In this document: one piece after another, positions 1-64,000 of the stretch | How the letters are laid out: each line of letters opens with the position of its first letter | How positions within the stretch are numbered: the stretch's first letter is position 1 | DNA from: a virus | IMG/VR virus record: IMGVR_UViG_3300021387_000700 | DNA: 64,000 nt | Direction: 5' to 3' (one strand) | Translations under genes and position numbers: made by a program | Notes under the pieces: model-generated | Database searches by the model: none | The model's input: only the letters and a program-made list of their open reading frames with translations | Told to the model about the DNA's origin: nothing

Positions 1-159
1 CAATCCAAACAAGTCAGCAATCCCGTTCATGCCATAGCCAAAACCATTACCGAACCCACCAAAGCCTCCAAAGCCACCGATGGGAATAGAGAATGGAATG
101 TTACCAAAGCCGCCGTTGTTGTTGCCCTGATTGTCAGGGAGTTGATAAATTTCTGCCAT
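1..159 (-). CDS. glycine-rich small protein, N-terminal part (3' end runs off the window)
   Basis: Minus-strand ATG at 157-159. Reads MAEIYQLPDNQGNNNGGFGNIPFSIPIGGFGGFGGFGNGFGYGMNGIADLFGL. Too short for the ORF track. A -7 box lies at 229-236. Confidence 0.4.
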   Translation of the reverse strand, partial: MAEIYQLPDNQGNNNGGFGNIPFSIPIGGFGGFGGFGNGFGYGMNGIADLFGL

Positions 160-228
160 TGTTATTTTCCTTTCTTTTCTTTGTTAAACTTGTTGTTAAT
201 TCAAACCGTGTTGTAACGTTACACGGTG

Positions 229-236
229 CAAATTTA
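229..236 (-). promoter_or_regulatory. Bacteroidota-type -7 box TAAATTTG (extended TAAATTTGCACCGTG)
   Basis: Lies about 70 nt upstream of ATG 159 and is followed by a 6-bp hairpin, ccgtgt 206-211 / acacgg 221-226. The extended sequence nearly matches the box at 57359-57366. Confidence 0.4.
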
Positions 237-240
237 CATC

Positions 241-282
241 GTAAGAAAAGAAAGACAAAGCGGGACTTACATAAGTCCGCTT
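241..282 (-). terminator. rho-independent terminator after the RT gene
   Basis: Hairpin aagcgggactt / aagtccgctt (258-282, one bulge, 4-nt loop). On the minus strand it is followed by TTGTCTTTCTTTTCTT. Confidence 0.6.
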
Positions 283-346
283 ATATAATATAACGCATTG
301 ATAGTCAACGTGTTATATAATCAAAACCACCAAAACAAAAATTTTT

Positions 347-1624
347 TTATGGATTATCCGATATAAAAGGCTGTGTATCAACGGGTATCTCCATGCCAGC
401 CAGCTCAAAATTTATCGGGTCTTTCATGTAATACACCTTTGGATAATCGTCAACACAGCCCGTCCGTTTCGTGTTTCTCAAAAGATGGATGCTTTCGTAA
501 TGGCCTTTAACGTAAATTTTCGACCATATTTCGGGGGAAATCATGCCTATAAGCTTGCGACGTATGTGGTACGTATCATATTGCCGCATAACACCAAGGT
601 AGCTGTTTATGCTTTGTATGTTATGCACCAGCTTCTTATGCGATGTGGAAAAATTGTTTAGGCGGTATATGGCATCGTAGGCGTTTCTTACGGTACGCAT
701 ACCGACGTATGTGCGATATGGCTTAACAACCGCACCTATAAACGCCACACCCTTTGTATAGTGCTGGAAATAGAATTTGTCGGGATGCAGGTAAACATGC
801 AGGTAAAGGCTCAAGAAACGCCGTATCTTTTCCATGTCCTTGAGCATTTTCTGTCTTTCCTCTTCAGTTTCGCAAACAGCCATGAAATACCCGTCGTCCA
901 CATACCGACCGTGATATTTGTACCCAAGCTTTTCTATGAAAACATCAAGCCAATGCAAAAGGAAATTTGCATTATGCTGGCTCGGCAGATTACCTATTGG
1001 CAATCCAAGACCTGCACCGTTTGTAAATAATGATTTGTTCTTTGGTAATTGCCTCCATAATTCATCGGGGCTATGCCTGCGGCAGTCCTTTTCGGGCTCA
1101 TGCAGCATAACCACCTCACTAAGCCAAAGAATATCCTCCTTATCCTCGCCGAAATAGTTGTCTTTGATGAACTGCAAGAGCATCTTGTTAAGCAGATGCA
1201 CATCAATAGACATAAAAAATCCCTGCAAGTCAAATTTGGCTATCCAAACATCTTTCGTGTAACCCTCGCTACATTCGTACATATCCTTTTCCAATTGCGC
1301 CACACCGTATAGTACGCCCTTACCTTTGCGGCAGTTGAATGTTCTATCTGTGAACAGCTTCTCGAGCAAAGGCTCTACGCGCATGGCGATATAGTGATGT
1401 ACGATTCTATCGCGAAATCCCGCAGCGAACACCTCCCGCAGTTTCGGTTTCGTAACCACAAAGGCGATGCTTGTTGATGGTCGGTAAGTTCGGGCGTTTA
1501 TCTCATCTGCCAATCTAAGCAAGTCCCGCTGATAATCGGGGAAATACTTTATATAAGACGGTGATGATGCCTTGTGAATCTTACAAATTTGGAATGCCTC
1601 AAATAAGTATTCATCCCTTACCAT
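347..1624 (-). CDS. DGR reverse transcriptase
   Basis: 425 aa. Carries the DGR-type motif PIGNLPSQ and the catalytic box GRYVDDGYF. Lies 92 nt downstream of the TR on the same strand. Confidence 0.93.
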   Translation of the reverse strand: MVRDEYLFEAFQICKIHKASSPSYIKYFPDYQRDLLRLADEINARTYRPSTSIAFVVTKPKLREVFAAGFRDRIVHHYIAMRVEPLLEKLFTDRTFNCRKGKGVLYGVAQLEKDMYECSEGYTKDVWIAKFDLQGFFMSIDVHLLNKMLLQFIKDNYFGEDKEDILWLSEVVMLHEPEKDCRRHSPDELWRQLPKNKSLFTNGAGLGLPIGNLPSQHNANFLLHWLDVFIEKLGYKYHGRYVDDGYFMAVCETEEERQKMLKDMEKIRRFLSLYLHVYLHPDKFYFQHYTKGVAFIGAVVKPYRTYVGMRTVRNAYDAIYRLNNFSTSHKKLVHNIQSINSYLGVMRQYDTYHIRRKLIGMISPEIWSKIYVKGHYESIHLLRNTKRTGCVDDYPKVYYMKDPINFELAGMEIPVDTQPFISDNP

Positions 1625-1715
1625 AGCACAAAAATATATTCCGTTATATACCGTCTATTATACCATTCCAATATTGGAGCGCAAACTTTATTTATTGTCT
1701 TGTGTATTCTATCAG

Positions 1716-1819
1716 ATGCGGACACGGGGCGAACTAAGTTCTCATTCGTCTTGTTGTTGTTGTTGAAGTTGCCATTGTTGAAATTCAGATTCCAAGCATT
1801 CGTGGCAGAGTTCTCCGTA
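1716..1819 (-). repeat. DGR template repeat (TR)
   Basis: 104 bp, 95/104 identical to 2567-2670. All 9 mismatches fall where the TR coding strand has A. Rich in AAC/AAT codons (..NLNFNNGNFNNNNKTNEN..). Confidence 0.93.
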
Positions 1820-2066
1820 AAACACGTCCATTTTCTTATTCTTAACTCCTTCATCAGTACCATTGCTGCCGACGACGCGAGAACAACAATCGCGGCAATG
1901 TTTCGGAAAGCGTGATGATGCCCAACAAGAGAGGCCACATTCAATCCTTGTACTGAACGCTGGGAGTGGGACGCCCATTTGAAAGAAAAACACATTGCTC
2001 CCGCCAAAATAAGGCTAAAGAGCCCCCGATGTGAATCTCTACTATATTGAAACATGTCTTTTGTCA

Positions 2067-2423
2067 TTATTTCATAGTAGCCTTGCGCCAACCAGTCGCC
2101 TCGCGGCCTATCTCATCAAGCCTACGGGCGATATTCGCGTGGGATTTTTCGTCGATAATCTTTTTATCCTGCGATAATGCAAGCAAGAAGAACAATTGCT
2201 CTTGCACAAGGATGAAATCCCTGCCAAGCACACGGACACGCTCCTCGGAATTTGGCGGGCAAAGATTAGCCTCAACGATTTTCATACTAAGCTGTAGTGT
2301 CAAATCCTCGATGCGGCGGGCTATCGTTGCACGGTATTCCGCTTTAATCTTCTTTGTAACGCCAAACACGTATTTCGCGAGTTCAAACGTATCTTTGTAT
2401 ATCTTTGTATCTCTTGCAAGCAT
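2067..2423 (-). CDS. avd: Avd-like accessory variability determinant (four-helix-bundle family)
   Basis: 118 aa, helical and basic. Lies between the VR-bearing target gene and the TR, the canonical DGR position. Confidence 0.75.
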   Translation of the reverse strand: MLARDTKIYKDTFELAKYVFGVTKKIKAEYRATIARRIEDLTLQLSMKIVEANLCPPNSEERVRVLGRDFILVQEQLFFLLALSQDKKIIDEKSHANIARRLDEIGREATGWRKATMK

Positions 2424-2503
2424 TTCTCGTAGAACGTTGTTGTTGACCTTGTTATTTTGTTATAATTTGCGAAGTTGCCATTAGTGAAATCCCCAGCCCT
2501 ATA

Positions 2504-2534
2504 CCCCGATACCGTCGTTAAGACGATAAAGGGG
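2504..2534 (-). other. hairpin about 32 nt downstream of the VR 3' end
   Basis: Minus strand reads CCCC-TT-TATCGTC-TTAAC-GACGGTA-TC-GGGG: a 7-bp stem with one G.U pair plus an outer 4-bp GC clamp. Confidence 0.4.
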
Positions 2535-2558
2535 ATAAAGGACTAAAGAGATAAATGG

Positions 2559-3305
2559 TTAATAAAATGCGGACACGGGGCGAACTAAGGTCTCATTCGT
2601 CTTGCCGTTGTAGCTGAAGTAGCCATTGGTGAAATTCAGATGCCAAGCATTCGTGGCAGAGTACTCCGTAGAAGACCATCCCCAAGACGAACCGACTGGA
2701 ATTGCAGTACCGCTGATTGCAGCCATGACGAAGTTGATTTCGCGAACGTGCGCCCAAATCATAGCCATCTCGCCAAGTGAAGGCAACCACCAGCGACCAG
2801 CACCCATATTACCGTCGGCAGAATCGACATTGCTTGGGTGATACTCGTTACAATACTTTGCGGCAGGCGCGTTTGCACCGAGCGTTGTCAGAATGGTATT
2901 CGTCTTTGCGCGGCCATCGAAATCTGCAATTGCTGCGCGGCGGTCGCTGATGGCGGTAGTGCCACCCGTAACGTTAGATGTAGCCCATGCCTTTGTTGCT
3001 TGGTCTTTCGCAACAATAAGCGTGCGCCCGTTCTCGATGATACCCGCACCAACGGCGATGCTGGCGATGCTGCTTTCCAATGCACGGTCGGCAGGCCAAA
3101 AACGTGTGTATGAATCCGCGTTTGTAACCACCATAACGTTTCCGATGGTAGGCAGTACGCTTTGCAGCTTTTTTGCGAAGTTGGCGTAGGAGTCGCTACC
3201 CATAAGCTCGTTGCTGGAGTTAAGGATAGGCACGCGAGCACCCGATGCAGCAGCCGTAGTGTTGGCATTGTGCAGGGCTTTAAGAGCATTTTGAATTGTT
3301 CCCAT
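2559..3305 (-). CDS. DGR target protein, tail-fibre/receptor-binding candidate with a DUF1566/C-type-lectin-like C-terminus
   Basis: 248 aa. The C-terminal region reads GRWWLPSLGEM...GWSSTEYSATNAWHLNFTNGYFSYNGKTNETLVRPVSAFY. The last 34 codons form the VR. Confidence 0.85.
   Translation of the reverse strand: MGTIQNALKALHNANTTAAASGARVPILNSSNELMGSDSYANFAKKLQSVLPTIGNVMVVTNADSYTRFWPADRALESSIASIAVGAGIIENGRTLIVAKDQATKAWATSNVTGGTTAISDRRAAIADFDGRAKTNTILTTLGANAPAAKYCNEYHPSNVDSADGNMGAGRWWLPSLGEMAMIWAHVREINFVMAAISGTAIPVGSSWGWSSTEYSATNAWHLNFTNGYFSYNGKTNETLVRPVSAFY
2567..2670 (-). repeat. DGR variable repeat (VR)
   Basis: Gap-free alignment to TR 1716-1819. Differs only at plus-strand positions 2590, 2605, 2606, 2612, 2614, 2621, 2629, 2642 and 2663, all opposite TR adenines. 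Confidence 0.93.
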
Positions 3306-3352
3306 AAAATAATACTTTTAATTGTTTTTTTTAAATAAAGTGTATAAAACTA

Positions 3353-3360
3353 CAAATTTA
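3353..3360 (-). promoter_or_regulatory. -7 box TAAATTTG upstream of the DGR target gene
   Basis: Minus-strand TAAATTTG 48 nt upstream of ATG 3305, in an 80-nt AT-rich spacer. Confidence 0.4.
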
Positions 3361-3384
3361 CATTCTTCGTTTCTTTCGAGAGTT

Positions 3385-3714
3385 TTAACCCGCTATCTTT
3401 ACCCATGTGGAAAGGCTGTTTGAACCGTATGTCACGATTTCGCCATTGTACGTGACATTCTCGCTGTTGTATGTAACGATATGGTTTGGCGTGCCTACGA
3501 TGGATGCGGTGCTTATGAAAGTCTCCTTTGCTACCGTGATAAGCGAGTTTTGTGCATACGTAGCCGTTGGCGAAAGCGACTCTACCGAACCAAGAATCTT
3601 GATACGGTTGGTCTCTACGGTCTTACTTAGGTTGGAAACGAGCGTTTTTACACGCGCCCATACCCATCCCAAGCCTGCACCGTCGAGTTTCTTGTCGTCC
3701 GTCTGTACTGCCAT
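3385..3714 (-). CDS. small fibre-module protein (paralogous N-terminus)
   Basis: 109 aa. The N-terminus MAVQTDDKKLDGAGLG is shared with the ORF at 3739-4422. The C-terminus carries VTYNSENVTYNGEIVTY repeats. Confidence 0.6.
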   Translation of the reverse strand: MAVQTDDKKLDGAGLGWVWARVKTLVSNLSKTVETNRIKILGSVESLSPTATYAQNSLITVAKETFISTASIVGTPNHIVTYNSENVTYNGEIVTYGSNSLSTWVKIAG

Positions 3715-3738
3715 AACACTTGTTTATACGGTAGTGTA

Positions 3739-4422
3739 TTATGTTAATGAGCAGATGCTTTCAATCTCGGCCTGCGAAAGCGTTTCCACATCATCCTTGG
3801 AGGCATATCCGCTCAAGTCGATGAATCCTTGGTACACGTCGAACTTGTAAACGGCTGGCGTGCTGCCCTCTGCGGGTGATGATTCGATAACATAGACGTT
3901 AGTTCCCTTTGGATAGGTCTTGGTAACGCCCTGCTCATACTCCTCGAAACGGTTGTCGATAGTGAATCCGTCGCTCATGTTCCACATCCATCCAAGGTTA
4001 GACGAAGATGGCGTCGGGAGGTTGGCGAACGCAAGAGAGCCCTTTGGCTTGATGTATGCCTGCAACTTGGCGTCGATGGCATTGTTCACATCATTGGCGG
4101 TCTGATAGCCAGCACCGTTAGCCAAGGATGCGTTATCGGTTGGGACGGGGATATTAACGCTCTTGTCAGAAACGGTAAGTGCCGTGCCGTTGACCTTTAC
4201 GGTCTCGATAACGTTCACCTGCGCACCCGAAGCGATTGCATCCAGCTTTGATTTCAAAGTAGATGTGAAATTCTCGTCGGTATGCACATACGATGCGTCC
4301 TTAACTACGTTATCATCGTTAGTAAGGTCGCTGGTCTTGGTTGGTACAATGGATTTGATGATACTCCAAAGTATTCCCAAACCCGCACCGTCAAGCTTTT
4401 TGTCGTCTGTTTGTACTGCCAT
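3739..4422 (-). CDS. tail-fibre/receptor-binding candidate (paralogous N-terminus)
   Basis: 227 aa. Has the same N-terminal 16-aa motif as the ORF at 3385-3714. Lies in the fibre module. Confidence 0.6.
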   Translation of the reverse strand: MAVQTDDKKLDGAGLGILWSIIKSIVPTKTSDLTNDDNVVKDASYVHTDENFTSTLKSKLDAIASGAQVNVIETVKVNGTALTVSDKSVNIPVPTDNASLANGAGYQTANDVNNAIDAKLQAYIKPKGSLAFANLPTPSSSNLGWMWNMSDGFTIDNRFEEYEQGVTKTYPKGTNVYVIESSPAEGSTPAVYKFDVYQGFIDLSGYASKDDVETLSQAEIESICSLT

Positions 4423-4498
4423 AATCTTAAAACGTTTTAAATGATTAATAAAAGAAGAAAATTAACTCTATATAGAAAACTGATGATTCCCTACATTC

Positions 4499-4705
4499 CT
4501 ATCTGCAAATCATACGTATCTCAAATTCGGTCAACGTTTCGTTATTATCATCAACCTCCTGCTCCAATTCGTTGATTTGCTGGACGTGCTGTGGTGTCAT
4601 AACACCCTTTTCAACCAAGGAGGCATCGGGGTAGATGTCTTTTTCCTCTACCTTATCCAAGTCCTCTTTCACTTGGTCGCCGTATTTGTTCAACTTGTAT
4701 GCCAT
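4499..4705 (-). CDS. small acidic hypothetical protein
   Basis: I chose the internal ATG (MAYKLNKYGDQ...), which avoids overlapping the gene at 4728-4997. The ORF track extends this ORF to 4840. Confidence 0.45.
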   Translation of the reverse strand: MAYKLNKYGDQVKEDLDKVEEKDIYPDASLVEKGVMTPQHVQQINELEQEVDDNNETLTEFEIRMICR

Positions 4706-4727
4706 AAGCGATATATTTTTAAAGTTG

Positions 4728-4997
4728 TTAGATGTTCCTTGGCTTGCGCATAACCATAACGCACTCCCCGTCGATAAGCATAATCTCACCCTCATTAACA
4801 AGCAGATATTCCCATTTGCCCTGCGATGTTGCACAAACAAGCGAGAAAGCCGCCGTAACGCCTTTGTTGTTCTTTGGGCTTATAGTTACACCTACGGCTG
4901 GATTTAACGCGCCTACGGCTACGGAAACGGGCTTATTTGCCAATATAGCCTCCGTTTCTATTCCTTGGTTATCCCTTGGTGTTACGGATGCAGCCAT
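4728..4997 (-). CDS. hypothetical structural-module protein
   Basis: Start chosen at MAASVTP, preceded by AAAGGAGGCGGTGAT. The track's start at 5084 would overlap the upstream gene by 19 nt. Confidence 0.4.
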   Translation of the reverse strand: MAASVTPRDNQGIETEAILANKPVSVAVGALNPAVGVTISPKNNKGVTAAFSLVCATSQGKWEYLLVNEGEIMLIDGECVMVMRKPRNI

Positions 4998-5065
4998 ATC
5001 ACCGCCTCCTTTGTGGGTGACGGTGACACGCTGACAGCCGTGTATTCCGCAGCAAGAGCCTTGTG

Positions 5066-5440
5066 TTACGATGTCACTACGCATAACAGCTGCTTTTGAA
5101 CCTCGGTACGTAACCCATCATCGAAATCATCATCGGGTACGTATGCGATTGTGGTAATCCAATACTCGCCCGTTCCCATGAATCCCGTATCTACCGTAAA
5201 GAGATAGTTCTCGTTTTCATCAAGAATCATCTCGGCCTTTGATATGGTGACGCTTTTCTTGGTGTTCTTGATAACAACCTTGAAATCATCGTCTGCCATA
5301 GAAAAGCCCTCGGACTGAATATCCAATGTGAATTTCAGCTCCGTGCCTTGGTAGATGGTACGGCGGACATTCTCCTGCTGTTGTTGCTGGCTGTTGTTGT
5401 CGCCACCGCTAACTTGTGTATTGCTATTCTCGTCTGCCAT
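5066..5440 (-). CDS. hypothetical structural-module protein
   Basis: 124 aa with a Q-rich N-terminus. A -7 box lies 28 nt upstream. Confidence 0.55.
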   Translation of the reverse strand: MADENSNTQVSGGDNNSQQQQQENVRRTIYQGTELKFTLDIQSEGFSMADDDFKVVIKNTKKSVTISKAEMILDENENYLFTVDTGFMGTGEYWITTIAYVPDDDFDDGLRTEVQKQLLCVVTS

Positions 5441-5467
5441 AATGCTAAAATATTAATTTTCTGCGTG

Positions 5468-5475
5468 CAAAGATA
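5468..5475 (-). promoter_or_regulatory. -7 box TATCTTTG(CA)
   Basis: Minus-strand TATCTTTGCAC 28 nt upstream of ATG 5440. Confidence 0.5.
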
Positions 5476-5514
5476 AACAATGTTTTTGAATATACAAAGG
5501 ACAATGCGAAAGAT

Positions 5515-5982
5515 TTATTGTCTTTTCACGATTTTGTGCGAATATTCGTTGCGGATGAAGGATTTTTTGAACAGATACTTAACCCAAGCGAATCTTTTGC
5601 GCTCATAGTTGTACGACAAATCATCTTCATGTAGATACGCCTCCTGCTCCGTGCTGATATTGTAATATGCCAGCCTTGAGTCAAAGCCGCAGAATGGAAT
5701 GCGGATAATCCACTCCAGCACGTAGATAAGATAGAACGATACTGGAATAACAAAGCACCACCACCATGATATTACATCTGCCAATGATAGTGATACGGCG
5801 ATAATCGCGGCAACGACCATCACCTCAAGCTGCTGCTCAAGGTGGGTCGTTTCGTGGCGTTTATCTTTGTCCGTAAACTTGCTTGCATCACTCCTTACAA
5901 ATACCAAAGGCCAAATTGTGATAGCCTTGAAACCCTTAAACGGGATTATTTTGTTGAATACCAGTCTTGCTTTCATAGTCAA
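5515..5982 (-). CDS. membrane protein with an HExxH motif (putative metallopeptidase-like)
   Basis: 155 aa. RHETTHLEQQ is followed by two hydrophobic helices (VMVVAAIIAVSLSL, WWWCFVIPVSFYLIYVLEWII). Confidence 0.35.
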   Translation of the reverse strand: MTMKARLVFNKIIPFKGFKAITIWPLVFVRSDASKFTDKDKRHETTHLEQQLEVMVVAAIIAVSLSLADVISWWWCFVIPVSFYLIYVLEWIIRIPFCGFDSRLAYYNISTEQEAYLHEDDLSYNYERKRFAWVKYLFKKSFIRNEYSHKIVKRQ

Positions 5983-5988
5983 TATAAA

Positions 5989-8160
5989 TTAAACCCATGT
6001 ATTGTCGCAACCCTCAAGTGCAAACCAGCCCGCGCCTACGTTTGTATTGGTCGGAGAATAGTTATTACCCACGTTGATAAATTCGCGAACCTCGCCGCCA
6101 CTCATACCAAGCCATCCAGCAATGAAAGCTATATCTACACCATGATAGTCGTTGGAGCAAATGACCGACACTTTCTTTGATGCCATACCCACAAGCCTAT
6201 ATGAATAGCCATCGTAGGAATTGTTTATGATTACCAAGTCGACGGGGAATCCGCTTGCATCACCGCTTGTACCGCTATAAAGGTCTATGTCATAGTATGT
6301 ACGACCGTTGCTTGTATGCGAGGTCATTGTTTTGCTTGCGTAGTAACTTTGCGTAAGTCCCTCTGTATAATACTTGATTGTCGCTTGGCTCACTACTGCC
6401 GTGTTAAGTCCGCGATGTCCGAAACTTCCGCGACACCAAATATCGGACGACAAGAAACGTCCACTACGTCCGTTCACTTGACCTTGGTGTATGATGTCAA
6501 CCGTTTCAAAGGCAACGCCGCCATAAGTACCAGTATTTGCACAAATACGACCAATCTTGACACCATTTGAATCGACACAATCGAGTGAATTAAAAGAACC
6601 CGTAACGCCTACTATTTGACCTCTCAAGAATGCACTATTCATGTACACCTCACCCGTTTCACCGTTTATAGCAACATTCGGGATAAAGTTGTACCGCCCC
6701 GTAGAGCTATTGTAGTGGTTTGTGTTAGGGTAGTCTTTATCGAATTGCGTATATGCACCCGAACTGCTTCCGTTCACCGTTCCGTTTTGTGAAATCAACC
6801 AATCCTCACTTATAATGAACGACCCAAGATTTGCGAACGAACTAAACAAAGCCGCCGTTATGATGTACTTGAAATCGTTCGTCATGATGTCCCAATTCGC
6901 GCTACTTGTCGATGGTGTACCCATTTGGCTTTCCGTGTAATTGCCGTTTGTTTCGGGATTGAACACAAAATAGTTGCTTCCGTACTTGAAATACGGTGCT
7001 TGTGCATCATTGACGATATACGTTTTAACGGTATCGCCCGTCCATGTTCCTACATAATAGAAGAAACGGCCTATACGCCCGCGAGAACCATCTTGTCCAT
7101 CTTGTCCATCCTTTACGTGCGAAACGCAAGTACCAATGATTGAACTCGCGCTAACGCTTGTGCAACGGAATTCCTCCGTATGCCTTATGCCTTTATCCGT
7201 AGATGTACCCGTCACAATGAAATAGTCACCGACGCGACAAGCCGTAAAATCTGAATCACCGTCAATCTTACCCCAAGGTTCGGAACGCCCTATCGTTCCC
7301 CATGTATTCCACGAGGAATCGGAATACCTCCCACTCCTTTCAAGTGTCAATTTCAAGCCATACCCTTCTGCTCCGTCTTTTCCATCTTTACCGTCTTTGC
7401 CGTTTGTGCCGTTAGTTCCGTTAGTTCCGTCCGTAACGATGTTCACGGTTTCTTTATCAACTACGGTATTGTTCACGTAAAGGAAGAATGTGACGTAGTT
7501 TGTGAAGTTAGTGCCTGCCGTAAGACCGCCACTTGGATAGTTGGCTACGCTGCCGCCATCTGCGCTATACTTAATGGTGGCCTCCGACGGATTGCTGGAG
7601 GTTGTACCCGTAGCAACATCAAGTTTCGAGCTGCCACAAGTGATAACGTTTGGCGTGTAAGTACCATCTTTCTTGTGAGTAATGGCGTTAGCCGATGGGA
7701 CGAGGTTATAGATAGCACCGCCTTTCATACTCACAACGGCGATTGACAAAGCTATCGTGCCGTATGTGGCGTGCATTATTTCCACCTCCAGCGTTTCACG
7801 TTTGCTAACGGCTACACCGCTATCGTAGTGTATGCGAATCCATTGCTTTGTGCTGATGGTTTGGAATGTGGTCGTGAGCGATGTGCTGCCCGTACCGCTG
7901 CCGCTTGTTTCCAAGGTAAGCGAAGCGTTTGTAGGCTTAGATGTGTAGCGAATCTGACACAATGCGGTAACATCTTCAACGCCATAGAAAGCCGCTACAT
8001 GCGAGTATATGTTAAACGCCGCAGCGGTTTTCATGTCGTTATCGCAGGCAACGCTATCCATCTCGTTAGACAAATCTACCGAGAATGCGTTTGTGCCGTT
8101 AGTTCCGTCCGTAACAGTCGTTACATGAAATGTGTTTCCTATACTTCTACGACTTGACAT
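5989..8160 (-). CDS. tail fibre protein with short collagen-like G-X-Y runs
   Basis: 723 aa. Contains GTNGTNGTNGKDGKDGKDGAEG and DGQDGQDGSRG. Has an internal 20-28 nt direct repeat (7418-7437 / 8096-8115). Confidence 0.6.
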   Translation of the reverse strand: MSSRRSIGNTFHVTTVTDGTNGTNAFSVDLSNEMDSVACDNDMKTAAAFNIYSHVAAFYGVEDVTALCQIRYTSKPTNASLTLETSGSGTGSTSLTTTFQTISTKQWIRIHYDSGVAVSKRETLEVEIMHATYGTIALSIAVVSMKGGAIYNLVPSANAITHKKDGTYTPNVITCGSSKLDVATGTTSSNPSEATIKYSADGGSVANYPSGGLTAGTNFTNYVTFFLYVNNTVVDKETVNIVTDGTNGTNGTNGKDGKDGKDGAEGYGLKLTLERSGRYSDSSWNTWGTIGRSEPWGKIDGDSDFTACRVGDYFIVTGTSTDKGIRHTEEFRCTSVSASSIIGTCVSHVKDGQDGQDGSRGRIGRFFYYVGTWTGDTVKTYIVNDAQAPYFKYGSNYFVFNPETNGNYTESQMGTPSTSSANWDIMTNDFKYIITAALFSSFANLGSFIISEDWLISQNGTVNGSSSGAYTQFDKDYPNTNHYNSSTGRYNFIPNVAINGETGEVYMNSAFLRGQIVGVTGSFNSLDCVDSNGVKIGRICANTGTYGGVAFETVDIIHQGQVNGRSGRFLSSDIWCRGSFGHRGLNTAVVSQATIKYYTEGLTQSYYASKTMTSHTSNGRTYYDIDLYSGTSGDASGFPVDLVIINNSYDGYSYRLVGMASKKVSVICSNDYHGVDIAFIAGWLGMSGGEVREFINVGNNYSPTNTNVGAGWFALEGCDNTWV

Positions 8161-8187
8161 AATCTTTATATTTCTAATTTATAAAAG

Positions 8188-8195
8188 CAAAGTTA
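8188..8195 (-). promoter_or_regulatory. -7 box TAACTTTG
   Basis: Minus-strand TAACTTTGC 28 nt upstream of ATG 8160. Confidence 0.4.
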
Positions 8196-8210
8196 TGCTT
8201 ACACACCCGT

Positions 8211-9335
8211 CTAAGATGTGTAAGCAATAACGATACCCGTAATATTCTTTCCGTAATCGTTGACGGTGGCAAAGTTGATTTTCAACGTACCCTTACCGCC
8301 CGACATAGCAAGTGGGCGCATACCATCAGAGCCTCTATCGGGAATATCGGGTAATCCCGAAGCGGTAATCTCGTTCGCATTTCCATCAAGGAGCTTTACC
8401 TTAATGCTGTTATAGGTCGGGTTCGTAGTACCACCAAGAACAGCAGCGTCCTCGCGCAAGCCTACCCAAATGGAGAATGTTACAGATTCATCCTTTCGCA
8501 GCGATGCGGCATTTCCGTTAGCACCGTTATATTGGATATACAGAAATTCGGGGTCTTGCATATCATCAATGCCAGCGTATGCCGTATAGCGAGTTTGGCC
8601 GCCCGAAGTGAACACGCATTTAACCGTTGCATGGTCTACGATGCTACCCTCGCTAACTTGGAAAGCGTTTGCGTATGTATTACCATCAATGGTCTTACTT
8701 TGGCCGCTTGTACCCGTAGAGGCATCGTTAAGATACCATTGTGTAGTACACTCTACGTCTCCACCGTTGGAATCATACAGCTTTCCGTACATGGTGATAA
8801 CCTGCCCTTTCTCCGTAATATCAGACACGCCGTTTACGAAGTTGATGATACCAAGGAATCCGTTACCTTGAATCTCGGTGATACGGATTTGTGCGGCACA
8901 CTCGAAAGGAACGGCACTACCGCCAATGCTGCAAGAGCCCTTGAACGTAATCATATCCACATTGACGTTATCGGAACTTGCAAGGTTGCCCATAATCTTC
9001 AATGCTGGCATGTTCAAGGTTTGACTACCGTAGGTAACGGCCTTCGTGGTTTTCATAAACAGACCGCTTGGGCTTGTTGAAATACCCGTTTCCTCGTTGA
9101 AGGTGATAACCTGCCCCTCGTACATCCATTGGTACGTGCTTTGCGGAACGACAAGCGATGTACCCGACAAAAGCGTAAGGTAAATCGTAGGTCTGTTAGC
9201 GTTCACAGTCCAATCGGGAACGGCAGAAGAGCCAGTCCATGCCTGCGAAAGCGACTTGTCTGATGCAAGATTGCCGTGCAGGGTTGTACCATCATCAAGT
9301 GCGGTAACAAAAAATCTATTACTAATTGAGCTCAT
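8211..9335 (-). CDS. tail/baseplate-associated structural protein
   Basis: 374 aa with beta-rich composition. The N-terminus MSSISNRFFVTALDDGT resembles that of the ORF at 5989-8160. Confidence 0.45.
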   Translation of the reverse strand: MSSISNRFFVTALDDGTTLHGNLASDKSLSQAWTGSSAVPDWTVNANRPTIYLTLLSGTSLVVPQSTYQWMYEGQVITFNEETGISTSPSGLFMKTTKAVTYGSQTLNMPALKIMGNLASSDNVNVDMITFKGSCSIGGSAVPFECAAQIRITEIQGNGFLGIINFVNGVSDITEKGQVITMYGKLYDSNGGDVECTTQWYLNDASTGTSGQSKTIDGNTYANAFQVSEGSIVDHATVKCVFTSGGQTRYTAYAGIDDMQDPEFLYIQYNGANGNAASLRKDESVTFSIWVGLREDAAVLGGTTNPTYNSIKVKLLDGNANEITASGLPDIPDRGSDGMRPLAMSGGKGTLKINFATVNDYGKNITGIVIAYTS

Positions 9336-9338
9336 AAA

Positions 9339-9833
9339 TTATTCCTCCTCTTGATTTTGTTGTTGGGTTTCCGTTTCTTCTTCGCTGGTTTCGTTATTCT
9401 CGTCTTGCTGAGTGCCGCCGCCAAGAATGTCCTCCACATTACCTACCTCGTTTTCCTCGATAGTTTCCGTTTCGGCGTTTTCGGGCGTTTCGTCGTTCTG
9501 CTCGGTTTGTTCATCTACGGTTTCGGTCTGCGATTCCTGCTCTACATCCTGCTCTTCTTGATGCTGCTCCTGCTGATTGTTGTTGTTAGGTTCAAGCCCC
9601 TCATATCCCATTTGGTAGTTGTTTTCTGCAATAAGGGCATCTGCCTCCGTACCCGTAATCTTAACAACACCCTGCAAACCGTCGATATACTCGTCGGGAG
9701 TGAATCGCACGCGGCGCAAATCGTTATTGTCAAGAATCCAATTCATGTCCTTTGTGCGGTAGCGTTCAAGGATAAGGCCGCTGCGTTGCGCGATATTCTC
9801 AACGACCTTGTAAAAAGTGATGTTCATTCCCAT
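9339..9833 (-). CDS. protein with an extremely acidic Q/E/T-rich C-terminal tail
   Basis: 164 aa. The last ~80 aa read NNNQQEQHQEEQDVEQESQTETVDEQTEQ...QQQNQEEE. Confidence 0.5.
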   Translation of the reverse strand: MGMNITFYKVVENIAQRSGLILERYRTKDMNWILDNNDLRRVRFTPDEYIDGLQGVVKITGTEADALIAENNYQMGYEGLEPNNNNQQEQHQEEQDVEQESQTETVDEQTEQNDETPENAETETIEENEVGNVEDILGGGTQQDENNETSEEETETQQQNQEEE

Positions 9834-9860
9834 AATTCAAATCCTTTCTTTTATATTGTC

Positions 9861-10997
9861 TTAAATAAATCTGCCATACACATTCTCGCTGTTGTATGTA
9901 ACAACCTCACCGTCGTATATAATCGGCTCATAAGCACCGATGATATACACAATAGGATAGATAAGCACATTGCCAGTCGACGATTGCATCGCAGAGCTGT
10001 CTAATGTGATTCGCTCACCCCATCCTCTGTCGGTTTCCGTGCTTTGTGTGCTGTTTCTTGTCTTCCAATTGAAACGCATGTGCGCCTGCTTTTTAGCATC
10101 GCTAACGACAGCACCTTTCACATTCACTACGGTACTGAAAGTCATTGTATTAACGTTAGAACGGTAAGCACCGCCATTTTCGCTAAGTACGTTCGTTTCA
10201 ATATCGGGTATGCGCCACACGATAGAACGGTACACCTTGCTCGGATATAGTGTATTACCCGATTGCACGGCACGTAACACTATATTTATCTCCTCGCCAT
10301 AAAGTGCATCAACTACCAAATTTCGTGTTCCTTGGCCGCTTACATAGAACGGCATGGTTTCGACGAGCACCTCGTTATTCCCGTCGACGGCATACCACTT
10401 AAATGTGATGTCTGTTGAAACATCAACACCGCCGCGATATGCAACGGCCTGCAAGGTAAACTGAGATTCGTCCATCGTTAGCGGATTGTAAGGAATAGAA
10501 TCCTCGCAAAGCACATCAATGGTGGGGCAGTCAAACTCCGCATCCTTTGATGTAGTAAGGGTAAGAATCTGCTCCATAGCACCGATGCGCCCCGAATCAC
10601 GCGGGTCGATGTATTGTGCCACACATCGAATCTGAACGGCATGGTCGTAGCCGACATTCTTTCTAACAACAAGCGTATTGCCGCTAAGATAATAATCCGC
10701 AGACGTGCTTGTAGTCATAATGTGGCTTTCAACATAAGCCGTGTTACGCCATTCATTAACGTACCAATCGGTGCTGTAGAAAGCAAGCTCATAGGAACGG
10801 TTCGCCTCAGAGTCAACACCCGTTATAGACGGAGTGATGATAAGCGGCGTGCGCTGGCGGTTTGGTTGCCAGTCGTTAGAGTTATCATAGTACCATTGCT
10901 CGGTAACGCCGTTAGGTGTCAGATTGAACACCATGTCAAGCGGTTTCAGCTCGGTAGTGATAACTGCGGGTTGTGATACATTTAATCTTCTTCCCAT
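9861..10997 (-). CDS. tail/baseplate structural protein
   Basis: 378 aa, immediately downstream of the Tal-like gene. The C-terminus YDGEVVTYNSENV shares a 23-nt exact repeat with 3455-3477. Confidence 0.5.
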   Translation of the reverse strand: MGRRLNVSQPAVITTELKPLDMVFNLTPNGVTEQWYYDNSNDWQPNRQRTPLIITPSITGVDSEANRSYELAFYSTDWYVNEWRNTAYVESHIMTTSTSADYYLSGNTLVVRKNVGYDHAVQIRCVAQYIDPRDSGRIGAMEQILTLTTSKDAEFDCPTIDVLCEDSIPYNPLTMDESQFTLQAVAYRGGVDVSTDITFKWYAVDGNNEVLVETMPFYVSGQGTRNLVVDALYGEEINIVLRAVQSGNTLYPSKVYRSIVWRIPDIETNVLSENGGAYRSNVNTMTFSTVVNVKGAVVSDAKKQAHMRFNWKTRNSTQSTETDRGWGERITLDSSAMQSSTGNVLIYPIVYIIGAYEPIIYDGEVVTYNSENVYGRFI

Positions 10998-11000
10998 AAT

Positions 11001-14000
11001 TTATGCTACAATTTGATTATCAACAATTCTTGTAAGTTTACCATCATCAACGGTTACATGCAATGTGAATATGGCCTTATTCTGATACGACCAATCTACG
11101 GGCATATCCGCGTTGGTAAGATGCAGGGTCTTTTCGCCCGAATGGAGCATACCCCATGTTACATCTGCCTCTGTTTGGCCGCTTTCGCTTGCACGCTCCC
11201 ATACAAAGAACTCATCGTCGATGTCGGCTGTAATATCCACATTTCCATAGAACACATGCGGGGTAATAACCGTATCAACAGCACCGCGACGGAAAGAATA
11301 CCCGTTGCTTGAAACAAATTCAATCGTAAGGTTATCGTTACCGTCCACCAAACGCCAATACGGGCTGTTCCATGCAGGCTCGTAATACACATCAACACCG
11401 CCTTGTCTTACGGGCTGGTGCTGGAGGCATTGCCAACGACCACCGTTATGCCGTACTTCATGTATTTCGTACTGCTGTGTTTCCTCGTTGTATTCATTAT
11501 ATAAATAGATACCCGCGCCAACGGTAGGCGTAGTGACCTGCGCTCCGTCCACCCACTCACCGCAGAATACGATAACGGGTACGGGCAATCCTTCGCGTGT
11601 TACCTTGATAAAGTTTCCAACGACAACACCTTGCGCATAAAGCCAATCTGTATGCTCACCAACCTCATTCAAAACCTCCCGCACATCGGGATAGTTCTTT
11701 ACAAATTCGGGAAGTTCTCCGATGGTAACGCCATAGTTTCCGTTCTTTAGGATAGGCGCATCAACACCCGTATATTTGATTACACGGCCTTCTGTTGTGC
11801 TTATCATAAACATGCGCTGGCGACGGATAATGCTTGCCTTTATGCTTTCGTAGTCGGGGTCTGATGGATTAGAATAATCAATACAGCCCCAGCGTGCGAT
11901 AGTCATAAGCTCGCAAGGCTCAAAGTTCCTTTGTGCTGGAACTTGCTGGTCGCCGTAAAGAACGACGCGAATCTGATTAACGCCGAGCTCATCCTCCGTG
12001 CCTAACGTTGTGTTATGTGTTGCCACGACGCGCATCCACGATGTATAGTATTTGTTCGCACCATCCTGCTCAACGGACGAGCTTTCGTAATCGCTAACGC
12101 CAGCCTGCTTTGCAGCAAGTGTGTTGATGATACCCTTGATAACGTTACCGTACATCTGCCCCGTTATATAGCCGTCATACTTTTCCTTCAAAGAAAGTTT
12201 ATAGTACGTCACACCGTCGATTATCTCTTTTTCAACGTAGTCGATTTGGTCGTTATCGCTGAATATGGTATCGCCCTCCTGCGCCTGCAAACGGTTGATA
12301 ATCAATTCTACAACCTCGAGGAAAGAACGGACGCGCAATGATTCAAGCTCGGCATTTCCCAGCTTGTCTATGCGCCATCCTTTACCACCGTATAGGCCGC
12401 TAACGAAATCGGGGCTTTGTATAGTATCATGGAAGAATACCATGCCGATAGAATCCAATCCCTGCTGGAATGTGATGCGGCCTTGGCAGACATCATCAAC
12501 TATGCGCGAAAGCTTTGATTTCACGTCACCAAGAATAGTGTCGCCGTAGTATTTTTCGAGGCCGTTCACTTGTGCGCGTAAGCGGTTCAATCCATCTACG
12601 GTCTGCCCTATCTCGTTGACAACTATTTCTATATCATCGGTAAGCGTAATATCATACTGCGGCAAAACCTTGTCACCGTATTTCACGGTAAGCTGTTTCA
12701 CGTACAGCATCTTTGTTACGCCAGCATATTGGAAACGCACAATGGCATTGGGCTTTATCTGTGCAAGCTCGTATGTATGCGTAGCCAAGAAATACTCATC
12801 GAATTTCAGCGGGTAGTCGAAATAGTGCTCGTTGTTTGCTGCAAGGTATTCGGCCATAGCAGTATCAAGCTCTCCCTCTGCCGTGCTGATATACGACAAA
12901 GGCAAAGATATGCCGATAATAGCGAACTTATCGCCCGATGCAGGCTTTTGGTACACGTTAGGCATAAGCACGCCGTATGTCGTGTTTTCCTTCTTGCACA
13001 ATACCGTTATCTGCCCTGCGGAGCTATCGGGGTATTTCTCGCCATCGCGAACATGGCCATCATCCTCTTCCAAATTCGGATTATGGATAACGGGGTCAAA
13101 CGTACCGTCGGGCTTGTAGAAATTCTTTTTATAGTCCTCCCAATCCACTTGAACGGGGAACGTGCATCCAATACAAGCACCAGTCCGCATGTATATAGAC
13201 ATCGCCTGCGTAACTGCGGCACTTGCATACAAGTCAAATGAAAGCTGCGGCAAAGTAACCTTGAAATAGCTTTGTACGTAGTTTCCGTCGTCGTCCATAG
13301 TGTCGTCCCAATCATCGGATGGCACTACATGGCCGCGCTGCAATACGGTGTACTCGAAAGCAACGGTATCGCTGACATATTTCACGTAGATAAACGTGTT
13401 ATCCTTATAGAAGGAATACTCAACGATATAGCTGCCTGCCGTGTCTTTGAACGTGTACTTTTCCGTGCTTGCGTGCGTAAGGATGGTGTTTGGAACGGCT
13501 GTAAGGATTGCGGCCTCTTTCTCGTTCTTAGCATCTCCAGCAAGCTCGTTTACCGTAGCAACAAAGTTATTCCATCGTATATAGTCAACACCTTTCTCGC
13601 CGCCGCCATACGCCTCCACGTTTACAAGGGATGCGTTTCCTAACTGCGGCTTAATTTTTTCAAATTCATGCGACTCATACGATGGCTCGCCAGCCTTTAG
13701 CGGATTGGGATAGCTACCGTCCGCATCAATGTAGTCGATAATCTCCGTGTTGGGATTATAGCCCGATGCGTAAGGATTGACTTTCTTGTTTACCGTTTCC
13801 GTATATATGCTCGGCATGAGGTGGCTGCGGGTGAACGGGTGTTTAATCAAGCGTACCCTTTGACCGCCTACAATACCGTCGTATATAGGGTAGGAGTTAG
13901 CGGCATTGGCATCATTGTTGATTGTGTAATCCCAGCTTTGGTCGCCATTCCAAATAATCTGCGGATAGCCGTATGGTATATTATCCTCGCTGCCGTAGCC

Positions 14001-14792
14001 AGCAAGACGGGTGATAATCTTATTGTTCCTTGGCGTGCGGGAATTATTCTTTAGGCCAACACCCTGCCCGAACTTGAACACAAAAGGCACATCGGGGTCA
14101 TGCCCCTCAATGGGCTTTTCGTATATCTCGTTAGATGGCAGTCCGTAGATAATCAAGAAACGCTTGCCTTGGTCGTAATACTGCTCGCCCTCCTTGATGG
14201 TATCAATGATATAAGGCACTTCCCAATTGTTGTAGCCCGTTTTCAGAGCATCGGCAATGGAAACCTTATCAAAGGAAAGAACATCGCTTAAAAGCTGGAT
14301 TTTCGCCTGCTCCACGCTTGAGCTGATACCTACTATCCATTGCGTGCCTTGCAGGTTCTTATTCAGCTTTGCCACATAATCAGCAAGGTTGCCAATCCAC
14401 GTAAACGTCTTATCCTGCGACTTGAACTTTTCCTCGCTACTGCTAACGGCAGCATCCGTGAAAGGAAAGTTTGCAAGCACATACATGGGATGATAGAAAA
14501 CAAAGCTGTATTTTGTCATTCCCTTATGCTGGCTGTTATCTGCAACCATCCCCTCGCGGACAACCGTTGGCGGGTTTACAAGGACATATTTCACACCGTT
14601 ATACAACACGTACTCGGTCATTGCAACGGAAAGGCCGTTATCCTTGTAGTACACATCGCCCGTTATCTTGTCTGCCAAAGACATAACAACGGAGTCGGAG
14701 GTGAATTTCGTCAACTCCAACTCGTTAAACGATGTACCGTCTGCGTTGTAAATCGGTAATGTTATATTTCGCCCTAATGTATTTGTACCCAT
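11001..14792 (-). CDS. Tal-like tail tip/baseplate hub protein
   Basis: 1263 aa from the internal ATG (MGTNTLGRNITLPIYN...). The N-terminal region resembles the siphovirus prophage tail endopeptidase / Tal family. A -7 box lies 20 nt upstream. Confidence 0.5.
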   Translation of the reverse strand: MGTNTLGRNITLPIYNADGTSFNELELTKFTSDSVVMSLADKITGDVYYKDNGLSVAMTEYVLYNGVKYVLVNPPTVVREGMVADNSQHKGMTKYSFVFYHPMYVLANFPFTDAAVSSSEEKFKSQDKTFTWIGNLADYVAKLNKNLQGTQWIVGISSSVEQAKIQLLSDVLSFDKVSIADALKTGYNNWEVPYIIDTIKEGEQYYDQGKRFLIIYGLPSNEIYEKPIEGHDPDVPFVFKFGQGVGLKNNSRTPRNNKIITRLAGYGSEDNIPYGYPQIIWNGDQSWDYTINNDANAANSYPIYDGIVGGQRVRLIKHPFTRSHLMPSIYTETVNKKVNPYASGYNPNTEIIDYIDADGSYPNPLKAGEPSYESHEFEKIKPQLGNASLVNVEAYGGGEKGVDYIRWNNFVATVNELAGDAKNEKEAAILTAVPNTILTHASTEKYTFKDTAGSYIVEYSFYKDNTFIYVKYVSDTVAFEYTVLQRGHVVPSDDWDDTMDDDGNYVQSYFKVTLPQLSFDLYASAAVTQAMSIYMRTGACIGCTFPVQVDWEDYKKNFYKPDGTFDPVIHNPNLEEDDGHVRDGEKYPDSSAGQITVLCKKENTTYGVLMPNVYQKPASGDKFAIIGISLPLSYISTAEGELDTAMAEYLAANNEHYFDYPLKFDEYFLATHTYELAQIKPNAIVRFQYAGVTKMLYVKQLTVKYGDKVLPQYDITLTDDIEIVVNEIGQTVDGLNRLRAQVNGLEKYYGDTILGDVKSKLSRIVDDVCQGRITFQQGLDSIGMVFFHDTIQSPDFVSGLYGGKGWRIDKLGNAELESLRVRSFLEVVELIINRLQAQEGDTIFSDNDQIDYVEKEIIDGVTYYKLSLKEKYDGYITGQMYGNVIKGIINTLAAKQAGVSDYESSSVEQDGANKYYTSWMRVVATHNTTLGTEDELGVNQIRVVLYGDQQVPAQRNFEPCELMTIARWGCIDYSNPSDPDYESIKASIIRRQRMFMISTTEGRVIKYTGVDAPILKNGNYGVTIGELPEFVKNYPDVREVLNEVGEHTDWLYAQGVVVGNFIKVTREGLPVPVIVFCGEWVDGAQVTTPTVGAGIYLYNEYNEETQQYEIHEVRHNGGRWQCLQHQPVRQGGVDVYYEPAWNSPYWRLVDGNDNLTIEFVSSNGYSFRRGAVDTVITPHVFYGNVDITADIDDEFFVWERASESGQTEADVTWGMLHSGEKTLHLTNADMPVDWSYQNKAIFTLHVTVDDGKLTRIVDNQIVA

Positions 14793-15385
14793 CTTATAAT
14801 TTTTACAAATGCAAAGATAACACCTAAAATCGTAAATCCCAAACAATACCAGCACCATTTAGGAATTTTTGTCTTTTCGACTACGGTATATTCCTTGTGT
14901 GTGAGCTGTTCTTGAAGGGAATCGCATTTAGCGACATACTGCCTCAGAGAATCCCGTGCAAGCCGAAAATGCGCAATGGAATCAAGCAATTGCTTTTCGT
15001 ATTCGCGGTTACGTGACACGGTTTCTTTTTCCTTATGCCATGTTTCTTGCTTGATAACATTGCCTTGCGCATCAACCGTCATAACGGTGGAGTCTGATTT
15101 CTCGACCTTTGTTTCGGTTTCAACTTTCTCGGTTTCCTTTATCTCGGTCTTATGCTCCGTATCTGTTGAATCTACCTTTACGCTTTGAACATCTGTCGAA
15201 TCAACTTTAACCTCTGTTTTCTGATGGTCGTTTTCAACAATATGTTTCTTTGTGGCGCAAGACGAAAACAGCAGCACAACACCAATGATTAACGCGATAT
15301 AAAACGGTGTACCGCATCCGTTGTTAAGCATTTGGTTCTGCTCCCACATGCGGGTATAGAACTCTCTGTCCTCGCGTGTTGCCAT
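14774..15385 (-). CDS. spanin-like lysis protein (lipoprotein signal plus C-terminal TMD)
   Basis: Lipobox-like ...IIGVVLLFSSC. Central coiled-coil/charged region with the tandem repeat VKVDSTD x2. C-terminal TMD WCWYCLGFTILGVIFAFVKII. Follows the endolysin. Confidence 0.45.
   Translation of the reverse strand: MATREDREFYTRMWEQNQMLNNGCGTPFYIALIIGVVLLFSSCATKKHIVENDHQKTEVKVDSTDVQSVKVDSTDTEHKTEIKETEKVETETKVEKSDSTVMTVDAQGNVIKQETWHKEKETVSRNREYEKQLLDSIAHFRLARDSLRQYVAKCDSLQEQLTHKEYTVVEKTKIPKWCWYCLGFTILGVIFAFVKIIRWVQIH
14812..14819 (-). promoter_or_regulatory. -7 box TATCTTTG(CA) inside the 3' end of the upstream gene
   Basis: Minus-strand TATCTTTGCAT 20 nt upstream of ATG 14792. Confidence 0.4.
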
Positions 15386-15387
15386 AA

Positions 15388-16011
15388 CTAAATGTTTTTA
15401 TATTCGTTGGTTGCATCAAACGAAGGACATGCCTTTCCTTTCCTATCAAGGTCACGGTGGCTCACAATCTTTGCCTTTGGATAGAGCTTGCGCAAATCCT
15501 TTAGCAAGGCAATCAAAGCCGTCTTTTGCTTATCGGTTCGCGTGTCCTTTGCTTTCATATTCTTATCGCAGCCGCCTACGTAGCAAACACCGATGGAATT
15601 TGCATTGTAGCCCTCACAATGCGCCCCGACAAGGTTTACATTGCGCCCGTTCCAGCGTTCGCCGTTCAAGCCGATAAGATAGTGATAGCCAATATCAGCC
15701 CAGCCCTTTGCTTTGTGCATCCTACGGACGGACTCTACGGTTTCTACGCGGCCTTCGGGTGTTGCCGTGCAATGCACAATGATACGGTTTATTGTACGCC
15801 GTGATACCTGCAAAGATGATTCGTTAGAAACGATAATAGCCCATGTCTTTTCGCCAACGATACCGTCGGGAACGAGGTCATGCGCCTTTTGAAATGCCTT
15901 GACTGCCTCCTCGGTTACTGCACCAAAGATACCGTCCTGCACCAAGTTCAGAGCGGCCTGCAAGCGTTTCACAAGCTCGCCCCTACTGCCTTTTGATAAC
16001 ACTACTGCCAT
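15388..16011 (-). CDS. endolysin: PG_binding_1 domain plus N-acetylmuramoyl-L-alanine amidase (Amidase_2/PGRP)
   Basis: The N-terminus reads RGELVKRLQAALNLVQDGIFGAVTEEAVKAFQ. The amidase domain shows IIVHCTAT, GYHYLI, HCEGYN and HRDL..KACPSF. Confidence 0.9.
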   Translation of the reverse strand: MAVVLSKGSRGELVKRLQAALNLVQDGIFGAVTEEAVKAFQKAHDLVPDGIVGEKTWAIIVSNESSLQVSRRTINRIIVHCTATPEGRVETVESVRRMHKAKGWADIGYHYLIGLNGERWNGRNVNLVGAHCEGYNANSIGVCYVGGCDKNMKAKDTRTDKQKTALIALLKDLRKLYPKAKIVSHRDLDRKGKACPSFDATNEYKNI

Positions 16012-16023
16012 AATAATTACTTT

Positions 16024-16536
16024 TTATATTTCGTTACTTGGTTCAATATCGTTTTTGTGCGCTGTTTCGCGCTCTTCTACCGTTGCAAAGCTGTTGTCGT
16101 CGATGTTTTCCATGAGACTAACCTTTTTGCGGTGCATACAGCCCGCTACACCGCATAGGAAAGGGGAAAGTACGTCGATGCGCCTGCCTAATCTTGAAAT
16201 GTCTTGCTTGTACTGCAAGTCCATTTTGGTCATGCGTTCCTCTAATTCCGTGTACTTGGCTCGCATTTCCCGATTAATTTTCCTTTCCTCGTTGCGTTCA
16301 TCCTTGTAGTGGTCGCGTTCGCCGCAAACCTCATCAAGTCTTTTAAGCAAGTCGTCGTGCATTTGTTGATAGGCATCTTGCATGGATTTAAAGGCATCGG
16401 CCTCAACTTGCTTTGCCTCTCCGTTTGCCTTTCGCTTGCTTGCCCTCCAATGCAAGAACCAGCCCCCACCAAGAAAGATTGTAATCAAGGTGTTTATAAG
16501 GCTGTATATTTCGCCACCAAAACCATATTCTCCCAT
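16024..16536 (-). CDS. lysis-cassette membrane protein (holin or i-spanin-like)
   Basis: 170 aa. One N-terminal TMD (IYSLINTLITIFLGGGWFLHW) followed by a long charged coiled coil. Lies directly upstream of the endolysin. Confidence 0.35.
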   Translation of the reverse strand: MGEYGFGGEIYSLINTLITIFLGGGWFLHWRASKRKANGEAKQVEADAFKSMQDAYQQMHDDLLKRLDEVCGERDHYKDERNEERKINREMRAKYTELEERMTKMDLQYKQDISRLGRRIDVLSPFLCGVAGCMHRKKVSLMENIDDNSFATVEERETAHKNDIEPSNEI

Positions 16537-16554
16537 AACGATACCTCCTTTCTT

Positions 16555-18069
16555 TTAAGACATTCCCGTTTGAGCATTGTTGTCGACTATTTCATCGCTA
16601 CGGTTACGGCTGATATTGTTTGCCGTTTGAGCATTGCTATCAATAGCCTTTGTATCAAGTGGGATAAGTGCGCCACGCTCCTTGATGATGCGGTCAACCT
16701 CATCGGGTGCTGCATCGGGAGAATTTTCGATTACGGTCTTCATTGAAAGCCACTTGGCCTCCATAGAAAGGTTCGTAATCTTTGTGTTGTTCGTCTCCAG
16801 CGACCAAGGAACAATCTTTGCGCCAATGTGCAGCTTGGAATATTTATCCACGCCGTTATTCTCCAAATCCAATCCCTCTTGATGCAGATATACCATGTCG
16901 TTCACGAATTTGCGCCAATCCAATGCGCTTTGTGTAGCAAGGGCATAGTCATTAGACATAGCCAATGCGATGCCGTTGCCGCCGCTGTTGGTGGCTGTAA
17001 TATCCTTTGGCGTGATGAACGATGTAGAGCTGAAAAGTGAAATCTTTTCCTCAAGGGTTTTAAGATACCCGTCCATAGTCTGCGGTTCGGGGAACTCAAG
17101 CACTTTTGCATCCTGCTTTCCGTTGGTTGTGTCACTTGAAAGATTGATGATAAGGGTACTTGAATCGCGCTTGAACGACTCGGCATCCATCTCTCCCGTG
17201 AATACAAGTGCGAACGTACCGAAACGCTTCAATGCAATATCGTTGATGTTTGCCATAAGCTCCCACATTTCGATGGTGCTTTCAGCATACTCCCAAGCCA
17301 CCTTACCGCGCTTGATAAGCAAAGGACAACGGCTGAAACCATGCTTTTCCATAGTAATCTCCCAGCCAGTATCACCTTGCATTATGCGATAGTGGTTTGT
17401 ATTGTCGTATGTATCAATAATTTTCTTGTTATCAACCATGTAGACGATAGAACGTGCGATTTCGTAGCCGTATTCATCGTAGTTAGGAACAATCTGATAA
17501 CCGTCCTCGTAGCTGTATGTAGTTACGATTGTCTTGTTTTCTGATTTGTCGAAACTGAAAAGCAGTCCCGTGTTACCAAGCTGCTTACATGTATTGATAG
17601 CCTGCGAAAGCCACCAGTCCATATCACGGTCAGCCCAAGCATCCTTAACCTCCTCAAACGGGTCTATACCCCCGTTATTGGCATCGGTTTTGCCGAGGTT
17701 AAAGAGTAACGGATTAGCTGTCAGCGAGCGAACGTGTGCCGAGTGAATCAGCTTTTGGAACGATGCCGTTTGTGTCATGTCAAGCATACCCAATGGCAGC
17801 TCGCATCCGTCAATAGAAACCTTGATATGCGGTATTGACCTATTCATAATGATATGATGCAGGTCGGGGCGATACTCCGTGATATACAAATCCTGCGACA
17901 CGGGCTTTAGCGTAAGATTCGTGAAACCAGTATCAATCATGGAATTAATCTGAATGTCCGAGTTCTCGTAGCCGTGACCGTTCATCTTACCGCCGCGAGT
18001 GAAAGGCTTCATCTTTGTAAGCCTTTCGGGTTCATGCAGAAACCATTTGATGTCGTGTAATCTAATCAT
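16555..18069 (-). CDS. portal protein
   Basis: 504 aa. Starts 1 nt after the TerL stop. Called on size and position only. Confidence 0.6.
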   Translation of the reverse strand: MIRLHDIKWFLHEPERLTKMKPFTRGGKMNGHGYENSDIQINSMIDTGFTNLTLKPVSQDLYITEYRPDLHHIIMNRSIPHIKVSIDGCELPLGMLDMTQTASFQKLIHSAHVRSLTANPLLFNLGKTDANNGGIDPFEEVKDAWADRDMDWWLSQAINTCKQLGNTGLLFSFDKSENKTIVTTYSYEDGYQIVPNYDEYGYEIARSIVYMVDNKKIIDTYDNTNHYRIMQGDTGWEITMEKHGFSRCPLLIKRGKVAWEYAESTIEMWELMANINDIALKRFGTFALVFTGEMDAESFKRDSSTLIINLSSDTTNGKQDAKVLEFPEPQTMDGYLKTLEEKISLFSSTSFITPKDITATNSGGNGIALAMSNDYALATQSALDWRKFVNDMVYLHQEGLDLENNGVDKYSKLHIGAKIVPWSLETNNTKITNLSMEAKWLSMKTVIENSPDAAPDEVDRIIKERGALIPLDTKAIDSNAQTANNISRNRSDEIVDNNAQTGMS

Positions 18070-18070
18070 C

Positions 18071-19846
18071 TTATATTGTACTTAATATGTTTAATATTTC
18101 GCTTGCGTTCCGTATCTTTCTTACACGGTGTATTCTTGTATCGACCTCCTCTTGGCCGTTGACGTTAAGTAAGGCCAGCATATCGCTCGCCTGCGCTTTC
18201 TTACGCATAATGCCAGCGTCGTCACGTAACATTCGGTAGCAGTCGTATATAGTGCCGCCGCAAAGGAGAATGATGTTATCCATAAGGTCGGGCGACATGC
18301 CTTTTAGCAATGCCTTCATCTTTTCCTTTGGTAGCATCTCTAAACGGCCATTCGGTGTTTTGCTGAATTGGAACACGCGACTTTCAAATACCATGTGTTT
18401 CATTACCGTAGTGCCTCCCGACCGTTTCATGTTCTTATGATTATAGTGAGCATTGGCGAGTCGCGGCTCGTAGTGGATAAGGCCGCTTTGAATCATCTCC
18501 ATAGCGACATGGCCTGCCTCGTCCTTCATCGTCTTGAATTGCGTTTTACCTCGATTGCTTGGCGAGCCTGCACCGCTAAATAATATCGCACGCGGGAAGC
18601 AATCCTTTAGGAATCCAAATCCCTGCACATCTATAATCATCTCCTTTTCTTGCAGCTTGTGCTTGTCACGGAATTGTATAGCCATGATTACGGCCTCGCG
18701 GTTGCTGTTGCTTGTGGAATATTCAATATCCCTGCACACCCAGCCGTAATGCGACCACAGCTCCCAATACTTGAATATTAAGTTATCGAATCCCGTTGTA
18801 GCCATATCCATTGTCATTCGCCGTTGCAGCACTTCGCAGCCAGCAGGCGTTTCCAATGGTCTGAACATGCGCTCCACATCGTTTGTGGCTAACTCCACGT
18901 TTGACAAATCCTCGATGCTTTCCTCTTCGTCCGTTAATGAATAATTCCAATTAACGGCGTATGCGGATGCTGCCGTAGCTGCATTTGCGGCCAGTCCGCG
19001 ATAACCTTTGTTCTTTGAAAGCATCTTTTTATTATCGCGCACATCGAAAGTGAAAAACACCATCGAAAGGATAAAGTCCTCGTAGGACATATCGGGGTCT
19101 ACAAGCAAAAGCGCATCAATGGCATCTTTTGCCTTTTCGTAAACCTCGCGCTTTGTGCGCCCCCAAACGGCCTTTTCATAATCTCCGTTCGGCATGAAGA
19201 AAAACATAACAACGCCATCCATCGACTTGTCGACCGTACCGTCGTCGTTAATCCACCCACCGCCATGCACGCCTTTTCCGCACAGCTTACGCATAAAGCA
19301 CTCTCTTTCGGGGTTCTGTGCGAGGAATACTTGCGCCTTTCCGCTTGTGTCGCTACGCAAACGCGGAAAGAATGTGGATATTGTTCGCCATAAGAATTTG
19401 TTGCACTCGTCGAAAATGAGCTTTTTCGCCTGCAAGCCTTTTGCGATTTTATCTATAACGATAGGGTTCTCGTTATCCAGCTGCTGAAACTTAATCTCAG
19501 AGCCGTTGTAGAGTTTCATACCCATGTCTTGATTGTTACGGATAATCTCGCCTATTGGGTCATGCGGCTGTTTCTTTGTTGTACGGTCGATAAGAGGGTA
19601 CATCTTTTTAAGTGTATCATTTACCTTTCCCGCGCCCCAAAAGTCGCTGATATTACGCATAAAGCATACTATCTTAGCGTTATCGTTCGTAGCAAGGTGC
19701 ATGATAGGAGCATAGTATAATGCAACGGATTTGCCACCGCCCGTACCCCCCGTAAAGCATACGACATCAGCATTAGAACGGATAGCAAACTTTTGGTTGC
19801 CATCCTCTAACGGTGCTAATACAATATCGTTACGCTTACGTGCCAT
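18071..19846 (-). CDS. terL: terminase large subunit
   Basis: Walker A FTGGTGGGKS and Walker B KLIFDE. First ATG taken (MARKRND...); the ORF track's start at 19852 is a TTG. Confidence 0.85.
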   Translation of the reverse strand: MARKRNDIVLAPLEDGNQKFAIRSNADVVCFTGGTGGGKSVALYYAPIMHLATNDNAKIVCFMRNISDFWGAGKVNDTLKKMYPLIDRTTKKQPHDPIGEIIRNNQDMGMKLYNGSEIKFQQLDNENPIVIDKIAKGLQAKKLIFDECNKFLWRTISTFFPRLRSDTSGKAQVFLAQNPERECFMRKLCGKGVHGGGWINDDGTVDKSMDGVVMFFFMPNGDYEKAVWGRTKREVYEKAKDAIDALLLVDPDMSYEDFILSMVFFTFDVRDNKKMLSKNKGYRGLAANAATAASAYAVNWNYSLTDEEESIEDLSNVELATNDVERMFRPLETPAGCEVLQRRMTMDMATTGFDNLIFKYWELWSHYGWVCRDIEYSTSNSNREAVIMAIQFRDKHKLQEKEMIIDVQGFGFLKDCFPRAILFSGAGSPSNRGKTQFKTMKDEAGHVAMEMIQSGLIHYEPRLANAHYNHKNMKRSGGTTVMKHMVFESRVFQFSKTPNGRLEMLPKEKMKALLKGMSPDLMDNIILLCGGTIYDCYRMLRDDAGIMRKKAQASDMLALLNVNGQEEVDTRIHRVRKIRNASEILNILSTI

Positions 19847-19903
19847 ACGCAAAAGTAATTAAAAATGCAACAAGTTTATAAACCTAATAGAAATTTCTTG
19901 TTG

Positions 19904-19911
19904 CAAAGATA
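19904..19911 (-). promoter_or_regulatory. -7 box TATCTTTG(CA), leftward late promoter
   Basis: Lies in the 220-nt divergent spacer, about 58 nt upstream of the terL ATG. Confidence 0.5.
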
Positions 19912-20020
19912 CACATTACTTTTCTGTATAATTGACTTGCACCAAATTAAGTTCGTGATTTTCACACGCTTTATCACGTTCTTGTGTTTATTTTACTTTT
20001 CGACTTTTCTTCTTATTTAT

Positions 20021-20028
20021 TAAATTTG
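20021..20028 (+). promoter_or_regulatory. -7 box TAAATTTG(CACCC), rightward late promoter
   Basis: Lies 45 nt upstream of ATG 20073 in the divergent spacer. Confidence 0.5.
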
Positions 20029-20072
20029 CACCCAAACAAATCTAATTGTTTAATTTTTAATAGTAGAAAACT

Positions 20073-20705
20073 ATGACAAAAGAAGAGGCTTTACAGAAAG
20101 TAAACGACTATTGTAACGAGAAAAGTTACACCGCTGCAACCCTTACCGATGGTTTTAAAGACAAGTTTGCTGAACATTTTGCAAAGCGTTATCCCGACGC
20201 TGCCGCAGATGATGAAACAGCTCTTGGCGACATGAAGTTCGCGCTTAATTCCGCTTTCAGCGGCGCAAGCACGATTATCACGGACAAAACCAAGGAGTTT
20301 GAGACGAAAGAAAACGGCTACAAATCCCAAATCGCCGAGTTGCAGAAGAAAATCAAAACTCCGCCCGCCATTGTTGAGCCGCAGATTCCGAAGGAGGTAC
20401 AAGACCAATTGGACGAATTAAAGGCTTTCAAGGATGCGAAGAGCAAGCAAGAAAAGCTTGGTAACATCATGCGCATTGCAAAGGAGGGCATCCGTTCAGA
20501 CTTACACGCGTCATTCGACAAGTTCGCTTCCGATTACGCCGTTAAGCTGGACAAGGAAGACAAGGAGCAGGCCGAAGGGCTGGTAGCAAAGTTCAAGGAC
20601 ATCTTCAAGGATTCACTTGGCGACATCCGACCTCAGAAGCCTACTACCGACGAAACGAAAGATGCAGAAATCATCGGTTCACTTCCGAAAGTAAAGATTA
20701 GCTAA
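20073..20705 (+). CDS. scaffolding protein candidate
   Basis: 210 aa, helical, K/E/D-rich. First gene of the head operon. Confidence 0.45.
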   Translation: MTKEEALQKVNDYCNEKSYTAATLTDGFKDKFAEHFAKRYPDAAADDETALGDMKFALNSAFSGASTIITDKTKEFETKENGYKSQIAELQKKIKTPPAIVEPQIPKEVQDQLDELKAFKDAKSKQEKLGNIMRIAKEGIRSDLHASFDKFASDYAVKLDKEDKEQAEGLVAKFKDIFKDSLGDIRPQKPTTDETKDAEIIGSLPKVKIS

Positions 20706-20739
20706 CATCATTTTATAAACAACTTAAAAAGGAAACATC

Positions 20740-21483
20740 ATGGTAACAAATTTAGCGTTTTTCTTCGAGACCTCCCGTAAGGTTCGTGGCGGTAAGTTTG
20801 TTTGGGTTAAGGATGGTAACGGCGAGCAACGCGGTAACGTACTGCTCGGTGGCACTATTCTGAATCCTAACAAGGGTTTCGGCAAGTTGTACGCAGCCCA
20901 GCTGGTTCAGTACGACATGCAAGGTGGATGCCTTATTTTCCGTTCTTTCGCGGCTAATAACGCCACCGCCCAAGCCTCCGACACCGTAATCTACTTAAAG
21001 GGCGACGGATATTCTGACGCTCCCGAGGTCGGCATGGTTATTATGAAAGCTCCCGATGCTGTTACGGTTAAGACAATGACCGTTGTGGCTGGTTCGGGTA
21101 GCGACCCCGATACCGTTACGGAGTCTTTCGCAGACTACACTGGTCAGTCGGGTAAGATTACCGCCGTTGAATACGATGAGGCCAACGCACGTTTCAAGGT
21201 AACACTTGATACCGCTATCGGTGCTCTCGCAGTCGGCGATGTGTTGGTAGAGGCACAAGGCACAGCCGCAAGTGCTTCCGCAAAGGTTCTTGTACCAAAG
21301 CCCAACACCTTTATCGAGAAGGATGAGGAACTGCTCCCCACCGAGGGTTATGGCTTCCAAAATGCCAACTATTCTATTTCCACCGTCTACAACAAGCAGG
21401 CTTTCATTGCCCGTATGCAGCCTCTGCCTAAGTACGTGCTTGCATTGAATAAGTCCCTTATTGACGGAATCTTTTGGATTTAA
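20740..21483 (+). CDS. capsid-associated protein (decoration-like position)
   Basis: 247 aa, between the scaffold candidate and the major capsid candidate. Called on position only. Confidence 0.3.
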   Translation: MVTNLAFFFETSRKVRGGKFVWVKDGNGEQRGNVLLGGTILNPNKGFGKLYAAQLVQYDMQGGCLIFRSFAANNATAQASDTVIYLKGDGYSDAPEVGMVIMKAPDAVTVKTMTVVAGSGSDPDTVTESFADYTGQSGKITAVEYDEANARFKVTLDTAIGALAVGDVLVEAQGTAASASAKVLVPKPNTFIEKDEELLPTEGYGFQNANYSISTVYNKQAFIARMQPLPKYVLALNKSLIDGIFWI

Positions 21484-21505
21484 TTAATAAGAAAGGAAAC
21501 AAGAT

Positions 21506-22792
21506 ATGGCACAAGCATTAAAATACCAATGGAATCCCGATGAGGCTATTGAAAAGCTTTATCAGAAAGGATTCATGGACGGAACTAACGTAGGTTTCCT
21601 CCAAACTCTGATTGACAACACTCTCGAAATCGAGGCCAACGCCTTCTTTTGGCAGGAGCACTTCACTGTCGAGGGTAACGAGTACAAGATTGACCTGCAA
21701 GACACCAAGAAGAATCCCGCTTGGACTGTTCGTCAGAAAGTCAACCGTGTCGTGCCTATGGCCGATGCAATGGCTCCTCTGTCTGAGACCGCCCAACTCG
21801 ACACCGAAGGCTGGGAGGAAAAGACTGGCTCTATCTACCAATATGGTAAGGGCTTGTTTGACACCTCTATGTCTAAGATGGAATTGCAGGCACGTCTGCG
21901 CGAGCTGAACATTCAAGACCAAAACCTCATCACGGGCTTTGTTAAGGGTGTTGCAGACCTCGTTAAGACCCACAACTTCCGCGCCTCTTACATGGCCGCA
22001 CAGACCCTTTCCTATGGTGGTGCTTATTCTAACACCAATACCATTGCATTCAAGGGTACTACTGGCTCTATCACATCGACAAAGGGATTCAGCGGCGTTT
22101 CTACAATGCAGCAGTCCTACATTCCTATCGAGAACTTCAAGAAGGCTGGCACTAAGGTTTGGTCTGCAAACGACTGCGATATTCCTTCGCAGATGCAAAA
22201 GATTGAGCACGACTTCAAGGTTGCCAAGGGTCTTTCTGACGACTTCGCTATGGAGTGGGACATCCCGTACAGCATCGTTACCTCTATCTTGATTAACAAC
22301 AGCTATTTCAAGGCCGAGGTCAATCGCTGGATTCGTCTGTATGCGCCCGACAAGGTTATCGTTGTAACCAGCGGTGCAAGCGGCATCGACGCCGATACTA
22401 TCACTTGGGAGCAGCTGGTGGCCTACAGCCGCAGCACCATCTCTAAGATTGCTCCTATCCGTGTCGTTAAGCAGCAAAGCAAGGTGCAGGATTTCACAAC
22501 CGTTACCGACGTAAGCGGCTGGAAGCCCAATACCGTTGTTCTGCGTCCGCTCGGCATGGCAGGTGTACTCGTTCACGCAGAGACTGCCGACGTTGCGCTG
22601 ATGCGTAGCGGTGAGGTGAATAGCAATATTCAATTCTCGCTGGCTAAGATTCAGAACTTCTTGTATGTAATCAACAAGATTACGCCCAACGGTATGCTCA
22701 AGTCTTACCACACGGACGTTATCGGTCGTTACGCAACCGTTCTGAATGAGTCGCTGTATCACGTAGTAGTTGATATTGCAACCGCAGACTAA
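21506..22792 (+). CDS. major capsid protein candidate
   Basis: 428 aa. Strong codon bias, shown by a long stop-free antisense frame. Position is typical. Confidence 0.55.
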   Translation: MAQALKYQWNPDEAIEKLYQKGFMDGTNVGFLQTLIDNTLEIEANAFFWQEHFTVEGNEYKIDLQDTKKNPAWTVRQKVNRVVPMADAMAPLSETAQLDTEGWEEKTGSIYQYGKGLFDTSMSKMELQARLRELNIQDQNLITGFVKGVADLVKTHNFRASYMAAQTLSYGGAYSNTNTIAFKGTTGSITSTKGFSGVSTMQQSYIPIENFKKAGTKVWSANDCDIPSQMQKIEHDFKVAKGLSDDFAMEWDIPYSIVTSILINNSYFKAEVNRWIRLYAPDKVIVVTSGASGIDADTITWEQLVAYSRSTISKIAPIRVVKQQSKVQDFTTVTDVSGWKPNTVVLRPLGMAGVLVHAETADVALMRSGEVNSNIQFSLAKIQNFLYVINKITPNGMLKSYHTDVIGRYATVLNESLYHVVVDIATAD

Positions 22793-22846
22793 AAAATCGC
22801 GATGGCTAACATGATTCGATAATCAAGGTAAAAAACTGCAAGAAAG

Positions 22847-23239
22847 ATGACGGTATTAGAATGGCTTACAGCATCAACGACATACACTCGTTTCGACGAG
22901 AAGAATCTTGTCAAGATAGCATTGGATAGAGGGTGCGACCCGAATGAAGATGCTTATGGCGATGGTGTTACAGAACAGCAGAAAGAGCTAATGACTGCTG
23001 ACATCATATTCACGGCCATACTTTTAAGCCCTTCTAATACATCGTCTTTGCAGCAGTCGCATAACGGTTTCCAAAAGACCGTTGGCTCTGAGCAGGATTT
23101 CTACCAAGATGAAAAAATCAAGTACGCCATCAAGATTTACAACAAATACGACGACGAGAGGGCAGAGATACTTGAAAACTCCCGCAGAAAGATTAAGTTC
23201 ATACCAATTGAGGACGTAGACCAAATCATACCGCAGTAA
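22847..23239 (+). CDS. head-tail connector candidate
   Basis: 130 aa. Called on position only. Confidence 0.3.
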   Translation: MTVLEWLTASTTYTRFDEKNLVKIALDRGCDPNEDAYGDGVTEQQKELMTADIIFTAILLSPSNTSSLQQSHNGFQKTVGSEQDFYQDEKIKYAIKIYNKYDDERAEILENSRRKIKFIPIEDVDQIIPQ

Positions 23240-23243
23240 AACT

Positions 23244-23585
23244 ATGATGCGCGACGAGATTCTTGAATACCCCTACCAAGGCGTGATAAACCGCATTATT
23301 GCGGGGCATGGCGACGATGATGATACTACCGTAGAAATATACAACGGTATCATGGATGAAACGATTCGCACCGATGATAACGGTCGCGCATTGCAGACCT
23401 CCAGCTATGTTATATCAATACCTTTAACCAAGGGTAGCGATAACAAATATATCATTCCTATCAAGGGCGACGAGATAACGCTGGTTCGGTTCGACCAAGA
23501 GGTATCGTTCGTGGTTGATAATGCAGAGCCTTCGCAATTGGGCGGTGTAAGTATCTATGCGACACGCAAGGAATGGAACAGCTAA
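23244..23585 (+). CDS. head-tail joining candidate
   Basis: 113 aa. Tightly packed in the operon. Confidence 0.3.
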   Translation: MMRDEILEYPYQGVINRIIAGHGDDDDTTVEIYNGIMDETIRTDDNGRALQTSSYVISIPLTKGSDNKYIIPIKGDEITLVRFDQEVSFVVDNAEPSQLGGVSIYATRKEWNS

Positions 23586-23603
23586 CACACAATACGTAAC
23601 GAT

Positions 23604-24122
23604 ATGGCAAAGACACGGTTCAAATTCAACGGAAAGCTTTGGGGTAAGCGTTTGTTCAATAGCGTTGCCGAGGAGCAGACCAAGCGGCTTATAGAGTACG
23701 CTGAAAAGGAAATCGTGAATATCGTGGAGAATGCGTCTTTTGACAATGAGACTTTCAACTTATCCGACTCCTACGTATGGTGTGTGTACTTTAACGGAAA
23801 GCGCAAGGGCTACGGCACTTATGGGCGCAAGCAGGCGAGGAAAAACTCCTTACTGCACGAATACAGCCCATCTATCAGCGTTCCCGTGAAAGGTCGCCAA
23901 TTGGCCAATGATTTTGCAAAGGCTTACAAGCCAGACCAAGACAAAGGCTGGGAAATAGTTTTTGCCGCCACAGCACCCTACGGTGCATATATGGAAGAGG
24001 GTTACACCTTTAAGGGCAAGTTCTATAAGTTCCATGTTCTTTCGCAGCGGTACGACCACATCAAGAAAGCTCTTAGTCCGCTTTGTGTAGTAACACTTGA
24101 AATTGATACGCCTAAATATTAA
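23604..24122 (+). CDS. head-tail joining / tail completion candidate
   Basis: 172 aa. Called on position only. Confidence 0.3.
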   Translation: MAKTRFKFNGKLWGKRLFNSVAEEQTKRLIEYAEKEIVNIVENASFDNETFNLSDSYVWCVYFNGKRKGYGTYGRKQARKNSLLHEYSPSISVPVKGRQLANDFAKAYKPDQDKGWEIVFAATAPYGAYMEEGYTFKGKFYKFHVLSQRYDHIKKALSPLCVVTLEIDTPKY

Positions 24123-24127
24123 GCACG

Positions 24128-24574
24128 ATGATTACGGATTCGTCACGCATACCGATATATGATTTCCTTTCGGAGATTCTTGCAGGTGTCACGGATAACA
24201 TCTATTCCATGACATTGCCTACGGAAACTACGAAATCGGACATCGAGGACGGTTTTATCGTTACCAATGTCGGCAATATCAATGATGATTCCGAGTTTGA
24301 TGGCGACGCTTACGGCTGGGTTCGCTGCACGGTTACGGCCTACATATCCAAAAAGACTCGCGGGCGTTTGAATAAGACGCTTTACGATGCCTACGATAAG
24401 GGTATTACAGCGGCCATAAAAGCCCACACGGGGCGCGTTGATGAGGGCGACTACTACATCTTAGAGGATAGCGTTCTCTCGATGGATGATAACGAGAATA
24501 CGGTAAAGGGAAACCAATACCATGCTTTCATAAAATCCTTTGTCGTCGTAATAGACCAACAAAGTAATTCGTAA
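24128..24574 (+). CDS. tail terminator/completion candidate
   Basis: 148 aa. Called on position only. Confidence 0.3.
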   Translation: MITDSSRIPIYDFLSEILAGVTDNIYSMTLPTETTKSDIEDGFIVTNVGNINDDSEFDGDAYGWVRCTVTAYISKKTRGRLNKTLYDAYDKGITAAIKAHTGRVDEGDYYILEDSVLSMDDNENTVKGNQYHAFIKSFVVVIDQQSNS

Positions 24575-24603
24575 CTAATTAAAATAAAGAAAGGAAACAA
24601 ATT

Positions 24604-25137
24604 ATGGCAAAAAAGACAACTTTGAAGCCGATTGGCCTTGGCTATCGCGCTGTTGGTTCTGCCTCAAGTGTGGCTTATACCAAGTTCATGGGTGTTTTGA
24701 AAGGACTGGCTATCGCGCAGGACGAGCCCGAATCTACCGAGATTGAGGCCGAGTTCTACGATGCACCTTTCGACATCTTCTATCAAGGTAATCCCGTGCG
24801 TCTGACCTTTGAGCTGGCAAACTACGATTTGTCGGAGCTGCCTGCCATCTTCGGTGGTACTTATACTGCTGGTTCTGCTGGCACTGGTGGTGCTGCTGGT
24901 ACTCCCGAATCATACGAGGGTGCTGCATCCGCATACACCTCAGAGCAGGAGTGGAAGCTCGACTTCGGTCGCGGCTTTGGTTCGCTGGTTATCTACAAGG
25001 GTCTAACCGTTGGTACTCTCAAGAAGGATGCCGACGGTGCTTTGAACTATTCGGTAACTATTACCGCTTTGGTTTACACCGACGCAGACCAAGTTGACCA
25101 CATGTATAAGATTATCGGCGACACCCCCACCGAGTAG
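24604..25137 (+). CDS. major tail tube protein candidate
   Basis: 177 aa, immediately upstream of the chaperone frameshift pair and the tape measure. Confidence 0.6.
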   Translation: MAKKTTLKPIGLGYRAVGSASSVAYTKFMGVLKGLAIAQDEPESTEIEAEFYDAPFDIFYQGNPVRLTFELANYDLSELPAIFGGTYTAGSAGTGGAAGTPESYEGAASAYTSEQEWKLDFGRGFGSLVIYKGLTVGTLKKDADGALNYSVTITALVYTDADQVDHMYKIIGDTPTE

Positions 25138-25150
25138 TCCAAGCATGGCA

Positions 25151-25261
25151 ATTCTAACGTTTTCGTGAACGTGAGGGGTGCGTTGTTGGGGTGTCCCCGA
25201 TGATGCGCCCCTTTGCTTTACGAAATGCCGTTAGAATCAAAATAAACTACGTTCACGAAAA
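25151..25261 (+). other. structured intergenic element with interleaved inverted repeats
   Basis: A attctaacg 25151-59 pairs with A' cgttagaat 25229-37. B ttttcgtgaacgt 25160-72 pairs with B' acgttcacgaaaa 25249-61 (13/13). Inner C/C' is 25174-82 / 25204-12, and there is a ggggtgtcccc hairpin at 25188-98. Confidence 0.5.
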
Positions 25262-25271
25262 AAGTTATATT

Positions 25272-25886
25272 ATGGCAAAGGAAAACGAGAACAAGCAGGT
25301 AGCGCAGGAGCAAGAGGAGATAAAGGATTTTCCAATTGACATCCAAAAAAACATCGTTGAGATAATCAATGATACGCCATCCTTGATACGCCTTGGTGAT
25401 AAGGAGTATAAGGTAAAGGGTATGCGCTATTATTCGTTGTACCGTATATGCAACCTTGTATTAGATATGCGTAAGGCTGATGAAACGTTAGATACTGACC
25501 AAAAGGTTATAACTGCCTTGTGTACCGATTTGGATGCCATGTGTGAAATCATGGCCATTGTGCTTTGCAATCACCTTTTCACTCCCGACGGGAACAATCT
25601 TACTTGGGAGGAGGTTCGCACAAAGAACGACTACTATGTAAGCGTTATGAAGGCAAAGGTCATGCAGAGCACATTTGATGCAAACCAATGGGCGGCAATT
25701 GTGCTGGGCGCAATAAAATCAATAGATTTATCCGCTTTTTTTTTACTCAAAAAATCGGTGAGTACGCTTACGGGTTCACTTCTGATGCGGAAGAAGAAAT
25801 CGGAGGAGACAGCATCACTATTTATGGAAGCACTATCATTGCAGATGCAGCAGACTTCCTCAGAGCCTTCCCACAATACCGATTAG
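25272..25886 (+). CDS. tail assembly chaperone (G-like, zero-frame product)
   Basis: Start at ATG 25272 (MAKENENK...). Lies between the tail tube and tape-measure genes. Confidence 0.7.
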   Translation: MAKENENKQVAQEQEEIKDFPIDIQKNIVEIINDTPSLIRLGDKEYKVKGMRYYSLYRICNLVLDMRKADETLDTDQKVITALCTDLDAMCEIMAIVLCNHLFTPDGNNLTWEEVRTKNDYYVSVMKAKVMQSTFDANQWAAIVLGAIKSIDLSAFFLLKKSVSTLTGSLLMRKKKSEETASLFMEALSLQMQQTSSEPSHNTD

Positions 25887-26122
25887 ATGATTACCTCTAT
25901 CGGTTAAGCATCGCGCAAGTGCAGTTTATGGCTGTTGACAATACGCACACGAAATACTTACGTGGTACGGACAAAAAAGCTTGGCAAAACTTTAAGGATG
26001 CATACGAGGCACAGAAGAAACTCGAACGGTTCTTTAATTCTATCGGTGCGCCTAAAAACCTTGCTGCTGGAGAGGAGATGGAAATCCCCATGCCGCAGCG
26101 AAACAAGAAAAAGAAAGAATAG
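25272..26122 (+). CDS. tail assembly chaperone, -1 frameshift fusion (GT-like)
   Basis: The -1 frame ORF at 25688-26122 overlaps the zero-frame ORF. An in-phase T TTT TTT heptamer lies at 25736-25742. Confidence 0.65.
25736..25742 (+). promoter_or_regulatory. programmed -1 ribosomal frameshift slippery heptamer TTTTTTT
   Basis: Lies within a T9 run (25736-25744). The zero frame reads GCT TTT TTT TTA, which fits the X XXY YYZ phasing. Confidence 0.65.
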
Positions 26123-26151
26123 TTATAAACTCTATATATACACTTTAAGAT

Positions 26152-29100
26152 ATGGCAGCAAATGATGATGTTCTGATTGTTGGTAAGCTTGATTCCAAAG
26201 AATTAGAAAAGTCGATTAACGATTTGATAGATTTCGTTGGTGATAAGACTACTATAATGGCTGGTAAGTTTGATTCCGCAATGGATAAGATGAAATCGGC
26301 CATGAAGGATTTCGCTATTACGCAGAAAGTTTCCGTCGATTTGATGAAGGAGGCTTGGAAGGATATGTCCGCGTCGTTTGATGCTATGGTAGCAGCTCAA
26401 TCGGGTGCTACTGGTGGCGGCAAAGGTAAAGAGCCAAGGGAATATGCGCCAAATACCATCGGTGCATTGGAGCAGGAAATTGAGAAACGCCAGCAAAACC
26501 GAAAGGAGATGGAGCTTGACAGCGACGCATTACGCCAAGAAAACAAGCTCATCGAAGAGCGAAACAAAAAGCTGGCCGAGCAAAAGGGCTTGAATACTAT
26601 GGCGGCGCAGGCTAAGAAAGCAGGCGAGGAAATCCGTGTAGCGTTCTCGCATCCCGCAAACAGCCTTGAGCAAGCCGAGGCAAAGCTCGCAAAGCTAAAG
26701 GCACTTGCTGCCAATTGGAAAGGTAAGGGCGTTTTGAATGAAACGCAATGGAATAAGATTCAAAATGCCATTGATAGAACAGAAAAGTCTATCGAAAAGT
26801 TCAAGATGTCCGCAATGACATTAAAGGACTTAAAGCTCTTGCCCGAAAAATCAGTCGACGATATTACCAAGAAGCTGCAAGCTTTAAAGCATATTCAGAT
26901 AGACCCGAAAAACGCCACGCAAGTCAAAAAGCTTGGCGACGAATACCAGCGTCTTTCCCGTATGCAGAATGAGCTTTTAGGCCGCAGCATACAGCTCACC
27001 AAATCCAACAACTATCTCGCGCAAAGTTTTGGTTATATCCGTAACCGTATCGTTTATGCGCTTACGCTTGGTGCTGCGACATCGTTTGTTAAGCAAGTGT
27101 ACGACATCCGTGCGCAATATGAACTGCTGGAGCGTTCCTTGGGCGTTCTGATAGGTTCTTTTGAACGTGGTAGCCGTATATTCCAAGAGCTGAACACAAT
27201 GGCCTTGAAATCGCCGTTTACGCTTATGGAGTTGGGCACTGCCGCAAAGCAATTAACGGCATACAATTTCCAAGCAAACGAGGTTGTGAACACCACACGC
27301 CGTTTAGCAGACCTTTCCGCAGCTTTGGGCGTGCCTATGGAGCGTCTCACATACAACTTAGGTCAGATTCGCGCACAGACGGTACTTACAGCCCGTGATG
27401 CCCGCGACTTCGCAAATGCTGGTTTGCCTATCGTGAAATCGCTGGCAGACCATTTCTCTGAGCTTGAGGGGCGTGTCGTTTCTACGGGTGATGTCTACGA
27501 CCGCATGAGTAAGAAGGCCGTGTCGTATAACGATGTTATGGCCGTGCTTAACAAAATGACAGACGAGGGCGGTAAGTTCTTTGATTTCCAAGCAAAGCAG
27601 GCAGAAACCCTTCGCGTGCAGTTAGCAAACCTTACATTGGCATGGAACAATATGCTTAATGCCGTTGGTAAGGAAAACCAAGGTATGCTCACATTGCCTA
27701 TCACGGCTCTTAAATCGCTTTTCCAAAATTGGAAGGAACTTAGCCATGTAATAACCGAGGTCATTATTGCCCTTGGTCTTTACAAAGGCACACAACTCGT
27801 CGTAAACAAGCTCGTTGGCGAGAGTGCTATGGTGATGCGAAAGAGCATCCTTATGGATAAGGAAAAGGCCGCATCTGAACTGCAAAGAGAGGGTACAGTC
27901 CGCCGCTTGCTGGTAAGCGAGCAAAAACAGATAGCAAACAAAAAGAAAGTTGTCGCCGCCGATTACCAAGCCATCCTTTCAACACGCGAGCTTTCAAAGA
28001 CGCAGGCTTTGTTGCTTGCTGCTTTTAACAAGAACGACAAGGAATTGATGAAAGCCCTTGTTAAGCTAAAGCTGTTGAAGAAGTCCGAGATAGAGAATAT
28101 CACCGTCGGAAAGGCTTTCTCGCTCGTTATCAAGCAGATGGGTATTTCGCTTATGAGCCTTGGTAAGACTATCGCGATGTTCCTGCCGCAAATGGCGGCT
28201 ATGGCCGCTATCGGTGCTATCGTTGAGGCCGTTTACACATTCTCCGAGATTAGCGATAAGATACGCGACATCAATAAGAGTATTGTGGATAGCGCAAAGG
28301 AAAGTGCCGATTCAATTGCACAATTCATGAAGGATTACAGCGAGACCTATAAAAAGGTCTTTGAGTATCAAGAAAAGGTGCAAAAGAACGGTGTTCCTGC
28401 CACAAAGGACGGTATTCCACAATACAAGAATCTGAATGACGCAGAGGCGTTAAAGGCATGGGACGCAATCCGTGAGCAGATTGAGCTTTCAAGTGCTGCA
28501 AGCGGTGTGTTCATCGACAAGCTGATGCAGATAAATGACGTTAATGACCGTGTTCGTGCTGGATTCGACTATCTCCAGCAGATTCACGATATTAACGGTG
28601 CGCTGGAGTCGCTTGACGATAAGGCCGTTACCATCAATGGCGACTGGTCTAAGTGGTGGAACTTATGGTCTTTGCCCGATGGCCTTATTGACAACCTCAA
28701 GGATTATTCAGAACAGCTTGATAAGGTTATAGAGAAATGGGGTAGCCTTGCTAATGCAAAGGAAGCAGCCATGCGAAAGCAAGAGGGCGCAGAAGGCGAT
28801 TTACACGATGTTCAAGCGCAGTTCAACACGTTCTCAAACGACCTCAAGGACACCATATCGTCAATGTTTAACGCATTTTCTTCCGTTGGTATCAATACGG
28901 CGGAGGGTATGCGAGAGGCATTTGAACGTTCCAATAATCAGATTCTTGCAGATGCCAACCTTTCTTCAAAGGAACAGCTTCAGTACCGCATGGCAGCGGA
29001 GGAGGAGTTTATCGCACAGCGCAAAGCCCAATTCAAAGAGGAATATGATTTTGAAATCGAGCAGGGCAATGCCGCACGCGCCGCACGGGTAAAGCAAGAA

Positions 29101-32100
29101 GAGGAGGCATGGCTTGCATCCTTTGGCAGCGGTAAGGCCGTTTCGCAGGCTTTCTTTGACTGGCTTAAAAACCAGCACGCAAGCGAAATCAACTCCATGT
29201 TTGGCAAAATGTCGCGCAGGGAGATTGAGCAGATAGATTGGTCACAACCGAAATGGCAAAAGTGGGCGCAGGATAATGCCGAGTCGTTCAGCAAGCAGTA
29301 CGGAATATCTTTCGATAAGCTGAAAGGGCTTGTTGCCGATGCTAACACATGGAAGATTTTCCTCAAGCTTACCATCACCACCGACGAAAAGAGTGTTTAT
29401 GATACACTTAAAGATGCAGATGCCGCAGCTAATGCCGCATGGACTAAGATTCAGCGGTTAAAGCAACGCCAAGCCGAACTTAACAAGATTCCAGCCACAT
29501 CGCTTACAGACGAGCAAAACGAAGAGGCAAAGAATCTTTTTACCGAGCTTACGCAGGCACAGAACGACTATAACGATGCTGTGGCAAAAGGCGGTCACGC
29601 CAGCAAGCAGGCAAAGGCCAACGCAAAAGCACAGAAAACAGCCGAGCAGGAGGTTAATGAGGCTTTACGTCAAGAGCTTTCTATCATCCGTGAGGTTCAA
29701 AGCAACTACGATAAGCTCCGCAAATCGGGTGTTGATGATATGCAGGCCGCACAATTGGCCGCACAAGGCTATGCGGACACATTAAGCCGCGTAAACAATA
29801 TTCTTGCGAAATACGGCATAAGCAAGTTCAATGCAAAGGATTTCGCGGGAAAGGACACCCGTGCCATTCTTGAAACCCTGCAAAAGCAGCGCAATGACCT
29901 TATAGCAAGCGGGAAAGTTAAGGCCGCAGGCTTGAAGGACATGGACGTCGAGATTCAAAAGCTTACCATCGATGCAAAGACCTACGATTACAAAAAGATT
30001 ACAGATGGCCTTAATTCCGAGCTTGGTAAAATCAAGGACGAGTACGAGCTGGCTGTTGAATTAGATGCCAACCCCGAACTTGGTGATATGTTTGCGGATA
30101 TGTTCAGCATTGATACATCGTCACTGCCGCACACATTTGAGCAGGCACTTGCAATGATTCAATCTTCTGTCGATAATGCGTTAAGCAAGCTTGGCATTGA
30201 GCGTTCGTTTGATATTCTGAAAGGGGATATAAACGCCTTTGCGAAGTCGGTAAAACAGTCGATGGATGGCGATGCCATAAAAGAGCTGGAGAAGGCGCAA
30301 AATTATATTCGTGGTATTTGGAAAAAGAACGCAGAAGAGACCATTAAAGACTGGAACTCCCTGCTTGAGAAGTACGGCGATTATCAAACAAAACTTATAA
30401 AGGCCGCACAAGATACTGCACAAGAGCAGCTTAATATTGTGCGAAAGTTTGGTGACGATTCCGAGCAGGCCGAGGCTTTGGATTTGTCTAAAAAGATAAC
30501 TCTTACCACAGACCAAGACGAAGTCGCACGTATTCAAAAGCAGCTTTACGAACTTGTAAACAAGGTCGTTAAAGGCAAAGATGTTGGGATTAAGTTGGCG
30601 GCAAGTGTAGAGCAGGGCGATATAAAAACCAAAGCAAAAATTGAATGGGATAACTTTAAGGATAGCGACTACTATACCATGATGTTTGAAGACATGGATA
30701 GGGTTTCTACCCGTGCAATTCGCTCTATTCTTGCGCAGCTTGATTTGCTCAAGGAAAAAGTCAAAGACGACCCTGCAAGCATGAAGGCTCTTATGGATGC
30801 GTACAAGAAAGGCCGCGACGAGCTGGAAAGCCGTGCTCCGTTTGAGAATATCATAGAAAGCATAAAAGAGTGGCATCAAGCATCCGTCGAGGCAGCTGGT
30901 GCTAACAGAGAACTTGCTGACGCTAACAGAGAACTCGAAAGCGCACAAGCCGAATTGAATAATGCTCAAAGCGCAGCCAATAATCCAAACGCAAGATTTG
31001 GTAACGAGGCTGAAAAAACAGAACGCCTTGCAAAAGCACAAGAGCGTTACACAAAGGCTGTCAAGAGCAAAAACCAAGCGGAGCAAAATGTTGCGCAGGC
31101 CGAAATAAAGCAGATAAACGCTCAAACAAAGTTCCAAAACGCCTTGAACGGTTCGGCAACAGCACTTCAAAACGTTGGTAATTTGCTGACGCAATTTGCA
31201 GAGCTGCTTGGTATCGCCGAGGATAGCGAGGCGGGTGAAATGGTCAAGTCGCTTGCACAAGGGTTTACCATGATGGCTACTGCTTTATCATTGGTAGCTA
31301 CCGTAGCAGCAATAGCCGAAATGTCGCTTGGATGGGTCGCCGCTGTTGCAGCTGCACTTACGGTTGTTATAAGCCTCGTTTCTTTCCTTGCTGGCCAAAG
31401 CAATAGAAAGATTACAGAACAAATTGAAGAAATCGAGCGAGATGTACACGACCTTGAAATTGCGTATAAGAATTTGGAGCAAGCTGCCGACGAAGCCTAT
31501 GGTGCTATGACAAGTGGCGCAAAGGCCGCTTTGCTTGCAAACAAGCAGGCTCAGTTGGAAGATTTGGAAAGACAGCTTGAGCTTGCAAAATCTCGAACGG
31601 GCAAGCATTACGACCAAGATGAAGTAGACAACTACCAAAGCGAAATCGTAGACCTCCGTAATGAAATACGAGACCTCACGCATGAAATAACAAATGACTT
31701 GCTTGATATTTCAAGTGCTGGCGATGGCATAACAGACCTTGTTGATGCAATGATTGAGGCTTTCAAAAACGGCGAGGATGCTATGGCCGCTTTTGGAGAT
31801 AAGTGGGACGAGATGATTGATAATATGATTCTCAAAATGCTCATATCCACATTCATGCAAAAGGCTTGGGATAACGTTATGAAAACACTTGAAGAAAAAG
31901 AGGACGAGTTCCTACAAAGGGCAAGTGCAGACCGTGCCGAGGCGCAAAAGAATTACGACAAGGCATTCGATATGTCGGATGATGAGATAGCACAGATGAT
32001 TGCCGAACAACTTGGCTATCATGATGAGGTGAGCATGAAAAGGAACGATTTGGAGGATTTGGTCAAGAGAGGCAGTCTTGGTGTTGGCGGCATTGGCATG

Positions 32101-32643
32101 ACCTCATACAATAGCACTCCATACTTCTTTGTCAAGGCTTGGCAGCAAGTCACAGACGAGGAAATCGCAGCATACCGCAAGATGCTAAAGGATGCTGTTG
32201 ATAGCTCTATGTCCGCAACAGACCAAGCATCTGTAGACTTTACAAAATGGGCTTTGGATTATATGAACGGCGAAGGCCGTGATTATATGACGAATTACGC
32301 CGAAATGCTTAAAGCAGCACTTGGCGATTGGTATAGCTACGGCCAAGACGCGCAAGCAAGCTTATCCGCATTACAGCAGGGTATTCAAGGCATTAGCGAA
32401 GATACAGCAGGAGCTTTGGAGGCTTACATGAATAGCATTTCGCAGCAAGTCTACTTGCATAGCGAGCTTCTTACACAGCTACGTGACGCACTTGTTAATT
32501 TTGACCTTGACGTGCAGGTTGCAACGATGTCGCAGATGCTCTTGCAGTTGCAGCAAAGCTATCAAGTGCAATTGGCTATACAGAATATTCTTAACGGATG
32601 GTCTAATCCTTCGGGTATGGCCGTTCGTGTTGAAATGGTTTAA
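26152..32643 (+). CDS. tape measure protein
   Basis: 2163 aa and coiled-coil rich, with the hydrophobic segment LVATVAAIAEMSLGWVAAVAAALTVVISLVSFLAG. Follows the chaperone pair. Confidence 0.85.
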   Translation: MAANDDVLIVGKLDSKELEKSINDLIDFVGDKTTIMAGKFDSAMDKMKSAMKDFAITQKVSVDLMKEAWKDMSASFDAMVAAQSGATGGGKGKEPREYAPNTIGALEQEIEKRQQNRKEMELDSDALRQENKLIEERNKKLAEQKGLNTMAAQAKKAGEEIRVAFSHPANSLEQAEAKLAKLKALAANWKGKGVLNETQWNKIQNAIDRTEKSIEKFKMSAMTLKDLKLLPEKSVDDITKKLQALKHIQIDPKNATQVKKLGDEYQRLSRMQNELLGRSIQLTKSNNYLAQSFGYIRNRIVYALTLGAATSFVKQVYDIRAQYELLERSLGVLIGSFERGSRIFQELNTMALKSPFTLMELGTAAKQLTAYNFQANEVVNTTRRLADLSAALGVPMERLTYNLGQIRAQTVLTARDARDFANAGLPIVKSLADHFSELEGRVVSTGDVYDRMSKKAVSYNDVMAVLNKMTDEGGKFFDFQAKQAETLRVQLANLTLAWNNMLNAVGKENQGMLTLPITALKSLFQNWKELSHVITEVIIALGLYKGTQLVVNKLVGESAMVMRKSILMDKEKAASELQREGTVRRLLVSEQKQIANKKKVVAADYQAILSTRELSKTQALLLAAFNKNDKELMKALVKLKLLKKSEIENITVGKAFSLVIKQMGISLMSLGKTIAMFLPQMAAMAAIGAIVEAVYTFSEISDKIRDINKSIVDSAKESADSIAQFMKDYSETYKKVFEYQEKVQKNGVPATKDGIPQYKNLNDAEALKAWDAIREQIELSSAASGVFIDKLMQINDVNDRVRAGFDYLQQIHDINGALESLDDKAVTINGDWSKWWNLWSLPDGLIDNLKDYSEQLDKVIEKWGSLANAKEAAMRKQEGAEGDLHDVQAQFNTFSNDLKDTISSMFNAFSSVGINTAEGMREAFERSNNQILADANLSSKEQLQYRMAAEEEFIAQRKAQFKEEYDFEIEQGNAARAARVKQEEEAWLASFGSGKAVSQAFFDWLKNQHASEINSMFGKMSRREIEQIDWSQPKWQKWAQDNAESFSKQYGISFDKLKGLVADANTWKIFLKLTITTDEKSVYDTLKDADAAANAAWTKIQRLKQRQAELNKIPATSLTDEQNEEAKNLFTELTQAQNDYNDAVAKGGHASKQAKANAKAQKTAEQEVNEALRQELSIIREVQSNYDKLRKSGVDDMQAAQLAAQGYADTLSRVNNILAKYGISKFNAKDFAGKDTRAILETLQKQRNDLIASGKVKAAGLKDMDVEIQKLTIDAKTYDYKKITDGLNSELGKIKDEYELAVELDANPELGDMFADMFSIDTSSLPHTFEQALAMIQSSVDNALSKLGIERSFDILKGDINAFAKSVKQSMDGDAIKELEKAQNYIRGIWKKNAEETIKDWNSLLEKYGDYQTKLIKAAQDTAQEQLNIVRKFGDDSEQAEALDLSKKITLTTDQDEVARIQKQLYELVNKVVKGKDVGIKLAASVEQGDIKTKAKIEWDNFKDSDYYTMMFEDMDRVSTRAIRSILAQLDLLKEKVKDDPASMKALMDAYKKGRDELESRAPFENIIESIKEWHQASVEAAGANRELADANRELESAQAELNNAQSAANNPNARFGNEAEKTERLAKAQERYTKAVKSKNQAEQNVAQAEIKQINAQTKFQNALNGSATALQNVGNLLTQFAELLGIAEDSEAGEMVKSLAQGFTMMATALSLVATVAAIAEMSLGWVAAVAAALTVVISLVSFLAGQSNRKITEQIEEIERDVHDLEIAYKNLEQAADEAYGAMTSGAKAALLANKQAQLEDLERQLELAKSRTGKHYDQDEVDNYQSEIVDLRNEIRDLTHEITNDLLDISSAGDGITDLVDAMIEAFKNGEDAMAAFGDKWDEMIDNMILKMLISTFMQKAWDNVMKTLEEKEDEFLQRASADRAEAQKNYDKAFDMSDDEIAQMIAEQLGYHDEVSMKRNDLEDLVKRGSLGVGGIGMTSYNSTPYFFVKAWQQVTDEEIAAYRKMLKDAVDSSMSATDQASVDFTKWALDYMNGEGRDYMTNYAEMLKAALGDWYSYGQDAQASLSALQQGIQGISEDTAGALEAYMNSISQQVYLHSELLTQLRDALVNFDLDVQVATMSQMLLQLQQSYQVQLAIQNILNGWSNPSGMAVRVEMV

Positions 32644-32654
32644 TTTTCGTGATT

Positions 32655-33254
32655 ATGGATAATGGAATGTTAGCATTTTACAAGGCCGCATTACAAGGGG
32701 AGATAACAGCCCCCTTGTGTGCGGAGTACAAAAACGAGTGGCGCAAATGCGGTGATGATAAGGAAAAGCTTGTTAAGCTGGTTATGCGCCAGCAGAGCCT
32801 CCCGTATTTCATTACGCATTGCTATCAAGGCAAGGGATTAAGCAAGGAGTATATCATCAAGAACTTTTCCGATTTCATCAACGGGAAACGCCCGATTCTT
32901 GATGCAGACCTCGTTAAAGGGTATTCTTATGCTATCTACGTTGATTTTAAGGCCATTTGCAAGCCCGACAACGATGTTGCGGCCTTTATGTGGTGTAATT
33001 GCCCGCAGCTCGAAATTAAAGCCGCCAAATGCCCTAATTTCTATATTGGGGCTGGCAGCGAGATACACCTCGTTTGCGATGGGTACAATTCTCCACACAT
33101 CTACCTTTTCGATGATAGCAGGCTAATCATTGAAGACGCTGATGATACTTGCAGCATTGTGGTGTACCGATATTCGCGTAACGCCACCGTTGAGAAAGGC
33201 AAATACTGCACTACTGATAACATTAAGATTTTCGACAAAGAACTAAGATTATAA
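32655..33254 (+). CDS. hypothetical protein after the tape measure
   Basis: 199 aa from the first ATG. Cys-rich, with no recognised motif. Confidence 0.45.
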   Translation: MDNGMLAFYKAALQGEITAPLCAEYKNEWRKCGDDKEKLVKLVMRQQSLPYFITHCYQGKGLSKEYIIKNFSDFINGKRPILDADLVKGYSYAIYVDFKAICKPDNDVAAFMWCNCPQLEIKAAKCPNFYIGAGSEIHLVCDGYNSPHIYLFDDSRLIIEDADDTCSIVVYRYSRNATVEKGKYCTTDNIKIFDKELRL

Positions 33255-33258
33255 GATT

Positions 33259-33756
33259 ATGGCAAACAATTCATCAAACAGATATTTTGCAAAGAACACG
33301 GCCAACGGTTCGTTTTCCGACATAACGACTCTTTACGACGGTGTTGCAATACTTAAAGTCGACGGTATGCTTGGTAAGGGTAAGCCCGTGAACATATACA
33401 CGGCTCAATGGGTGAACTCCCAGCAGGAGGACTTTATGATAACCACATTCGATAATCAGAACAACCCCGTTGTGATACGTGAAAATGTGGATATAGACAT
33501 TACGTTCATCGTTCGCAAGAAATATGCAACCACACAAACGGGATTTGATGTCCGTGCGGTACACGACAGCTTTGCATCGTTCCTAACGGACAGCGATGTT
33601 TGGATTAAGTCCGCATACCTTGGGAACAAATACGTACATTGCGTGTGCTTAAAGGAATACAAGCCGACAACGGTAAAACTTGGACGCGGCGACAATTCCT
33701 ATATCATAGGCACTATAACCCTGCACACGCTTGATGCACCAGCGATAGATTCTTAA
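33259..33756 (+). CDS. distal tail protein (Dit)-like candidate
   Basis: 165 aa with beta-rich composition. Last gene of the rightward late operon. Called on position only. Confidence 0.35.
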   Translation: MANNSSNRYFAKNTANGSFSDITTLYDGVAILKVDGMLGKGKPVNIYTAQWVNSQQEDFMITTFDNQNNPVVIRENVDIDITFIVRKKYATTQTGFDVRAVHDSFASFLTDSDVWIKSAYLGNKYVHCVCLKEYKPTTVKLGRGDNSYIIGTITLHTLDAPAIDS

Positions 33757-33826
33757 AGTGTTGATTTCAGTTTAAATTAATAAAAAAATTAAGATTTGTT
33801 GAAGTTGCCATTAGCGAATGGTACAA

Positions 33827-33865
33827 GAAAAGCCACCGTCCGCGAGGATAGTGGCCTTTCTTTTC
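33827..33865 (+). terminator. terminator at the convergent junction
   Basis: Stem gaaaagccac / gtggcctttc (9/10) with a 14-nt loop, followed by TCTTTTC. Confidence 0.55.
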
Positions 33866-33887
33866 GACAATAAATAGATAAGCTGGC

Positions 33888-34328
33888 TTATAAAATCTTC
33901 TTCCACCAAGGCTTACGGAGGTCTTCGACGGTAGCCTCAAGCTCCGTGATATAATCCTTGTTGGCAGCGGCCTCGGCCTCCAGCTTATTCTTCTTTTGGA
34001 TAAGCTCACGCACCTGCTCCTGCAAGCCGTTGACGACCTTGTCCTTTTCGGCGATTTTCGCATCCTTTTCCTTGATGGACTGTCCCAGCTGCTTAACCTC
34101 GGTCAAGTGATTCTTTTTCATGACGTCCATCTCAGCAATGCGCTTTTCGTTCAGCTCATCACCCTCCTTGTCGAGCTGCTTGAGGTGGGCAATCTGCTTT
34201 TTGTAGTTCGCATTGGATGTCTTGAAGCCGCTAATCTGCTTTTTCAAAGAGGCGTTTTCCTTCATCAACTCTTCGTTGTCGCCTTTGAGGGTTTGAATGG
34301 TTTGCTCCACGCTGTTCTTACTTTCCAT
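33888..34328 (-). CDS. coiled-coil protein
   Basis: 146 aa, K/E-rich with heptad-like composition. Last gene of the leftward early operon. Confidence 0.5.
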   Translation of the reverse strand: MESKNSVEQTIQTLKGDNEELMKENASLKKQISGFKTSNANYKKQIAHLKQLDKEGDELNEKRIAEMDVMKKNHLTEVKQLGQSIKEKDAKIAEKDKVVNGLQEQVRELIQKKNKLEAEAAANKDYITELEATVEDLRKPWWKKIL

Positions 34329-34373
34329 AATTACGTAATTTTAAAGAGTTAGAAAATATGATGTTATATAACA

Positions 34374-34781
34374 CTAAAAGTCGGGTTTCTTGTATTCGTC
34401 GATATTCGGTATCTCGCTGCCATGCAGGAGGCTTTCCTTTACAAGATTCTGCTCCATCTTTACCGTAGAACGGGGATAGCTTGCAAGGTTCATACATTGT
34501 CCTATAACGGAATATCCCTGCACGATGGTTTCTTTATCAATGGCATAGGGGAACACCTCACCCTTGATTTCTACCAGCATACCGTTGTTAAAGTGATTGT
34601 TGATATACTTGACAAGTCCCTGCTTAAAGATAACCTTCCAAGAAAGGTACTTATCATCCACGACCTCGCCGTTGGATTTCTTGTAGCCTTTCTTGAACTC
34701 CGAAACAAAAACGAAACAGCCGCCTTGGTTCGGTAGGTACTTTATGTTATCAACGAATCCTATAATTGTAATATTCGCCAT
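34374..34781 (-). CDS. OB-fold SSB-like protein
   Basis: 135 aa. The C-terminus ...IDEYKKPDF resembles an SSB acidic tip ending in P-F. Confidence 0.4.
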   Translation of the reverse strand: MANITIIGFVDNIKYLPNQGGCFVFVSEFKKGYKKSNGEVVDDKYLSWKVIFKQGLVKYINNHFNNGMLVEIKGEVFPYAIDKETIVQGYSVIGQCMNLASYPRSTVKMEQNLVKESLLHGSEIPNIDEYKKPDF

Positions 34782-34783
34782 AT

Positions 34784-35035
34784 CTATTCTTTTTCTTTGT
34801 ATGCGATGCAGGCCGTATCAGTAACCTTTATCGTCTTATATCCGCTGTTGCTGCGTTTAGACGGTTGCAGAGTACAGCATTGCACCACCTTGTTAGAGTG
34901 CTCGTTAAGCGCAAAACGCTTGCGCCAAGCGCATGTACGGCATTTCTTCTTCCAAACGACCTTGCTGACATCCAATTCGGGAAACAAGGCCATCTGCCGC
35001 ACCTTTACGCTGTCTATCGTGTCGAACTTACCCAT
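34784..35035 (-). CDS. Cys-containing small protein
   Basis: Start chosen at MGKFDTID to avoid overlapping the micro-ORF at 35052-35156. Contains CRTC...CC. Confidence 0.4.
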   Translation of the reverse strand: MGKFDTIDSVKVRQMALFPELDVSKVVWKKKCRTCAWRKRFALNEHSNKVVQCCTLQPSKRSNSGYKTIKVTDTACIAYKEKE

Positions 35036-35051
35036 TATCGTTTGCCTTGAT

Positions 35052-35156
35052 TCAATCCTTGTCTTTAAAGGCACGGATAATATAGATTATTCCACATACG
35101 ACTAAAAACGCCGTCCATCCATGATTCTCCAATGCCGTGAAAAATTCTTCCATCAT
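35052..35156 (-). CDS. 34-aa membrane micro-protein
   Basis: Reads MMEEFFTALENHGWTAFLVVCGIIYIIRAFKDKD. ATGA overlap with the upstream stop. Below the ORF-track cutoff. Confidence 0.35.
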   Translation of the reverse strand: MMEEFFTALENHGWTAFLVVCGIIYIIRAFKDKD

Positions 35157-35299
35157 CTTTCGTATTCACATTTTTCTACTTCGTAATAGTTTGCCTTTAT
35201 CTTTCCGCTGTTCACGTCCAAGGCACGGGCGAATTTAGCACATGTAAAACGCTCCGTGCAATGAACGTTACAGCATATCGAAACGCTATTTGTTTCCAT
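35153..35299 (-). CDS. 48-aa Cys-rich protein
   Basis: Reads METNSVSICCNVHCTERFTCAKF.... Start uncertain. Confidence 0.3.
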   Translation of the reverse strand: METNSVSICCNVHCTERFTCAKFARALDVNSGKIKANYYEVEKCEYER

Positions 35300-35705
35300 C
35301 GTCTTTGTTTTCATATTGGAATAACAAACCAACGATGGCACGGCAGAAATCATACTGCGATGTCTGTTTTGGCAGCTTATCCCAATTATGGCACAGCCAG
35401 TCTGCCAGCTTATCCATGCCACCAAGCTTAGATAACGGCGTTTCTTGGATGTCCGATGCCTTTAGGCAAAGGAAGCAATCATGCAGGTATTTGCCAGTTG
35501 TATAGCTTTTGCCGTACAAGTTCTTAACAACTACCCAAACGCCCTCATCCAAATCTTTGTCTATACACATGGATTGTGGCTCATACACGATTTTCTTTCC
35601 GTGCAAGACCTTTCGGTACAGCACATTGTCAAAGGGCGGCTCGGGCTCTTGATAAACCCGATACCGTCCCTTTTCATCCTTGTAATAAAGCTTTTGCGGC
35701 TGCAT
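35286..35705 (-). CDS. hypothetical early protein
   Basis: 139 aa. From the ORF track, in the operon. Confidence 0.5.
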   Translation of the reverse strand: MQPQKLYYKDEKGRYRVYQEPEPPFDNVLYRKVLHGKKIVYEPQSMCIDKDLDEGVWVVVKNLYGKSYTTGKYLHDCFLCLKASDIQETPLSKLGGMDKLADWLCHNWDKLPKQTSQYDFCRAIVGLLFQYENKDDGNK

Positions 35706-35707
35706 GG

Positions 35708-36220
35708 TTAGTTGCCTTTGGGATTGTTACGCTTGCGACCGTTCTTACCGTGACGGTTGCTGGGTGCTGGAACATGATTCTCCTTACGCCACTTGATAGC
35801 ACTTGGCAGCGGGCAGTTGAAACGCTCATCGCAGTCGGTACAATCCTCGTCGGCATCCTCGTCGTTATCGCCAGCCATTTTTTGCAGGCGGTCGCGGAGG
35901 TTCTCAAGGGTTTGCTTTGCGGCCATCGAAATCATCGGCATAAGGCGCAGCACGATACGTCTGCCAGCATTATCGTGTTTCTTGATGATAGCACCAAGGG
36001 CATCCATAACGCCCTCTGCAAAGATTTTGCCATCCTTGATGTCGTCGCCGTAGTAATCATCAAGCACGGTGGCAATCGCAGCGGCAATGTCGAGGCCATC
36101 CTTGCAGGAATCGAAATAGTTGACGTTGTCCTTCTCATCCTTGTAGATAACAACAACAGACTCGTTATTGCAAACCATGTTAATTAACTCATCAATTTTC
36201 TTTTCAACTTTCTTGCTCAT
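35708..36220 (-). CDS. acidic hypothetical early protein
   Basis: Start at MSKKVEKKIDEL. A -7 box lies 55 nt upstream. Confidence 0.5.
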   Translation of the reverse strand: MSKKVEKKIDELINMVCNNESVVVIYKDEKDNVNYFDSCKDGLDIAAAIATVLDDYYGDDIKDGKIFAEGVMDALGAIIKKHDNAGRRIVLRLMPMISMAAKQTLENLRDRLQKMAGDNDEDADEDCTDCDERFNCPLPSAIKWRKENHVPAPSNRHGKNGRKRNNPKGN

Positions 36221-36274
36221 TTTCGTAAACGTTTTAAAAGTAACTATATTAATTATTAATAAAGAAATCTGCCG

Positions 36275-36282
36275 CAAAGGTA
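36275..36282 (-). promoter_or_regulatory. -7 box TACCTTTG
   Basis: Minus strand, in the spacer after the primase gene. Confidence 0.4.
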
Positions 36283-36340
36283 GTATTTATTTTGGCATAT
36301 TCCAAAGAAATTACATTATTTAACCAAACTTTAACGCTTT

Positions 36341-38485
36341 TTAGAATGGTGCATCACCATCAATAGGGGGTGCAAACGGCATATCGCCTACTGCATAGGG
36401 CGCATCGCTCTGTTCAGAATACACCTCCACACGTTCGCTTTCATTAAAGGACATCGTACCTTGAACGGGCTCAGCCTCCCAGCCGTAGTGTATATTCTCA
36501 TCGGGCGTATTCTTGAAACGGCGGCTTTCGAGCTCATAGTGCAAGCCTACCAGCACATCACAAACGCCATACATACGGTTTTTGGATATTTCCACCACGT
36601 TTCCAAAGCATGAATAACGCTGTATCTGCGACTGCCCGTAGAACTCCGCGCCAGCCTTTAGGAAATCTTGGTTTACACGGTGTGCGATAAACACGTTATC
36701 AACGGCGTTTGTAAGGTCGGCAGTTCCCGATATATCGGCCTTACGCAAGAAAGCCAATGATTTACGCGGGTGTGCAACAATGATAATATGAACGTTGTTT
36801 GTCTTTGCGAAATCCTTCAATTGCAGGATAAGGTTTTTCTGCTTATTGTTCTTGTCGCCCTCCAGCAGGTCTATATCCAATGCCATAAGATTGTCAAGAA
36901 TAAACACTTTCACGCCAGCCTTCAAAAGCTCCTTCATGTCGTGAAAGACCTCCTCCCATGTGTTGCCGTATTCGTTATTGAAAAGGAAGAACTTACCGTC
37001 CATCCAATCGTCGATGCGCTTTGCTATATTGTTCGGCACGAAATACTTTCCGTCGCCGTATTGGGATAGTTTAAGATTCTCCTTTCCTGCGGCCACCATC
37101 TGAATCCACGCCTTTAGGATATGTGCTGGCAGCTCGCCGCTGAACAATGCGCTCGGTGCGCCCTGCTGCAAGAAATTACATATAAGCGTATTCAAAAGCG
37201 AGGATTTTCCCGATGCGTTACCGCCCGAAAGCAAAGTAACCTCACACTCGGCCAACCCAAGGAGCAGTCGGTCTATTTCATTAATGCCCGTCTTGATACG
37301 CGGGATAGATGATAAGTCCACCTTTTGAATATCACTCATGCAAAGCCATTTCTTACCCAATTCGGGCAATTCCTCCTTTATCTGATAGCGGGGCTTTTGC
37401 GGGGCATAGATGCGGGGTGCATACTGCGGCTGATAGGCAGGACGGTCATAGGCCGTTGGCTCATAGAACAAACGTACATCATGCCATGTCTTGTCCTTGC
37501 AATGGCTGTGCGTGCAGTTGAACGTGATTTTACCGTCGTTGTCAACAAACAATGCGCTATCCCATTTCTTGCGGTCGCTATGCGTATCTACCCAAGGGCA
37601 GTACTCAAGCTCATAAATGGTGCTTGTGCCGCTTTTCTTTTCGCGATACTTAATGCCGTGCTCGTTAAGCCACGTAACCAAATCAAACGGGGTGTTATTG
37701 CCTTGATACTGCGGCCTGCGGTTGGGAGCTACCTTTGGCTCTTCCTTTGGCAGCAGGTCGGCTATCTTTTGGAATAGCGCATCATCATTGGGCGACAAAT
37801 CGGCTGGCACTTTCACGATTTCGGCAATACGCCATTTTCGGTCGGGCGTATCTGAGCCTTTCTTAGCCCATGTGCCTATAAGCTTGTCGATGCGGGCAGG
37901 GTTAAAAACCTTCTCGTCAATCTCCACGCTCGCGTCAGAAAACATCTTTGACAGCGACTGCAAGAAACGCTTAACAAGCTCGTTATGCTCTTCGTCGTTA
38001 GGCATATCACACGGGAGATACACATGCCAGCCGTTTCCCGATTTCGTGATTATCGGCTCTTTGAATCCAGCACCGATAAGATAGCGGAACACATCAACGG
38101 CCTTTAGGTGTGCTTTCTCAAACTCATCATCGCTTGCGCTGATGCCAGCGGCACGGCTTGGGTCGAGGTCTATAAGCACCATGCGCCGACGGGTAATATC
38201 GCCATCGTTTGTCGTTGACTTCGGCTTCTTTACGAATGTGTCGTGCTGCTCACGGCTGTATAGCGCATCATTGATTTCGTTGAGCGTGAAATATGCCTGC
38301 ATCGCGCCGTAATACTGATAGTTGTTGTGGTCTAACAACGGGCGCAATTGCGCAATAAGCGTATCAATATCGCGAAAGTAGCCGCTGTATGCCGCCTTAC
38401 CAAGCAGTCGTATCTCAACGAGCTTTCCCTGCGGGTTGAACAGCTGCCACCATTTCCTTATTTGGCCTTCGTTAATTTCGTACAT
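36341..38485 (-). CDS. AEP-type primase-polymerase fused to a RecA-fold (DnaB/RepA-like) helicase
   Basis: AEP motifs MVLIDLD and GNGWHVYL. Cys/His cluster CPWVDTHS...FNCTHSHC. Walker A GGNASGKSS and Walker B VFILDN. Confidence 0.8.
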   Translation of the reverse strand: MYEINEGQIRKWWQLFNPQGKLVEIRLLGKAAYSGYFRDIDTLIAQLRPLLDHNNYQYYGAMQAYFTLNEINDALYSREQHDTFVKKPKSTTNDGDITRRRMVLIDLDPSRAAGISASDDEFEKAHLKAVDVFRYLIGAGFKEPIITKSGNGWHVYLPCDMPNDEEHNELVKRFLQSLSKMFSDASVEIDEKVFNPARIDKLIGTWAKKGSDTPDRKWRIAEIVKVPADLSPNDDALFQKIADLLPKEEPKVAPNRRPQYQGNNTPFDLVTWLNEHGIKYREKKSGTSTIYELEYCPWVDTHSDRKKWDSALFVDNDGKITFNCTHSHCKDKTWHDVRLFYEPTAYDRPAYQPQYAPRIYAPQKPRYQIKEELPELGKKWLCMSDIQKVDLSSIPRIKTGINEIDRLLLGLAECEVTLLSGGNASGKSSLLNTLICNFLQQGAPSALFSGELPAHILKAWIQMVAAGKENLKLSQYGDGKYFVPNNIAKRIDDWMDGKFFLFNNEYGNTWEEVFHDMKELLKAGVKVFILDNLMALDIDLLEGDKNNKQKNLILQLKDFAKTNNVHIIIVAHPRKSLAFLRKADISGTADLTNAVDNVFIAHRVNQDFLKAGAEFYGQSQIQRYSCFGNVVEISKNRMYGVCDVLVGLHYELESRRFKNTPDENIHYGWEAEPVQGTMSFNESERVEVYSEQSDAPYAVGDMPFAPPIDGDAPF

Positions 38486-38492
38486 ATATAGA

Positions 38493-39119
38493 TTACTTGT
38501 TTATCCAAACCCTAAAATTAGCATCCCACATTATATCGCCGCGATTATTGTTAAGCATGATAGTTGCACCGTCGGGACGGTTCTCGTCCGTATAGCCATC
38601 GGAAATGAAACCGTCGAAATTGCCTATATACATGTATTTCTGATAATAATCGTTCCAATTCAATGCGCCACCGCATATCGGTCTATAAACAGAATCGCAG
38701 CTATCCTCCTTTGTCGGGTCGTAGATAATCTGATTGTTTGCGAACACTACCGTCTTGTAAACCTTGTCGCGGAGGTAACGCTCGAAATCCTTGCAGTATT
38801 GAATATCCCTGCTGGAGACGTATGCCTTGATATGCGGCAGGACGCTTTCCTTTTCACGTTCCGACATTTTCTTCCAATAATCCAAAGCCTTTTTCTTTGA
38901 GCCCTTTCTGTTGTATGCCTTCCAGCACTCCTCGAAAAGCTCCTTGTTAGGCGCAAGCGTCCTTACATAGTCCACAATCTCGGCCATTGTCTCAAAATCA
39001 AGACCGTCGTCTATCACTATTCCGTTTTCCTCGATTTCGATAATGCCGCGTGTGTCGGCCTTTAACAAGATGTCCCTAACGCGGGCTATCTGCTCGTCTG
39101 TTGTTAATCGTAATGCCAT
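38493..39119 (-). CDS. hypothetical replication-module protein
   Basis: 208 aa, directly upstream of the primase-helicase gene. Confidence 0.5.
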   Translation of the reverse strand: MALRLTTDEQIARVRDILLKADTRGIIEIEENGIVIDDGLDFETMAEIVDYVRTLAPNKELFEECWKAYNRKGSKKKALDYWKKMSEREKESVLPHIKAYVSSRDIQYCKDFERYLRDKVYKTVVFANNQIIYDPTKEDSCDSVYRPICGGALNWNDYYQKYMYIGNFDGFISDGYTDENRPDGATIMLNNNRGDIMWDANFRVWINK

Positions 39120-39161
39120 ATTTTGCGTTTCTAAAATTATGCGTTCATTTTAAGAAAAAAG

Positions 39162-39237
39162 TAATGGGCGAATGAAAGATGAAACGCTTAACTTTCATTG
39201 GGCTATTGGCGGGTTGCAAGGCCACCTCACGCCCATT
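39162..39237 (-). other. terminator-like nested stem-loops in the leader
   Basis: Outer stem aatgggcg 39163-70 / cgcccatt 39230-37. Inner stem aatgaaag 39171-78 / ctttcatt 39192-99. On the minus strand it is followed by ACTTTTTTCTT. Confidence 0.45.
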
Positions 39238-39243
39238 CTTGTG

Positions 39244-39251
39244 CAAAGATA
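39244..39251 (-). promoter_or_regulatory. -7 box TATCTTTG(CA)
   Basis: Minus strand, immediately upstream of the structured element and 125 nt from ATG 39119. Confidence 0.35.
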
Positions 39252-39289
39252 ATACTATTATTTGAAATATACAAACCTCTTAACGTTAT

Positions 39290-39994
39290 TTAATCAAAAA
39301 GGCTTGTTTGCACCACCGTTTGCCCGTTTGCCTGCCTTATCTCGCCCTTGCATATCCTATCAAAGCGTTCTACGCCCTTATTAAAGTACAAAGGCGATAT
39401 TTCACAGCCCACATAATCAAAGCCCATCTGATATGCTGCAATACGGCTGCTGGCACTACCCATCATCGGGTCAAAGATGATGTTGCCCTCCTTGGCATAG
39501 TTGCGGTAAATCCAGCCGTAAAGCTCTACGGGCTTCTGCGTAGCATGGAAACGCTTATCATCGTGCTTGCTAAGTTGGCTGAACTCCACTATCTTTGCAT
39601 TTCCTTGAAAGCTCGTCCACGCATACTCGCACATGGCCATAGAGAAATTTTCTGGAATCTGCTTTTTCCATATTAAGAAACAGCGAGTGGCAGGCATACC
39701 GTCGAAATAGTTAGCACCCCAAATAATCTGATTCTTGCTCACGCGGAAAAGCTCCTCGAAGAAATCATCATCGGGTGCTTTATCCCATTCATCAATGTCA
39801 ATGGGATTACCGTCCACTTGGCGATAGCGGTTGAAACGGCCTTTGTGGAATCGGCCACCCTTGATGAAAGCCTCGCTGCCGCCATGTCCGTAAGGCGGGT
39901 CGGCTACGGCCAAATCAAAATAATCATCGGGCAGCGTTTTCATATATTCCACGCAATCCATATTGAATACATCGCTCCTAAGTTCTTTTTCCAT
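39290..39994 (-). CDS. DNA methyltransferase (PF01555-type, N6-A/N4-C)
   Basis: Motif IV ADPPYG, HATQKPVEL, and motif I FDPMMGSASS. Confidence 0.85.
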   Translation of the reverse strand: MEKELRSDVFNMDCVEYMKTLPDDYFDLAVADPPYGHGGSEAFIKGGRFHKGRFNRYRQVDGNPIDIDEWDKAPDDDFFEELFRVSKNQIIWGANYFDGMPATRCFLIWKKQIPENFSMAMCEYAWTSFQGNAKIVEFSQLSKHDDKRFHATQKPVELYGWIYRNYAKEGNIIFDPMMGSASSRIAAYQMGFDYVGCEISPLYFNKGVERFDRICKGEIRQANGQTVVQTSLFD

Positions 39995-39997
39995 ATA

Positions 39998-40694
39998 CTA
40001 AAAATCTAATGTAAGTTGACTTTGTTCAATTCTTATTCTCTTCTTCGTCAGTTCATAATAATGCTCGTCAAGCTCAAAGCCGATAAACGAGCATTTCTGC
40101 TGTATCGCCGCGATAAGCGTCGTGCCGCTGCCGCAGGTGCAGTCCATGACTGTGAATTTACCCCCCCCCCATTTTCGTCGCGTCAAAAATTAGACGTCGT
40201 AACAAGTTGACGGGCTTTTCATTGGGATGCACCATCTTGTCGGCGGACACGCGGGGAACGGATATAATATCTACGGGGCGTTTCCCTTGAAACCTAAAAT
40301 CCTTCATCGGCGCGAACACGATGCTTTCGTATCTGCTGCCGTATGCCGATTCAAGGTCGCCCATAGAGTGATTGCCCTTATCCCATATAAGCACGTTCTT
40401 TACGCGCATACCGTTTGCCTGCAATTCATCTATAACGGGCTGCTGAACGTCCCACCGTGTGAACAGATAAACAGCACCCGTATCTTTCATAACCCTCGGC
40501 AGGTACTTGATGAAATCGACAAACGGCCTTTTGTCGTTGGCAATCTTTTCAAAGTGCTTTTGTTTTCCGTTCCAAGAGGACTGATAATCTATGCCGTATG
40601 GCAAATCCGTGATGCACACATCAATGCTCTTGTCGGGTACTTGCTGGATAAGCTCCAAGCAGTCGCCGTGATATACGTTATTGAACTCCAGCAT
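39998..40694 (-). pseudogene. second PF01555-type DNA methyltransferase, split by a frameshift at a G10 tract (possible ON/OFF phase variation)
   Basis: The N-terminal part (40158-40694) carries TDLPYG and HPNEKPVNLL and ends ...KMGGG*. The C-terminal part (39998-40186) carries VMDCTCGSGTT. Removing one G fuses the two frames. Confidence 0.8.
40161..40170 (-). repeat. homopolymeric G10 (C10 on the plus strand) tract
   Basis: Read directly from the sequence. The stop TAA (40158-40160) follows the tract immediately. Confidence 0.9.
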
Positions 40695-40697
40695 ATA

Positions 40698-41471
40698 CTA
40701 TCCCAATTTATCGCCACAGCACCAAAGCATGTCGCCACTTTCCAAGAACTTTATGCAATGCGCATCCGACTGAGCCAGCATCGGAATATCTTCGTAGACA
40801 ACATCTTCTGTTGACGTCGTTTGCTTGATGCGCTTATACGTAAACGTTACCTGCGGGCGGTCAAACAATCCGTTTCCAAGCAGCCTTGCAACGGTGTTGT
40901 ACGGCTCGCGCTTTGCCGTTACGCCCATAACCTCCACATCGGGTCGGTTATAGAACGACAAGCCGTGACAGATGCCAGCAACGATAACGCCGCTTTCATC
41001 ATATACCACAATGCGTTTTATATCCTGCGGCACTAAGAAACATTGGTGCATGACCGTTTCAACGGCACAGCGGGCAGCAAAGCCCATCGGTAGCATGATA
41101 CGGTTGCTATCCATGTCCGCATATTCCCTTGCACGGGCGTTAATAACGTTATTGTAGCCGTTTGCCACTTGATGATAGTGCAGATTCTTGTTTAGCACGG
41201 CCATTGCGCCCATCATAGGCGTTTCATCGCCGTTAGGGGTGAATATGTCACACTTAAACCCGAAATCCGCACAGCCCTGCGCCACAAGTGCCAAATCAAC
41301 ATCATTGCGTCCGCAGGCATAGGTAACCTCGGTATAGCCAGCATCATCAACGCGGTTTAGCAAGGAGTAAACCATACGGCCTCTTGTGCCGCATACGCCA
41401 CCTTTGGCGAACTTGTAGTCCTCCTTGATGTATATGCTGTTATGGCCGTATATAGGCATTAGTCTATCCAT
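40698..41471 (-). CDS. hypothetical enzyme-like protein, weak resemblance to fold-type-II PLP (ACC-deaminase-like) proteins
   Basis: 257 aa. The stretch KEDYKFAKGGVCGTRGRMVYSLL...VTYACGRND..A..GFKCDIF loosely mirrors KRDDL..GGNKTRKLEYL..GG.QSN, but has no Lys at the PLP position. Translationally coupled to the methyltransferases. Confidence 0.25.
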   Translation of the reverse strand: MDRLMPIYGHNSIYIKEDYKFAKGGVCGTRGRMVYSLLNRVDDAGYTEVTYACGRNDVDLALVAQGCADFGFKCDIFTPNGDETPMMGAMAVLNKNLHYHQVANGYNNVINARAREYADMDSNRIMLPMGFAARCAVETVMHQCFLVPQDIKRIVVYDESGVIVAGICHGLSFYNRPDVEVMGVTAKREPYNTVARLLGNGLFDRPQVTFTYKRIKQTTSTEDVVYEDIPMLAQSDAHCIKFLESGDMLWCCGDKLG

Positions 41472-41820
41472 TTTTCTTATCTTTGTCCTTTTTGTTCAAC
41501 TTTCCTGCAAGCAACAGCGTAGATACCTTGTCGTAGATAGCCCTATTCTCCAAGTTGGTACGTATCTTTCCGAAATCATCATCATCCACGCATCGGCGGT
41601 ATGACTTGCCAAGCATCTTAGGCACGTCTGTACGTTTGATATTGGCATCATCGCAAAGGCGTGAAAGCATACGTACCTCCTTTTCGGTGGCCTCGCAGCT
41701 GCCATCCTTGTTAGCATGTATGGTGCTGTTAAGCCAAGACAGCAGGTCATGTTTCTTAGCCATATAGCGCAATCTTGAAAGATATTCACGCGCCATCGCT
41801 TGCAGGGTCTCGTTACGCAT
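41464..41820 (-). CDS. hypothetical early protein
   Basis: 118 aa with a basic C-terminus. Confidence 0.45.
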   Translation of the reverse strand: MRNETLQAMAREYLSRLRYMAKKHDLLSWLNSTIHANKDGSCEATEKEVRMLSRLCDDANIKRTDVPKMLGKSYRRCVDDDDFGKIRTNLENRAIYDKVSTLLLAGKLNKKDKDKKNG

Positions 41821-41822
41821 AG

Positions 41823-42245
41823 TTAGAATGGTAAATCATCAGCTGGTGTATCTCCCGTTGTTTCGGGCATAGGTGATGCGGCTGGTGCGCTTGTAGGCGC
41901 AGGTGCTGACGGGGCATTTCCCGTAGTAGTGCCAGCATTGGCCGCTGGTGCTGGAGCTGCCGCCTGCTGCCCGTCCATGCGAACGGCACGCCACGCTTGA
42001 CACTCCGTGAACCACTTACCCTGCCACTCACGGCTCTCGACGTCGAATGATACGTTATAGAAACCGCCAACGACAATCTGCATCTGTGCGAACTTATCCT
42101 CGCCCATAACCTTGAAGGCTACCTTTTTCGGGTACTGCCCCTGCGTTTCGATAACGAACTGATTGGTTACGTATGTATTGCCATTCTTCTGTGATGTGTA
42201 TGTCTGCGGATTAAGCACCGCAACGACTTTTCCTTGTATTTCCAT
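41823..42245 (-). CDS. DUF3127-family protein with an SSB-like C-terminal tip
   Basis: Contains MEIQGKVV...QYPKKVAFKV...SFDVESREWQGKWFTE, followed by an A/P-rich linker ending in DDLPF. Confidence 0.7.
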   Translation of the reverse strand: MEIQGKVVAVLNPQTYTSQKNGNTYVTNQFVIETQGQYPKKVAFKVMGEDKFAQMQIVVGGFYNVSFDVESREWQGKWFTECQAWRAVRMDGQQAAAPAPAANAGTTTGNAPSAPAPTSAPAASPMPETTGDTPADDLPF

Positions 42246-42250
42246 ATTGC

Positions 42251-42433
42251 TTATTTTTTGAAGTTTATAATAATTTCATCCCAAATATTGAAAGTGTGAT
42301 GAAGATAATCCATCATATCGCTTTCCGTGCGAGTACCAACGTGCCGCCATCTACCAAGGCCGAAAATACCACGTTTATAGATGTAATATACGTTTTCGCC
42401 ATTTTCTACTTTTCTAATAATCTTTTCTTTCAT
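42251..42433 (-). CDS. small hypothetical protein
   Basis: 60 aa. From the ORF track. Confidence 0.4.
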   Translation of the reverse strand: MKEKIIRKVENGENVYYIYKRGIFGLGRWRHVGTRTESDMMDYLHHTFNIWDEIIINFKK

Positions 42434-42547
42434 AACTAAAACGGTAATCTTTTAAAACTTATAAACGGCCAACGTAGCTCTTCGTTGATATGTAGCCATA
42501 TACAACCAAACAATAGGTATGTGTGAAACGAATCACGCCCCCAGCTA

Positions 42548-42733
42548 CTAAAACCGCATCTTTCGCATACTTTTATCATACTTCTCGAGCTTTTTACGCT
42601 TCTTGGCCTTATATTGCTTGTTGTGCCGCTCAAGCTCGCAGGGCTTTACGCTGCGGGTGCAGGTGCAATGATTACCCTGCAAGCGTGATTTAAGCCAATA
42701 TTGGCAGCTGGTGCATCTCATACGTCCATCCAA
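42548..42733 (-). CDS. Cys-rich basic small protein
   Basis: Contains CTSC...CTC...C followed by a K/R-rich tail. Overlaps an alternative frame at 42436-42633. Confidence 0.35.
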   Translation of the reverse strand: MDGRMRCTSCQYWLKSRLQGNHCTCTRSVKPCELERHNKQYKAKKRKKLEKYDKSMRKMRF

Positions 42734-42897
42734 GCTTTGTAAACACTATCATACTCCTTCTCGTCGACGCTCCAAATGGCATTTTCAAAATAAATCAGAA
42801 ACTTGCCACTTTTGGGGTGTGATATTGCCACGACGCGACGCAGGTCTAACGTTGTTTTTAACCCGCAATAAACCAATTCTACCTTAAACTGCTTCAT
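42718..42897 (-). CDS. small hypothetical protein (start uncertain)
   Basis: Internal ATG MKQFKVELVY chosen. The track ORF extends to 43059 and would overlap the upstream gene. Confidence 0.35.
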   Translation of the reverse strand: MKQFKVELVYCGLKTTLDLRRVVAISHPKSGKFLIYFENAIWSVDEKEYDSVYKAWMDV

Positions 42898-43016
42898 AAT
42901 TTTATGTTTTAAATCTTGTTTTTGCCCATTTTCAAGCCCGTAGGCGCGTTTTCTCCCATTGAGCCTATAAAGTGCCCACCGAAAGAAAAACAACGCCTTA
43001 AAACGGCTTAAAACCG

Positions 43017-43205
43017 TTATTCCGCATTTGCGTTCGTATATTTCAGTATTTTCTCCCATGATGCTTGGTCGTAAATATGATATGGCTGGTTTGCACCTAC
43101 GGTATAAACGCGCTTGTTTTGCAGGTCGACGCCTTCTATCGTCTCCAAGTTGAAGAGATACGGCAGATTATCCTTGCCGACCTTGATTCTTACGAACTTT
43201 GCCAT
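43017..43205 (-). CDS. small hypothetical protein
   Basis: First ATG taken (MAKFVRIKVG...). Confidence 0.4.
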   Translation of the reverse strand: MAKFVRIKVGKDNLPYLFNLETIEGVDLQNKRVYTVGANQPYHIYDQASWEKILKYTNANAE

Positions 43206-43217
43206 GATAAACAACGT

Positions 43218-43787
43218 TTAATAGTTCTTGCCGTGACGAATGGAACGGGTCTCGTTGTATTGCATCTTCTGCTCCACATGCCAAAGCAGGTCGAACTTAT
43301 GGAAATCAGCGAAATCAAAGCACCACGTAAGAGAAGCACCAAGAAGACGGGAAATGTCGTCTGTCGACGTATCTTCGTCAATACGGGTTATAATCTTCGT
43401 CAATCCGTAGCATTGCTCATTGATAGAGTCTTTACCCCAAAGTTTAGCCCAATCATCGCTTGTAGATGTTTCCTCGAGGATAAGCGGCTCTATATGCCGT
43501 GTTCCCAAGAAATCGCATATACGGATAACAACGTCGGCCAATTCATCCTCCAGCGTGTCCTTGACGTTCGATTCAAACCATTCGGCGAAAGTTTCATCAC
43601 TAATAGATAGCTTATCACCGACAAAAGCACGGCGCGATTTTCTGTCGGCCTCGACCATCTCGCCGATTTCCGAAACGACGAGCATCATAAAATGCGCATT
43701 ACTGCGGTCTACCTCATGAAAGCCGTGTGTGGCCGCAATGCTGTAGGCACGCTTAATCAATTCTTGAACTTTTTCTTTTGAAATCAT
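43218..43787 (-). CDS. MazG-like nucleotide pyrophosphohydrolase
   Basis: All-alpha, with SEIGEMVEA and ELADVVIRICD (EExxE/D-type motifs). Confidence 0.55.
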   Translation of the reverse strand: MISKEKVQELIKRAYSIAATHGFHEVDRSNAHFMMLVVSEIGEMVEADRKSRRAFVGDKLSISDETFAEWFESNVKDTLEDELADVVIRICDFLGTRHIEPLILEETSTSDDWAKLWGKDSINEQCYGLTKIITRIDEDTSTDDISRLLGASLTWCFDFADFHKFDLLWHVEQKMQYNETRSIRHGKNY

Positions 43788-43792
43788 AATCT

Positions 43793-44227
43793 TTAATCTT
43801 TATTTGAAATTGAATAAAACCTTTCTACGTTCGGATGGTGCTGCTTCCAATAGACACCATGTTTCTTTTTGAGCTGCTTTTTCAGTTTTCGCGGTATGCG
43901 CCCAATCGTATGCAACCGTGCGACGATTCTTGCATTGTGGAGGTGCAGCTCGCGTCCGCTATCATACTTGACGACAACATCGAAACGCGGCTCGCCGACA
44001 AAAAGCGTCGGAAACGAATCTCGCAACGGTGGAACATCTACATCTACGGATATAGACATCTCCGTTGGCCTAAACGCCATCTGCGGCTGGTATGCACCAC
44101 CGCCTATAACGCAGTCCTTGCAGACGATTGGATGATTGCCCGAATCTATCATCACGGTAGAGTCGCCAATGGTAAAACTAAATTTCGGCTGCTGCACTTT
44201 CATCACCTCCATCATTATCACAACCAC
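43793..44227 (-). CDS. hypothetical early protein (start uncertain)
   Basis: 144 aa. Overlaps the upstream ORF by up to 50 nt. Confidence 0.4.
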   Translation of the reverse strand: MVVIMMEVMKVQQPKFSFTIGDSTVMIDSGNHPIVCKDCVIGGGAYQPQMAFRPTEMSISVDVDVPPLRDSFPTLFVGEPRFDVVVKYDSGRELHLHNARIVARLHTIGRIPRKLKKQLKKKHGVYWKQHHPNVERFYSISNKD

Positions 44228-44501
44228 GCATGAAATCTATAACAGCACTATCCATCAGCGCACCTACGCCCACCAAAGTCGTATGTATGCCACCAACTAA
44301 TGACACCATCTGCCGAAGGCGCAGATATTCGGCGTTAGCCGACGGAACTTTTTCAGAACCCTCCAATTCCACCTCCTTCGCTTTCATGGCATCATGCAAA
44401 CGCCGTAATAAACCGCCTACCATGCCACGAATACGCTCCATGTCTTGATTAGCTATACCAAGCAAAGCACCAGCCTGCAACTCTAATATATCCTTTGCCA
44501 T
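44178..44501 (-). CDS. first gene of the leftward early operon, hypothetical
   Basis: Start at MAKDILELQ. A -7 box lies about 53 nt upstream. Confidence 0.45.
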   Translation of the reverse strand: MAKDILELQAGALLGIANQDMERIRGMVGGLLRRLHDAMKAKEVELEGSEKVPSANAEYLRLRQMVSLVGGIHTTLVGVGALMDSAVIDFMRGCDNDGGDESAAAEI

Positions 44502-44553
44502 ATACAATAACTTTCTTTTATCATATAAATAAATTAAACTATAAATTCGGGTG

Positions 44554-44561
44554 CAAATATA
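44554..44561 (-). promoter_or_regulatory. -7 box TATATTTG(CACCCG), leftward early promoter
   Basis: Minus-strand TATATTTGCACCCGAAT at the left edge of the gene-free region. Confidence 0.5.
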
Positions 44562-45084
44562 CACACTTTATTTTAAATATACCTAATAATAAGGTAACTT
44601 TAACAAAAGATTAACTATTATAAAGGTTTCTTTATATATATAAGATACACTATTTATAATATAGATAACCTATATTAATAAGTATATACTATATATAGGG
44701 ATATATCTGCATACGCACACACGCGAAAATTTTTCTTTTTTCAAAAATTTCTTTTTTTAAAAAATGGATTATGCGCACCACACCGATTTTGGGCGCAAAA
44801 ATAGCCCCCACCCCCTATAAAACCCCGTAACTCGCTGAAAATCAAGCAGTTATAAATATTATACGTTCGTTTTTTATTTATAACTTTGCACCCGCTTATA
44901 TTACACGACGGTACGACTAAATAATCCCCACAAAGATACGCAAACAAAGGGCAAAAAGTATAATTTTCGGGCTGCAAAGATAGTATATATTTTAGTCTTG
45001 AAAATAGGCTGTTTTTAGGTAGTTTTATTTATAAGATAACTATATATATAAAGTATATATATTTAAGGGCTACAAAGTGCAGGA

Positions 45085-45300
45085 AAATAGGAAATAATAT
45101 AATATAAATAATCATGTTTTAATATAGGTTTATAGGCAAAAAGAAAAGCATACAAGAAAAAGAAAAATAAAATATATAAATCTATATAATAATATAATAT
45201 AATAAATAAGAATAGAAAAAGAAATAAAAGAAAAAGAAAAGATAATAAGTGTATCAAAAACAATTAATAATATTATGATGCTGGCAATAACAAAGAATAA
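45085..45300 (+). repeat. A-rich, nearly C-free low-complexity tract (DNA-unwinding-element-like)
   Basis: Typical sequence is aaagaaaagcatacaagaaaaagaaaaataaaatatataaa...aaagaaaaagaaaagataataag. I counted about 4 C in 120 nt. Confidence 0.6.
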
Positions 45301-45369
45301 TTGTAAATAATACACTATCAAATAAGGGCTATAAATAAAGGGTGAAAAATGTTTCACGCTTATTTAGAA

Positions 45370-45385
45370 TTGTGTGCGGACACAA
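45370..45385. promoter_or_regulatory. palindromic operator-like site TTGTGT-GCGG-ACACAA
   Basis: Perfect 6-bp arms with a 4-nt spacer. Confidence 0.5.
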
Positions 45386-45575
45386 ATAGAAAAGTATATA
45401 AAAAGTAATATTGTAATATATACACATAAAATGCTTGAAAACCTTATATATAAATGGCTCTAACATTTATTATATATTTCTGTTAATAAGTATATATTTT
45501 GCAGAAGTCCTTTATTTATGGGTGTTTCACGCAATTAGTGCAATATTTTATAAAAGTCTAAATAATAAAAGGCCT

Positions 45576-45591
45576 CTGTGTGCGTACACAA
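45576..45591. promoter_or_regulatory. palindromic operator-like site cTGTGT-GCGT-ACACAa
   Basis: 5-bp perfect arms with the same architecture. Confidence 0.45.
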
Positions 45592-46068
45592 ATCGCTTAA
45601 AATTTTGGGGCTGGTATAAGTACCCACAAAGAGCATGAAAACGCAACAGCGGGAAAATTGGGGTCTTTTGTCTTGAAAAAGTATATAAATAAAATATATT
45701 CATATATATGCTAAAAGCCCTTTATACAAAGGTATTTGCAAGGATTTAGTATATTATATTCTGTAAATATTCTTTATTGTTAATAAATATTTAACTCCTT
45801 GATTATCAATAAGTTACGTTTTAAACGTAACCCTCGCAAAAATTCACCTTATAAATGTAATAAATACACTATTAAAATACCCTATCATTTTATATATAAG
45901 TGTATATAGTACACCGAAAATATAAATACCAGCGTTTTTGTATCTTTATAAAATGATATACTTTGCACATGCTACAAAGGTACAAAGAATATATAAATAT
46001 AAGATATAAGGAAATAAGGTCGGCAGGGTGCAAAAGTACGGGAAAAGCGGGTAAAATAGGGTCTATAA

Positions 46069-46084
46069 TTGTGTCCGTACACAA
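46069..46084. promoter_or_regulatory. palindromic operator-like site TTGTGT-CCGT-ACACAA
   Basis: Perfect 6-bp arms with a 4-nt spacer. Confidence 0.5.
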
Positions 46085-46436
46085 AACGGCTTTTATTGTG
46101 CTGGGTATATAATTACTATATTTGCAGGCTTTTAACGCTGTGTCGGGCTTTAAAACATGCTTAAAACGAATTATTTGCATTTTTGCTATATATACGCGCA
46201 TATTCATATTATAAATAAATAATGCAATAATCCAGCATTTTTGCACCCGCTTATAAAATAGGCTTTTAACATTTTAAGTTATTGATTTTCAAGCAGTTAC
46301 AAACTTTTGTAATTAGTTTTCATCATAAAAAGTGTTTCATTTGTTAATTTAATAGGCTTTTCATGCTTATATAATAAATAAAGGTTAAAAAAATAACTTT
46401 TTAGGCTTAAAAGTTTGGTATATAAAAATATATTTG

Positions 46437-46444
46437 TACCTTTG
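46437..46444 (+). promoter_or_regulatory. -7 box TACCTTTG(CACC)
   Basis: Plus strand, 530 nt upstream of the first rightward gene. Followed by GC-richer sequence with paired segments. Confidence 0.4.
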
Positions 46445-46700
46445 CACCAGCAAAACGATAGAACGGCAGGCGGAAGCCACATAGCGGACAGGGGTCGTTT
46501 GCGGGCGAGGAAAAAGCCTCGACCTATCTTTGCAAGTTTGGGCAATATATACGCAGTAAGTTGACAGCCCGAAGACTACAAAGGGAAATAGGACGAGCAC
46601 ATTATCCCGAAAACTTGCATTTACTTGTTAGCGTGCAAAGTTTTGACCCAGTCACCTAATAAGGAATTAAAAAGAATAGTTAGGGCTTTAAATAGTAACA
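46445..46700 (+). ncRNA. candidate structured leader or small RNA
   Basis: Long-range pairing gcaaaacga 46450-58 / tcgtttgc 46495-502. Hairpin cgagg-aaaaag-cctcg at 46506-21. No ORF with a credible start. Confidence 0.25.
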
Positions 46701-46971
46701 TTGATATTTAAAACAAAGGGCTGTTAATTGCATGATGTTTCAATGAATTGCAAACAAGCAAATAACTCACTATTTTGTATTTTTGTGCAGGGTATTTAGC
46801 ACTGGGAACAGAATCTATTTTGCACATACATAAATACTTGCAAATAGGCAGATTAATTGCACCCGCAGGAAATTGACAACTAATAGGGCAAAATGAAAAA
46901 CCGAATTTTTGCAGCCTTCAAATATAATCCACTTTATTTATTAACGTATTAATTTTATAGGAGGTTTTATT

Positions 46972-48210
46972 ATGTTATTCAAGAATTTAGCTACAGAGGA
47001 GCAGGTAAATGTTTCTAATTTGTCACTGCGTGACGGTCGTGTTTTCTTTTCGGTACGTGGTAAGGGCTGCGGACAGCGTTTTTTCAATCGTAACACATGC
47101 CTCGTCCTTGATGAAGAGGCTGCGGACGGTACATTCCTAAAATGTGCCGAAGGCTGGGAAATAGTTGCAAAGGAGCGCAAACAGCCGAAGGAAGGCGGCA
47201 GAATTGCAACCAAAAAAGGCGTAAAAAAGGCGCAGGATGAAATAAAGCAGAATGATGAAATCAAGCAGGAAAACGAGGACGAAGCACTTGCAAAGGAAAT
47301 CGCTGCCCTGCTTGCAAGCCGCAAAAATAATGCGGGTGCAATCAATCGCGAGGAGGTCGAGGGTATTTTTGCCGAATTGCTTGCAAAGTATGCAAGCGAA
47401 CAGCCGAAGGTTTTGGCAAAGGTAGTCAAGCGGTTGCAATCCAAGGAGGAGGAGAAAAACGAGGTTTATTGCGATAATTTCAATCGCATTAAGCGTGACC
47501 TCGAGGACGGTTTTCATGTGTACCTTTTCGGGCCTGCTGGCTGTGGTAAATCGCACACAGCGGAACAGCTTGCAAAAATGTTAGGGCTTGAATTTTACGG
47601 TCAGACCACTATTCAATTTGCACATGATGTCAAGGGCTACGGCGATGCAGGCGGTAATTTCCAAGAGACGCCGTTTTTCAAGGCATTCGCAAACGGCGGT
47701 CTTTATTTCCAAGATGAATATGACCGCAGTTTTCCCGAGGCCACTATCGCATTAAATTCTGCCCTTGCAAACGGCTGGTATGATTTTCCCGTAGTTGGCC
47801 GAGTTTATGCACATGAAAATTTCCGCTTTATGGCGGCAGGCAATACCCAAATGACTGGGGCTGACGAGCAGTACGTGACTGGGCAGGTTATGGATTCATC
47901 AAGCGTTGACCGCTTTTCTTGCATGTATGAAGTTGGCTATAATCATACGGTCGAGATGAAGATTGCAAAGGGTAATAAAGACCTCGTGCAATTCATCGAA
48001 GATGTGCGCAGGGCTATCGCTGAATGTGGCATTAAGCATGTGGTCAGCTATCGTGCTACGGCTTATTTGATTAATCGCGAGGACGATATGGAATTTGCAG
48101 TTAAAAACTGCGTATTCAAGACCTTGTCGGTTGATGAAATAAGAATGATTTGCAACAAGTTACGCCACACCGACAATATTTGGGCGCAGGCTGCAAATAA
48201 GGCGTTTTAA
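46972..48210 (+). CDS. MoxR/CbbQ-like AAA+ ATPase (AAA_5-type)
   Basis: Walker A LFGPAGCGKSH, Walker B LYFQDEYD, and FRFMAAGNT. The K/E-rich N-terminal extension is about 170 aa. Confidence 0.75.
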   Translation: MLFKNLATEEQVNVSNLSLRDGRVFFSVRGKGCGQRFFNRNTCLVLDEEAADGTFLKCAEGWEIVAKERKQPKEGGRIATKKGVKKAQDEIKQNDEIKQENEDEALAKEIAALLASRKNNAGAINREEVEGIFAELLAKYASEQPKVLAKVVKRLQSKEEEKNEVYCDNFNRIKRDLEDGFHVYLFGPAGCGKSHTAEQLAKMLGLEFYGQTTIQFAHDVKGYGDAGGNFQETPFFKAFANGGLYFQDEYDRSFPEATIALNSALANGWYDFPVVGRVYAHENFRFMAAGNTQMTGADEQYVTGQVMDSSSVDRFSCMYEVGYNHTVEMKIAKGNKDLVQFIEDVRRAIAECGIKHVVSYRATAYLINREDDMEFAVKNCVFKTLSVDEIRMICNKLRHTDNIWAQAANKAF

Positions 48211-48224
48211 GCCTATCTTATAAG

Positions 48225-48256
48225 GGCGGCGGGTACATTATCCGCTGCCTATCTTT
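48225..48256 (+). terminator. hairpin after the AAA+ gene
   Basis: Stem ggcggcgg / ccgctgcc (7/8), flanked by the direct repeat gcctatctt. The T-tract is weak. Confidence 0.4.
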
Positions 48257-48298
48257 AAAGCGATTACAAAGGAAATAAACAATTAAATTTAAAAAATT

Positions 48299-49126
48299 AT
48301 GCAGTACATATTTAACTATTTTGCAAACATCAAGCAGTTAGATGCTTATTTGAATAGTACACAGCCGCAGCAGGCTTTTAAGCCTTATATGGCCAGTATT
48401 GCAACCGACCGCAGCCACATAAAAAACGCTAAAACAAAAGATTTTGCCGAGGCAAATGATTTGTTAATGTACGGCGATAAAAAGACCGCTAAAAAGATAG
48501 ATGACGCAGGGCTTGCAAAGGTACGCTGTGAAATCGCAAAAGATATGATACACAGACAGCCCTATTCATCGGTCGTAGGTTTTGCCGCAAATGTACCCGC
48601 TTATTTGGCAGGCTCGCCGAATAGTATGATAAACATCAAGCAAAACAAAACAAAGGAAAAGGTCGTAAATATTGCCTATTCGGTGACAACAAGTTGGTCG
48701 ACCGCCCCTAATGATATTATAAGCGCAGCCACTAATTTATTAAGTGCAATTTGCAAGATTGAGGCAGGCGGTATTCGTATTAACCTTTTCTCCTGCTGGT
48801 GCATTAAAAATAATAGCGGTACGCAGTTAGTCGGTTTTGCCACAAAGGTGAAGGATAGCAAAGAAAAGATAGATACATTAAAGGTGGCCTATCCCCTTTG
48901 CAATCCAAGTATGCAGCGCAGGCACGCCTTTAAATGGACTGAAAATACCGAAGGGCTCGACCCATCCATCGCCAGCGGTTATGGAAATGTAGTCGGCGGC
49001 GATAAATTAAAGGAATTATTAACCGCTAACAATTGCAAATGTGACGTAGCTTTTCAATTTAATGATATTGCGTATCGCTCGACCGACCGTATTATCCAAA
49101 TGATTGAGGAACAGATGAAAAAGTAA
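48299..49126 (+). CDS. partner of the AAA+ ATPase (possible degenerate VWA-like protein)
   Basis: 275 aa, adjacent to the MoxR-like gene. The beta-strand-like stretch VVNIAYSVTTSWS sits where a MIDAS DxSxS motif would be. The assignment is tentative. Confidence 0.3.
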   Translation: MQYIFNYFANIKQLDAYLNSTQPQQAFKPYMASIATDRSHIKNAKTKDFAEANDLLMYGDKKTAKKIDDAGLAKVRCEIAKDMIHRQPYSSVVGFAANVPAYLAGSPNSMINIKQNKTKEKVVNIAYSVTTSWSTAPNDIISAATNLLSAICKIEAGGIRINLFSCWCIKNNSGTQLVGFATKVKDSKEKIDTLKVAYPLCNPSMQRRHAFKWTENTEGLDPSIASGYGNVVGGDKLKELLTANNCKCDVAFQFNDIAYRSTDRIIQMIEEQMKK

Positions 49127-49134
49127 CAAAGGGC

Positions 49135-49160
49135 AGGCGGTTGCAAGTGACCGCCTTTTC
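49135..49160 (+). terminator. rho-independent terminator
   Basis: Stem aggcggt / accgcct with an 8-nt loop, followed by TTTTC. Confidence 0.6.
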
Positions 49161-49356
49161 CCCTTTGCGGGTGCAAATATAAATCATTGTATCTGTAGTG
49201 AAAACAGACCCCGCACAAAGTTATAAAATAAGGTAGTTTTAAAGGCTTTTAAGGGCTTTAAATATACGTACCTTTTAGTTATCCACAAAGTAAAAAACAG
49301 CCCTTTGTCGGGCTTTAAAATAACGTATTAATAATTAATTTATAGGAGATTAATTT

Positions 49357-49518
49357 ATGGAAACGATTAAAAACGTACACGAGTTGAATGAGAAAAAGAT
49401 TACATTTGTCAGTTTTGAGAATGTAGTGAAGTTTTTGCAGGTTTGTTCTGTTCTTGGCATTGCTTGTTGTGGTGGCGCATTCGACACAGAAATGACTGGT
49501 CAGTGGTTTTACGTTTAA
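49357..49518 (+). CDS. 53-aa hypothetical protein
   Basis: Reads METIKNVHELNEKKITFVSF.... TATAGGAG lies 8 nt upstream. Below the ORF-track cutoff. Confidence 0.45.
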   Translation: METIKNVHELNEKKITFVSFENVVKFLQVCSVLGIACCGGAFDTEMTGQWFYV

Positions 49519-49540
49519 ATATAGTATAGGAGGCTTTAAT

Positions 49541-49948
49541 ATGGCAAATGTTAAGGAACATGCGGTCGCTGTGGCAAATGTAATCATGCAACAGCTTTAT
49601 GCGACGACGGATATTAACATTATTTGGTCGTGGGGTATTCGCGGGTATGGCGCAGGGTGGATTTATAACGACTGCGAATTATATTGCGCGTGTTTGGTTC
49701 TTGATGTTTCGGGGCTGGTTCATAAAGGTCGTGTAATTGTGGCACTTGACGAGGCTAACGACTGGTATGACGTTCTTTTGCTAAATGCAAATGGCGAGCG
49801 TGTTGGAACATGGCACAAAGAAATATACTGCGACATGCTGGGGCGCAAACTTGATGAATTGATAGAACGACCCGCAGGCATGACGGACGAGGAATATCGG
49901 CACAAATATACGGCTGATAATATCCGTAAAATCTTGGAGGAGAAATAA
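49541..49948 (+). CDS. hypothetical early protein
   Basis: 135 aa. TATAGGAGG lies 7 nt upstream. Confidence 0.55.
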   Translation: MANVKEHAVAVANVIMQQLYATTDINIIWSWGIRGYGAGWIYNDCELYCACLVLDVSGLVHKGRVIVALDEANDWYDVLLLNANGERVGTWHKEIYCDMLGRKLDELIERPAGMTDEEYRHKYTADNIRKILEEK

Positions 49949-50169
49949 TCCCTATATTTAAATTAATGCGTTTTCCGTACCCGCTGGCGGGCTTTCGTAC
50001 CGTTGGCGGGTACTTTATAACGTGGCGTATTTAAACGGGCTTTTAAATGTTATAGATATGGATTTTAAAGATATTGAAACGTTCGAGGACTACGGCTTCG
50101 AACTCGCAAAGATTTTGCACGAGAGTAGAAATAAAAAGCGTATTAACTTAAAATATAGGAGATTTAATT

Positions 50170-50613
50170 ATGAGTAGTTTTATTATCGACAAGAAAGAGT
50201 ACATCAAGGCCGCAGGGCTGATGTACGGCATCGAAGACGCAAAGGTGCATAAACATGAGTATTTCTTGAAACATATCCGCTATTATTTCTGCAACTGCTA
50301 TACGTTGAACGTGAAAAGCGTTAATTTGCAGTATGGTGATAATAATGCGGTTGACAAGGGCGAGTACATGGACGTGTTTGAAGAATACAAGGCCAAAGGG
50401 CGCAAGATAGCCAACTGCGAGGGCTGTGGCGACGTGAAGAATTTGGGCGCACTACGCAAACGGCTGACAAAGTTCTTTGAATGTGTGCTTTATCAGATTG
50501 AGGACGAAGATTGTGCCGAGTACGCATCATGGCTGGCGTTCATGTGCATCGGCAAGCTGTGTGAAACCGAAATCGAAGATATAAAAGGCTGGTGGGGCGA
50601 AATAGAAATCTAA
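50170..50613 (+). CDS. hypothetical early protein
   Basis: 147 aa. TATAGGAG lies 8 nt upstream. Confidence 0.55.
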   Translation: MSSFIIDKKEYIKAAGLMYGIEDAKVHKHEYFLKHIRYYFCNCYTLNVKSVNLQYGDNNAVDKGEYMDVFEEYKAKGRKIANCEGCGDVKNLGALRKRLTKFFECVLYQIEDEDCAEYASWLAFMCIGKLCETEIEDIKGWWGEIEI

Positions 50614-50631
50614 CATTAAATATTAATCATC

Positions 50632-50994
50632 ATGGAAAAGAAAGATGTTATGAAGTGGACGCGTGCAGAATTGCTAAATCTGCCAGTCCGAAGATGGGAT
50701 GATATTAAATCTTATCACGGCGTTATGCTTGTGCCTACATACAAGTTGCACGACAGCGGTTGGAGGCTTATTGCTATTGTTGGTTTGGACGAACATTTCA
50801 ACCCCGTAGAAATTGCAGCATATTGCGATGATGTTCAGTGGCGCACCATCAAAACAGATTGGGGCGTTAATTGCGACATGATACCCAAAACAAACATATT
50901 GCGTTTCCATTCAAACAATCTAATGTTTGAAGTTGGCGTTTGTTTGTCGACTACAGAAATTAAAATATATGGGCAGGCCATCTGCTACAAGTAA
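50632..50994 (+). CDS. hypothetical early protein
   Basis: 120 aa. From the ORF track. Confidence 0.5.
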   Translation: MEKKDVMKWTRAELLNLPVRRWDDIKSYHGVMLVPTYKLHDSGWRLIAIVGLDEHFNPVEIAAYCDDVQWRTIKTDWGVNCDMIPKTNILRFHSNNLMFEVGVCLSTTEIKIYGQAICYK

Positions 50995-51025
50995 ACAACA
51001 TCAAATTTTAATGTATTGTACGACT

Positions 51026-51163
51026 ATGAGTAAGTTTGAAATCTATGCAGCGTATGACGCTATCATTTCATTGGAGGCAAGCGGTGATTTTCGCGGGGCT
51101 TGCAAGAAAATGAAGAGTATTAACAAATCAGTATCAAGGAGGGCATCAAAATGGCAAAGTTAG
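51026..51163 (+). CDS. 45-aa hypothetical protein
   Basis: Internal ATG MSKFEIYAAYD chosen. Confidence 0.35.
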   Translation: MSKFEIYAAYDAIISLEASGDFRGACKKMKSINKSVSRRASKWQS

Positions 51164-51354
51164 TGTTTATATATTTGGCTTGTACGGCTGCATTGATGGC
51201 GGCTGTGTTCCTTATCTGTGGCGGTGGCTGGTATTCTATGGCTGGCCTGCTGTGGTCGGCGGTGCTTTATGTTTCGGGCGATGTATTCCCCGATATATGG
51301 AAGACGTATTGGACTTCTAATATAAAAATATTGGCGTACTTCAATTGCCTCTAA
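51151..51354 (+). CDS. small membrane protein
   Basis: 67 aa with two hydrophobic helices. Confidence 0.45.
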   Translation: MAKLVFIYLACTAALMAAVFLICGGGWYSMAGLLWSAVLYVSGDVFPDIWKTYWTSNIKILAYFNCL

Positions 51355-51414
51355 CGTGCGCGGGCGACGCATATATAATAATTAATATATATAATTAATA
51401 AAACGTGCTTAATT

Positions 51415-51570
51415 ATGAAAAAGTACATTTGCAGCGTGTGCGGTTCTGACGATATTCTCGTACATGCGTGGGTAAATCCCAAGAACAATAAGGTCGTGGA
51501 ATATGACGAGGAAGAGTGCTATTGCAACAAGTGCAAGGAAATCGTCGAGTATGAAACAATTGAAAAATAG
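51415..51570 (+). CDS. 51-aa zinc-ribbon-like protein
   Basis: Reads MKKYICSVCGSDD...CYCNKCKE, i.e. CxxC...CxC..C. Below the ORF-track cutoff. Confidence 0.45.
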   Translation: MKKYICSVCGSDDILVHAWVNPKNNKVVEYDEEECYCNKCKEIVEYETIEK

Positions 51571-51582
51571 AAAGGGCTTGAT

Positions 51583-52005
51583 ATGGAAAATATGACTATC
51601 ACAAAGTTTATTGAACGTTTTCTCAATGGCGACTTCGACCGTCCTTTTAGAAACGTTCAGATTGAGGCAGGATGGTATGACTGGTTCTGCAAGGATTCAT
51701 CTTTGGCCGCAAAGACGCAGTATCTTGGCCGCAAGGTGGTGGCAATCAAGGATAGCAGGCGTTTTGATAATGACAAGTGCTATGTATTCTTTAAGAACAA
51801 TTGCCCGATGGTGGGTAAATTGTACGACCAATTCTCAATCTGTGACATGGAAAGCGGCGACGTTCTATTCTGCTGCCAGCATCTTGAAAAAGGCAGTCAC
51901 GGATGCGACAAGGCTCATTGGGAAATATACGACCGTAACGTGGGATTCGATACCCCCGTAGTTAATGGTTCGTGGCGTGATGTGTTGAACTATTTTAATA
52001 AGTAA
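51583..52005 (+). CDS. hypothetical early protein
   Basis: 140 aa. From the ORF track. Confidence 0.5.
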   Translation: MENMTITKFIERFLNGDFDRPFRNVQIEAGWYDWFCKDSSLAAKTQYLGRKVVAIKDSRRFDNDKCYVFFKNNCPMVGKLYDQFSICDMESGDVLFCCQHLEKGSHGCDKAHWEIYDRNVGFDTPVVNGSWRDVLNYFNK

Positions 52006-52010
52006 CGGCT

Positions 52011-52187
52011 ATGGCAAATCTGAAACTAAACGAACAGCAGCTTGATTTGTTGTGCAAAAGTGTACTCAAGAAAATCAAGGTCAATCGGGAGGCGTTAGAC
52101 ATGATAACGAATAACGCAGCCCGCAACGGTCTTATGCAGGAGAACGACCAACTAAATGAAATCCTTCAGTTATTAACAAAGATTTAA
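52011..52187 (+). CDS. 58-aa helical hypothetical protein
   Basis: Reads MANLKLNEQQLDLLCKSVLKK.... Starts 6 nt after the upstream stop. Confidence 0.4.
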   Translation: MANLKLNEQQLDLLCKSVLKKIKVNREALDMITNNAARNGLMQENDQLNEILQLLTKI

Positions 52188-52298
52188 TTCTTATAGCGTA
52201 TGGCATTTATTATTATTATCGGTGTGTTAGGTATGCTTTTCGACGGTTCTATGGTACGTATGGGAGGCAAGTAATAAACAATTTAAATTTCAAGAACT

Positions 52299-52502
52299 AT
52301 GGTTATTGGTGTAGCATTGACGCAGGATGATATGCAGCGTATCACAGCGTCTGTAGGTTTAGCGGCAAAGGTTCTGTCCGAAAGTGTCGAGGACGTGAAA
52401 GATGTTGAGGAGGTCATGCGGCTGAATATCCTTTATGCCAAGTTGGTTGCTGGCATGAAGAAAGTGGCCGATGAAACCAACAGCGACAAGAACGAAAGCT
52501 AA
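52299..52502 (+). CDS. small hypothetical protein
   Basis: 67 aa. From the ORF track. Confidence 0.4.
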   Translation: MVIGVALTQDDMQRITASVGLAAKVLSESVEDVKDVEEVMRLNILYAKLVAGMKKVADETNSDKNES

Positions 52503-52595
52503 CAATTAATCGGGGCGGGCATATCCCGTCTTGTGTTGTTGTTGACTCCTGCCTACGGGCTGGGCGGGTGGTTAGGCGGTATAAATAAAACCTTT

Positions 52596-52636
52596 GTAGC
52601 CGTAGAGGAAACGGCTACCGCCACAATTATTTTTCA
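52596..52636 (+). terminator. hairpin with a T-run
   Basis: Stem gtagccgt / acggctac (8 bp) with a 7-nt loop, followed by cgccacaattattttt. Confidence 0.5.
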
Positions 52637-52670
52637 TCAGTATTAATTTAATTTATAGGAGGGCTTTATC

Positions 52671-53027
52671 ATGGCTACAACGAAAAAGAATGATTTCAAG
52701 AAAATCAAGGATTTGTCAAACATCGTCGACCCCAAGAATGGCAAGACGCGTGTCGTCACCCTTTGGGAATACAAGGGCAGAAAATTCAGATTCGTGTTCG
52801 AGAACACTAACGGCACACCATGCGGATTTGACTATAAGCATTGTATTGACGTGTTCAGCATCAACGATGATGAATGGAAACATCTTGCAGACAAGAAAGA
52901 TATTCTTGCTTTCGCAAAGTGCGAGATTAACTGCGTGGAATACTACGGCAGTCCCTACGTGCTTGGCAAGGCATCCCGCGATTTCACGGAAGCCTGCATC
53001 GAATATTTGAAGGCATTGTATAGTTAA
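52671..53027 (+). CDS. hypothetical early protein
   Basis: 118 aa. TATAGGAGG lies 8 nt upstream. Confidence 0.55.
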   Translation: MATTKKNDFKKIKDLSNIVDPKNGKTRVVTLWEYKGRKFRFVFENTNGTPCGFDYKHCIDVFSINDDEWKHLADKKDILAFAKCEINCVEYYGSPYVLGKASRDFTEACIEYLKALYS

Positions 53028-53058
53028 TCAGTAAACAAAATCAAAAGCATTTAAAGTT

Positions 53059-53475
53059 ATGGATATTAAGACTTATTTTGATGATGGCGCAAATTGGCAG
53101 GCGCAGGCGGTTTTAGCCTATGTTAGAGCTTATTCATCTTGGGCTCTTGACGGAACATGGGACGACGAGGCAAAGAAATATATGGCTACGCTTGATGTTG
53201 GCCGTTTTGAAAATTGCAGGGAGCAGGGCTATATCTTTTCCGTAAGATACAAGACAAGCCAAATGAACTATGCCGTATATGAGCATCGGAATAGCGATAT
53301 TATAAGCGTTGTTAGGTTTGAGTGTAACACAATGAACACCCCCACCAACGACATGGTTTTTGAACACATGGCCGATAAGTACGACACGACGAAAGATTTT
53401 GTTTATGGCAACATCGTTGAATGTGGAGAGTGGCTTGTAAAGGACATGAATAATTTTGTAAGGTCTTTAATTTAG
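53059..53475 (+). CDS. hypothetical early protein
   Basis: 138 aa. From the ORF track. Confidence 0.5.
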   Translation: MDIKTYFDDGANWQAQAVLAYVRAYSSWALDGTWDDEAKKYMATLDVGRFENCREQGYIFSVRYKTSQMNYAVYEHRNSDIISVVRFECNTMNTPTNDMVFEHMADKYDTTKDFVYGNIVECGEWLVKDMNNFVRSLI

Positions 53476-53481
53476 GTTGTT

Positions 53482-54348
53482 ATGAAACAATTCGTTATTT
53501 ATATTCGTGTATCAACACGAAAGCAGGGTGCAAGCGGATTAGGCTTGGAAAGCCAGCGCAAGATATGTACCGAACTTGTTAAATCAAAGGGCGGTGATGT
53601 TGTTGCAGAATTTAAGGACGTGGAAAGCGGTACGCACCGTGACAGAAAAGGTCTGCTGGCAGCGGTTGACTATTGCAAGAATAATAATTGCGCATTGGTT
53701 ATCGCAAAGTTAGACCGCCTCGCCCGTGACGTGGAGTTCTGTTTCAAGGTAGTCAACACGGGTATAGATATTCACTTTGCGGATATGCCGACCATCAATA
53801 CGCTTTTGCTTGGCGTGTTTGCATCTGTGGCGCAGTACGAAAGGGAACTTACCAGCGACCGCACGGTCAAAGCTTTGGCAGCAAAGAAGGCACGCGGCGA
53901 AAAGACTGGCGGCGCAAGCGACGCATGGATTGAGAACTACAACAAGAAGTCAAATATAGAAAAGCATGAGATTGGAATGAGAAGAGGAGCAACAAAGAAC
54001 GAAAGACATCTTTTAAGCCGTGATGTGCAGGCGTTCATCAAGGCTTTGCGTAGCGTGTTCCCCGATGCCTGCAAGGGCGATGTAACCGAGTGGGATTTTA
54101 GCGCGATAAACACAAAGGAAACCTCACGTATCAAGCTGTTATCATTGATGCGTGATTACAAGGAACTTGATAACACGTTATTTGCAAAGTGGGATTTATC
54201 GGGCGACGATTTATCCGCAAGACCTTTGCAGGTAAAATTGGCCGCACAGATTCAGTCTTTAAGAAACTCAGTCAAGAAACTCAATGAAAACAAAGACAAC
54301 GAAAAAGGCGATGCGCTTTTGTGTGACTATGGAACGGGAATTGACTAA
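53482..54348 (+). CDS. small serine recombinase (resolvase/invertase catalytic domain)
   Basis: Contains FVIYIRVSTRKQ (Ser nucleophile), AKLDRLARD and QYERELTSDRT. The ~140-aa C-terminus shows no obvious Hin-type HTH. Confidence 0.85.
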   Translation: MKQFVIYIRVSTRKQGASGLGLESQRKICTELVKSKGGDVVAEFKDVESGTHRDRKGLLAAVDYCKNNNCALVIAKLDRLARDVEFCFKVVNTGIDIHFADMPTINTLLLGVFASVAQYERELTSDRTVKALAAKKARGEKTGGASDAWIENYNKKSNIEKHEIGMRRGATKNERHLLSRDVQAFIKALRSVFPDACKGDVTEWDFSAINTKETSRIKLLSLMRDYKELDNTLFAKWDLSGDDLSARPLQVKLAAQIQSLRNSVKKLNENKDNEKGDALLCDYGTGID

Positions 54349-54397
54349 ATTTTTGTTAAAGCGTGTGTTATTTCTTGCATATTAGATAAATATTCCG

Positions 54398-54405
54398 TAT
54401 CTTTG
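54398..54405 (+). promoter_or_regulatory. -7 box TATCTTTG(CAAAG)
   Basis: Lies 50 nt after the recombinase stop. A second box, TACATTTG, lies at 54464-54471. Confidence 0.4.
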
Positions 54406-54409
54406 CAAA

Positions 54410-54466
54410 GTAGGATAGATTGGAGTAGCTACCAACCGACAAGGGCAATCCAACAGCCCTTCCTAC
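54410..54466 (+). other. 57-nt three-way-junction inverted-repeat element
   Basis: Closing stem gtagga 54410-15 / tcctac 54461-66. Arms are ttgg-agtagcta-ccaa (54420-35) and agggc-aatccaaca-gccct (54442-60). TGTTGGA(T/A)T copies occur at 54447-55 (inverted), 54477-85 and 54493-501. Confidence 0.4.
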
Positions 54467-54509
54467 ATTTGCAATTTGTTGGATTTATAAATTGTTGGAA
54501 TTTGGAATT

Positions 54510-55100
54510 ATGAAAGAAAAAAAGAATCTAATTTATGGCGTTGGCATTAATGATGTTGACACAATTCGTGACTTTAACGGAAATGTTTTTGAATCATACG
54601 TAAAATGGAACGAAATGTTACGACGCTGTTATTCTCTATCATTTCGCTTAAAAAACACCTCTTATACTGGTTGTTCTGTTTGTGCTGAATGGCTTACGTT
54701 TAGTAATTTTAAGCATTGGTTTGATAGAAACTACATCAAAGGTTATCAACTTGATAAGGATATTCTTGTTAAGGGAAATAAGGTTTATAGCCCAGATACT
54801 TGCTGTTTTGTTCCGCAAGAAATAAACAACATATTAACCAAAAATAATAAGCATAGAGGCAATTTTCCTATTGGCGTATCTAAATATACAAACAAGAATG
54901 GTTTTGTGGCATCTTTAAGAATAAAATCTAAAACCGTATATTTAGGATATTACAAAACACCAAAAGAGGCATTTGCAGTATATAAAAAGTCAAAAGAAAC
55001 TTACATCAAAGAACTGGCTAACGAATATAAAGAAAAAGGGCTAATATCAGATATAGTGTATAACGCTTTGATGCGTTATGAAGTGAGTATTAATGATTAA
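54510..55100 (+). CDS. AP2-domain DNA-binding protein (homing-endonuclease-associated family)
   Basis: GVSKYTNKNGFVASLRIKSKTVYLGYYKTPKEAFAVYKK is AP2-like. An upstream Cys/Trp pattern reads W...C..C..W..F..F..W. Visibly more AT-rich than its neighbours. Confidence 0.5.
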   Translation: MKEKKNLIYGVGINDVDTIRDFNGNVFESYVKWNEMLRRCYSLSFRLKNTSYTGCSVCAEWLTFSNFKHWFDRNYIKGYQLDKDILVKGNKVYSPDTCCFVPQEINNILTKNNKHRGNFPIGVSKYTNKNGFVASLRIKSKTVYLGYYKTPKEAFAVYKKSKETYIKELANEYKEKGLISDIVYNALMRYEVSIND

Positions 55101-55150
55101 TTAAAAACAATTAGAGTTGGTGCGCCGACACGTATAGGCGTATAGTTTTT

Positions 55151-56116
55151 ATGACACCTTTTCAAGTTGCACTTTTCAAGCACTTTATTGAAGGCAAGGG
55201 TATGGTGACGATTTACATCAATCTGTACCGCAGGTATCACCTCAAGACTAACCCGATTAGCGTCGAGGAGTTTCTCTTCAAAGTTCCCGAAACGGAAGTA
55301 TGTACCAAGGCGTTCTATTGGGTAGCCAACATGAATTATGGCTATGACTATTGGACTCAGATGCAGTTGTTTTGGATGGAGTTTCTTGCATCCAACGAAA
55401 ACAACTACACGGCTGATGAATGGTACAAGCTGCAAGGCATGTCGAAAATCCTGCGCACGAATTGGGATGCGGCAAAACATTGGAAGATGGAAAACCGATT
55501 AACGGCGGCTATCCGCTTGGGTATTGACTTGAAGCTTATCGGCGCAGAGGACAAAGAGCCTACTGCCCCGCCTACGAAGCTATCCGAGGAATATCTTCGC
55601 GAAAGCACAAAGGCCGAAATCCTTAACCGCGACTTTTCTGCCGAGAAAGAAACATCAAAACAAGCGGATGCTCCAGCACCTGCGGATGCTATACCCAACG
55701 GTAGCAGCGTTTTGGGCGAGTTCATGTTCGTCGACCTTACACCCCGACGCCAGCTGAAAAAGGACGAGATTAGCATCAACCGCAGAAACAAGAAAGGCTC
55801 TGTAACATTCAACCTGCCATTATCCAAAGAGTTCCGTGAGCGTGGCGGCTATGAATATGCAGCCCTTATGCGTAACAAGGCTGGTGATGTCGTCCTTTTC
55901 TTGAACGATGTCAACGGCGTGCCGATGCTCGACGGTAACAGCAGCGGCGGTAACGGCAATTCCGTAATAAACAGCATTGAACTTGTATCACGGCTGTTTG
56001 TTCTCTTGAATCTGAACACCGACTATCATATCGTGAACATTAAGGAAATTGAGAAGACCGCAGACCATGTGGCCTATCAAGTTTATGTAAACAACAATAA
56101 TAACAATCAAAATTAA
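55151..56116 (+). CDS. hypothetical protein
   Basis: 321 aa with two domains joined by a P/A/E-rich linker. Confidence 0.5.
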   Translation: MTPFQVALFKHFIEGKGMVTIYINLYRRYHLKTNPISVEEFLFKVPETEVCTKAFYWVANMNYGYDYWTQMQLFWMEFLASNENNYTADEWYKLQGMSKILRTNWDAAKHWKMENRLTAAIRLGIDLKLIGAEDKEPTAPPTKLSEEYLRESTKAEILNRDFSAEKETSKQADAPAPADAIPNGSSVLGEFMFVDLTPRRQLKKDEISINRRNKKGSVTFNLPLSKEFRERGGYEYAALMRNKAGDVVLFLNDVNGVPMLDGNSSGGNGNSVINSIELVSRLFVLLNLNTDYHIVNIKEIEKTADHVAYQVYVNNNNNNQN

Positions 56117-56122
56117 AAAGCT

Positions 56123-56365
56123 ATGGCACAACCCAATTGGAATCCCGAATCTGCCAACACGCAGCGGGCGCAAATCGCCAACTATCTTATGGCTGGCAAC
56201 CACATTACACCACTTGAGGCTCTTAACAAGTTCGGTAGCCTCCGTCTTTCAGCCGTAATCTTTGACTTGAAAAAGCAGGGTTACAAAATCAACTCGCAAA
56301 AGGTCAAGACCGAAAGCGGGAAATTCGTTGCTGATTATTGGATTGATGAGGCCGACCGTATCTGA
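56123..56365 (+). CDS. winged-helix/HTH DNA-binding protein candidate
   Basis: 80 aa. ITPLEALNKFGSLRLSAVIFDLKKQGYKI resembles the small phage wHTH family. Confidence 0.4.
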   Translation: MAQPNWNPESANTQRAQIANYLMAGNHITPLEALNKFGSLRLSAVIFDLKKQGYKINSQKVKTESGKFVADYWIDEADRI

Positions 56366-56388
56366 GGCTTTCTAACGGCATTATCTGT

Positions 56389-56415
56389 GCAGGGCGGGTA
56401 AACTATCCGCTTTGC
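56389..56415 (+). terminator. hairpin after the wHTH gene
   Basis: Stem gcagggcgg / ccgctttgc (9 bp with G.U pairs) and a 9-nt loop. The T-tract is weak. Confidence 0.35.
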
Positions 56416-56463
56416 ACATTTGATGCGCTTACAGCGAAAGGAAACAACTTAAAATCATACACT

Positions 56464-56562
56464 ATGGCTATTGATTTACATACCTTATGGGAAATTGCAA
56501 AGATAACGGGCTGTTTCGTTATCTTGATATGGCTACTTAAACAACGCAAAAAATTTGAGTGA
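56464..56562 (+). CDS. 32-aa membrane micro-protein
   Basis: Reads MAIDLHTLWEIAKITGCFVILIWLLKQRKKFE. Confidence 0.3.
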   Translation: MAIDLHTLWEIAKITGCFVILIWLLKQRKKFE

Positions 56563-56563
56563 C

Positions 56564-56812
56564 ATGGCAGCAAAGAAATATAATCCCGTGACGTGTTTCA
56601 TGTATTATATAAACAACAGATTCACGCTTTCGGAGGCAATATCGCTGTTCGGCAAAGACCTTGGCACACACATCTACAATAAAAAGATGGAGGTTTCGCA
56701 ATGGTCTAACGACGTGACTATGACTTGGTATGCAGAGCTTGATACCGCCTGCAAGGATAAGTTAGTCCTTCGCGCCCAGCAGATTTACAACAAGACAAAA
56801 GTAACGGTTTAA
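56564..56812 (+). CDS. small hypothetical protein
   Basis: First ATG taken (MAAKKYNPV...). The track start is a TTG. Confidence 0.45.
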   Translation: MAAKKYNPVTCFMYYINNRFTLSEAISLFGKDLGTHIYNKKMEVSQWSNDVTMTWYAELDTACKDKLVLRAQQIYNKTKVTV

Positions 56813-56838
56813 AGTTTAACAATAAAAAATTAGGAACT

Positions 56839-57042
56839 ATGGCAAAGAAAATGATTAAGTTTACGGATAAGAACACGGGTACTTCACTCGAGATTCTTGT
56901 CGGCAGCTTGGGGCAGCATGTTTACAAGCTGACTAAAAGCGTTAATGAAATGAACGATGCTATCCGCTGGTGCAACCACCATGAGGTCGGCGAAAAGTTC
57001 GACTGCGAGCAGTATTCCTTGGAAATCATTAGTGTTGGCTGA
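56839..57042 (+). CDS. small hypothetical protein
   Basis: 67 aa. Confidence 0.45.
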   Translation: MAKKMIKFTDKNTGTSLEILVGSLGQHVYKLTKSVNEMNDAIRWCNHHEVGEKFDCEQYSLEIISVG

Positions 57043-57044
57043 AT

Positions 57045-57233
57045 ATGGCGCATGTACTTACGGATGCACAATTGGAGGCCATCTGTGAACGGTCTCCCGA
57101 TTGTGGTTGTAACTGCGCTCGCTGCGAAGCTTTCGCGGCAAACGTGCGGTACAATAACGGCGACTATGAAAATGATTCCAACTCCGATGATGATGAGGAA
57201 GATTGGGATGATGGCTACGGGACGCAATGGTGA
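57045..57233 (+). CDS. small Cys-rich/acidic protein
   Basis: 62 aa. Contains CERSPDCGCNCARC followed by an acidic tail. Confidence 0.45.
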   Translation: MAHVLTDAQLEAICERSPDCGCNCARCEAFAANVRYNNGDYENDSNSDDDEEDWDDGYGTQW

Positions 57234-57239
57234 AAAGCT

Positions 57240-57305
57240 ATGGCATTGGTTATCATCCTTATCTGCGCGATTTGGTGTATCGGCAGGATATATCGGCAAT
57301 GGTAA
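57240..57305 (+). CDS. 21-aa hydrophobic micro-ORF
   Basis: Reads MALVIILICAIWCIGRIYRQW. Confidence 0.2.
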   Translation: MALVIILICAIWCIGRIYRQW

Positions 57306-57358
57306 GTTAAGATAGGTTAAATTTTGGCTTATTGTTTGGTATATTAAAATATTCATCG

Positions 57359-57366
57359 TACATTTG
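57359..57366 (+). promoter_or_regulatory. -7 box TACATTTG (extended TACATTTGCACCGTGAAAC)
   Basis: Lies at the head of a ~520-nt stretch with no credible ORF. Near-identical to the box at 229-236. Confidence 0.45.
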
Positions 57367-57884
57367 CACCGTGAAACAAGTGTTGCAGGCTTGTGTATCG
57401 GTAAGAATTGGGAAACTTTTATCACAAACCCCCTATATTCGGCAATACCCCTATCTTGTGCTGCAACCACTTGATAGGGGATTCCTTTTATGGGGGGTTT
57501 CCTTTTTCACGAAACGGCATTTGAACGTCGCCAAGAAAGGATTTGCTGAAACGTGATAAAAGTAAGCAATATCGGTCACACCTCGATGTCGTGGATAAAG
57601 CTACCAAGAGGGGAACGTACTAAGGTAGCAAGTGCGGGTACGCCTTATCGGTGTTACGCTGGCTTGTACGACCGAAAGCAAATCGGGAACAGCGTATATC
57701 AATGGTATTTGCAATCCTGCCATTGTGTGTGAAGCGAGGGGCTCTAAGGGGGTCGTCTATGATTCATCGCAAAGCACAAAACCAAAGGCTGATAAAACGG
57801 CTTTTAGGGAATATTGTGCTTTCTTAGGGATAAGTAGGGTTTCTATAATTTTTTTAGGCTGGAATATAATAATTTTATTAATAT
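57367..57884 (+). ncRNA. candidate large structured non-coding RNA or long structured leader of the RNase H operon
   Basis: Nested pairings: cgtgaaa 57370-76 / tttcacg 57505-11; aaaccccc 57426-33 / gggggttt 57493-500; cccctatc 57449-56 / gatagggg 57473-80; agcaca 57772-77 / tgtgct 57825-30. Only TTG/GTG-start ORFs are present. Confidence 0.3.
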
Positions 57885-58346
57885 ATGGACTACGATTTTA
57901 TTGTTTATACAGACGGTGGCTATTCGCAGAAAGCGAATGTAGGTGCTTTCGCCTACGTTATATGTGATGGCCGATGCAATGAGATAAAACGTGGCGCATG
58001 GCGGGCAGAGCATGAAACAAACAACCGCATGGAACTAAAAGCCATTATTGCAGCCCTGCACCACATACCAGCAACAAACGTAAGTGTTCTTGTGCGTTCC
58101 GATTCACAATACGCATTATACACGCTAAACAAGTCATGGTCACGCAAGACTAACACCGACCTTTTCCCTATTCACGACAAAATCGTTGCAGAAAAGAATC
58201 TTGATGTTACATACGAATGGGTGAAAGGTCACAGCGGCAACAAGTTCAATGAGATTTGCGACCAGCTATGCAGCGAGGCCGCAGGCGTGGACTTAAATGC
58301 CGAGTATGAGTTCTATAAGCAATTGAAAAAGAATAAAAAGCAATAA
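57885..58346 (+). CDS. rnhA: RNase HI (paralog 1)
   Basis: DEDD residues are in context: VYTDGGY, NNRMELKAII, VRSDSQY, NEICDQL. Confidence 0.85.
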   Translation: MDYDFIVYTDGGYSQKANVGAFAYVICDGRCNEIKRGAWRAEHETNNRMELKAIIAALHHIPATNVSVLVRSDSQYALYTLNKSWSRKTNTDLFPIHDKIVAEKNLDVTYEWVKGHSGNKFNEICDQLCSEAAGVDLNAEYEFYKQLKKNKKQ

Positions 58347-58348
58347 TC

Positions 58349-58717
58349 ATGAGGTACTTTAACTATGATATGGCAAAGCGGATGCAGGGGACTCCCGAGA
58401 ATGAGGCTTTGCAGAAATATTTCCCCGACAGTGACAAATGGGGTGCTTGCGTTTATTTCACCCGTGACAAGACGGTTGATTTCGTTGAGATAAACACATT
58501 AACAAACTCAAGCATAAACGGCGCAACATGGACGCATTTCTGTAATATTCAGAATACGGGCGATGGTAAATGGGAGGTAAATACGCAGTTCAACGGCAAA
58601 TTGGAGGATGAAATGTGGATTTACGGCTACTACAAGTATTTCAAGGTTGCTTGCCATTGTGCCGCCAGCGAATCTTTCCGAAACAAGACACGTAAACCTA
58701 TAAAAATATACATCTAA
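58349..58717 (+). CDS. hypothetical protein between the two RNase H genes
   Basis: 122 aa. Confidence 0.5.
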   Translation: MRYFNYDMAKRMQGTPENEALQKYFPDSDKWGACVYFTRDKTVDFVEINTLTNSSINGATWTHFCNIQNTGDGKWEVNTQFNGKLEDEMWIYGYYKYFKVACHCAASESFRNKTRKPIKIYI

Positions 58718-58725
58718 CAAACATT

Positions 58726-59160
58726 ATGCACTATCTTCTTTATACCGACGGGGCATATTTCCCCGAACATGAGCGCAGTTCCATTGCTTACGTGATGATA
58801 CAAGCAGTACCAAAAAGAGAGGTGCGCCGCCTACATCAGACCGTAAAGGGCGAAACCAGCGGGCGTGCGGAGCTGAAGGCCATCATAAGTGCCGTGTACG
58901 CTTTACCCGAAGATGCCGATAGCTGCACCGTCATAAGCGACTCGAAATATGCGCTTGATGCTTGCAGTAAACGCTGCATACGATACAAGAATACGGATTT
59001 GCTTAACCTCTTTGATAACATCATTGAGTCGCGTGGCCTTTCGGTAACGTATTCTTGGGTAAAATCCCACAACGGGAACTTTTACAATGAGCTTTGTGAC
59101 TCTTTATGCCAGCAGGCAATAAACGAATACATTAACAACAAAAACAAAGAAAACGTATGA
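58726..59160 (+). CDS. rnhA: RNase HI (paralog 2)
   Basis: DEDD residues are in context: LYTDGAY, SGRAELKAII, VISDSKY, NELCDSL. Confidence 0.85.
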   Translation: MHYLLYTDGAYFPEHERSSIAYVMIQAVPKREVRRLHQTVKGETSGRAELKAIISAVYALPEDADSCTVISDSKYALDACSKRCIRYKNTDLLNLFDNIIESRGLSVTYSWVKSHNGNFYNELCDSLCQQAINEYINNKNKENV

Positions 59161-59348
59161 TTAAGATTTCAAAAAACATTTGGAAAAAGTTATTGGCAGC
59201 ATTAACCAACGATACCGTTTGGTCGGCTGTGGGTTTGTTCTTTGGTATCATCAACGGCTTCCGCCATTACTTTCACGAAGACCCGCTGCGTGGCATCTTT
59301 TGGATTGTAGTTGCTATTTTCTGTTTGGTGAACATGAAAGATAATTGA
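59157..59348 (+). CDS. small membrane protein
   Basis: 63 aa with two hydrophobic helices. ATGA overlap with the upstream gene. Confidence 0.45.
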   Translation: MIKISKNIWKKLLAALTNDTVWSAVGLFFGIINGFRHYFHEDPLRGIFWIVVAIFCLVNMKDN

Positions 59349-59349
59349 T

Positions 59350-59700
59350 ATGGCCGAAGTTTTTAACAATTATCTTTGCCACACTAACGAATGGCATTGG
59401 GGTAAGACGGTTGATATTATCCATAAACAAGGCATAGGTACAATCTGCGTCAAGCTGGAGGATGATTACCCCGTTACCGCTTATATCTGCGACCTATCCG
59501 TGTTTGTGCTTAACCGCAGGCAGGGTATAGGAACGGAGCTTATCAAAAACGCCTTGGCCGTTGCACGCAAGTATGGCAAAGTATTTGCCGAGCTTAACGT
59601 CGATAAAAACAAGGACTGGCTTGTGGCTTGGTATTCCTCTTTGGGATTTCAGATTACGTATATCGGAAAAGACGAGTACACAATGACGAAAACTTTATGA
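59350..59700 (+). CDS. GNAT-family acetyltransferase
   Basis: Motif A VLNRRQGIGTELIKNAL and C-terminal WYSSLGFQ. Confidence 0.6.
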   Translation: MAEVFNNYLCHTNEWHWGKTVDIIHKQGIGTICVKLEDDYPVTAYICDLSVFVLNRRQGIGTELIKNALAVARKYGKVFAELNVDKNKDWLVAWYSSLGFQITYIGKDEYTMTKTL

Positions 59701-59963
59701 AACAGAATTTATTCTCTACAGATTTATCAACGATGTACGATAAAGGCACTGAGGTTGTCGTATATTGTTACGAAAGCGAAAAAGACAAAGCGGAAAAGGA
59801 AACAAGAAAAATGGGATATATACCTATTGATTTTGTTTTTGTTGATAACGAGTATGGTATAAGTCATATAATTCCAAAAGGGCATTTCACTTGTGCGCCA
59901 AAAGTAAAAATACGCTGGGCTGCAAGTCCTTACACAACAATTTTTGCAAGAATGATGCTATGA
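59697..59963 (+). CDS. small hypothetical protein
   Basis: Start MKQNLFSTD. ATGA overlap with the GNAT stop. Confidence 0.4.
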   Translation: MKQNLFSTDLSTMYDKGTEVVVYCYESEKDKAEKETRKMGYIPIDFVFVDNEYGISHIIPKGHFTCAPKVKIRWAASPYTTIFARMML

Positions 59964-60253
59964 CAAAGGAAGAATTGATTTTTACGATTGACTACAACGT
60001 GAAAAGTATGGAGTTCGCCTGCGACGATGATAACTGCTTTAAGGCACATTTCGTCGACGAGAATGGTGAAACTTTCGATTTCACGGCATCCCGCCAAAAG
60101 GTGCTGGAGCACACAGAGCGTTTCAGCGCACACCCCGAACGGTATATATCCAACAAAGGGTTATGCGTCGCGCATTTTCACCGCATGGCTATCAATTGGT
60201 ACAAGAAAACACACCTATCAAAATGGGCGCAGGAACTTGTAAACAATAATTAA
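59960..60253 (+). CDS. small hypothetical protein
   Basis: Start MTKEELIFT. ATGA overlap with the upstream gene. Confidence 0.4.
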   Translation: MTKEELIFTIDYNVKSMEFACDDDNCFKAHFVDENGETFDFTASRQKVLEHTERFSAHPERYISNKGLCVAHFHRMAINWYKKTHLSKWAQELVNNN

Positions 60254-60297
60254 CTTAAATAAACGTAACAATACTTTTATATATGCCAAATTATTTG

Positions 60298-60305
60298 TAT
60301 CTTTG
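60298..60305 (+). promoter_or_regulatory. -7 box TATCTTTG(CA)
   Basis: Lies 18 nt upstream of ATG 60323. Confidence 0.5.
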
Positions 60306-60322
60306 CATCAAATTTCACGAAA

Positions 60323-60730
60323 ATGGCAAAATTGGATAAAAACATAGTATTGCTTGAGGGCTTGATTGGCGATGATTTCAAGTTTGGCAGGACGAGTGAT
60401 GCAAAGGAAATGGCAACATTCTCCCTCGCTATCAACTCCTACCTAAAAGAGCTGGCTGATGATACGGAGCGCACAAGGGCGCAAACCTACGTGCGCATAT
60501 TCGTATATGACAAGAAACTGCTCGATTATCTTCGCCGCATTGATGTGCATCGTGGTATGCGTGCATCCATCCTTGGCCGTTTAAGCAGCCATAAATCCGA
60601 ATACAAGGGCATTGAATACATTCAGCTGACCGTAATCGTTCGCGATATTGGCATTATTCAAACGAAATCATTCAAGAAACGTACAACAAAACCAAATTCA
60701 ACAGAAAATAATAATGAGCAAAAAGATTAA
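60323..60730 (+). CDS. ssb: single-stranded DNA-binding protein (OB fold)
   Basis: Contains NIVLLEGLIGDDFKF...ATFSLAIN...VRIFVYDK...ILGRLSS...LTVIVRDI. There is no acidic tip. Confidence 0.6.
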   Translation: MAKLDKNIVLLEGLIGDDFKFGRTSDAKEMATFSLAINSYLKELADDTERTRAQTYVRIFVYDKKLLDYLRRIDVHRGMRASILGRLSSHKSEYKGIEYIQLTVIVRDIGIIQTKSFKKRTTKPNSTENNNEQKD

Positions 60731-61037
60731 GAAAATCTATCTGTCCGCACCTATCAGCGGCTACGACATTCCCGAACGCCAGCAGACGTTTCAAGAAATG
60801 GAAACAAAGCTGTCTAAATTGGGCTATCAGATTCTAAACCCGATGAAAAACGGGCTTGATATAAGCGCACCAACATCTCATCACATGAAGCGTGATATTA
60901 TCATGCTCTTGCAGGCCGACGCCATTTTCCTTATGCAGAATTGGAACAAATCGGCTGGATGCCTTACCGAGCTGCATGTGGCAACCGCCTGCGGCCTTGA
61001 TGTGCTTTTTGAGGGTGTTTCAGAAGTTCAACTCTAA
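60714..61037 (+). CDS. DUF4406 / nucleoside 2-deoxyribosyltransferase-like protein
   Basis: Contains KKIYLSAPISGYD...ILNP...ADAIFLMQNWNKSAGCLTELHVA. Confidence 0.5.
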   Translation: MSKKIKKIYLSAPISGYDIPERQQTFQEMETKLSKLGYQILNPMKNGLDISAPTSHHMKRDIIMLLQADAIFLMQNWNKSAGCLTELHVATACGLDVLFEGVSEVQL

Positions 61038-61047
61038 ATAGACAATT

Positions 61048-61221
61048 ATGATAGCAACAATCATTCTACTTGTATTACATGTGCTTGATTTGGGTATTAA
61101 CCTTGGAAAGCACGGTGAGCCGAAAAGCGGTAATTATAATTTTTGGGTATCGCTTATCTGTTCGGCTATCATTATCTATCTCTACTATAAGGCAGGCTTA
61201 TTCAACAACTTTAATATTTAA
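61048..61221 (+). CDS. 57-aa membrane protein
   Basis: Reads MIATIILLVLHVLDL...WVSLICSAIIIYLYY. Below the ORF-track cutoff. Confidence 0.4.
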   Translation: MIATIILLVLHVLDLGINLGKHGEPKSGNYNFWVSLICSAIIIYLYYKAGLFNNFNI

Positions 61222-61227
61222 CAAGAA

Positions 61228-62241
61228 ATGGAAGAAGTAAAAGATTACAAGCAGGACGTCGCCCAAAGCCGTGTAGGTTGCTTGGGTAGTTCCGATGGCA
61301 AGATGCTGGCGCAGATTTGTGCGCTTGGCTATGTACCTAAATCAGCCCACAAGCGTTTGGCAATATGCAAGGGCTTGATTCCGCAGGAGGAGATTCCACG
61401 TACCGCAGCTATCAAGGCTGGTGACGAAATGGAAATGCTTATCTACAAGCACCTCGCCGCTAACGACCAGCGTTATCAGTCTAACCCAAAATGGGTGTCC
61501 GAAAAGTATTCGTATGCCAACGTTAAGCTGATTTCGCACCCCGACCTTGTGTTGCAGGATGATGCAAGAAAGATTCTGTTCATCTACGAGGTTAAGACCA
61601 CAAAGTACTCTATTGAGGAAACACGGCAGACCTACAAGGCACAGCTTTTCATTCACTATCTTCTTGGAAAGGAGATTACGGATAAGCTTGGCGATGGATG
61701 GCAGGTTAAGCTTAACTTGGTTCACTACAACACCGACGGATTAGACCTTGCAGAGGCATTGGCCAACGACGCGCTGGAGCTTGACCCCTCACGCCTTACC
61801 GTTAAGGAGGTTCGCTTTACATCTGCCGCATATTTCGACATCAAGAAATCCATGCAGCTTGTAAACGATTTCCTTTCTACGTTCGTCGAGTTCTACGAAG
61901 GCGATGAGGTGGATGCCAATCTGCTGCCAGCAGCCGTAAAGACTCAGTTTGAGGATATTGCGGTAGTGTTGCAGGAAATCAAAGACCGTGAAAACAAGGT
62001 CGATGAGTTCAAGAAACGCCTCTATGATTTCATGGTGGAAAAGGACATCAAGTCCATCAAGAACGATATGTTTGCCATTACCCGTGTAGACCCAACGGAA
62101 AGCAAGTCTTTCGACGGTAAGAAATACATGGATGATATGGCAAAGGAGCATCCACGCAAGGCAAAGAAAATCTTGGCTAAGTACACCAAGACCGTTAAGC
62201 GTAAGGGATATGCCACCATCAAGGTAAATGAAACAAAATAA
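61228..62241 (+). CDS. YqaJ/lambda-Exo-like PD-(D/E)XK recombination exonuclease
   Basis: Contains ISHPDLVL...LFIYEVKT (D...ExK). Lies upstream of RecT. Confidence 0.6.
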   Translation: MEEVKDYKQDVAQSRVGCLGSSDGKMLAQICALGYVPKSAHKRLAICKGLIPQEEIPRTAAIKAGDEMEMLIYKHLAANDQRYQSNPKWVSEKYSYANVKLISHPDLVLQDDARKILFIYEVKTTKYSIEETRQTYKAQLFIHYLLGKEITDKLGDGWQVKLNLVHYNTDGLDLAEALANDALELDPSRLTVKEVRFTSAAYFDIKKSMQLVNDFLSTFVEFYEGDEVDANLLPAAVKTQFEDIAVVLQEIKDRENKVDEFKKRLYDFMVEKDIKSIKNDMFAITRVDPTESKSFDGKKYMDDMAKEHPRKAKKILAKYTKTVKRKGYATIKVNETK

Positions 62242-62255
62242 ATTAATTTAAAATT

Positions 62256-62387
62256 ATGGCAAAGTACATCGGTTCATGTTTTAAAGTTATGCACGGAAAC
62301 CCCGACGGGTTCGGCATGTATTACATTCACAGTTCAAAGGCGCGTCAGAATCATTTGAAGCGCAAGTTGTTAAACAAGAAAAAATAA
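62256..62387 (+). CDS. 43-aa basic micro-protein
   Basis: Reads MAKYIGSCFKVMHGNPDGFGMYYIHSSKARQNHLKRKLLNKKK. Confidence 0.3.
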   Translation: MAKYIGSCFKVMHGNPDGFGMYYIHSSKARQNHLKRKLLNKKK

Positions 62388-62394
62388 TGGCATT

Positions 62395-63264
62395 ATGGCA
62401 GAAGAAAAGAAAGCTACGGGATTGAAATTGTTCAATCAAACAATCACCAACCCGTCAACACAAAAGTATCTCTCAGATGTTCTTGGCGAGCGCAAGGGTT
62501 CATTCGTAAATAACCTTACTGCGCTTGTGGCAAACAACGCCATGTTGCAGGATTGCGAGCCTTACACGCTTATGTTTGCGGCTATGAAGGCTACAGCCTT
62601 GAACTTGCCGCTTGACAACTCACTTGGATTTGCATACGTTTTGCCTTACAAGGATAACAAGAAAGGCATTACGGTAGCGCAGTTCCAATTGGGCTACAAG
62701 GGTGTTAAGCAGCTGGCATTGCGAAGCGGTTCGTTCGCTACCATTCCCAACGCCACCGACGTCCGTGAGGGCGAGCTTATCAGCCGCAACCGCTTGACTG
62801 GCGAGTGTAAATTCAACTTCATAGAGGATGCCGATGAGCGCGAATCTAAACCCGTTATAGGATTTGTTTCGTATTTCAAGCTCCTTAACGGCGCAGAATC
62901 CACATTCTACATGTCGCTCAAGGAGATGGAAAAGCACGCCCTGCGTTATTCACAGACCTACCGTTCAAAGGATAGCCGCATCAAGGCTGCATCAAAATGG
63001 ACGACGGACTTTAACGACATGGCCTGCAAGACGGTTGTTAAGCTGAATCTTTCAAAGAACGCCCCGCTATCCGTAGAGATGCAGGATGCCTTGAAAGCAG
63101 ACCAAGCAATCATGTATGAGCGTGACAAGTACGAATACTTGGATAACGAGCAGACGGAGGTCGATATGGCAAAGGCGCAGGCCGTAGCCGAAAAATTCGC
63201 TGGTTTCGATAACGCAGAAGATGTGACCGACCAAGGTGACGGTAATGCTAACGGTAATAAATAA
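62395..63264 (+). CDS. recT: RecT-family single-strand annealing protein
   Basis: Contains LNLPLDNSLGFAYVLPY...AQFQLGYKGVKQLALRSG, with an acidic C-terminus. Confidence 0.8.
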   Translation: MAEEKKATGLKLFNQTITNPSTQKYLSDVLGERKGSFVNNLTALVANNAMLQDCEPYTLMFAAMKATALNLPLDNSLGFAYVLPYKDNKKGITVAQFQLGYKGVKQLALRSGSFATIPNATDVREGELISRNRLTGECKFNFIEDADERESKPVIGFVSYFKLLNGAESTFYMSLKEMEKHALRYSQTYRSKDSRIKAASKWTTDFNDMACKTVVKLNLSKNAPLSVEMQDALKADQAIMYERDKYEYLDNEQTEVDMAKAQAVAEKFAGFDNAEDVTDQGDGNANGNK

Positions 63265-63269
63265 GTGTT

Positions 63270-63482
63270 ATGAGTCACGGATTGGAGATACTACATTCGC
63301 ATAGTGGGCTTGAGCGGGACTTAAAGTTCCCCAAGCACACCGTGCTTATTGATGCAAAATTCGTGCATCTGTTCAACAAAGATGCGGCTATTGCTTTCCG
63401 ATATGGCGGTATTGACTATTTCAAGGTCAATATCCTGCAATTCGTAAGGAACGGAGGCGTATTCAAAAATCTAAATTCATAG
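63270..63482 (+). CDS. small hypothetical protein
   Basis: 70 aa. Confidence 0.4.
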   Translation: MSHGLEILHSHSGLERDLKFPKHTVLIDAKFVHLFNKDAAIAFRYGGIDYFKVNILQFVRNGGVFKNLNS

Positions 63483-63487
63483 TAAAA

Positions 63488-63898
63488 ATGGTAAATAACG
63501 ATTCTAAGCGTTTTCTGTTCGCGGACTGGAATAGTTGGCGGGCTTACATGGAAAAAGCCGTTGTAGGCTTTGCAAAGGGCTTTATTTCTATTCTGTACGC
63601 CATCTTTGTAGGTATCGCAACGCTCTTGTATAACGCTTTCATGGCTTTCAAGGCGTTTGTGGTGAAATATCCCGTTCATTCGCTTGCTGCACTTTGCGTT
63701 ATCCTTTCGGTTGTACTTATGTTCAATTACATTCGTTTCAGCGTGAAGGCGAAAACGGCAGAGGCACAGCGCGACAGCATCGGTTATGAGCTTTACAAGA
63801 TAGAGCAGGCTCTTGGCGGTGATACTATTATCATCGGAGGTAAGACTAAGAAACAGAATTATCAGAAAACAAAACAGAAAGAAGAAAATGAAGACTGA
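63488..63898 (+). CDS. membrane protein
   Basis: 136 aa with two hydrophobic helices and a basic tail. Confidence 0.45.
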   Translation: MVNNDSKRFLFADWNSWRAYMEKAVVGFAKGFISILYAIFVGIATLLYNAFMAFKAFVVKYPVHSLAALCVILSVVLMFNYIRFSVKAKTAEAQRDSIGYELYKIEQALGGDTIIIGGKTKKQNYQKTKQKEENED

Positions 63899-64000
63899 CG
63901 ATAGATTGGAGAAAGTAGGTGGCATCCGAGGCCGTGCCTATGTAATGTTCGGTGGCAAGGTTGCACTTGGCACTTTCAACGACGGGGAGCGTTTCGGCGG
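63888..64000 (+). CDS. hypothetical protein, N-terminal part (runs off the window)
   Basis: ATG at 63888 overlaps the upstream stop. Reads MKTDDRLEKVGGIRGRAYVMFGGKVALGTFNDGERFG. Confidence 0.35.
   Translation, partial: MKTDDRLEKVGGIRGRAYVMFGGKVALGTFNDGERFG

Follow-up and report, generated by a model that had tools for sequence, protein, structure and literature searches.

Does the minus-strand gene group beside the fibre genes of an uncultured phage constitute a complete and functional diversity-generating retroelement (DGR), and what would the protein diversified by it do? The question arises from 64,000 nt of the viral record IMGVR_UViG_3300021387_000700 (the window, i.e., the whole stretch of DNA that was analysed), for which an original prediction had proposed a complete phage-borne DGR at the end of the fibre module. 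In our analysis all parts of such an element were present and intact, and the differences between its template repeat (TR) and its variable repeat (VR) were specific for adenines. It is therefore very probable that the locus represents a complete, Avd-dependent DGR on a phage, with a target of the DUF1566/C-type-lectin ('CLec2') type that is most likely a receptor-binding tip. The element is a further instance of a known DGR system and not a new kind of system.

Read along the minus strand, the cassette begins with the target gene, followed by avd, the TR and the reverse transcriptase (RT) gene, and the three ORFs were found exactly where they had been predicted (Table 1). The target gene closes a series of tail and fibre-like genes; its direct upstream neighbours code for tail proteins, for a fibre-like protein with collagen repeats and for small fibre-like paralogues. 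The window also encodes TerL, an endolysin, a tape measure protein and a major-capsid-like protein. TAnnTTTG is the -7 promoter motif of Bacteroidota, and a match to it precedes the target gene; for avd, TR and RT no promoter was identified. The terminator-like hairpin behind the RT gene is a probable end of the transcription unit of the cassette. We infer that the phage is an uncultured, tailed phage of gut Bacteroidales with a genome of about 84 kb. As a megablast search with positions 1-12000 against 50,697 phage records gave no match, the phage has no close sequenced isolate, and the terminase of the nearest isolate is just 54% identical. A scan of genome contigs yielded no close prophage and solely RTs of about 45% identity in metagenome-assembled genomes of Alistipes, Rikenellaceae and Paludibacteraceae, so that the host is assigned to the level of the order only. 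The records of related phages indicate livestock gut samples.

Table 1. Features of the DGR cassette and its surroundings (positions refer to the window).
Feature	Position	Strand	Basis or remark
Terminator-like hairpin	263..278	(-)	69 nt past RT stop; consensus scan only
DGR reverse transcriptase, 425 aa	347..1624	(-)	Pfam RVT_1 9.7e-10; phrog_1423 2.4e-67
Open frame, 149 codons, includes TR	1618..2067	(-)	Translation
TR-RT spacer, 91 nt	1625..1715	(-)	Assigned by position only
Template repeat (TR)	1716..1819	(-)	Pairwise alignment with VR; 35 adenines, 13 AAY codons
avd-TR spacer, 247 nt	1820..2066	(-)	Islands of nucleotide conservation in 7 relatives
avd accessory gene, 118 aa	2067..2423	(-)	Pfam PF22296 bAvd; phrog_3206
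Imperfect stem-loop, no T-run	2495..2544	(-)	About 25 nt downstream of VR end; DNA fold
DGR target, 248 aa	2559..3305	(-)	N-terminal domain and C-terminal DUF1566/Lcl_C C-type-lectin-like domain
Variable repeat (VR)	2567..2670	(-)	Last 34 full codons of target; 95/104 identity to TR
GC-rich 14-nt element CGCCCCGTGTCCGC	2569..2582 (VR 3' end), also TR 1718-1731	(-)	Sequence reading
TAAATTTG, match to TAnnTTTG	3353..3360	(-)	48 nt upstream of target start; pattern match only

The alignment of the two repeats was repeated and gave the same gapless match that had been reported originally. The nine mismatches are found at plus-strand T residues (1739, 1754, 1755, 1761, 1763, 1770, 1778, 1791 and 1812), and on the minus coding strand the TR base is an A in 9/9 cases. 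Given 35 A among 104 TR bases, the probability that all nine fall on an A by chance is 2.6e-5 (hypergeometric). All 69 non-A positions of the TR are matched in the VR, and mismatches at such positions, named beforehand as evidence against a DGR, were thus zero in the alignment. The earlier estimates of about 35 adenines and 13 AAY codons were exact on recounting, and the TR translation is read as TENSATNAWNLNFNNGNFNNNNKTNENLVRPVSA. Eight AAY codons are altered from TR to VR, by which N is converted to Y, H, T, Y, S, Y, G and T; these are the changes of AAC/AAT codons to T, G, Y, S, Y, T, H and Y described in the original prediction. As proposed, the VR takes up the last 34 codons of the target; its distance to the stop codon, given as 6 nt, required correction. 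Between the VR end at 2567 and the stop codon (2561-2559) lie 5 nt, with two codons for F and Y, the first of which shares base 2567. No third copy of the repeat was detected in the 64 kb window when both strands were searched. A 34-nt TR-like segment (2457-2490) was considered as a second VR or TR and rejected, as its deviations from the TR show no A-specificity and it lies outside any ORF; it is confined to the window's own clade.

Related genomes, designated here by L numbers, extend this comparison. Four near-identical genomes, L001, L002, L161 and L162, carry a TR identical to that of the window (104/104), and their VRs all differ. The RTs of L001 and L002 are 100% and 98% identical to that of the window; their VRs, of the same length as the window's, show 12 and 15 deviations from the TR, 27/27 of them at A. 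For the three genomes combined, 36/36 VR differences are located at TR adenines. In L161 and L162 the VR is longer by one or two codons with an unchanged TR. Between the window and L001, divergence amounts to 13.5% in the VR, 1.4% in the rest of the target and 0% in the TR, i.e., the VR diverges about 10-fold faster than the remaining target gene. The 90%-identity cluster of the target comprises 172 distinct sequences, and in the 15 of these 172 members that were aligned the variation is concentrated in the VR, mainly at AAY codons. Substitutions between TR and VR almost only at TR adenines were found in 23 of 24 related loci (RT 28-100% identical); in L156, the remaining locus of the 24 examined, no TR/VR pair was detectable. 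An exact scan of IMG/VR with the 17-mer GTTCGCCCCGTGTCCGC retrieved >120 contigs, which were discarded as relatives of the window's lineage because nearly all belong to another DGR family sharing the VRPVS-coding end. An invariant TR next to a hypervariable VR is the signature of ongoing mutagenic retrohoming, and judged from these relatives the DGR is apparently active in this genome.

The RT HMM search suggested with the original prediction returned the Pfam and PHROG matches of Table 1, and the DGR-type motif PIGNLPSQ and the YVDD box, both recognized before, were located at residues 209-216 and 241-244. Among PDB sequences the best match was 8ub7, the bRT of phage BPP-1 (7e-13), followed by a group II RT (1e-6) and a retron-type RT (2.5e-4). 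An RT from the retron or group II clades would have spoken against a DGR; the best PDB relative is BPP-1 bRT instead. In a BLASTP comparison both enzymes share 24% identity (E 6e-17), and equivalents of bRT R74, I181 and Q187 are retained. The phage enzyme is about 100 aa longer than bRT and contains an insertion of about 35 aa ahead of the IGxxxSQ motif, and the closest phage RTs derive from DGR-bearing Bacteroides phages. A grouping with DGR RTs, and not with retron or group II RTs, is supported by these sequence comparisons. The ORF originally assigned as avd matches Pfam bAvd (2.3e-10; 41.3 bits at a cutoff of 40) and the PHROG family 'Avd protein of DGR' (7.5e-16), as well as NCBIfam DivGenRetAVD with 5e-8, under the family cutoff. 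The profile scores point to an Avd but are marginal, and BLASTP of the product against BPP-1 Avd revealed no similarity.

For the target protein, a DUF1566/C-type-lectin scaffold at the C-terminus had been anticipated. Pfam PF07603 (Lcl_C) was found at residues 146-244 (1.5e-8; 35.3 bits at a cutoff of 34.9). As a PDB sequence search gave chance-level matches only, the fold was approached by modelling, which the original prediction had recommended. The AF2 model (pLDDT 88, pTM 0.79) displays a C-type-lectin-like fold, and with Foldseek it matched, within the PDB, 4eps as best structural match (E 1.5e-5), 8q4e, the C-terminal domain of Legionella Lcl (E 7.6e-4), and C-type lectins. Within BFVD the model matched C-termini of long phage tail-fibre proteins; the shared fold extends over about 200 residues and caps proteins of 570-1400 aa. 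According to this high-confidence model, the domain has a C-type-lectin-like fold, which long phage tail fibres also carry at their tips. The target, whose VR overlaps the Lcl_C-type domain, fits the CLec2/DUF1566 class defined as category 'd' by Wu et al. (2018; PMC5758913). It carries no lipoprotein signal.

What is proposed in the following on an RNA intermediate, on Avd, on homing and on receptor binding is transferred from BPP-1 and other studied DGRs. An RNA that contains the TR together with both flanking spacers, the structured one towards avd and the one towards the RT, would be reverse-transcribed by an RT-Avd complex, with random nucleotides incorporated opposite the template adenines, and the resulting cDNA would replace the 3'-terminal VR of the target gene, with the GC-rich element setting the 3' boundary and the downstream hairpin probably assisting. 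The GC-rich element is identical in TR and VR, without an IMH/IMH* difference within the repeat, and the homology of the two repeats stops 2 nt beyond CGCCCCGTGTCCGC (GCAT, then divergence). By analogy with the IMH of BPP-1 (PMC5758913), it is a candidate for an IMH-like boundary element. The stem-loop is likewise a candidate, for a target-recognition hairpin or cruciform. Its fold energy is not better than that of shuffled sequence (z -0.44); nearly all relatives have a strong hairpin at the matching site, built from unrelated stem sequences. Up to 13 AAY codons and seven other adenine-containing codons could be randomised, corresponding to a repertoire of about 5e19 protein variants, 2e15 of them from the AAY codons alone. 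The variable residues would lie on the ligand-binding face of the lectin-fold domain, and a receptor-binding tip diversified in this way would shift the host range.

The spacers deserve attention in their own right. In the avd-TR spacer RNAalifold predicted 87 pairs, 34 of them with compensatory changes; 92% of the cells were paired vs. about 42% with slid partners, and the covariation score was 0.358 vs. <0.1. The spacer is a conserved and probably structured 5' part of the DGR RNA. Rfam gave no match in positions 1-4000 at E<=1 and none in the full window at gathering thresholds. The TR-RT spacer is presumed to be the counterpart of the 'Sp' region of BPP-1, and a predicted pairing between the 3' end of the TR and RT codons 4-9 showed no covariation. 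In addition, an open frame runs through the TR. It begins at an ATG that shares bases with the avd stop codon (TAATG) and terminates 7 nt into the RT gene. The frame includes zero stops vs. 8 in each other frame (shuffle P 0.0005) and is open in 6/6 lineages with a long spacer. In these six lineages the entire spacer of 225-267 nt is stop-free, with length shifts in multiples of three in five of them. The start overlap with the avd stop, ATGACAAAAGA, is invariant across all lineages, and the end 7 nt inside the RT gene is seen in the window and in four of these lineages (L003, L146, L148 and the two near-identical genomes). BPP-1 was uninformative as a control, since stops are nearly absent from all frames of its GC-rich sequence. 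We consider an ordinary coding gene unlikely here, as differences are spread evenly over the codon positions (307/282/298); pN is about 0.3 and pS about 0.4, and synonymous sites of the RT are saturated. Because the frame lacks protein-type constraint while covariation points to a folded RNA in this very stretch, we tentatively raise the less probable but testable idea that ribosomes are relayed from avd across the DGR RNA to the RT start, either coupling RT translation to the folding of the template RNA or gating that folding. The TR in this phage clade may thus not be purely non-coding. To our knowledge a translational relay through the TR is undescribed for DGRs, where the TR is generally stated to be untranslated.

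Could the same observations have arisen otherwise? That the repeats are an ordinary duplication beside a retron, group II intron or defence RT is hardly conceivable. The RT does match the NCBIfam group II RT/maturase model (5.6e-18) and, weakly, PADLOC DRT models, but this generic RT similarity remains far under the cutoffs (NCBIfam scores 65 vs. 300 and 25 vs. 235), and for the PADLOC models a defence RT was rejected on these grounds. The strictly A-specific mismatches here and in related genomes, the avd gene, the CLec-fold target with the VR at its 3' end and bRT as best solved relative also contradict it. A second view, that the DGR is no longer active in this genome and the VR is the frozen product of an earlier diversification, draws on decay among the relatives: L130 has kept the target with avd, TR and RT absent, and in L133 the TR breaks off after about 24 nt and an HNH endonuclease gene is in place of the RT. 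From these losses it follows that the system is dispensable. Here, however, RT, avd and TR are intact and constrained (RT pN about 0.18 vs. pS about 0.8), the catalytic and adenine-mutagenesis residues are retained, and one unchanged TR in four other genomes is accompanied by VRs that all differ; a frozen element is therefore improbable.

More weight, though still clearly the smaller share, is given to an active DGR whose target is not a host-range determinant, e.g., a decoration or adhesin for gut glycans or other surfaces, or a protein outside the virion. The target is small and encoded on its own, without a recognisable fibre shaft, and does not form the C-terminus of a long fibre; its best PDB match is a bacterial fimbrial protein, and relatives without the DGR machinery persist. 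On the other hand, its gene ends the tail and fibre run, its fold caps phage tail fibres, and in the Bacuni phages, which have the same layout, host range correlates with VR differences (PMC8143477). A receptor-binding tip is the most likely function of the target in view of gene position and fold matches to tail-fibre C-termini, and the parallels with BPP-1 Mtd and with the Bacuni phages make it reasonable to regard the target as the likely host-range determinant.

While the element itself leaves the knowledge of DGRs unchanged, it marks the protein that this phage most likely uses for tracking changing host surfaces, in an uncultured lineage of about 84 kb. The many public VR variants on one TR offer a natural data set for mutational spectra of DGRs, for length variation by codon slippage and for selection on the binding face of the lectin fold. 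Testable leads on how RNA function and RT expression might be coordinated outside the Bordetella model come from the conserved structured RNA and from the frame that stays open across the TR.

Among known systems, Bacteroides ovatus BACOVA_04982 (PDB 4eps), a fimbrial tip-like protein and reported DGR target, resembles the target in its DUF1566-type lectin-like C-terminal domain. This bacterial pilus protein has 497 residues, and the query-normalised TM-score is only 0.46 at 16% identity. The DGR of Legionella pneumophila (LdtA), reference for category 'd' (Wu et al., 2018; PMC5758913), likewise combines a C-terminal DUF1566-type VR, an Avd-dependent layout and an AAY-rich TR. However, it is located on the chromosome or on an integrative element and diversifies a bacterial surface lipoprotein, whereas the present element is phage-borne. 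BPP-1 (mtd-avd-TR-brt) shares gene order, a homologous RT and the position of the target in a tail-fibre module. In both, mutagenesis is specific for adenines, the VR has a GC-rich element near its 3' end, and a hairpin, in the window a candidate, follows the VR. Its Mtd, in contrast, represents another CLec subfamily (Mtd type), and its TR abuts avd, where the window has the structured spacer. Of the studied systems, the DGRs in the 'Bacuni' phages F1, F2 and F4 of Bacteroides uniformis (Hedzet et al., 2021; PMC8143477) come closest. RT identity amounts to only 46-49%, and target identity to 39% across the C-terminal 157 aa; the Bacuni phages have genomes of about 40 kb with a second, remote target, while no second VR was found in the 64-kb window, TerL is unrelated, and in F2 only 27 nt separate avd from the TR-containing ORF, vs. 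247 nt between avd and TR here. Both share the same order of a DUF1566 target (about 250 aa), Avd, a TR in a small annotated ORF ending at the RT start, and RT; in both, the VR comprises the last 35 or so codons, the Bacuni target also matches 4eps, and the host phylum is probably the same.

The cassette of the window adds a new and well-supported member to the known class of Avd-dependent diversity-generating retroelements (DGRs) with DUF1566 targets. The minus-strand order target, avd (accessory variability determinant), template repeat (TR) and reverse transcriptase (RT) of the original prediction agrees with the ORF listing, and renewed ungapped comparison of the TR with the variable repeat (VR, 2567-2670) at the 3' end of the target gene returned the same count of 95 identical positions out of 104. 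All nine mismatches fall, as claimed, on adenines of the minus-strand TR (hypergeometric P = 2.6e-5 with 35 TR adenines), while the 69 non-A positions match without exception. The codon table likewise reproduces the predicted changes, in which eight of the 13 AAY codons of the TR are converted to Y, H, T, Y, S, Y, G and T in the VR. Only the distance from the VR end to the target stop had to be corrected trivially, from 6 nt to the five bases between 2567 and the stop codon at 2561-2559. The theoretical repertoire amounts to 4^35 = 1.2e21 DNA sequences or about 5e19 proteins, or 2e15 proteins if the AAY codons alone are counted. No third copy of the repeat turned up when the 64 kb were scanned on either strand for matches at the 69 non-A positions. 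The claim of a complete DGR is confirmed as an observation and supported as an interpretation.

Features of the DGR cassette and of the longer VRs in related loci
Feature	Coordinates	Strand	Basis or remark
Target ORF, 248 aa	3305-2559	minus	ORF listing
avd ORF, 118 aa	2423-2067	minus	ORF listing
TR, 104-nt repeat copy	1819-1716	minus	repeat comparison
RT ORF, 425 aa	1624-347	minus	ORF listing
TR-containing open frame, 149 codons	2067-1618	minus	translation
Imperfect stem-loop	2495-2544	minus	about 25 nt downstream of VR end
Loci with longer VRs	L161 2501-3253; L162 2074-2823		one or two codons extra, always inside (AAC)4 run

RT and Avd were identified by profile searches. The large ORF matches RVT_1 of Pfam above the curated cutoff and 'Reverse transcriptase' of PHROGs (2.4e-67), and the small ORF matches bAvd of Pfam, passing the curated cutoff only narrowly, and 'Avd protein of DGR' of PHROGs (7.5e-16). 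The RT is of the DGR type, as had been proposed: its top solved relative by sequence is the DGR RT of the Bordetella phage BPP-1 (bRT; 8ub7, 7e-13), followed by a group II RT (1e-6) and retron-type RTs (about 3e-4). Alignment to bRT by BLASTP gave 24% identity over 312 residues (E 6e-17), with conservation of the IGxxxSQ motif, the YVDD box and the residues aligned with R74, I181 and Q187, which in bRT lie at the template and incoming-nucleotide site according to the cited structural work. Assignment to the retron or group II RTs was rejected, since bRT is the top solved relative and the NCBIfam group II and retron models score far under their cutoffs (65 vs 300 and 25 vs 235 bits, respectively); the defence-RT models of PADLOC detected generic similarity only. 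Within the phage collection, the nearest RTs are those of DGR-bearing Bacteroides phages. Relative to bRT, the enzyme carries an insertion of about 35 residues before IGxxxSQ (residues ~150-200, window ~1025-1175) with the family-invariant motifs HEPEK and LPKNKSLFTNG.

The predicted DUF1566/C-type-lectin scaffold of the target was borne out by Pfam, in which residues 146-244 match Lcl_C (DUF1566) with the curated cutoff passed only narrowly, and by structure modelling. The AlphaFold2 model, built on a 50-sequence alignment, reached a mean pLDDT of 88 and a pTM of 0.79, the first ~50 residues being less confident. Its best match in the PDB was the fimbrial protein BACOVA_04982 of Bacteroides ovatus (4eps, E 1.5e-5), followed by the C-terminal domain of Legionella Lcl (8q4e, E 7.6e-4) and, with weak scores, by classical C-type lectins. 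In the comparison with predicted viral structures, some 200 residues could be aligned with the C-termini of tail-fibre or uncharacterised phage proteins of 415-1417 residues and also to DUF1566 proteins of crAss-like phages, with E-values down to 9e-15 and TM-scores of ~0.65. Directly upstream on the same strand lie genes for two small paralogues, a 723-aa protein with collagen-like repeats and two members of one PHROG 'tail protein' family. A receptor-binding role of the target is plausible because its fold matches tail-fibre C-termini and its gene adjoins tail- and fibre-like genes; this putative role would parallel the correlation of host range with VR differences in the Bacuni phages of Bacteroides uniformis (PMC8143477). 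The small paralogues (3385-3714 and 3739-4422, minus strand) have a common N-terminus, MAVQTDDKKLDGAGLG, and then diverge, with a repeat at 3667-3716 and 4375-4424; they resemble alternative fibre or receptor-binding proteins built on a shared attachment module.

Comparison with related genomes gave evidence that the element is active. Two IMG/VR contigs, L001 and L002, carry RTs 100% and 98% identical to that of the window and a TR identical across all 104 bases. Between TR and VR they show 12 and 15 differences, respectively, all of them at TR adenines. In the whole-cassette alignment of the window with L001, 13.5% of the VR sites differ, compared with 1.4% of the remaining target and 0% of the TR. 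The 90%-identity cluster holding the target comprises 172 distinct sequences; 15 aligned members are nearly invariant outside the VR, and the variable VR columns are mainly AAY-derived positions. A TR/VR pair was present in 23 of 24 examinable related loci (RT 28-100% identical), the exception being L156, in which none was detectable; substitutions lie almost only at TR adenines, and the few non-A mismatches fall at alignment ends, past the true repeat borders. In L161 and L162, two loci of the window's own lineage with the same TR, the VRs are 6 and 3 nt longer. The +3-nt pattern recurs in L003, L144 and L149/L150, and L150 and L151 have one common TR, yet five and four codons in the AAC run. 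These length variants fit RT slippage on AAC repeats, which has been described for other DGRs (Wu et al., 2018, PMC5758913) and is also discussed in PMC12875486. Two related phages have lost the DGR machinery. L130 (ena:ERZ919295 scaffold_382) encodes a target 68% identical to that of the window without avd, TR and RT, and in L133 (logan:ERR1302869_3784) the TR is cut after ~24 nt and a gene with NUMOD4 and HNH_3 domains on the opposite strand takes the place of the remaining TR and the RT. This HNH gene is homing-endonuclease-like.

At its 3' end the VR carries the GC-rich 14-mer CGCCCCGTGTCCGC, two bases beyond which its homology to the TR breaks off. Conservation of this GC-rich end at the DNA level extends across DGR families. 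The exact 17-mer GTTCGCCCCGTGTCCGC, which codes for VRPVS and ends the VR of the window, also ends the VRs of a different, very abundant DGR family on more than 100 viral contigs (IMG/VR, L007-L126). About 25 nt downstream of the VR end lies the imperfect stem-loop of the window, and nearly all relatives have a strong hairpin at the equivalent place, with quite different stem sequences and no T-run after it; shuffled sequence, however, folds with an energy just as good as that of the window's own stem-loop. The hairpin resembles the inverted repeat of BPP-1, which promotes target recognition (summarised in PMC5758913), more than a terminator. Between VR end and hairpin (2545-2566) lie three or four (C)TTTATC-like repeats, ~8-10 nt apart, whose position is conserved among relatives with differing hairpin sequences. 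Between target stop and avd start, outside any ORF, the TR/VR core recurs at 2457-2490 (minus strand) as a degenerate copy of 34 nt, ATTTCACTAATGGCAACTTCGCAAATTATAACAA, with a local alignment score of 36, compared with at most 27 among 500 shuffles. The positions at which this copy departs from the TR show no A-specificity, and it occurs in the window and the near-identical L002 and is absent in more distant relatives; it looks like the relic of an older repeat copy.

Whereas in BPP-1 the TR abuts avd, the spacer between them is unusually long in the window (1820-2066, minus strand, 247 nt) and includes blocks of conserved nucleotide sequence, common to relatives in which the synonymous sites of the RT have reached saturation. 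RNAalifold predicted 87 pairs from seven relatives, 34 of them with compensatory changes. With the caveat that the structure was itself derived from this alignment, 92% of cells are paired against ~42% with partners slid by 1-3 columns, and covariation scores 0.358, compared with less than 0.1. No Rfam family matched the spacer RNA. The spacer probably forms the 5' portion of the DGR RNA, and its predicted structure fits the BPP-1-type need for RNA flanking the TR, both upstream and downstream RNA being required in that phage (PMC6182149; bioRxiv 10.1101/2023.10.23.563531). The 3' end of the TR is further predicted to pair with codons 4-9 of the RT; this pairing shows no covariation support and might be the counterpart of the TR:Sp primer duplex.

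The spacer and the TR are also traversed by an open frame, which starts with an ATG overlapping the avd stop (TAATG) and terminates 7 nt within the RT gene. In Bacuni phage F2 the annotated 'TR containing gene' similarly reaches 4 nt into the RT gene. Outside the TR the frame of the window contains no stops, compared with eight in each of the other two frames (dinucleotide-shuffle P = 0.0005), and from the avd-overlapping ATG no stop occurs across the whole spacer in six of six lineages. The spacer lengths of 267, 225, 225, 234 and 243 nt are all multiples of three, and one clade has 247 nt. All seven aligned sequences share the block ATGACAAAAGA unchanged. Differences within the frame are distributed evenly over the codon positions (307/282/298), with pN nearly equal to pS; a conventional conserved protein gene is therefore unlikely. 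That the frame is kept for translation as such, through avd-RT coupling or modulation of RNA folding, appears rather doubtful to us; the alternative is that it arose as a by-product of constraint on the nucleotide sequence. Of all the features, only this frame and the covarying RNA upstream of the TR might reward closer study.

The window encodes a large terminase, a major-capsid-like protein, a 2163-aa tape measure, an amidase endolysin, a primase/helicase, a methyltransferase and a serine recombinase, and no tRNAs were found in it; related contigs measure 75-85 kb. TAnnTTTG is the promoter -7 box of Bacteroidota. Such a motif, TATTTTTG, lies upstream of the RT at 1629-1636 (minus strand), separated from its start codon by just 5 nt; were this motif a -7 box, the RT transcript would be nearly leaderless. 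The AT-rich stretch at 44500-47000 (31% GC at 44-46 kb), located between divergent gene blocks and devoid of ORFs of at least 120 aa, has a high density of TAnnTTTG(CA) motifs and of short repeats, TTTGCACCCGC among them, and is probably a promoter/regulatory or origin region of the Bacteroidota type. By TerL, the nearest isolate is Bacteroides phage C3_41T2LP (54% identity), and RT relatives of ~45% identity occur in MAGs of Alistipes, Rikenellaceae and Paludibacteraceae from deer and sheep guts. Our best guess for the host is a member of the Bacteroidales. The DGR layout closest to that of the window is found in the Bacuni phages, but the phage of the window is unrelated to them and larger.

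Follow-up and report, generated by a model that had tools for sequence, protein, structure and literature searches.

The locus raises the question of whether a long G run that interrupts a phage DNA methyltransferase gene is a defect, either of the gene or of its sequence, or a switch that turns the enzyme on and off. In the window, by which we mean the whole 64,000-nucleotide stretch of DNA that was analyzed, ten C residues on the plus strand (count as assembled) form a G10 tract on the coding minus strand, which reads ...GAC GCG ACG AAA ATG GGG GGG GGG TAA ATT CAC AGT CAT GGA C... around the tract. The product of the N-terminal open reading frame (ORF) ends KMGGG* at the TAA directly after the run (40158-40160), and a second ORF in a different frame, 39998-40186(-), encodes KFTVMDCTCGSGTT...TLDF and ends with a TAG at 39998-40000 (Table 1). 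In silico translation fused the two parts at G9 (231 aa) and at G12 (232 aa), both giving an intact methylase; the out-of-frame tract lengths G10, G8, and G11 gave products of 178, 214, and 215 aa, respectively, and a G7 allele, for which the evidence is at the protein level, gave 177 aa. The ORFs within 39998-40694 are one gene, not two. Base composition predicts 0.03 G/C runs of at least 10 nucleotides in 64 kb, and the second longest G/C run in the window after G10 is 6. The first-pass annotation had described a PF01555-type methylase with a stop right after ten G residues that would become a single intact enzyme of ~230 aa at G9, and the sequence, the ORFs, and the Pfam matches bear out both statements.

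Table 1. Features of the methylase gene string in the window
Feature	Coordinates	Strand	Basis or remark
Second PF01555 methyltransferase, 234 aa; DPPYG, ATQKPVELY, FDPMMGSASS	39290..39994	-	Pfam
Methylase C-terminal segment, other frame, KFTVMDCTCGSGTT...TLDF, AdoMet motif I	39998..40160	-	PF01555 positions 184-221
Methylase N-terminal ORF, 178 aa; motif IV DLPYG, HPNEKP, presumed target-recognition region	40158..40694	-	PF01555 positions 1-109; PDB homologs
Poly-G tract, G10 = OFF state	40161..40170	-	Relatives G8-G12 in DNA, G7 in protein
Upstream gene, 257 aa, weak PALP/PLP-enzyme-like match	40698..41471	-	30.3 bits, below cutoff 35; phrog_3650

Pfam PF01555 matched the fused G9 protein at 85.8 bits (cutoff, 26.7), and the two pieces matched opposite ends of the 221-position profile. 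The order of motifs in the fused protein is DLPYG (residues 30 to 34), HPNEKP (156 to 161), and CGSGTT (187 to 192), corresponding to motif IV, target recognition, and motif I; motif IV has Leu in place of Pro at its second residue. The segment downstream of the tract had been described as the missing catalytic half. It does hold the displaced AdoMet motif I (CGSGTT), but the catalytic motif IV (DLPYG) sits in the N-terminal ORF. The PDB homologs include MboIIA, DpnA, CcrM, and RsrI, and the best matches are adenine specific (NCBIfam PRK11524 and CcrM; PDB MboIIA and DpnA), with the NCBIfam matches falling below their equivalog cutoffs and N4C enzymes matching as well. The tract gene encodes an orphan β-class DNA methyltransferase, probably of the N6-adenine type. 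Residues 173 to 180 (TKMGGGKF) form a loop between a helix (162 to 172) and a strand (181 to 184), with a 3-residue insertion relative to the PDB homologs. We propose that the tract encodes a surface loop preceding the first strand of the AdoMet-binding fold and that one Gly more or less would be tolerated there.

The window is phage DNA, with a large terminase, tail genes, and a DGR; it also encodes a serine recombinase, so lysogeny is possible. A megablast search of 50,697 GenBank phage records with the region returned no match, so the phage has no close cultured relative, and in a scan of 185,579 GTDB species genomes no relative exceeded 39% identity, so that the host cannot be named from a prophage. 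A Bacteroidota-type host is suggested by the nearest large terminase, that of Bacteroides phage C3_41T2LP (53.6% identity), together with the presence of DUF3127 and low Shine-Dalgarno use (8/43 ORFs versus a 9.5% background). We conclude that this is an uncultured rumen phage, probably of Bacteroidota. The tract methylase is located in an early or replication gene block, in tandem with the second methylase and adjoining the primase-helicase, with the PALP-like and DUF3127 genes also in its surroundings; no res, hsdR, or hsdS was found among the genes around it. When the first methylase is read in frame, its stop is followed 3 nucleotides later by the ATG of the second (TAGTATATG), a gap that may allow translational coupling. 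The PALP-like gene belongs to the same tightly packed string, and its junction with the methylase is likewise TAGTATATG. Most fetched relatives with a long enough flank retain the two-methylase order. A promoter and terminator scan found no excess of sites over shuffled sequences and no coding-strand site inside the methylase gene string.

Relatives of the locus were collected from a scan of JGI metagenomes, which gave two close ones, and from Logan/ENA look-ups, which gave far more. Contigs were fetched by chosen protein sequences whose cluster listings gave at least 15 members, and the tract-state frequencies are therefore biased. Pattern matching in 41 rumen assemblies with at least ~94% DNA identity to the window revealed G8 in 11, G9 in 11, G10 in 12, G11 in 5, and G12 in 2; a third G12 locus was fetched via protein identity. 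Protein variants of 177, 178, 214, 215, 231, and 232 aa account for G7 to G12, and the whole data set comprises >60 metagenome assemblies with six tract lengths in at least five lineages. A neighbor-joining tree of the flanks with 37 tips (1000 columns, 104 of them variable; 0.19 substitutions per site in total) requires the tract to have changed length 12 times or more, and the 1000 flank columns contain no indel other than the tract. The G11 relative L003, for example, is 99.2% identical to the G10 window over 5.3 kb. Tract calls were reproducible and followed clades, with one G11 subclade present in four samples and a G8 group in ten. Since the states are partly structured by clade, switching must be too slow to make every sample a random mix. 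The first-pass annotation had named a single tract length everywhere as the sign of an assembly error. No such uniformity was observed; close relatives carry G7 to G12, both in frame and out of frame, which supports its candidate of a phase-variable phage methylase switched by the G run.

Length variation of this kind could reflect neutral mutational noise, in which an unstable tract sits in a dispensable methylase that is heading for loss, with no selected switch. OFF alleles appear at least as frequent as ON alleles (in a sample biased by the choice of proteins), and one lineage, with an ATA-G tract (P0005, P0006, and P0150), was seen solely in OFF states; relaxed selection predicts as much. 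In addition, a second methylase adjoins the first, and among close relatives nonsynonymous changes in the C-terminal part occur only in OFF alleles (L056 and L062). No OFF allele checked, however, carried a second lesion. With the tract normalized, none of 27 lineage-A genes, including one that is 85.6% identical (L009), contained a premature stop; 26 were full length and one was ended by a contig edge, and the C-terminal part showed merely three changes, conservative or isolated. The OFF alleles of two other lineages were likewise free of premature stops after tract normalization. The first-pass annotation had taken a shared break followed by additional decay as the mark of a dead pseudogene; no such relatives were found, and pseudogene decay was rejected on the intact C-terminal frame of every OFF allele checked.

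The tract itself has also been retained. Of the Gly codons in the window, GGG is used least (62/900, 6.9%), and GGG-GGG pairs occur in 41.6 kb of ORFs at this tract only. The GGG GGG pair is kept in three relatives of 74.5, 72, and 64% DNA identity (L039, L040, and L043), in which third positions of conserved four-fold codons are just 35 to 40% identical, so that synonymous sites are near saturation. Divergent GGG GGG lineages were found OFF as well (P0008, P0027, P0050, and P0155 to P0157). A single synonymous change, from GGG to GGT, GGC, or GGA, would stabilize the gene, yet the pure run of a rare codon persists in at least five lineages, and the C-terminal protein is conserved across lineages whose synonymous sites are nearly saturated. 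Among the top 120 homologs, all 11 truncated ones break at the tract site, and of 77 tract-less IMG/VR homologs none has a G/C run of at least 5 at the site and none has a frame break. Intact alleles, moreover, are common in several clades. Taken together, these observations make neutral noise an unlikely account of the locus.

A more trivial explanation could be that the window is truly G9, with one G too many called in the homopolymer during sequencing or assembly. Long G runs are error prone, and two relatives (L003 and L091) have identical 1800-nucleotide flanks, yet G11 and G12, respectively; if both derive from the same data, long-tract calls are unstable by one base. The window and two of its relatives (L044 and L045) probably come from one sample (SRR873601 / SAMN02144230) and so are not independent. 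Nevertheless, at least 10 other samples, drawn from several studies, also carried G10 alleles, and the tract states track phylogeny. A T9 run at 25736-25744 served as a control for noise in 65 related assemblies. It was T9 in 64, and the remaining one carries a substitution that leaves the length unchanged; run length is therefore constant in 65/65. Error would also have to spare the tract-less homologs, which are never broken, and to recur in GenBank records of the BPP-1 group, which vary alike at the homologous tract. The polymorphism of the locus holds even if the window count is off by one. A miscall is in our view improbable.

Another way to retain function without a DNA-level switch would be recoding, by which OFF alleles would yield full-length enzyme through transcriptional slippage or ribosomal frameshifting and would serve as low-expression or dual-product alleles. 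Long homopolymers are known slippage sites. The G10 and G7 alleles have a stop right after the run (GGG UAA A), a context that can favor +1 shifts, and in the G8 and G11 alleles G GGG GGG permits perfect -1 re-pairing. A programmed site, however, is normally fixed in one out-of-frame arrangement, whereas here in-frame alleles are common and shifts in both directions would be required. The 101 nucleotides downstream showed no significant RNA structure (z = -1.51; 17/200 shuffles fold as well), and a genuine frameshift site of the same phage, the T9 run, is invariant in length, unlike the G tract. A dedicated frameshift signal at the tract was rejected for lack of a stimulatory structure and of a fixed out-of-frame arrangement. 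Recoding as the main explanation thus appears very improbable; a DNA switch might still be accompanied by some leaky expression. We dismiss a split enzyme, in which translation of G10 and G7 alleles would stop at the TAA and restart at an ATG 10 nucleotides downstream (the M of VMDC) to give a 49-aa motif I fragment active together with the 178-aa fragment, since, although gene callers annotate a 49-aa PF01555 ORF in several G10 contigs and most tract-bearing lineages have Met for the family's usual Leu (VLD to VMD), nothing indicates that the 49-aa fragment folds or associates, ribosomes on G8 and G11 alleles cross the ATG in another frame, and lineage E has Leu at that position.

We therefore favor, with a probability of about 0.68, the reading that this phage orphan methylase contains, in its G run, a conserved hypermutable contingency tract with a bet-hedging mechanism. 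The locus shows what is expected of a contingency locus: a tract within an ORF that exceeds the 7 to 8 G/C residues needed for slippage, a product toggled by tract length, polymorphism among close relatives, OFF alleles that are otherwise intact, and a tract kept against codon usage. Slipped-strand mispairing during phage DNA replication would add or remove G residues. With 9 or 12 G residues, motif IV and motif I are translated in one frame, predicting an active enzyme of 231 or 232 aa; with 7, 8, 10, or 11, translation ends or derails before AdoMet motif I, and the enzyme would be off. Because tract length sets the frame, phage populations differ, and probably mix, in the methyl mark on progeny DNA. 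The benefit would most likely be bet-hedging. Methylated DNA would escape a cognate host restriction enzyme, and unmethylated DNA would escape methylation-dependent (Type IV-like) restriction or save the cost of the enzyme. More speculatively, the second methylase may be translated less in OFF states, given how close its start lies to the in-frame stop.

Phage methylases are a main escape from host restriction, yet methylated DNA is itself a target of methylation-dependent nucleases. An unstable, heritable ON/OFF switch would let one lineage circulate both kinds of particle. It would also explain why phage and virome assemblies often contain split methylase genes, which annotation pipelines call pseudogenes or two genes. 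The locus provides a rich natural data set with which switching and selection in the rumen could be measured.

Several known systems resemble the rumen locus in part. In bacterial phasevarions (Type III mod and Type I hsd genes of Haemophilus, Neisseria, Helicobacter, and Moraxella), a repeat in a methylase ORF likewise gives ON/OFF states by slipped-strand mispairing. Those loci are chromosomal Type I or III systems that reprogram host expression, whereas the rumen enzyme is a small orphan Type II-like β-class protein with a likely anti-restriction role. With no res or hsd gene nearby and no close relative in the scanned bacterial genomes, this orphan phage enzyme does not fit the phasevarion-type label that the first-pass annotation had given it. 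The orphan anti-restriction methyltransferases, such as T4 and P1 Dam and the multispecific enzymes of Bacillus phages, share its stand-alone nature and its likely role in self-protection; no switching by a coding repeat is reported for them.

As presented in a preprint (10.1101/2025.10.21.683753), the hypermutable poly-G tracts of Campylobacter Fletchervirus (Sorensen et al. 2021, Cell Rep 35:109214) and the contingency loci of T2/T4 are homopolymers in phage genes that, similarly, shift frame at a high rate and produce mixed populations and bet-hedging. As they are described there, these loci lie in receptor-binding or other genes and act in adsorption or defense escape; the rumen tract, in contrast, is part of a DNA methyltransferase gene, and its effect would be on the phage epigenome. 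For poly-G tracts in a BPP-1 methylase gene, the same preprint refers to Liu et al. 2004.

The bpm gene of the Bordetella phage BPP-1 encodes an adenine DNA methyltransferase, a homolog of the window methylase (26% identity; E value, 1e-22). At the aligned site it reads ATG CCG GGG GGG GTG, in the loop before VLDPFxGSGTT (MPGGVVLDPF versus KMGGGKFTVMDC). GenBank records show G8 in BPP-1 and vB_BbrP_003, in which the gene is annotated, G9 in BIP-1, and G10 in BMP-1. An abstract by Liu and colleagues reportedly describes the BPP-1 methylase tract as a hotspot for frameshift mutations. In the Rauchvirus isolates BPP-1, BIP-1, and BMP-1, as in the rumen phage, the tract varies in length at the homologous position of a phage orphan PF01555 β-class methylase, and a DGR is present in both BPP-1 and the window phage. 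Bpm is not an orthologue, however; host, phage type, and G+C context differ, and the rumen enzyme is ON at 9 or 12 and has the 3-residue loop insertion (GKF/GNF). The many closer homologs and the intermediate family members have no tract, so the simpler reading is that the Bpm and rumen tracts arose independently, the same site in the protein having acquired a tract more than once.

A variable poly-G run occupies the same loop before motif I both in Bordetella Rauchvirus Bpm and in a clade of rumen phages of the Bacteroidota type. The poly-C run that encodes the DPPY catalytic motif is frameshifted in some Staphylococcus Silviavirus genomes, and in other relatives the frame is broken at the same position, at a Pro-Pro site. 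Frameshifted relatives (P0033, P0036, and P0037, with TPPP, SPPT, and SPQP) were seen at the protein level, and an IMG/VR scan with P0033 found no member of its sublineage. We raise only tentatively the idea, which we hold to be more doubtful than probable, that homopolymer switches in phage orphan methyltransferases are a recurrent, independently evolved strategy. If they are, many of the phage methylases that databases list as split or pseudogenized would be epigenetic bet-hedging switches caught in the OFF state, and these would balance evasion of classical restriction against evasion of methylation-dependent restriction. In the window phage, the switch might also co-regulate the downstream methylase via lost translational coupling. 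Bordetella Bpm is the closest precedent, and this kind of switch is already known. The evidence for Bpm comes from three related isolates, whereas at the rumen locus it is a natural polymorphism that extends over the metagenome assemblies of several lineages.

The minus strand of the window reads CGA CGT CTA ATT TTT GAC GCG ACG AAA ATG GGG GGG GGG TAA ATT CAC AGT CAT GGA CTG through a PF01555 methyltransferase gene (methylase 1), with a stop directly after a run of ten G (G10). The tract, the ORF ends, and their coordinates are as the first-pass annotation had described them, on both the minus-strand sequence and the ORF list. In silico tract replacement yielded intact proteins with G9 (231 aa) and G12 (232 aa), bearing out the proposal that nine G restore a single enzyme, and truncated or derailed products with G8 (214 aa), G10 (178 aa), and G11 (215 aa). 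The fused protein scores 85.8 bits against Pfam PF01555 (N6_N4_Mtase; cut-off, 26.7), and its two fragments align to positions 1-109 and 184-221 of the model. The displaced half does continue in another frame and carries AdoMet-binding motif I, as first described, but it is not the catalytic half, since motif IV (DLPYG) belongs to the N-terminal ORF. G10 exceeds every other homopolymer in the window; all other G/C runs are of 6 nt or fewer, and 0.03 G/C runs of at least 10 nt are expected from base composition.

Features of the window, with coordinates, strand, and basis
Feature	Coordinates	Strand	Basis or remarks
Poly-G tract, G10	40161-40170	-	sequence reading
Stop TAA directly after tract	40158-40160	-	sequence reading
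Methylase 1, N-terminal ORF, 178 aa, C-terminal end ATKMGGG	40158-40694	-	ORF list
Methylase 1, C-terminal ORF	39998-40186	-	ORF list; translation includes KFTVMDCTCGSGTTLIAAIQQKCSFIGFELDEHYYELTKKRIRIEQSQLTLDF
Methylase 2, second PF01555 enzyme	39290-39994	-	ORF list and Pfam
PALP-like (PLP-enzyme-like) gene	40698-41471	-	directly upstream of methylase pair
T9 run	25736-25744	+	overlap of ORFs 25191-25886 and 25688-26122, just upstream of 2163-aa ORF
Large terminase	18071-19852	-	phage gene marker
Small serine recombinase, 288 aa	53482-54348	+	best PHROGs: DNA invertase (E 8e-29), integrase (E 5e-23)
Diversity-generating retroelement (DGR), complete	347-3305	-	reverse transcriptase, template repeat, variable repeat
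DGR reverse transcriptase ORF	347-1624	-	phrog_1423, E 2e-67
DGR template repeat	1711-1825	-	115 nt, 89% identical to variable repeat
DGR variable repeat	2562-2676	-	3' end of ORF 2559-3305

Of three IMG/VR contigs with 94 to 99% identity to the window, two have G9 and one has G11. The protein database holds near-identical methylase products of 177, 178, 214, 215, 231, and 232 aa, whose site sequences are exactly those of G7 (KMGG-stop), G10 (KMGGG-stop), G8 (KMGGVNSQ), G11 (KMGGGVNSQ), G9 (KMGGGKF), and G12 (KMGGGGKF). At the DNA level, 41 assemblies from many studies comprised G8 (11 assemblies), G9 (11), G10 (12), G11 (5), and G12 (2), counts that are not population frequencies, as contigs were picked by chosen protein sequence; a third G12 locus, obtained by protein identity, lies outside this count. 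Each tract state recurs across independent samples. Slipped-strand phase variation had been proposed for this gene, and rather than one tract length everywhere, close relatives carry G7 to G12.

A neighbor-joining tree of 37 assemblies (1000 flanking nt, 104 variable columns, total length of 0.19 substitutions per site) requires at least 12 tract-length changes by parsimony, and the 1000 flanking alignment columns contain no gap in any of these assemblies. Tract states partly follow the tree, with a G11 subclade drawn from four samples and a G8 group from ten, a pattern not expected of random miscalls. The G10 of the window is placed beside G11 and G12 sisters. A miscall in this one window is possible, but the finding would be unchanged either way, since G10 alleles occur in at least 10 other samples. 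Two records, L003 (IMG/VR contig 3300021256_000491, G11) and L091 (ENA scaffold SHIW14-1_SAMN02144230-S004, G12), have no mismatch over 1800 nt of flanks and represent either one data set with differing tract calls or a mixed population; if they share data, calls for runs of at least 10 nt may be unstable by one base. The window allele, from sub-sample S009 with the same BioSample label as L091, differs at 6 of the 1800 positions.

The family consensus at the tract site is T-x-x-G-G-V-V-L-D-C/P-F-x-G-S-G-T-T, into which the tract-bearing clade has inserted three residues (GKF or GNF), as compared with its relatives and with PDB homologues 8urk and 9c3u (P-G-G---R-V-L-D). An AlphaFold2 model of an intact allele (P0001; mean pLDDT, 87.5; pTM, 0.85) predicts that helix 162-172 and strand 181-184 are connected by a loop of residues 173-180 (TKMGGGKF), which immediately precedes motif I. 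Both G9 and G12, which adds one Gly, are found in frame because the tract codes for this loop. Any out-of-frame length removes motif I, and loss of activity is expected. It is conceivable, though unlikely, that G10 and G7 alleles, the two to which this applies, make a two-piece enzyme by re-initiation at the ATG of VMDC, a reading suggested by gene-caller output. The closest characterized relatives are adenine specific (MboIIA, DpnA, CcrM, and YhdJ-type), although all fall below equivalog thresholds and N4-cytosine enzymes match too.

Out-of-frame alleles are otherwise intact. With the tract normalized, no close relative has a premature stop, whatever its tract state, and 26 of 27 reach the full 231 aa, the remaining one (L061) being cut by a contig end. 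L009 (85.6% DNA identity) is also intact, its C-terminal part differing by two conservative changes, and out-of-frame alleles of two further lineages are likewise intact. A shared break with further decay, the other outcome that would have told against phase variation, was thus not seen. The tract lies at the same codons in L039 (GTT-G8-TAAT; 74.5% DNA identity), L040-L042 (ATA-G8-CAAT; 72%), and L043 (ATG-G7-TAG; 64%), lineages with both in-frame (P0002, P0004, P0152, P0154, and P0158) and out-of-frame (P0008, P0027, P0050, and P0155-P0157) proteins. GGG is the rarest Gly codon in window genes (62/900, 6.9%), and within 41.6 kb of window ORFs GGG-GGG pairs occur in this tract only. When the window is compared with L039, L040, and L043, conserved four-fold codons agree at only 35 to 40% of their third positions, yet GGG GGG is kept in all. 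One synonymous change would stabilize methylase 1 and is absent from at least five lineages, which by the classical argument indicates that mutability itself is maintained.

If the methylase gene were dispensable, neutral instability would account for the abundance of out-of-frame alleles: among contigs picked by chosen protein they are no rarer than in-frame alleles, and one lineage was seen in out-of-frame states only. Neutral instability is at odds, however, with the conservation of the tract and of the C-terminal part of the methylase. Long OFF periods or relaxed selection are possible. Programmed frameshifting as the designed mechanism is unlikely, given that in-frame alleles are common, that both shift directions would be needed, and that downstream structure is not outstanding (z = -1.5); some leaky expression via transcriptional or ribosomal slippage is possible.

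Generic noise is spoken against by two controls. In 77 tract-less homologues that IMG/VR holds for this enzyme family, the 150 nt that follow HPNEKP contained no G/C run of 5 nt or more and no frame break, the few homologues flagged by an automatic motif test having point substitutions in the G-S-G motif. The T9 run, in an ORF-overlap layout typical of the tail-assembly-chaperone -1 frameshift, was kept in 64 of 65 related IMG/VR assemblies (62 to 100% protein identity), the sole exception being a substitution and not a length change; unlike the variable G tract, this slippery site has a fixed length.

The window is a phage, encoding tail proteins and a RecT-like protein besides the terminase; the 2163-aa ORF is read as tape measure on size and position only. 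By their record names, related contigs are from rumen metagenomes of cattle and sheep. Among cultured phages, Bacteroides phage C3_41T2LP has the nearest terminase (53.6% identity), Shine-Dalgarno-like motifs are rare (8/43 ORFs), and no relative above 39% identity was found among 185,579 species genomes scanned. We infer a rumen host of Bacteroidota type. In the DGR, the template copy has A at every repeat-core mismatch. The serine recombinase could mark an integration function or an invertible segment.

Methylase 1 lies in a tightly packed minus-strand string encoding a DUF3127 protein, a 118-aa ORF, a PALP-like protein, methylase 1, methylase 2, a 208-aa protein, and a primase-helicase. Both junctions flanking methylase 1 read TAGTATATG, so that its in-frame stop is 3 nt from the methylase 2 start. 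The PALP-like gene of the window's lineage is replaced in lineage B contigs (L097-L105, 133-939) by a PAPS-reductase-like gene (PF01507, weak); the methylases may be part of a variable DNA-modification module.

We conclude that tract length varies heritably among close relatives and sets the reading frame of a gene that is otherwise preserved and whose tract is conserved. Tract length would change by slipped-strand mispairing at replication, with in-frame alleles methylating phage DNA and out-of-frame alleles not. Mixed or alternating populations might hedge between hosts that carry a cognate restriction enzyme and hosts whose restriction depends on methylation; alternatively, OFF phages may be spared a cost of the enzyme. 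More speculatively, OFF translation ends 54 or 164 nt short of methylase 2, as against 3 nt in the in-frame state, which may lower methylase 2 translation.

Other homopolymers were observed in related genes. In another clade of the methylase family (L126-L154; IMG/VR homologues, 50 to 56% identical), an A run lies 42 to 43 nt beyond the first base of the HPNEKP codons and is read as LIKKTT or LIEKTT with A6/A7 and as LIKKKTT with A10 (L132), an in-frame length variation of the Lys stretch without a frame break. In a relative of 63% identity that lacks the methylase tract, a G8 run (acaacaacGGGGGGGGtgtgtag; L004 3394-3401, L010 2739-2746) lies about 550 nt downstream of the methylase match and is identical in both records, which may be one data set. 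In Staphylococcus phage Koomba-kaat_1 (L107, OP263969), a C8 at 387-394 breaks the catalytic motif (GAC CCC CCC C TAT), where C7 would give DPPY; V1SA20 (L108, ON814135) has GAC CTT CCT TAT there and an intact methylase. The homologous methylase is annotated as two ORFs in some Staphylococcus Silviavirus genomes, and several other Staphylococcus phage records match in two pieces. These split genes may represent a further homopolymer switch or, alternatively, several sequencing errors. Proteins P0033, P0036, and P0037 (66 to 72% identical) are frameshifted at the same alignment position, after Pro-Pro (DSTPPPRSCLG, DSSPPTGWFW, and DSSPQPVLSW, respectively; DSTPPNGVVLDC in intact relatives). Back-translation of P0033 fits the -1 frame of GVVLDCT, suggesting a C-rich run at the break.

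The closest known case is bpm of Bordetella phage BPP-1, annotated in GenBank as an adenine DNA methyltransferase and homologous, within PF01555, to the window protein (26% identity, E 1e-22). Its tract is reportedly described, in the abstract by Liu and colleagues, as a frameshift-mutation hotspot. The only long homopolymer of bpm is a G8 in ATG CCG GGG GGG GTG GTG CTA GAC (MPGGVVLDPF), which aligns with KMGGGKFTVMDC; vB_BbrP_003 also has G8, while the sister genomes BIP-1 (G9) and BMP-1 (G10), both records almost without gene annotation, have bpm out of frame. The window phage and BPP-1 share the pairing of a DGR with a poly-G methylase. The rumen-clade and bpm tracts are best read as of independent origin, judging from the many closer homologues without a tract. 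For poly-G tracts in a methylase gene of BPP-1, a 2025 preprint on phage contingency loci (10.1101/2025.10.21.683753) refers to Liu et al. 2004; its source for the receptor-binding proteins of Campylobacter phages, in which poly-G tracts are hypermutable, is Sorensen et al. 2021. The first-pass label of a phasevarion-type switch holds for the DNA-level working, which is that of bacterial phase-variable methylases, but not for the Type I/III system, and probably not for the regulation of host genes, that define phasevarions. Phage contingency loci in general, and phage adenine methylases with a homopolymer hotspot, are already known; new here are a second, unrelated phage clade with a switch at the same protein loop, a tract conserved at the nucleotide level over deep divergence, and a large natural allele series from G7 to G12. 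The Koomba-kaat_1 C8 and the relatives broken at the Pro-Pro site hint that homopolymer switches may be recurrent across phage methylases.
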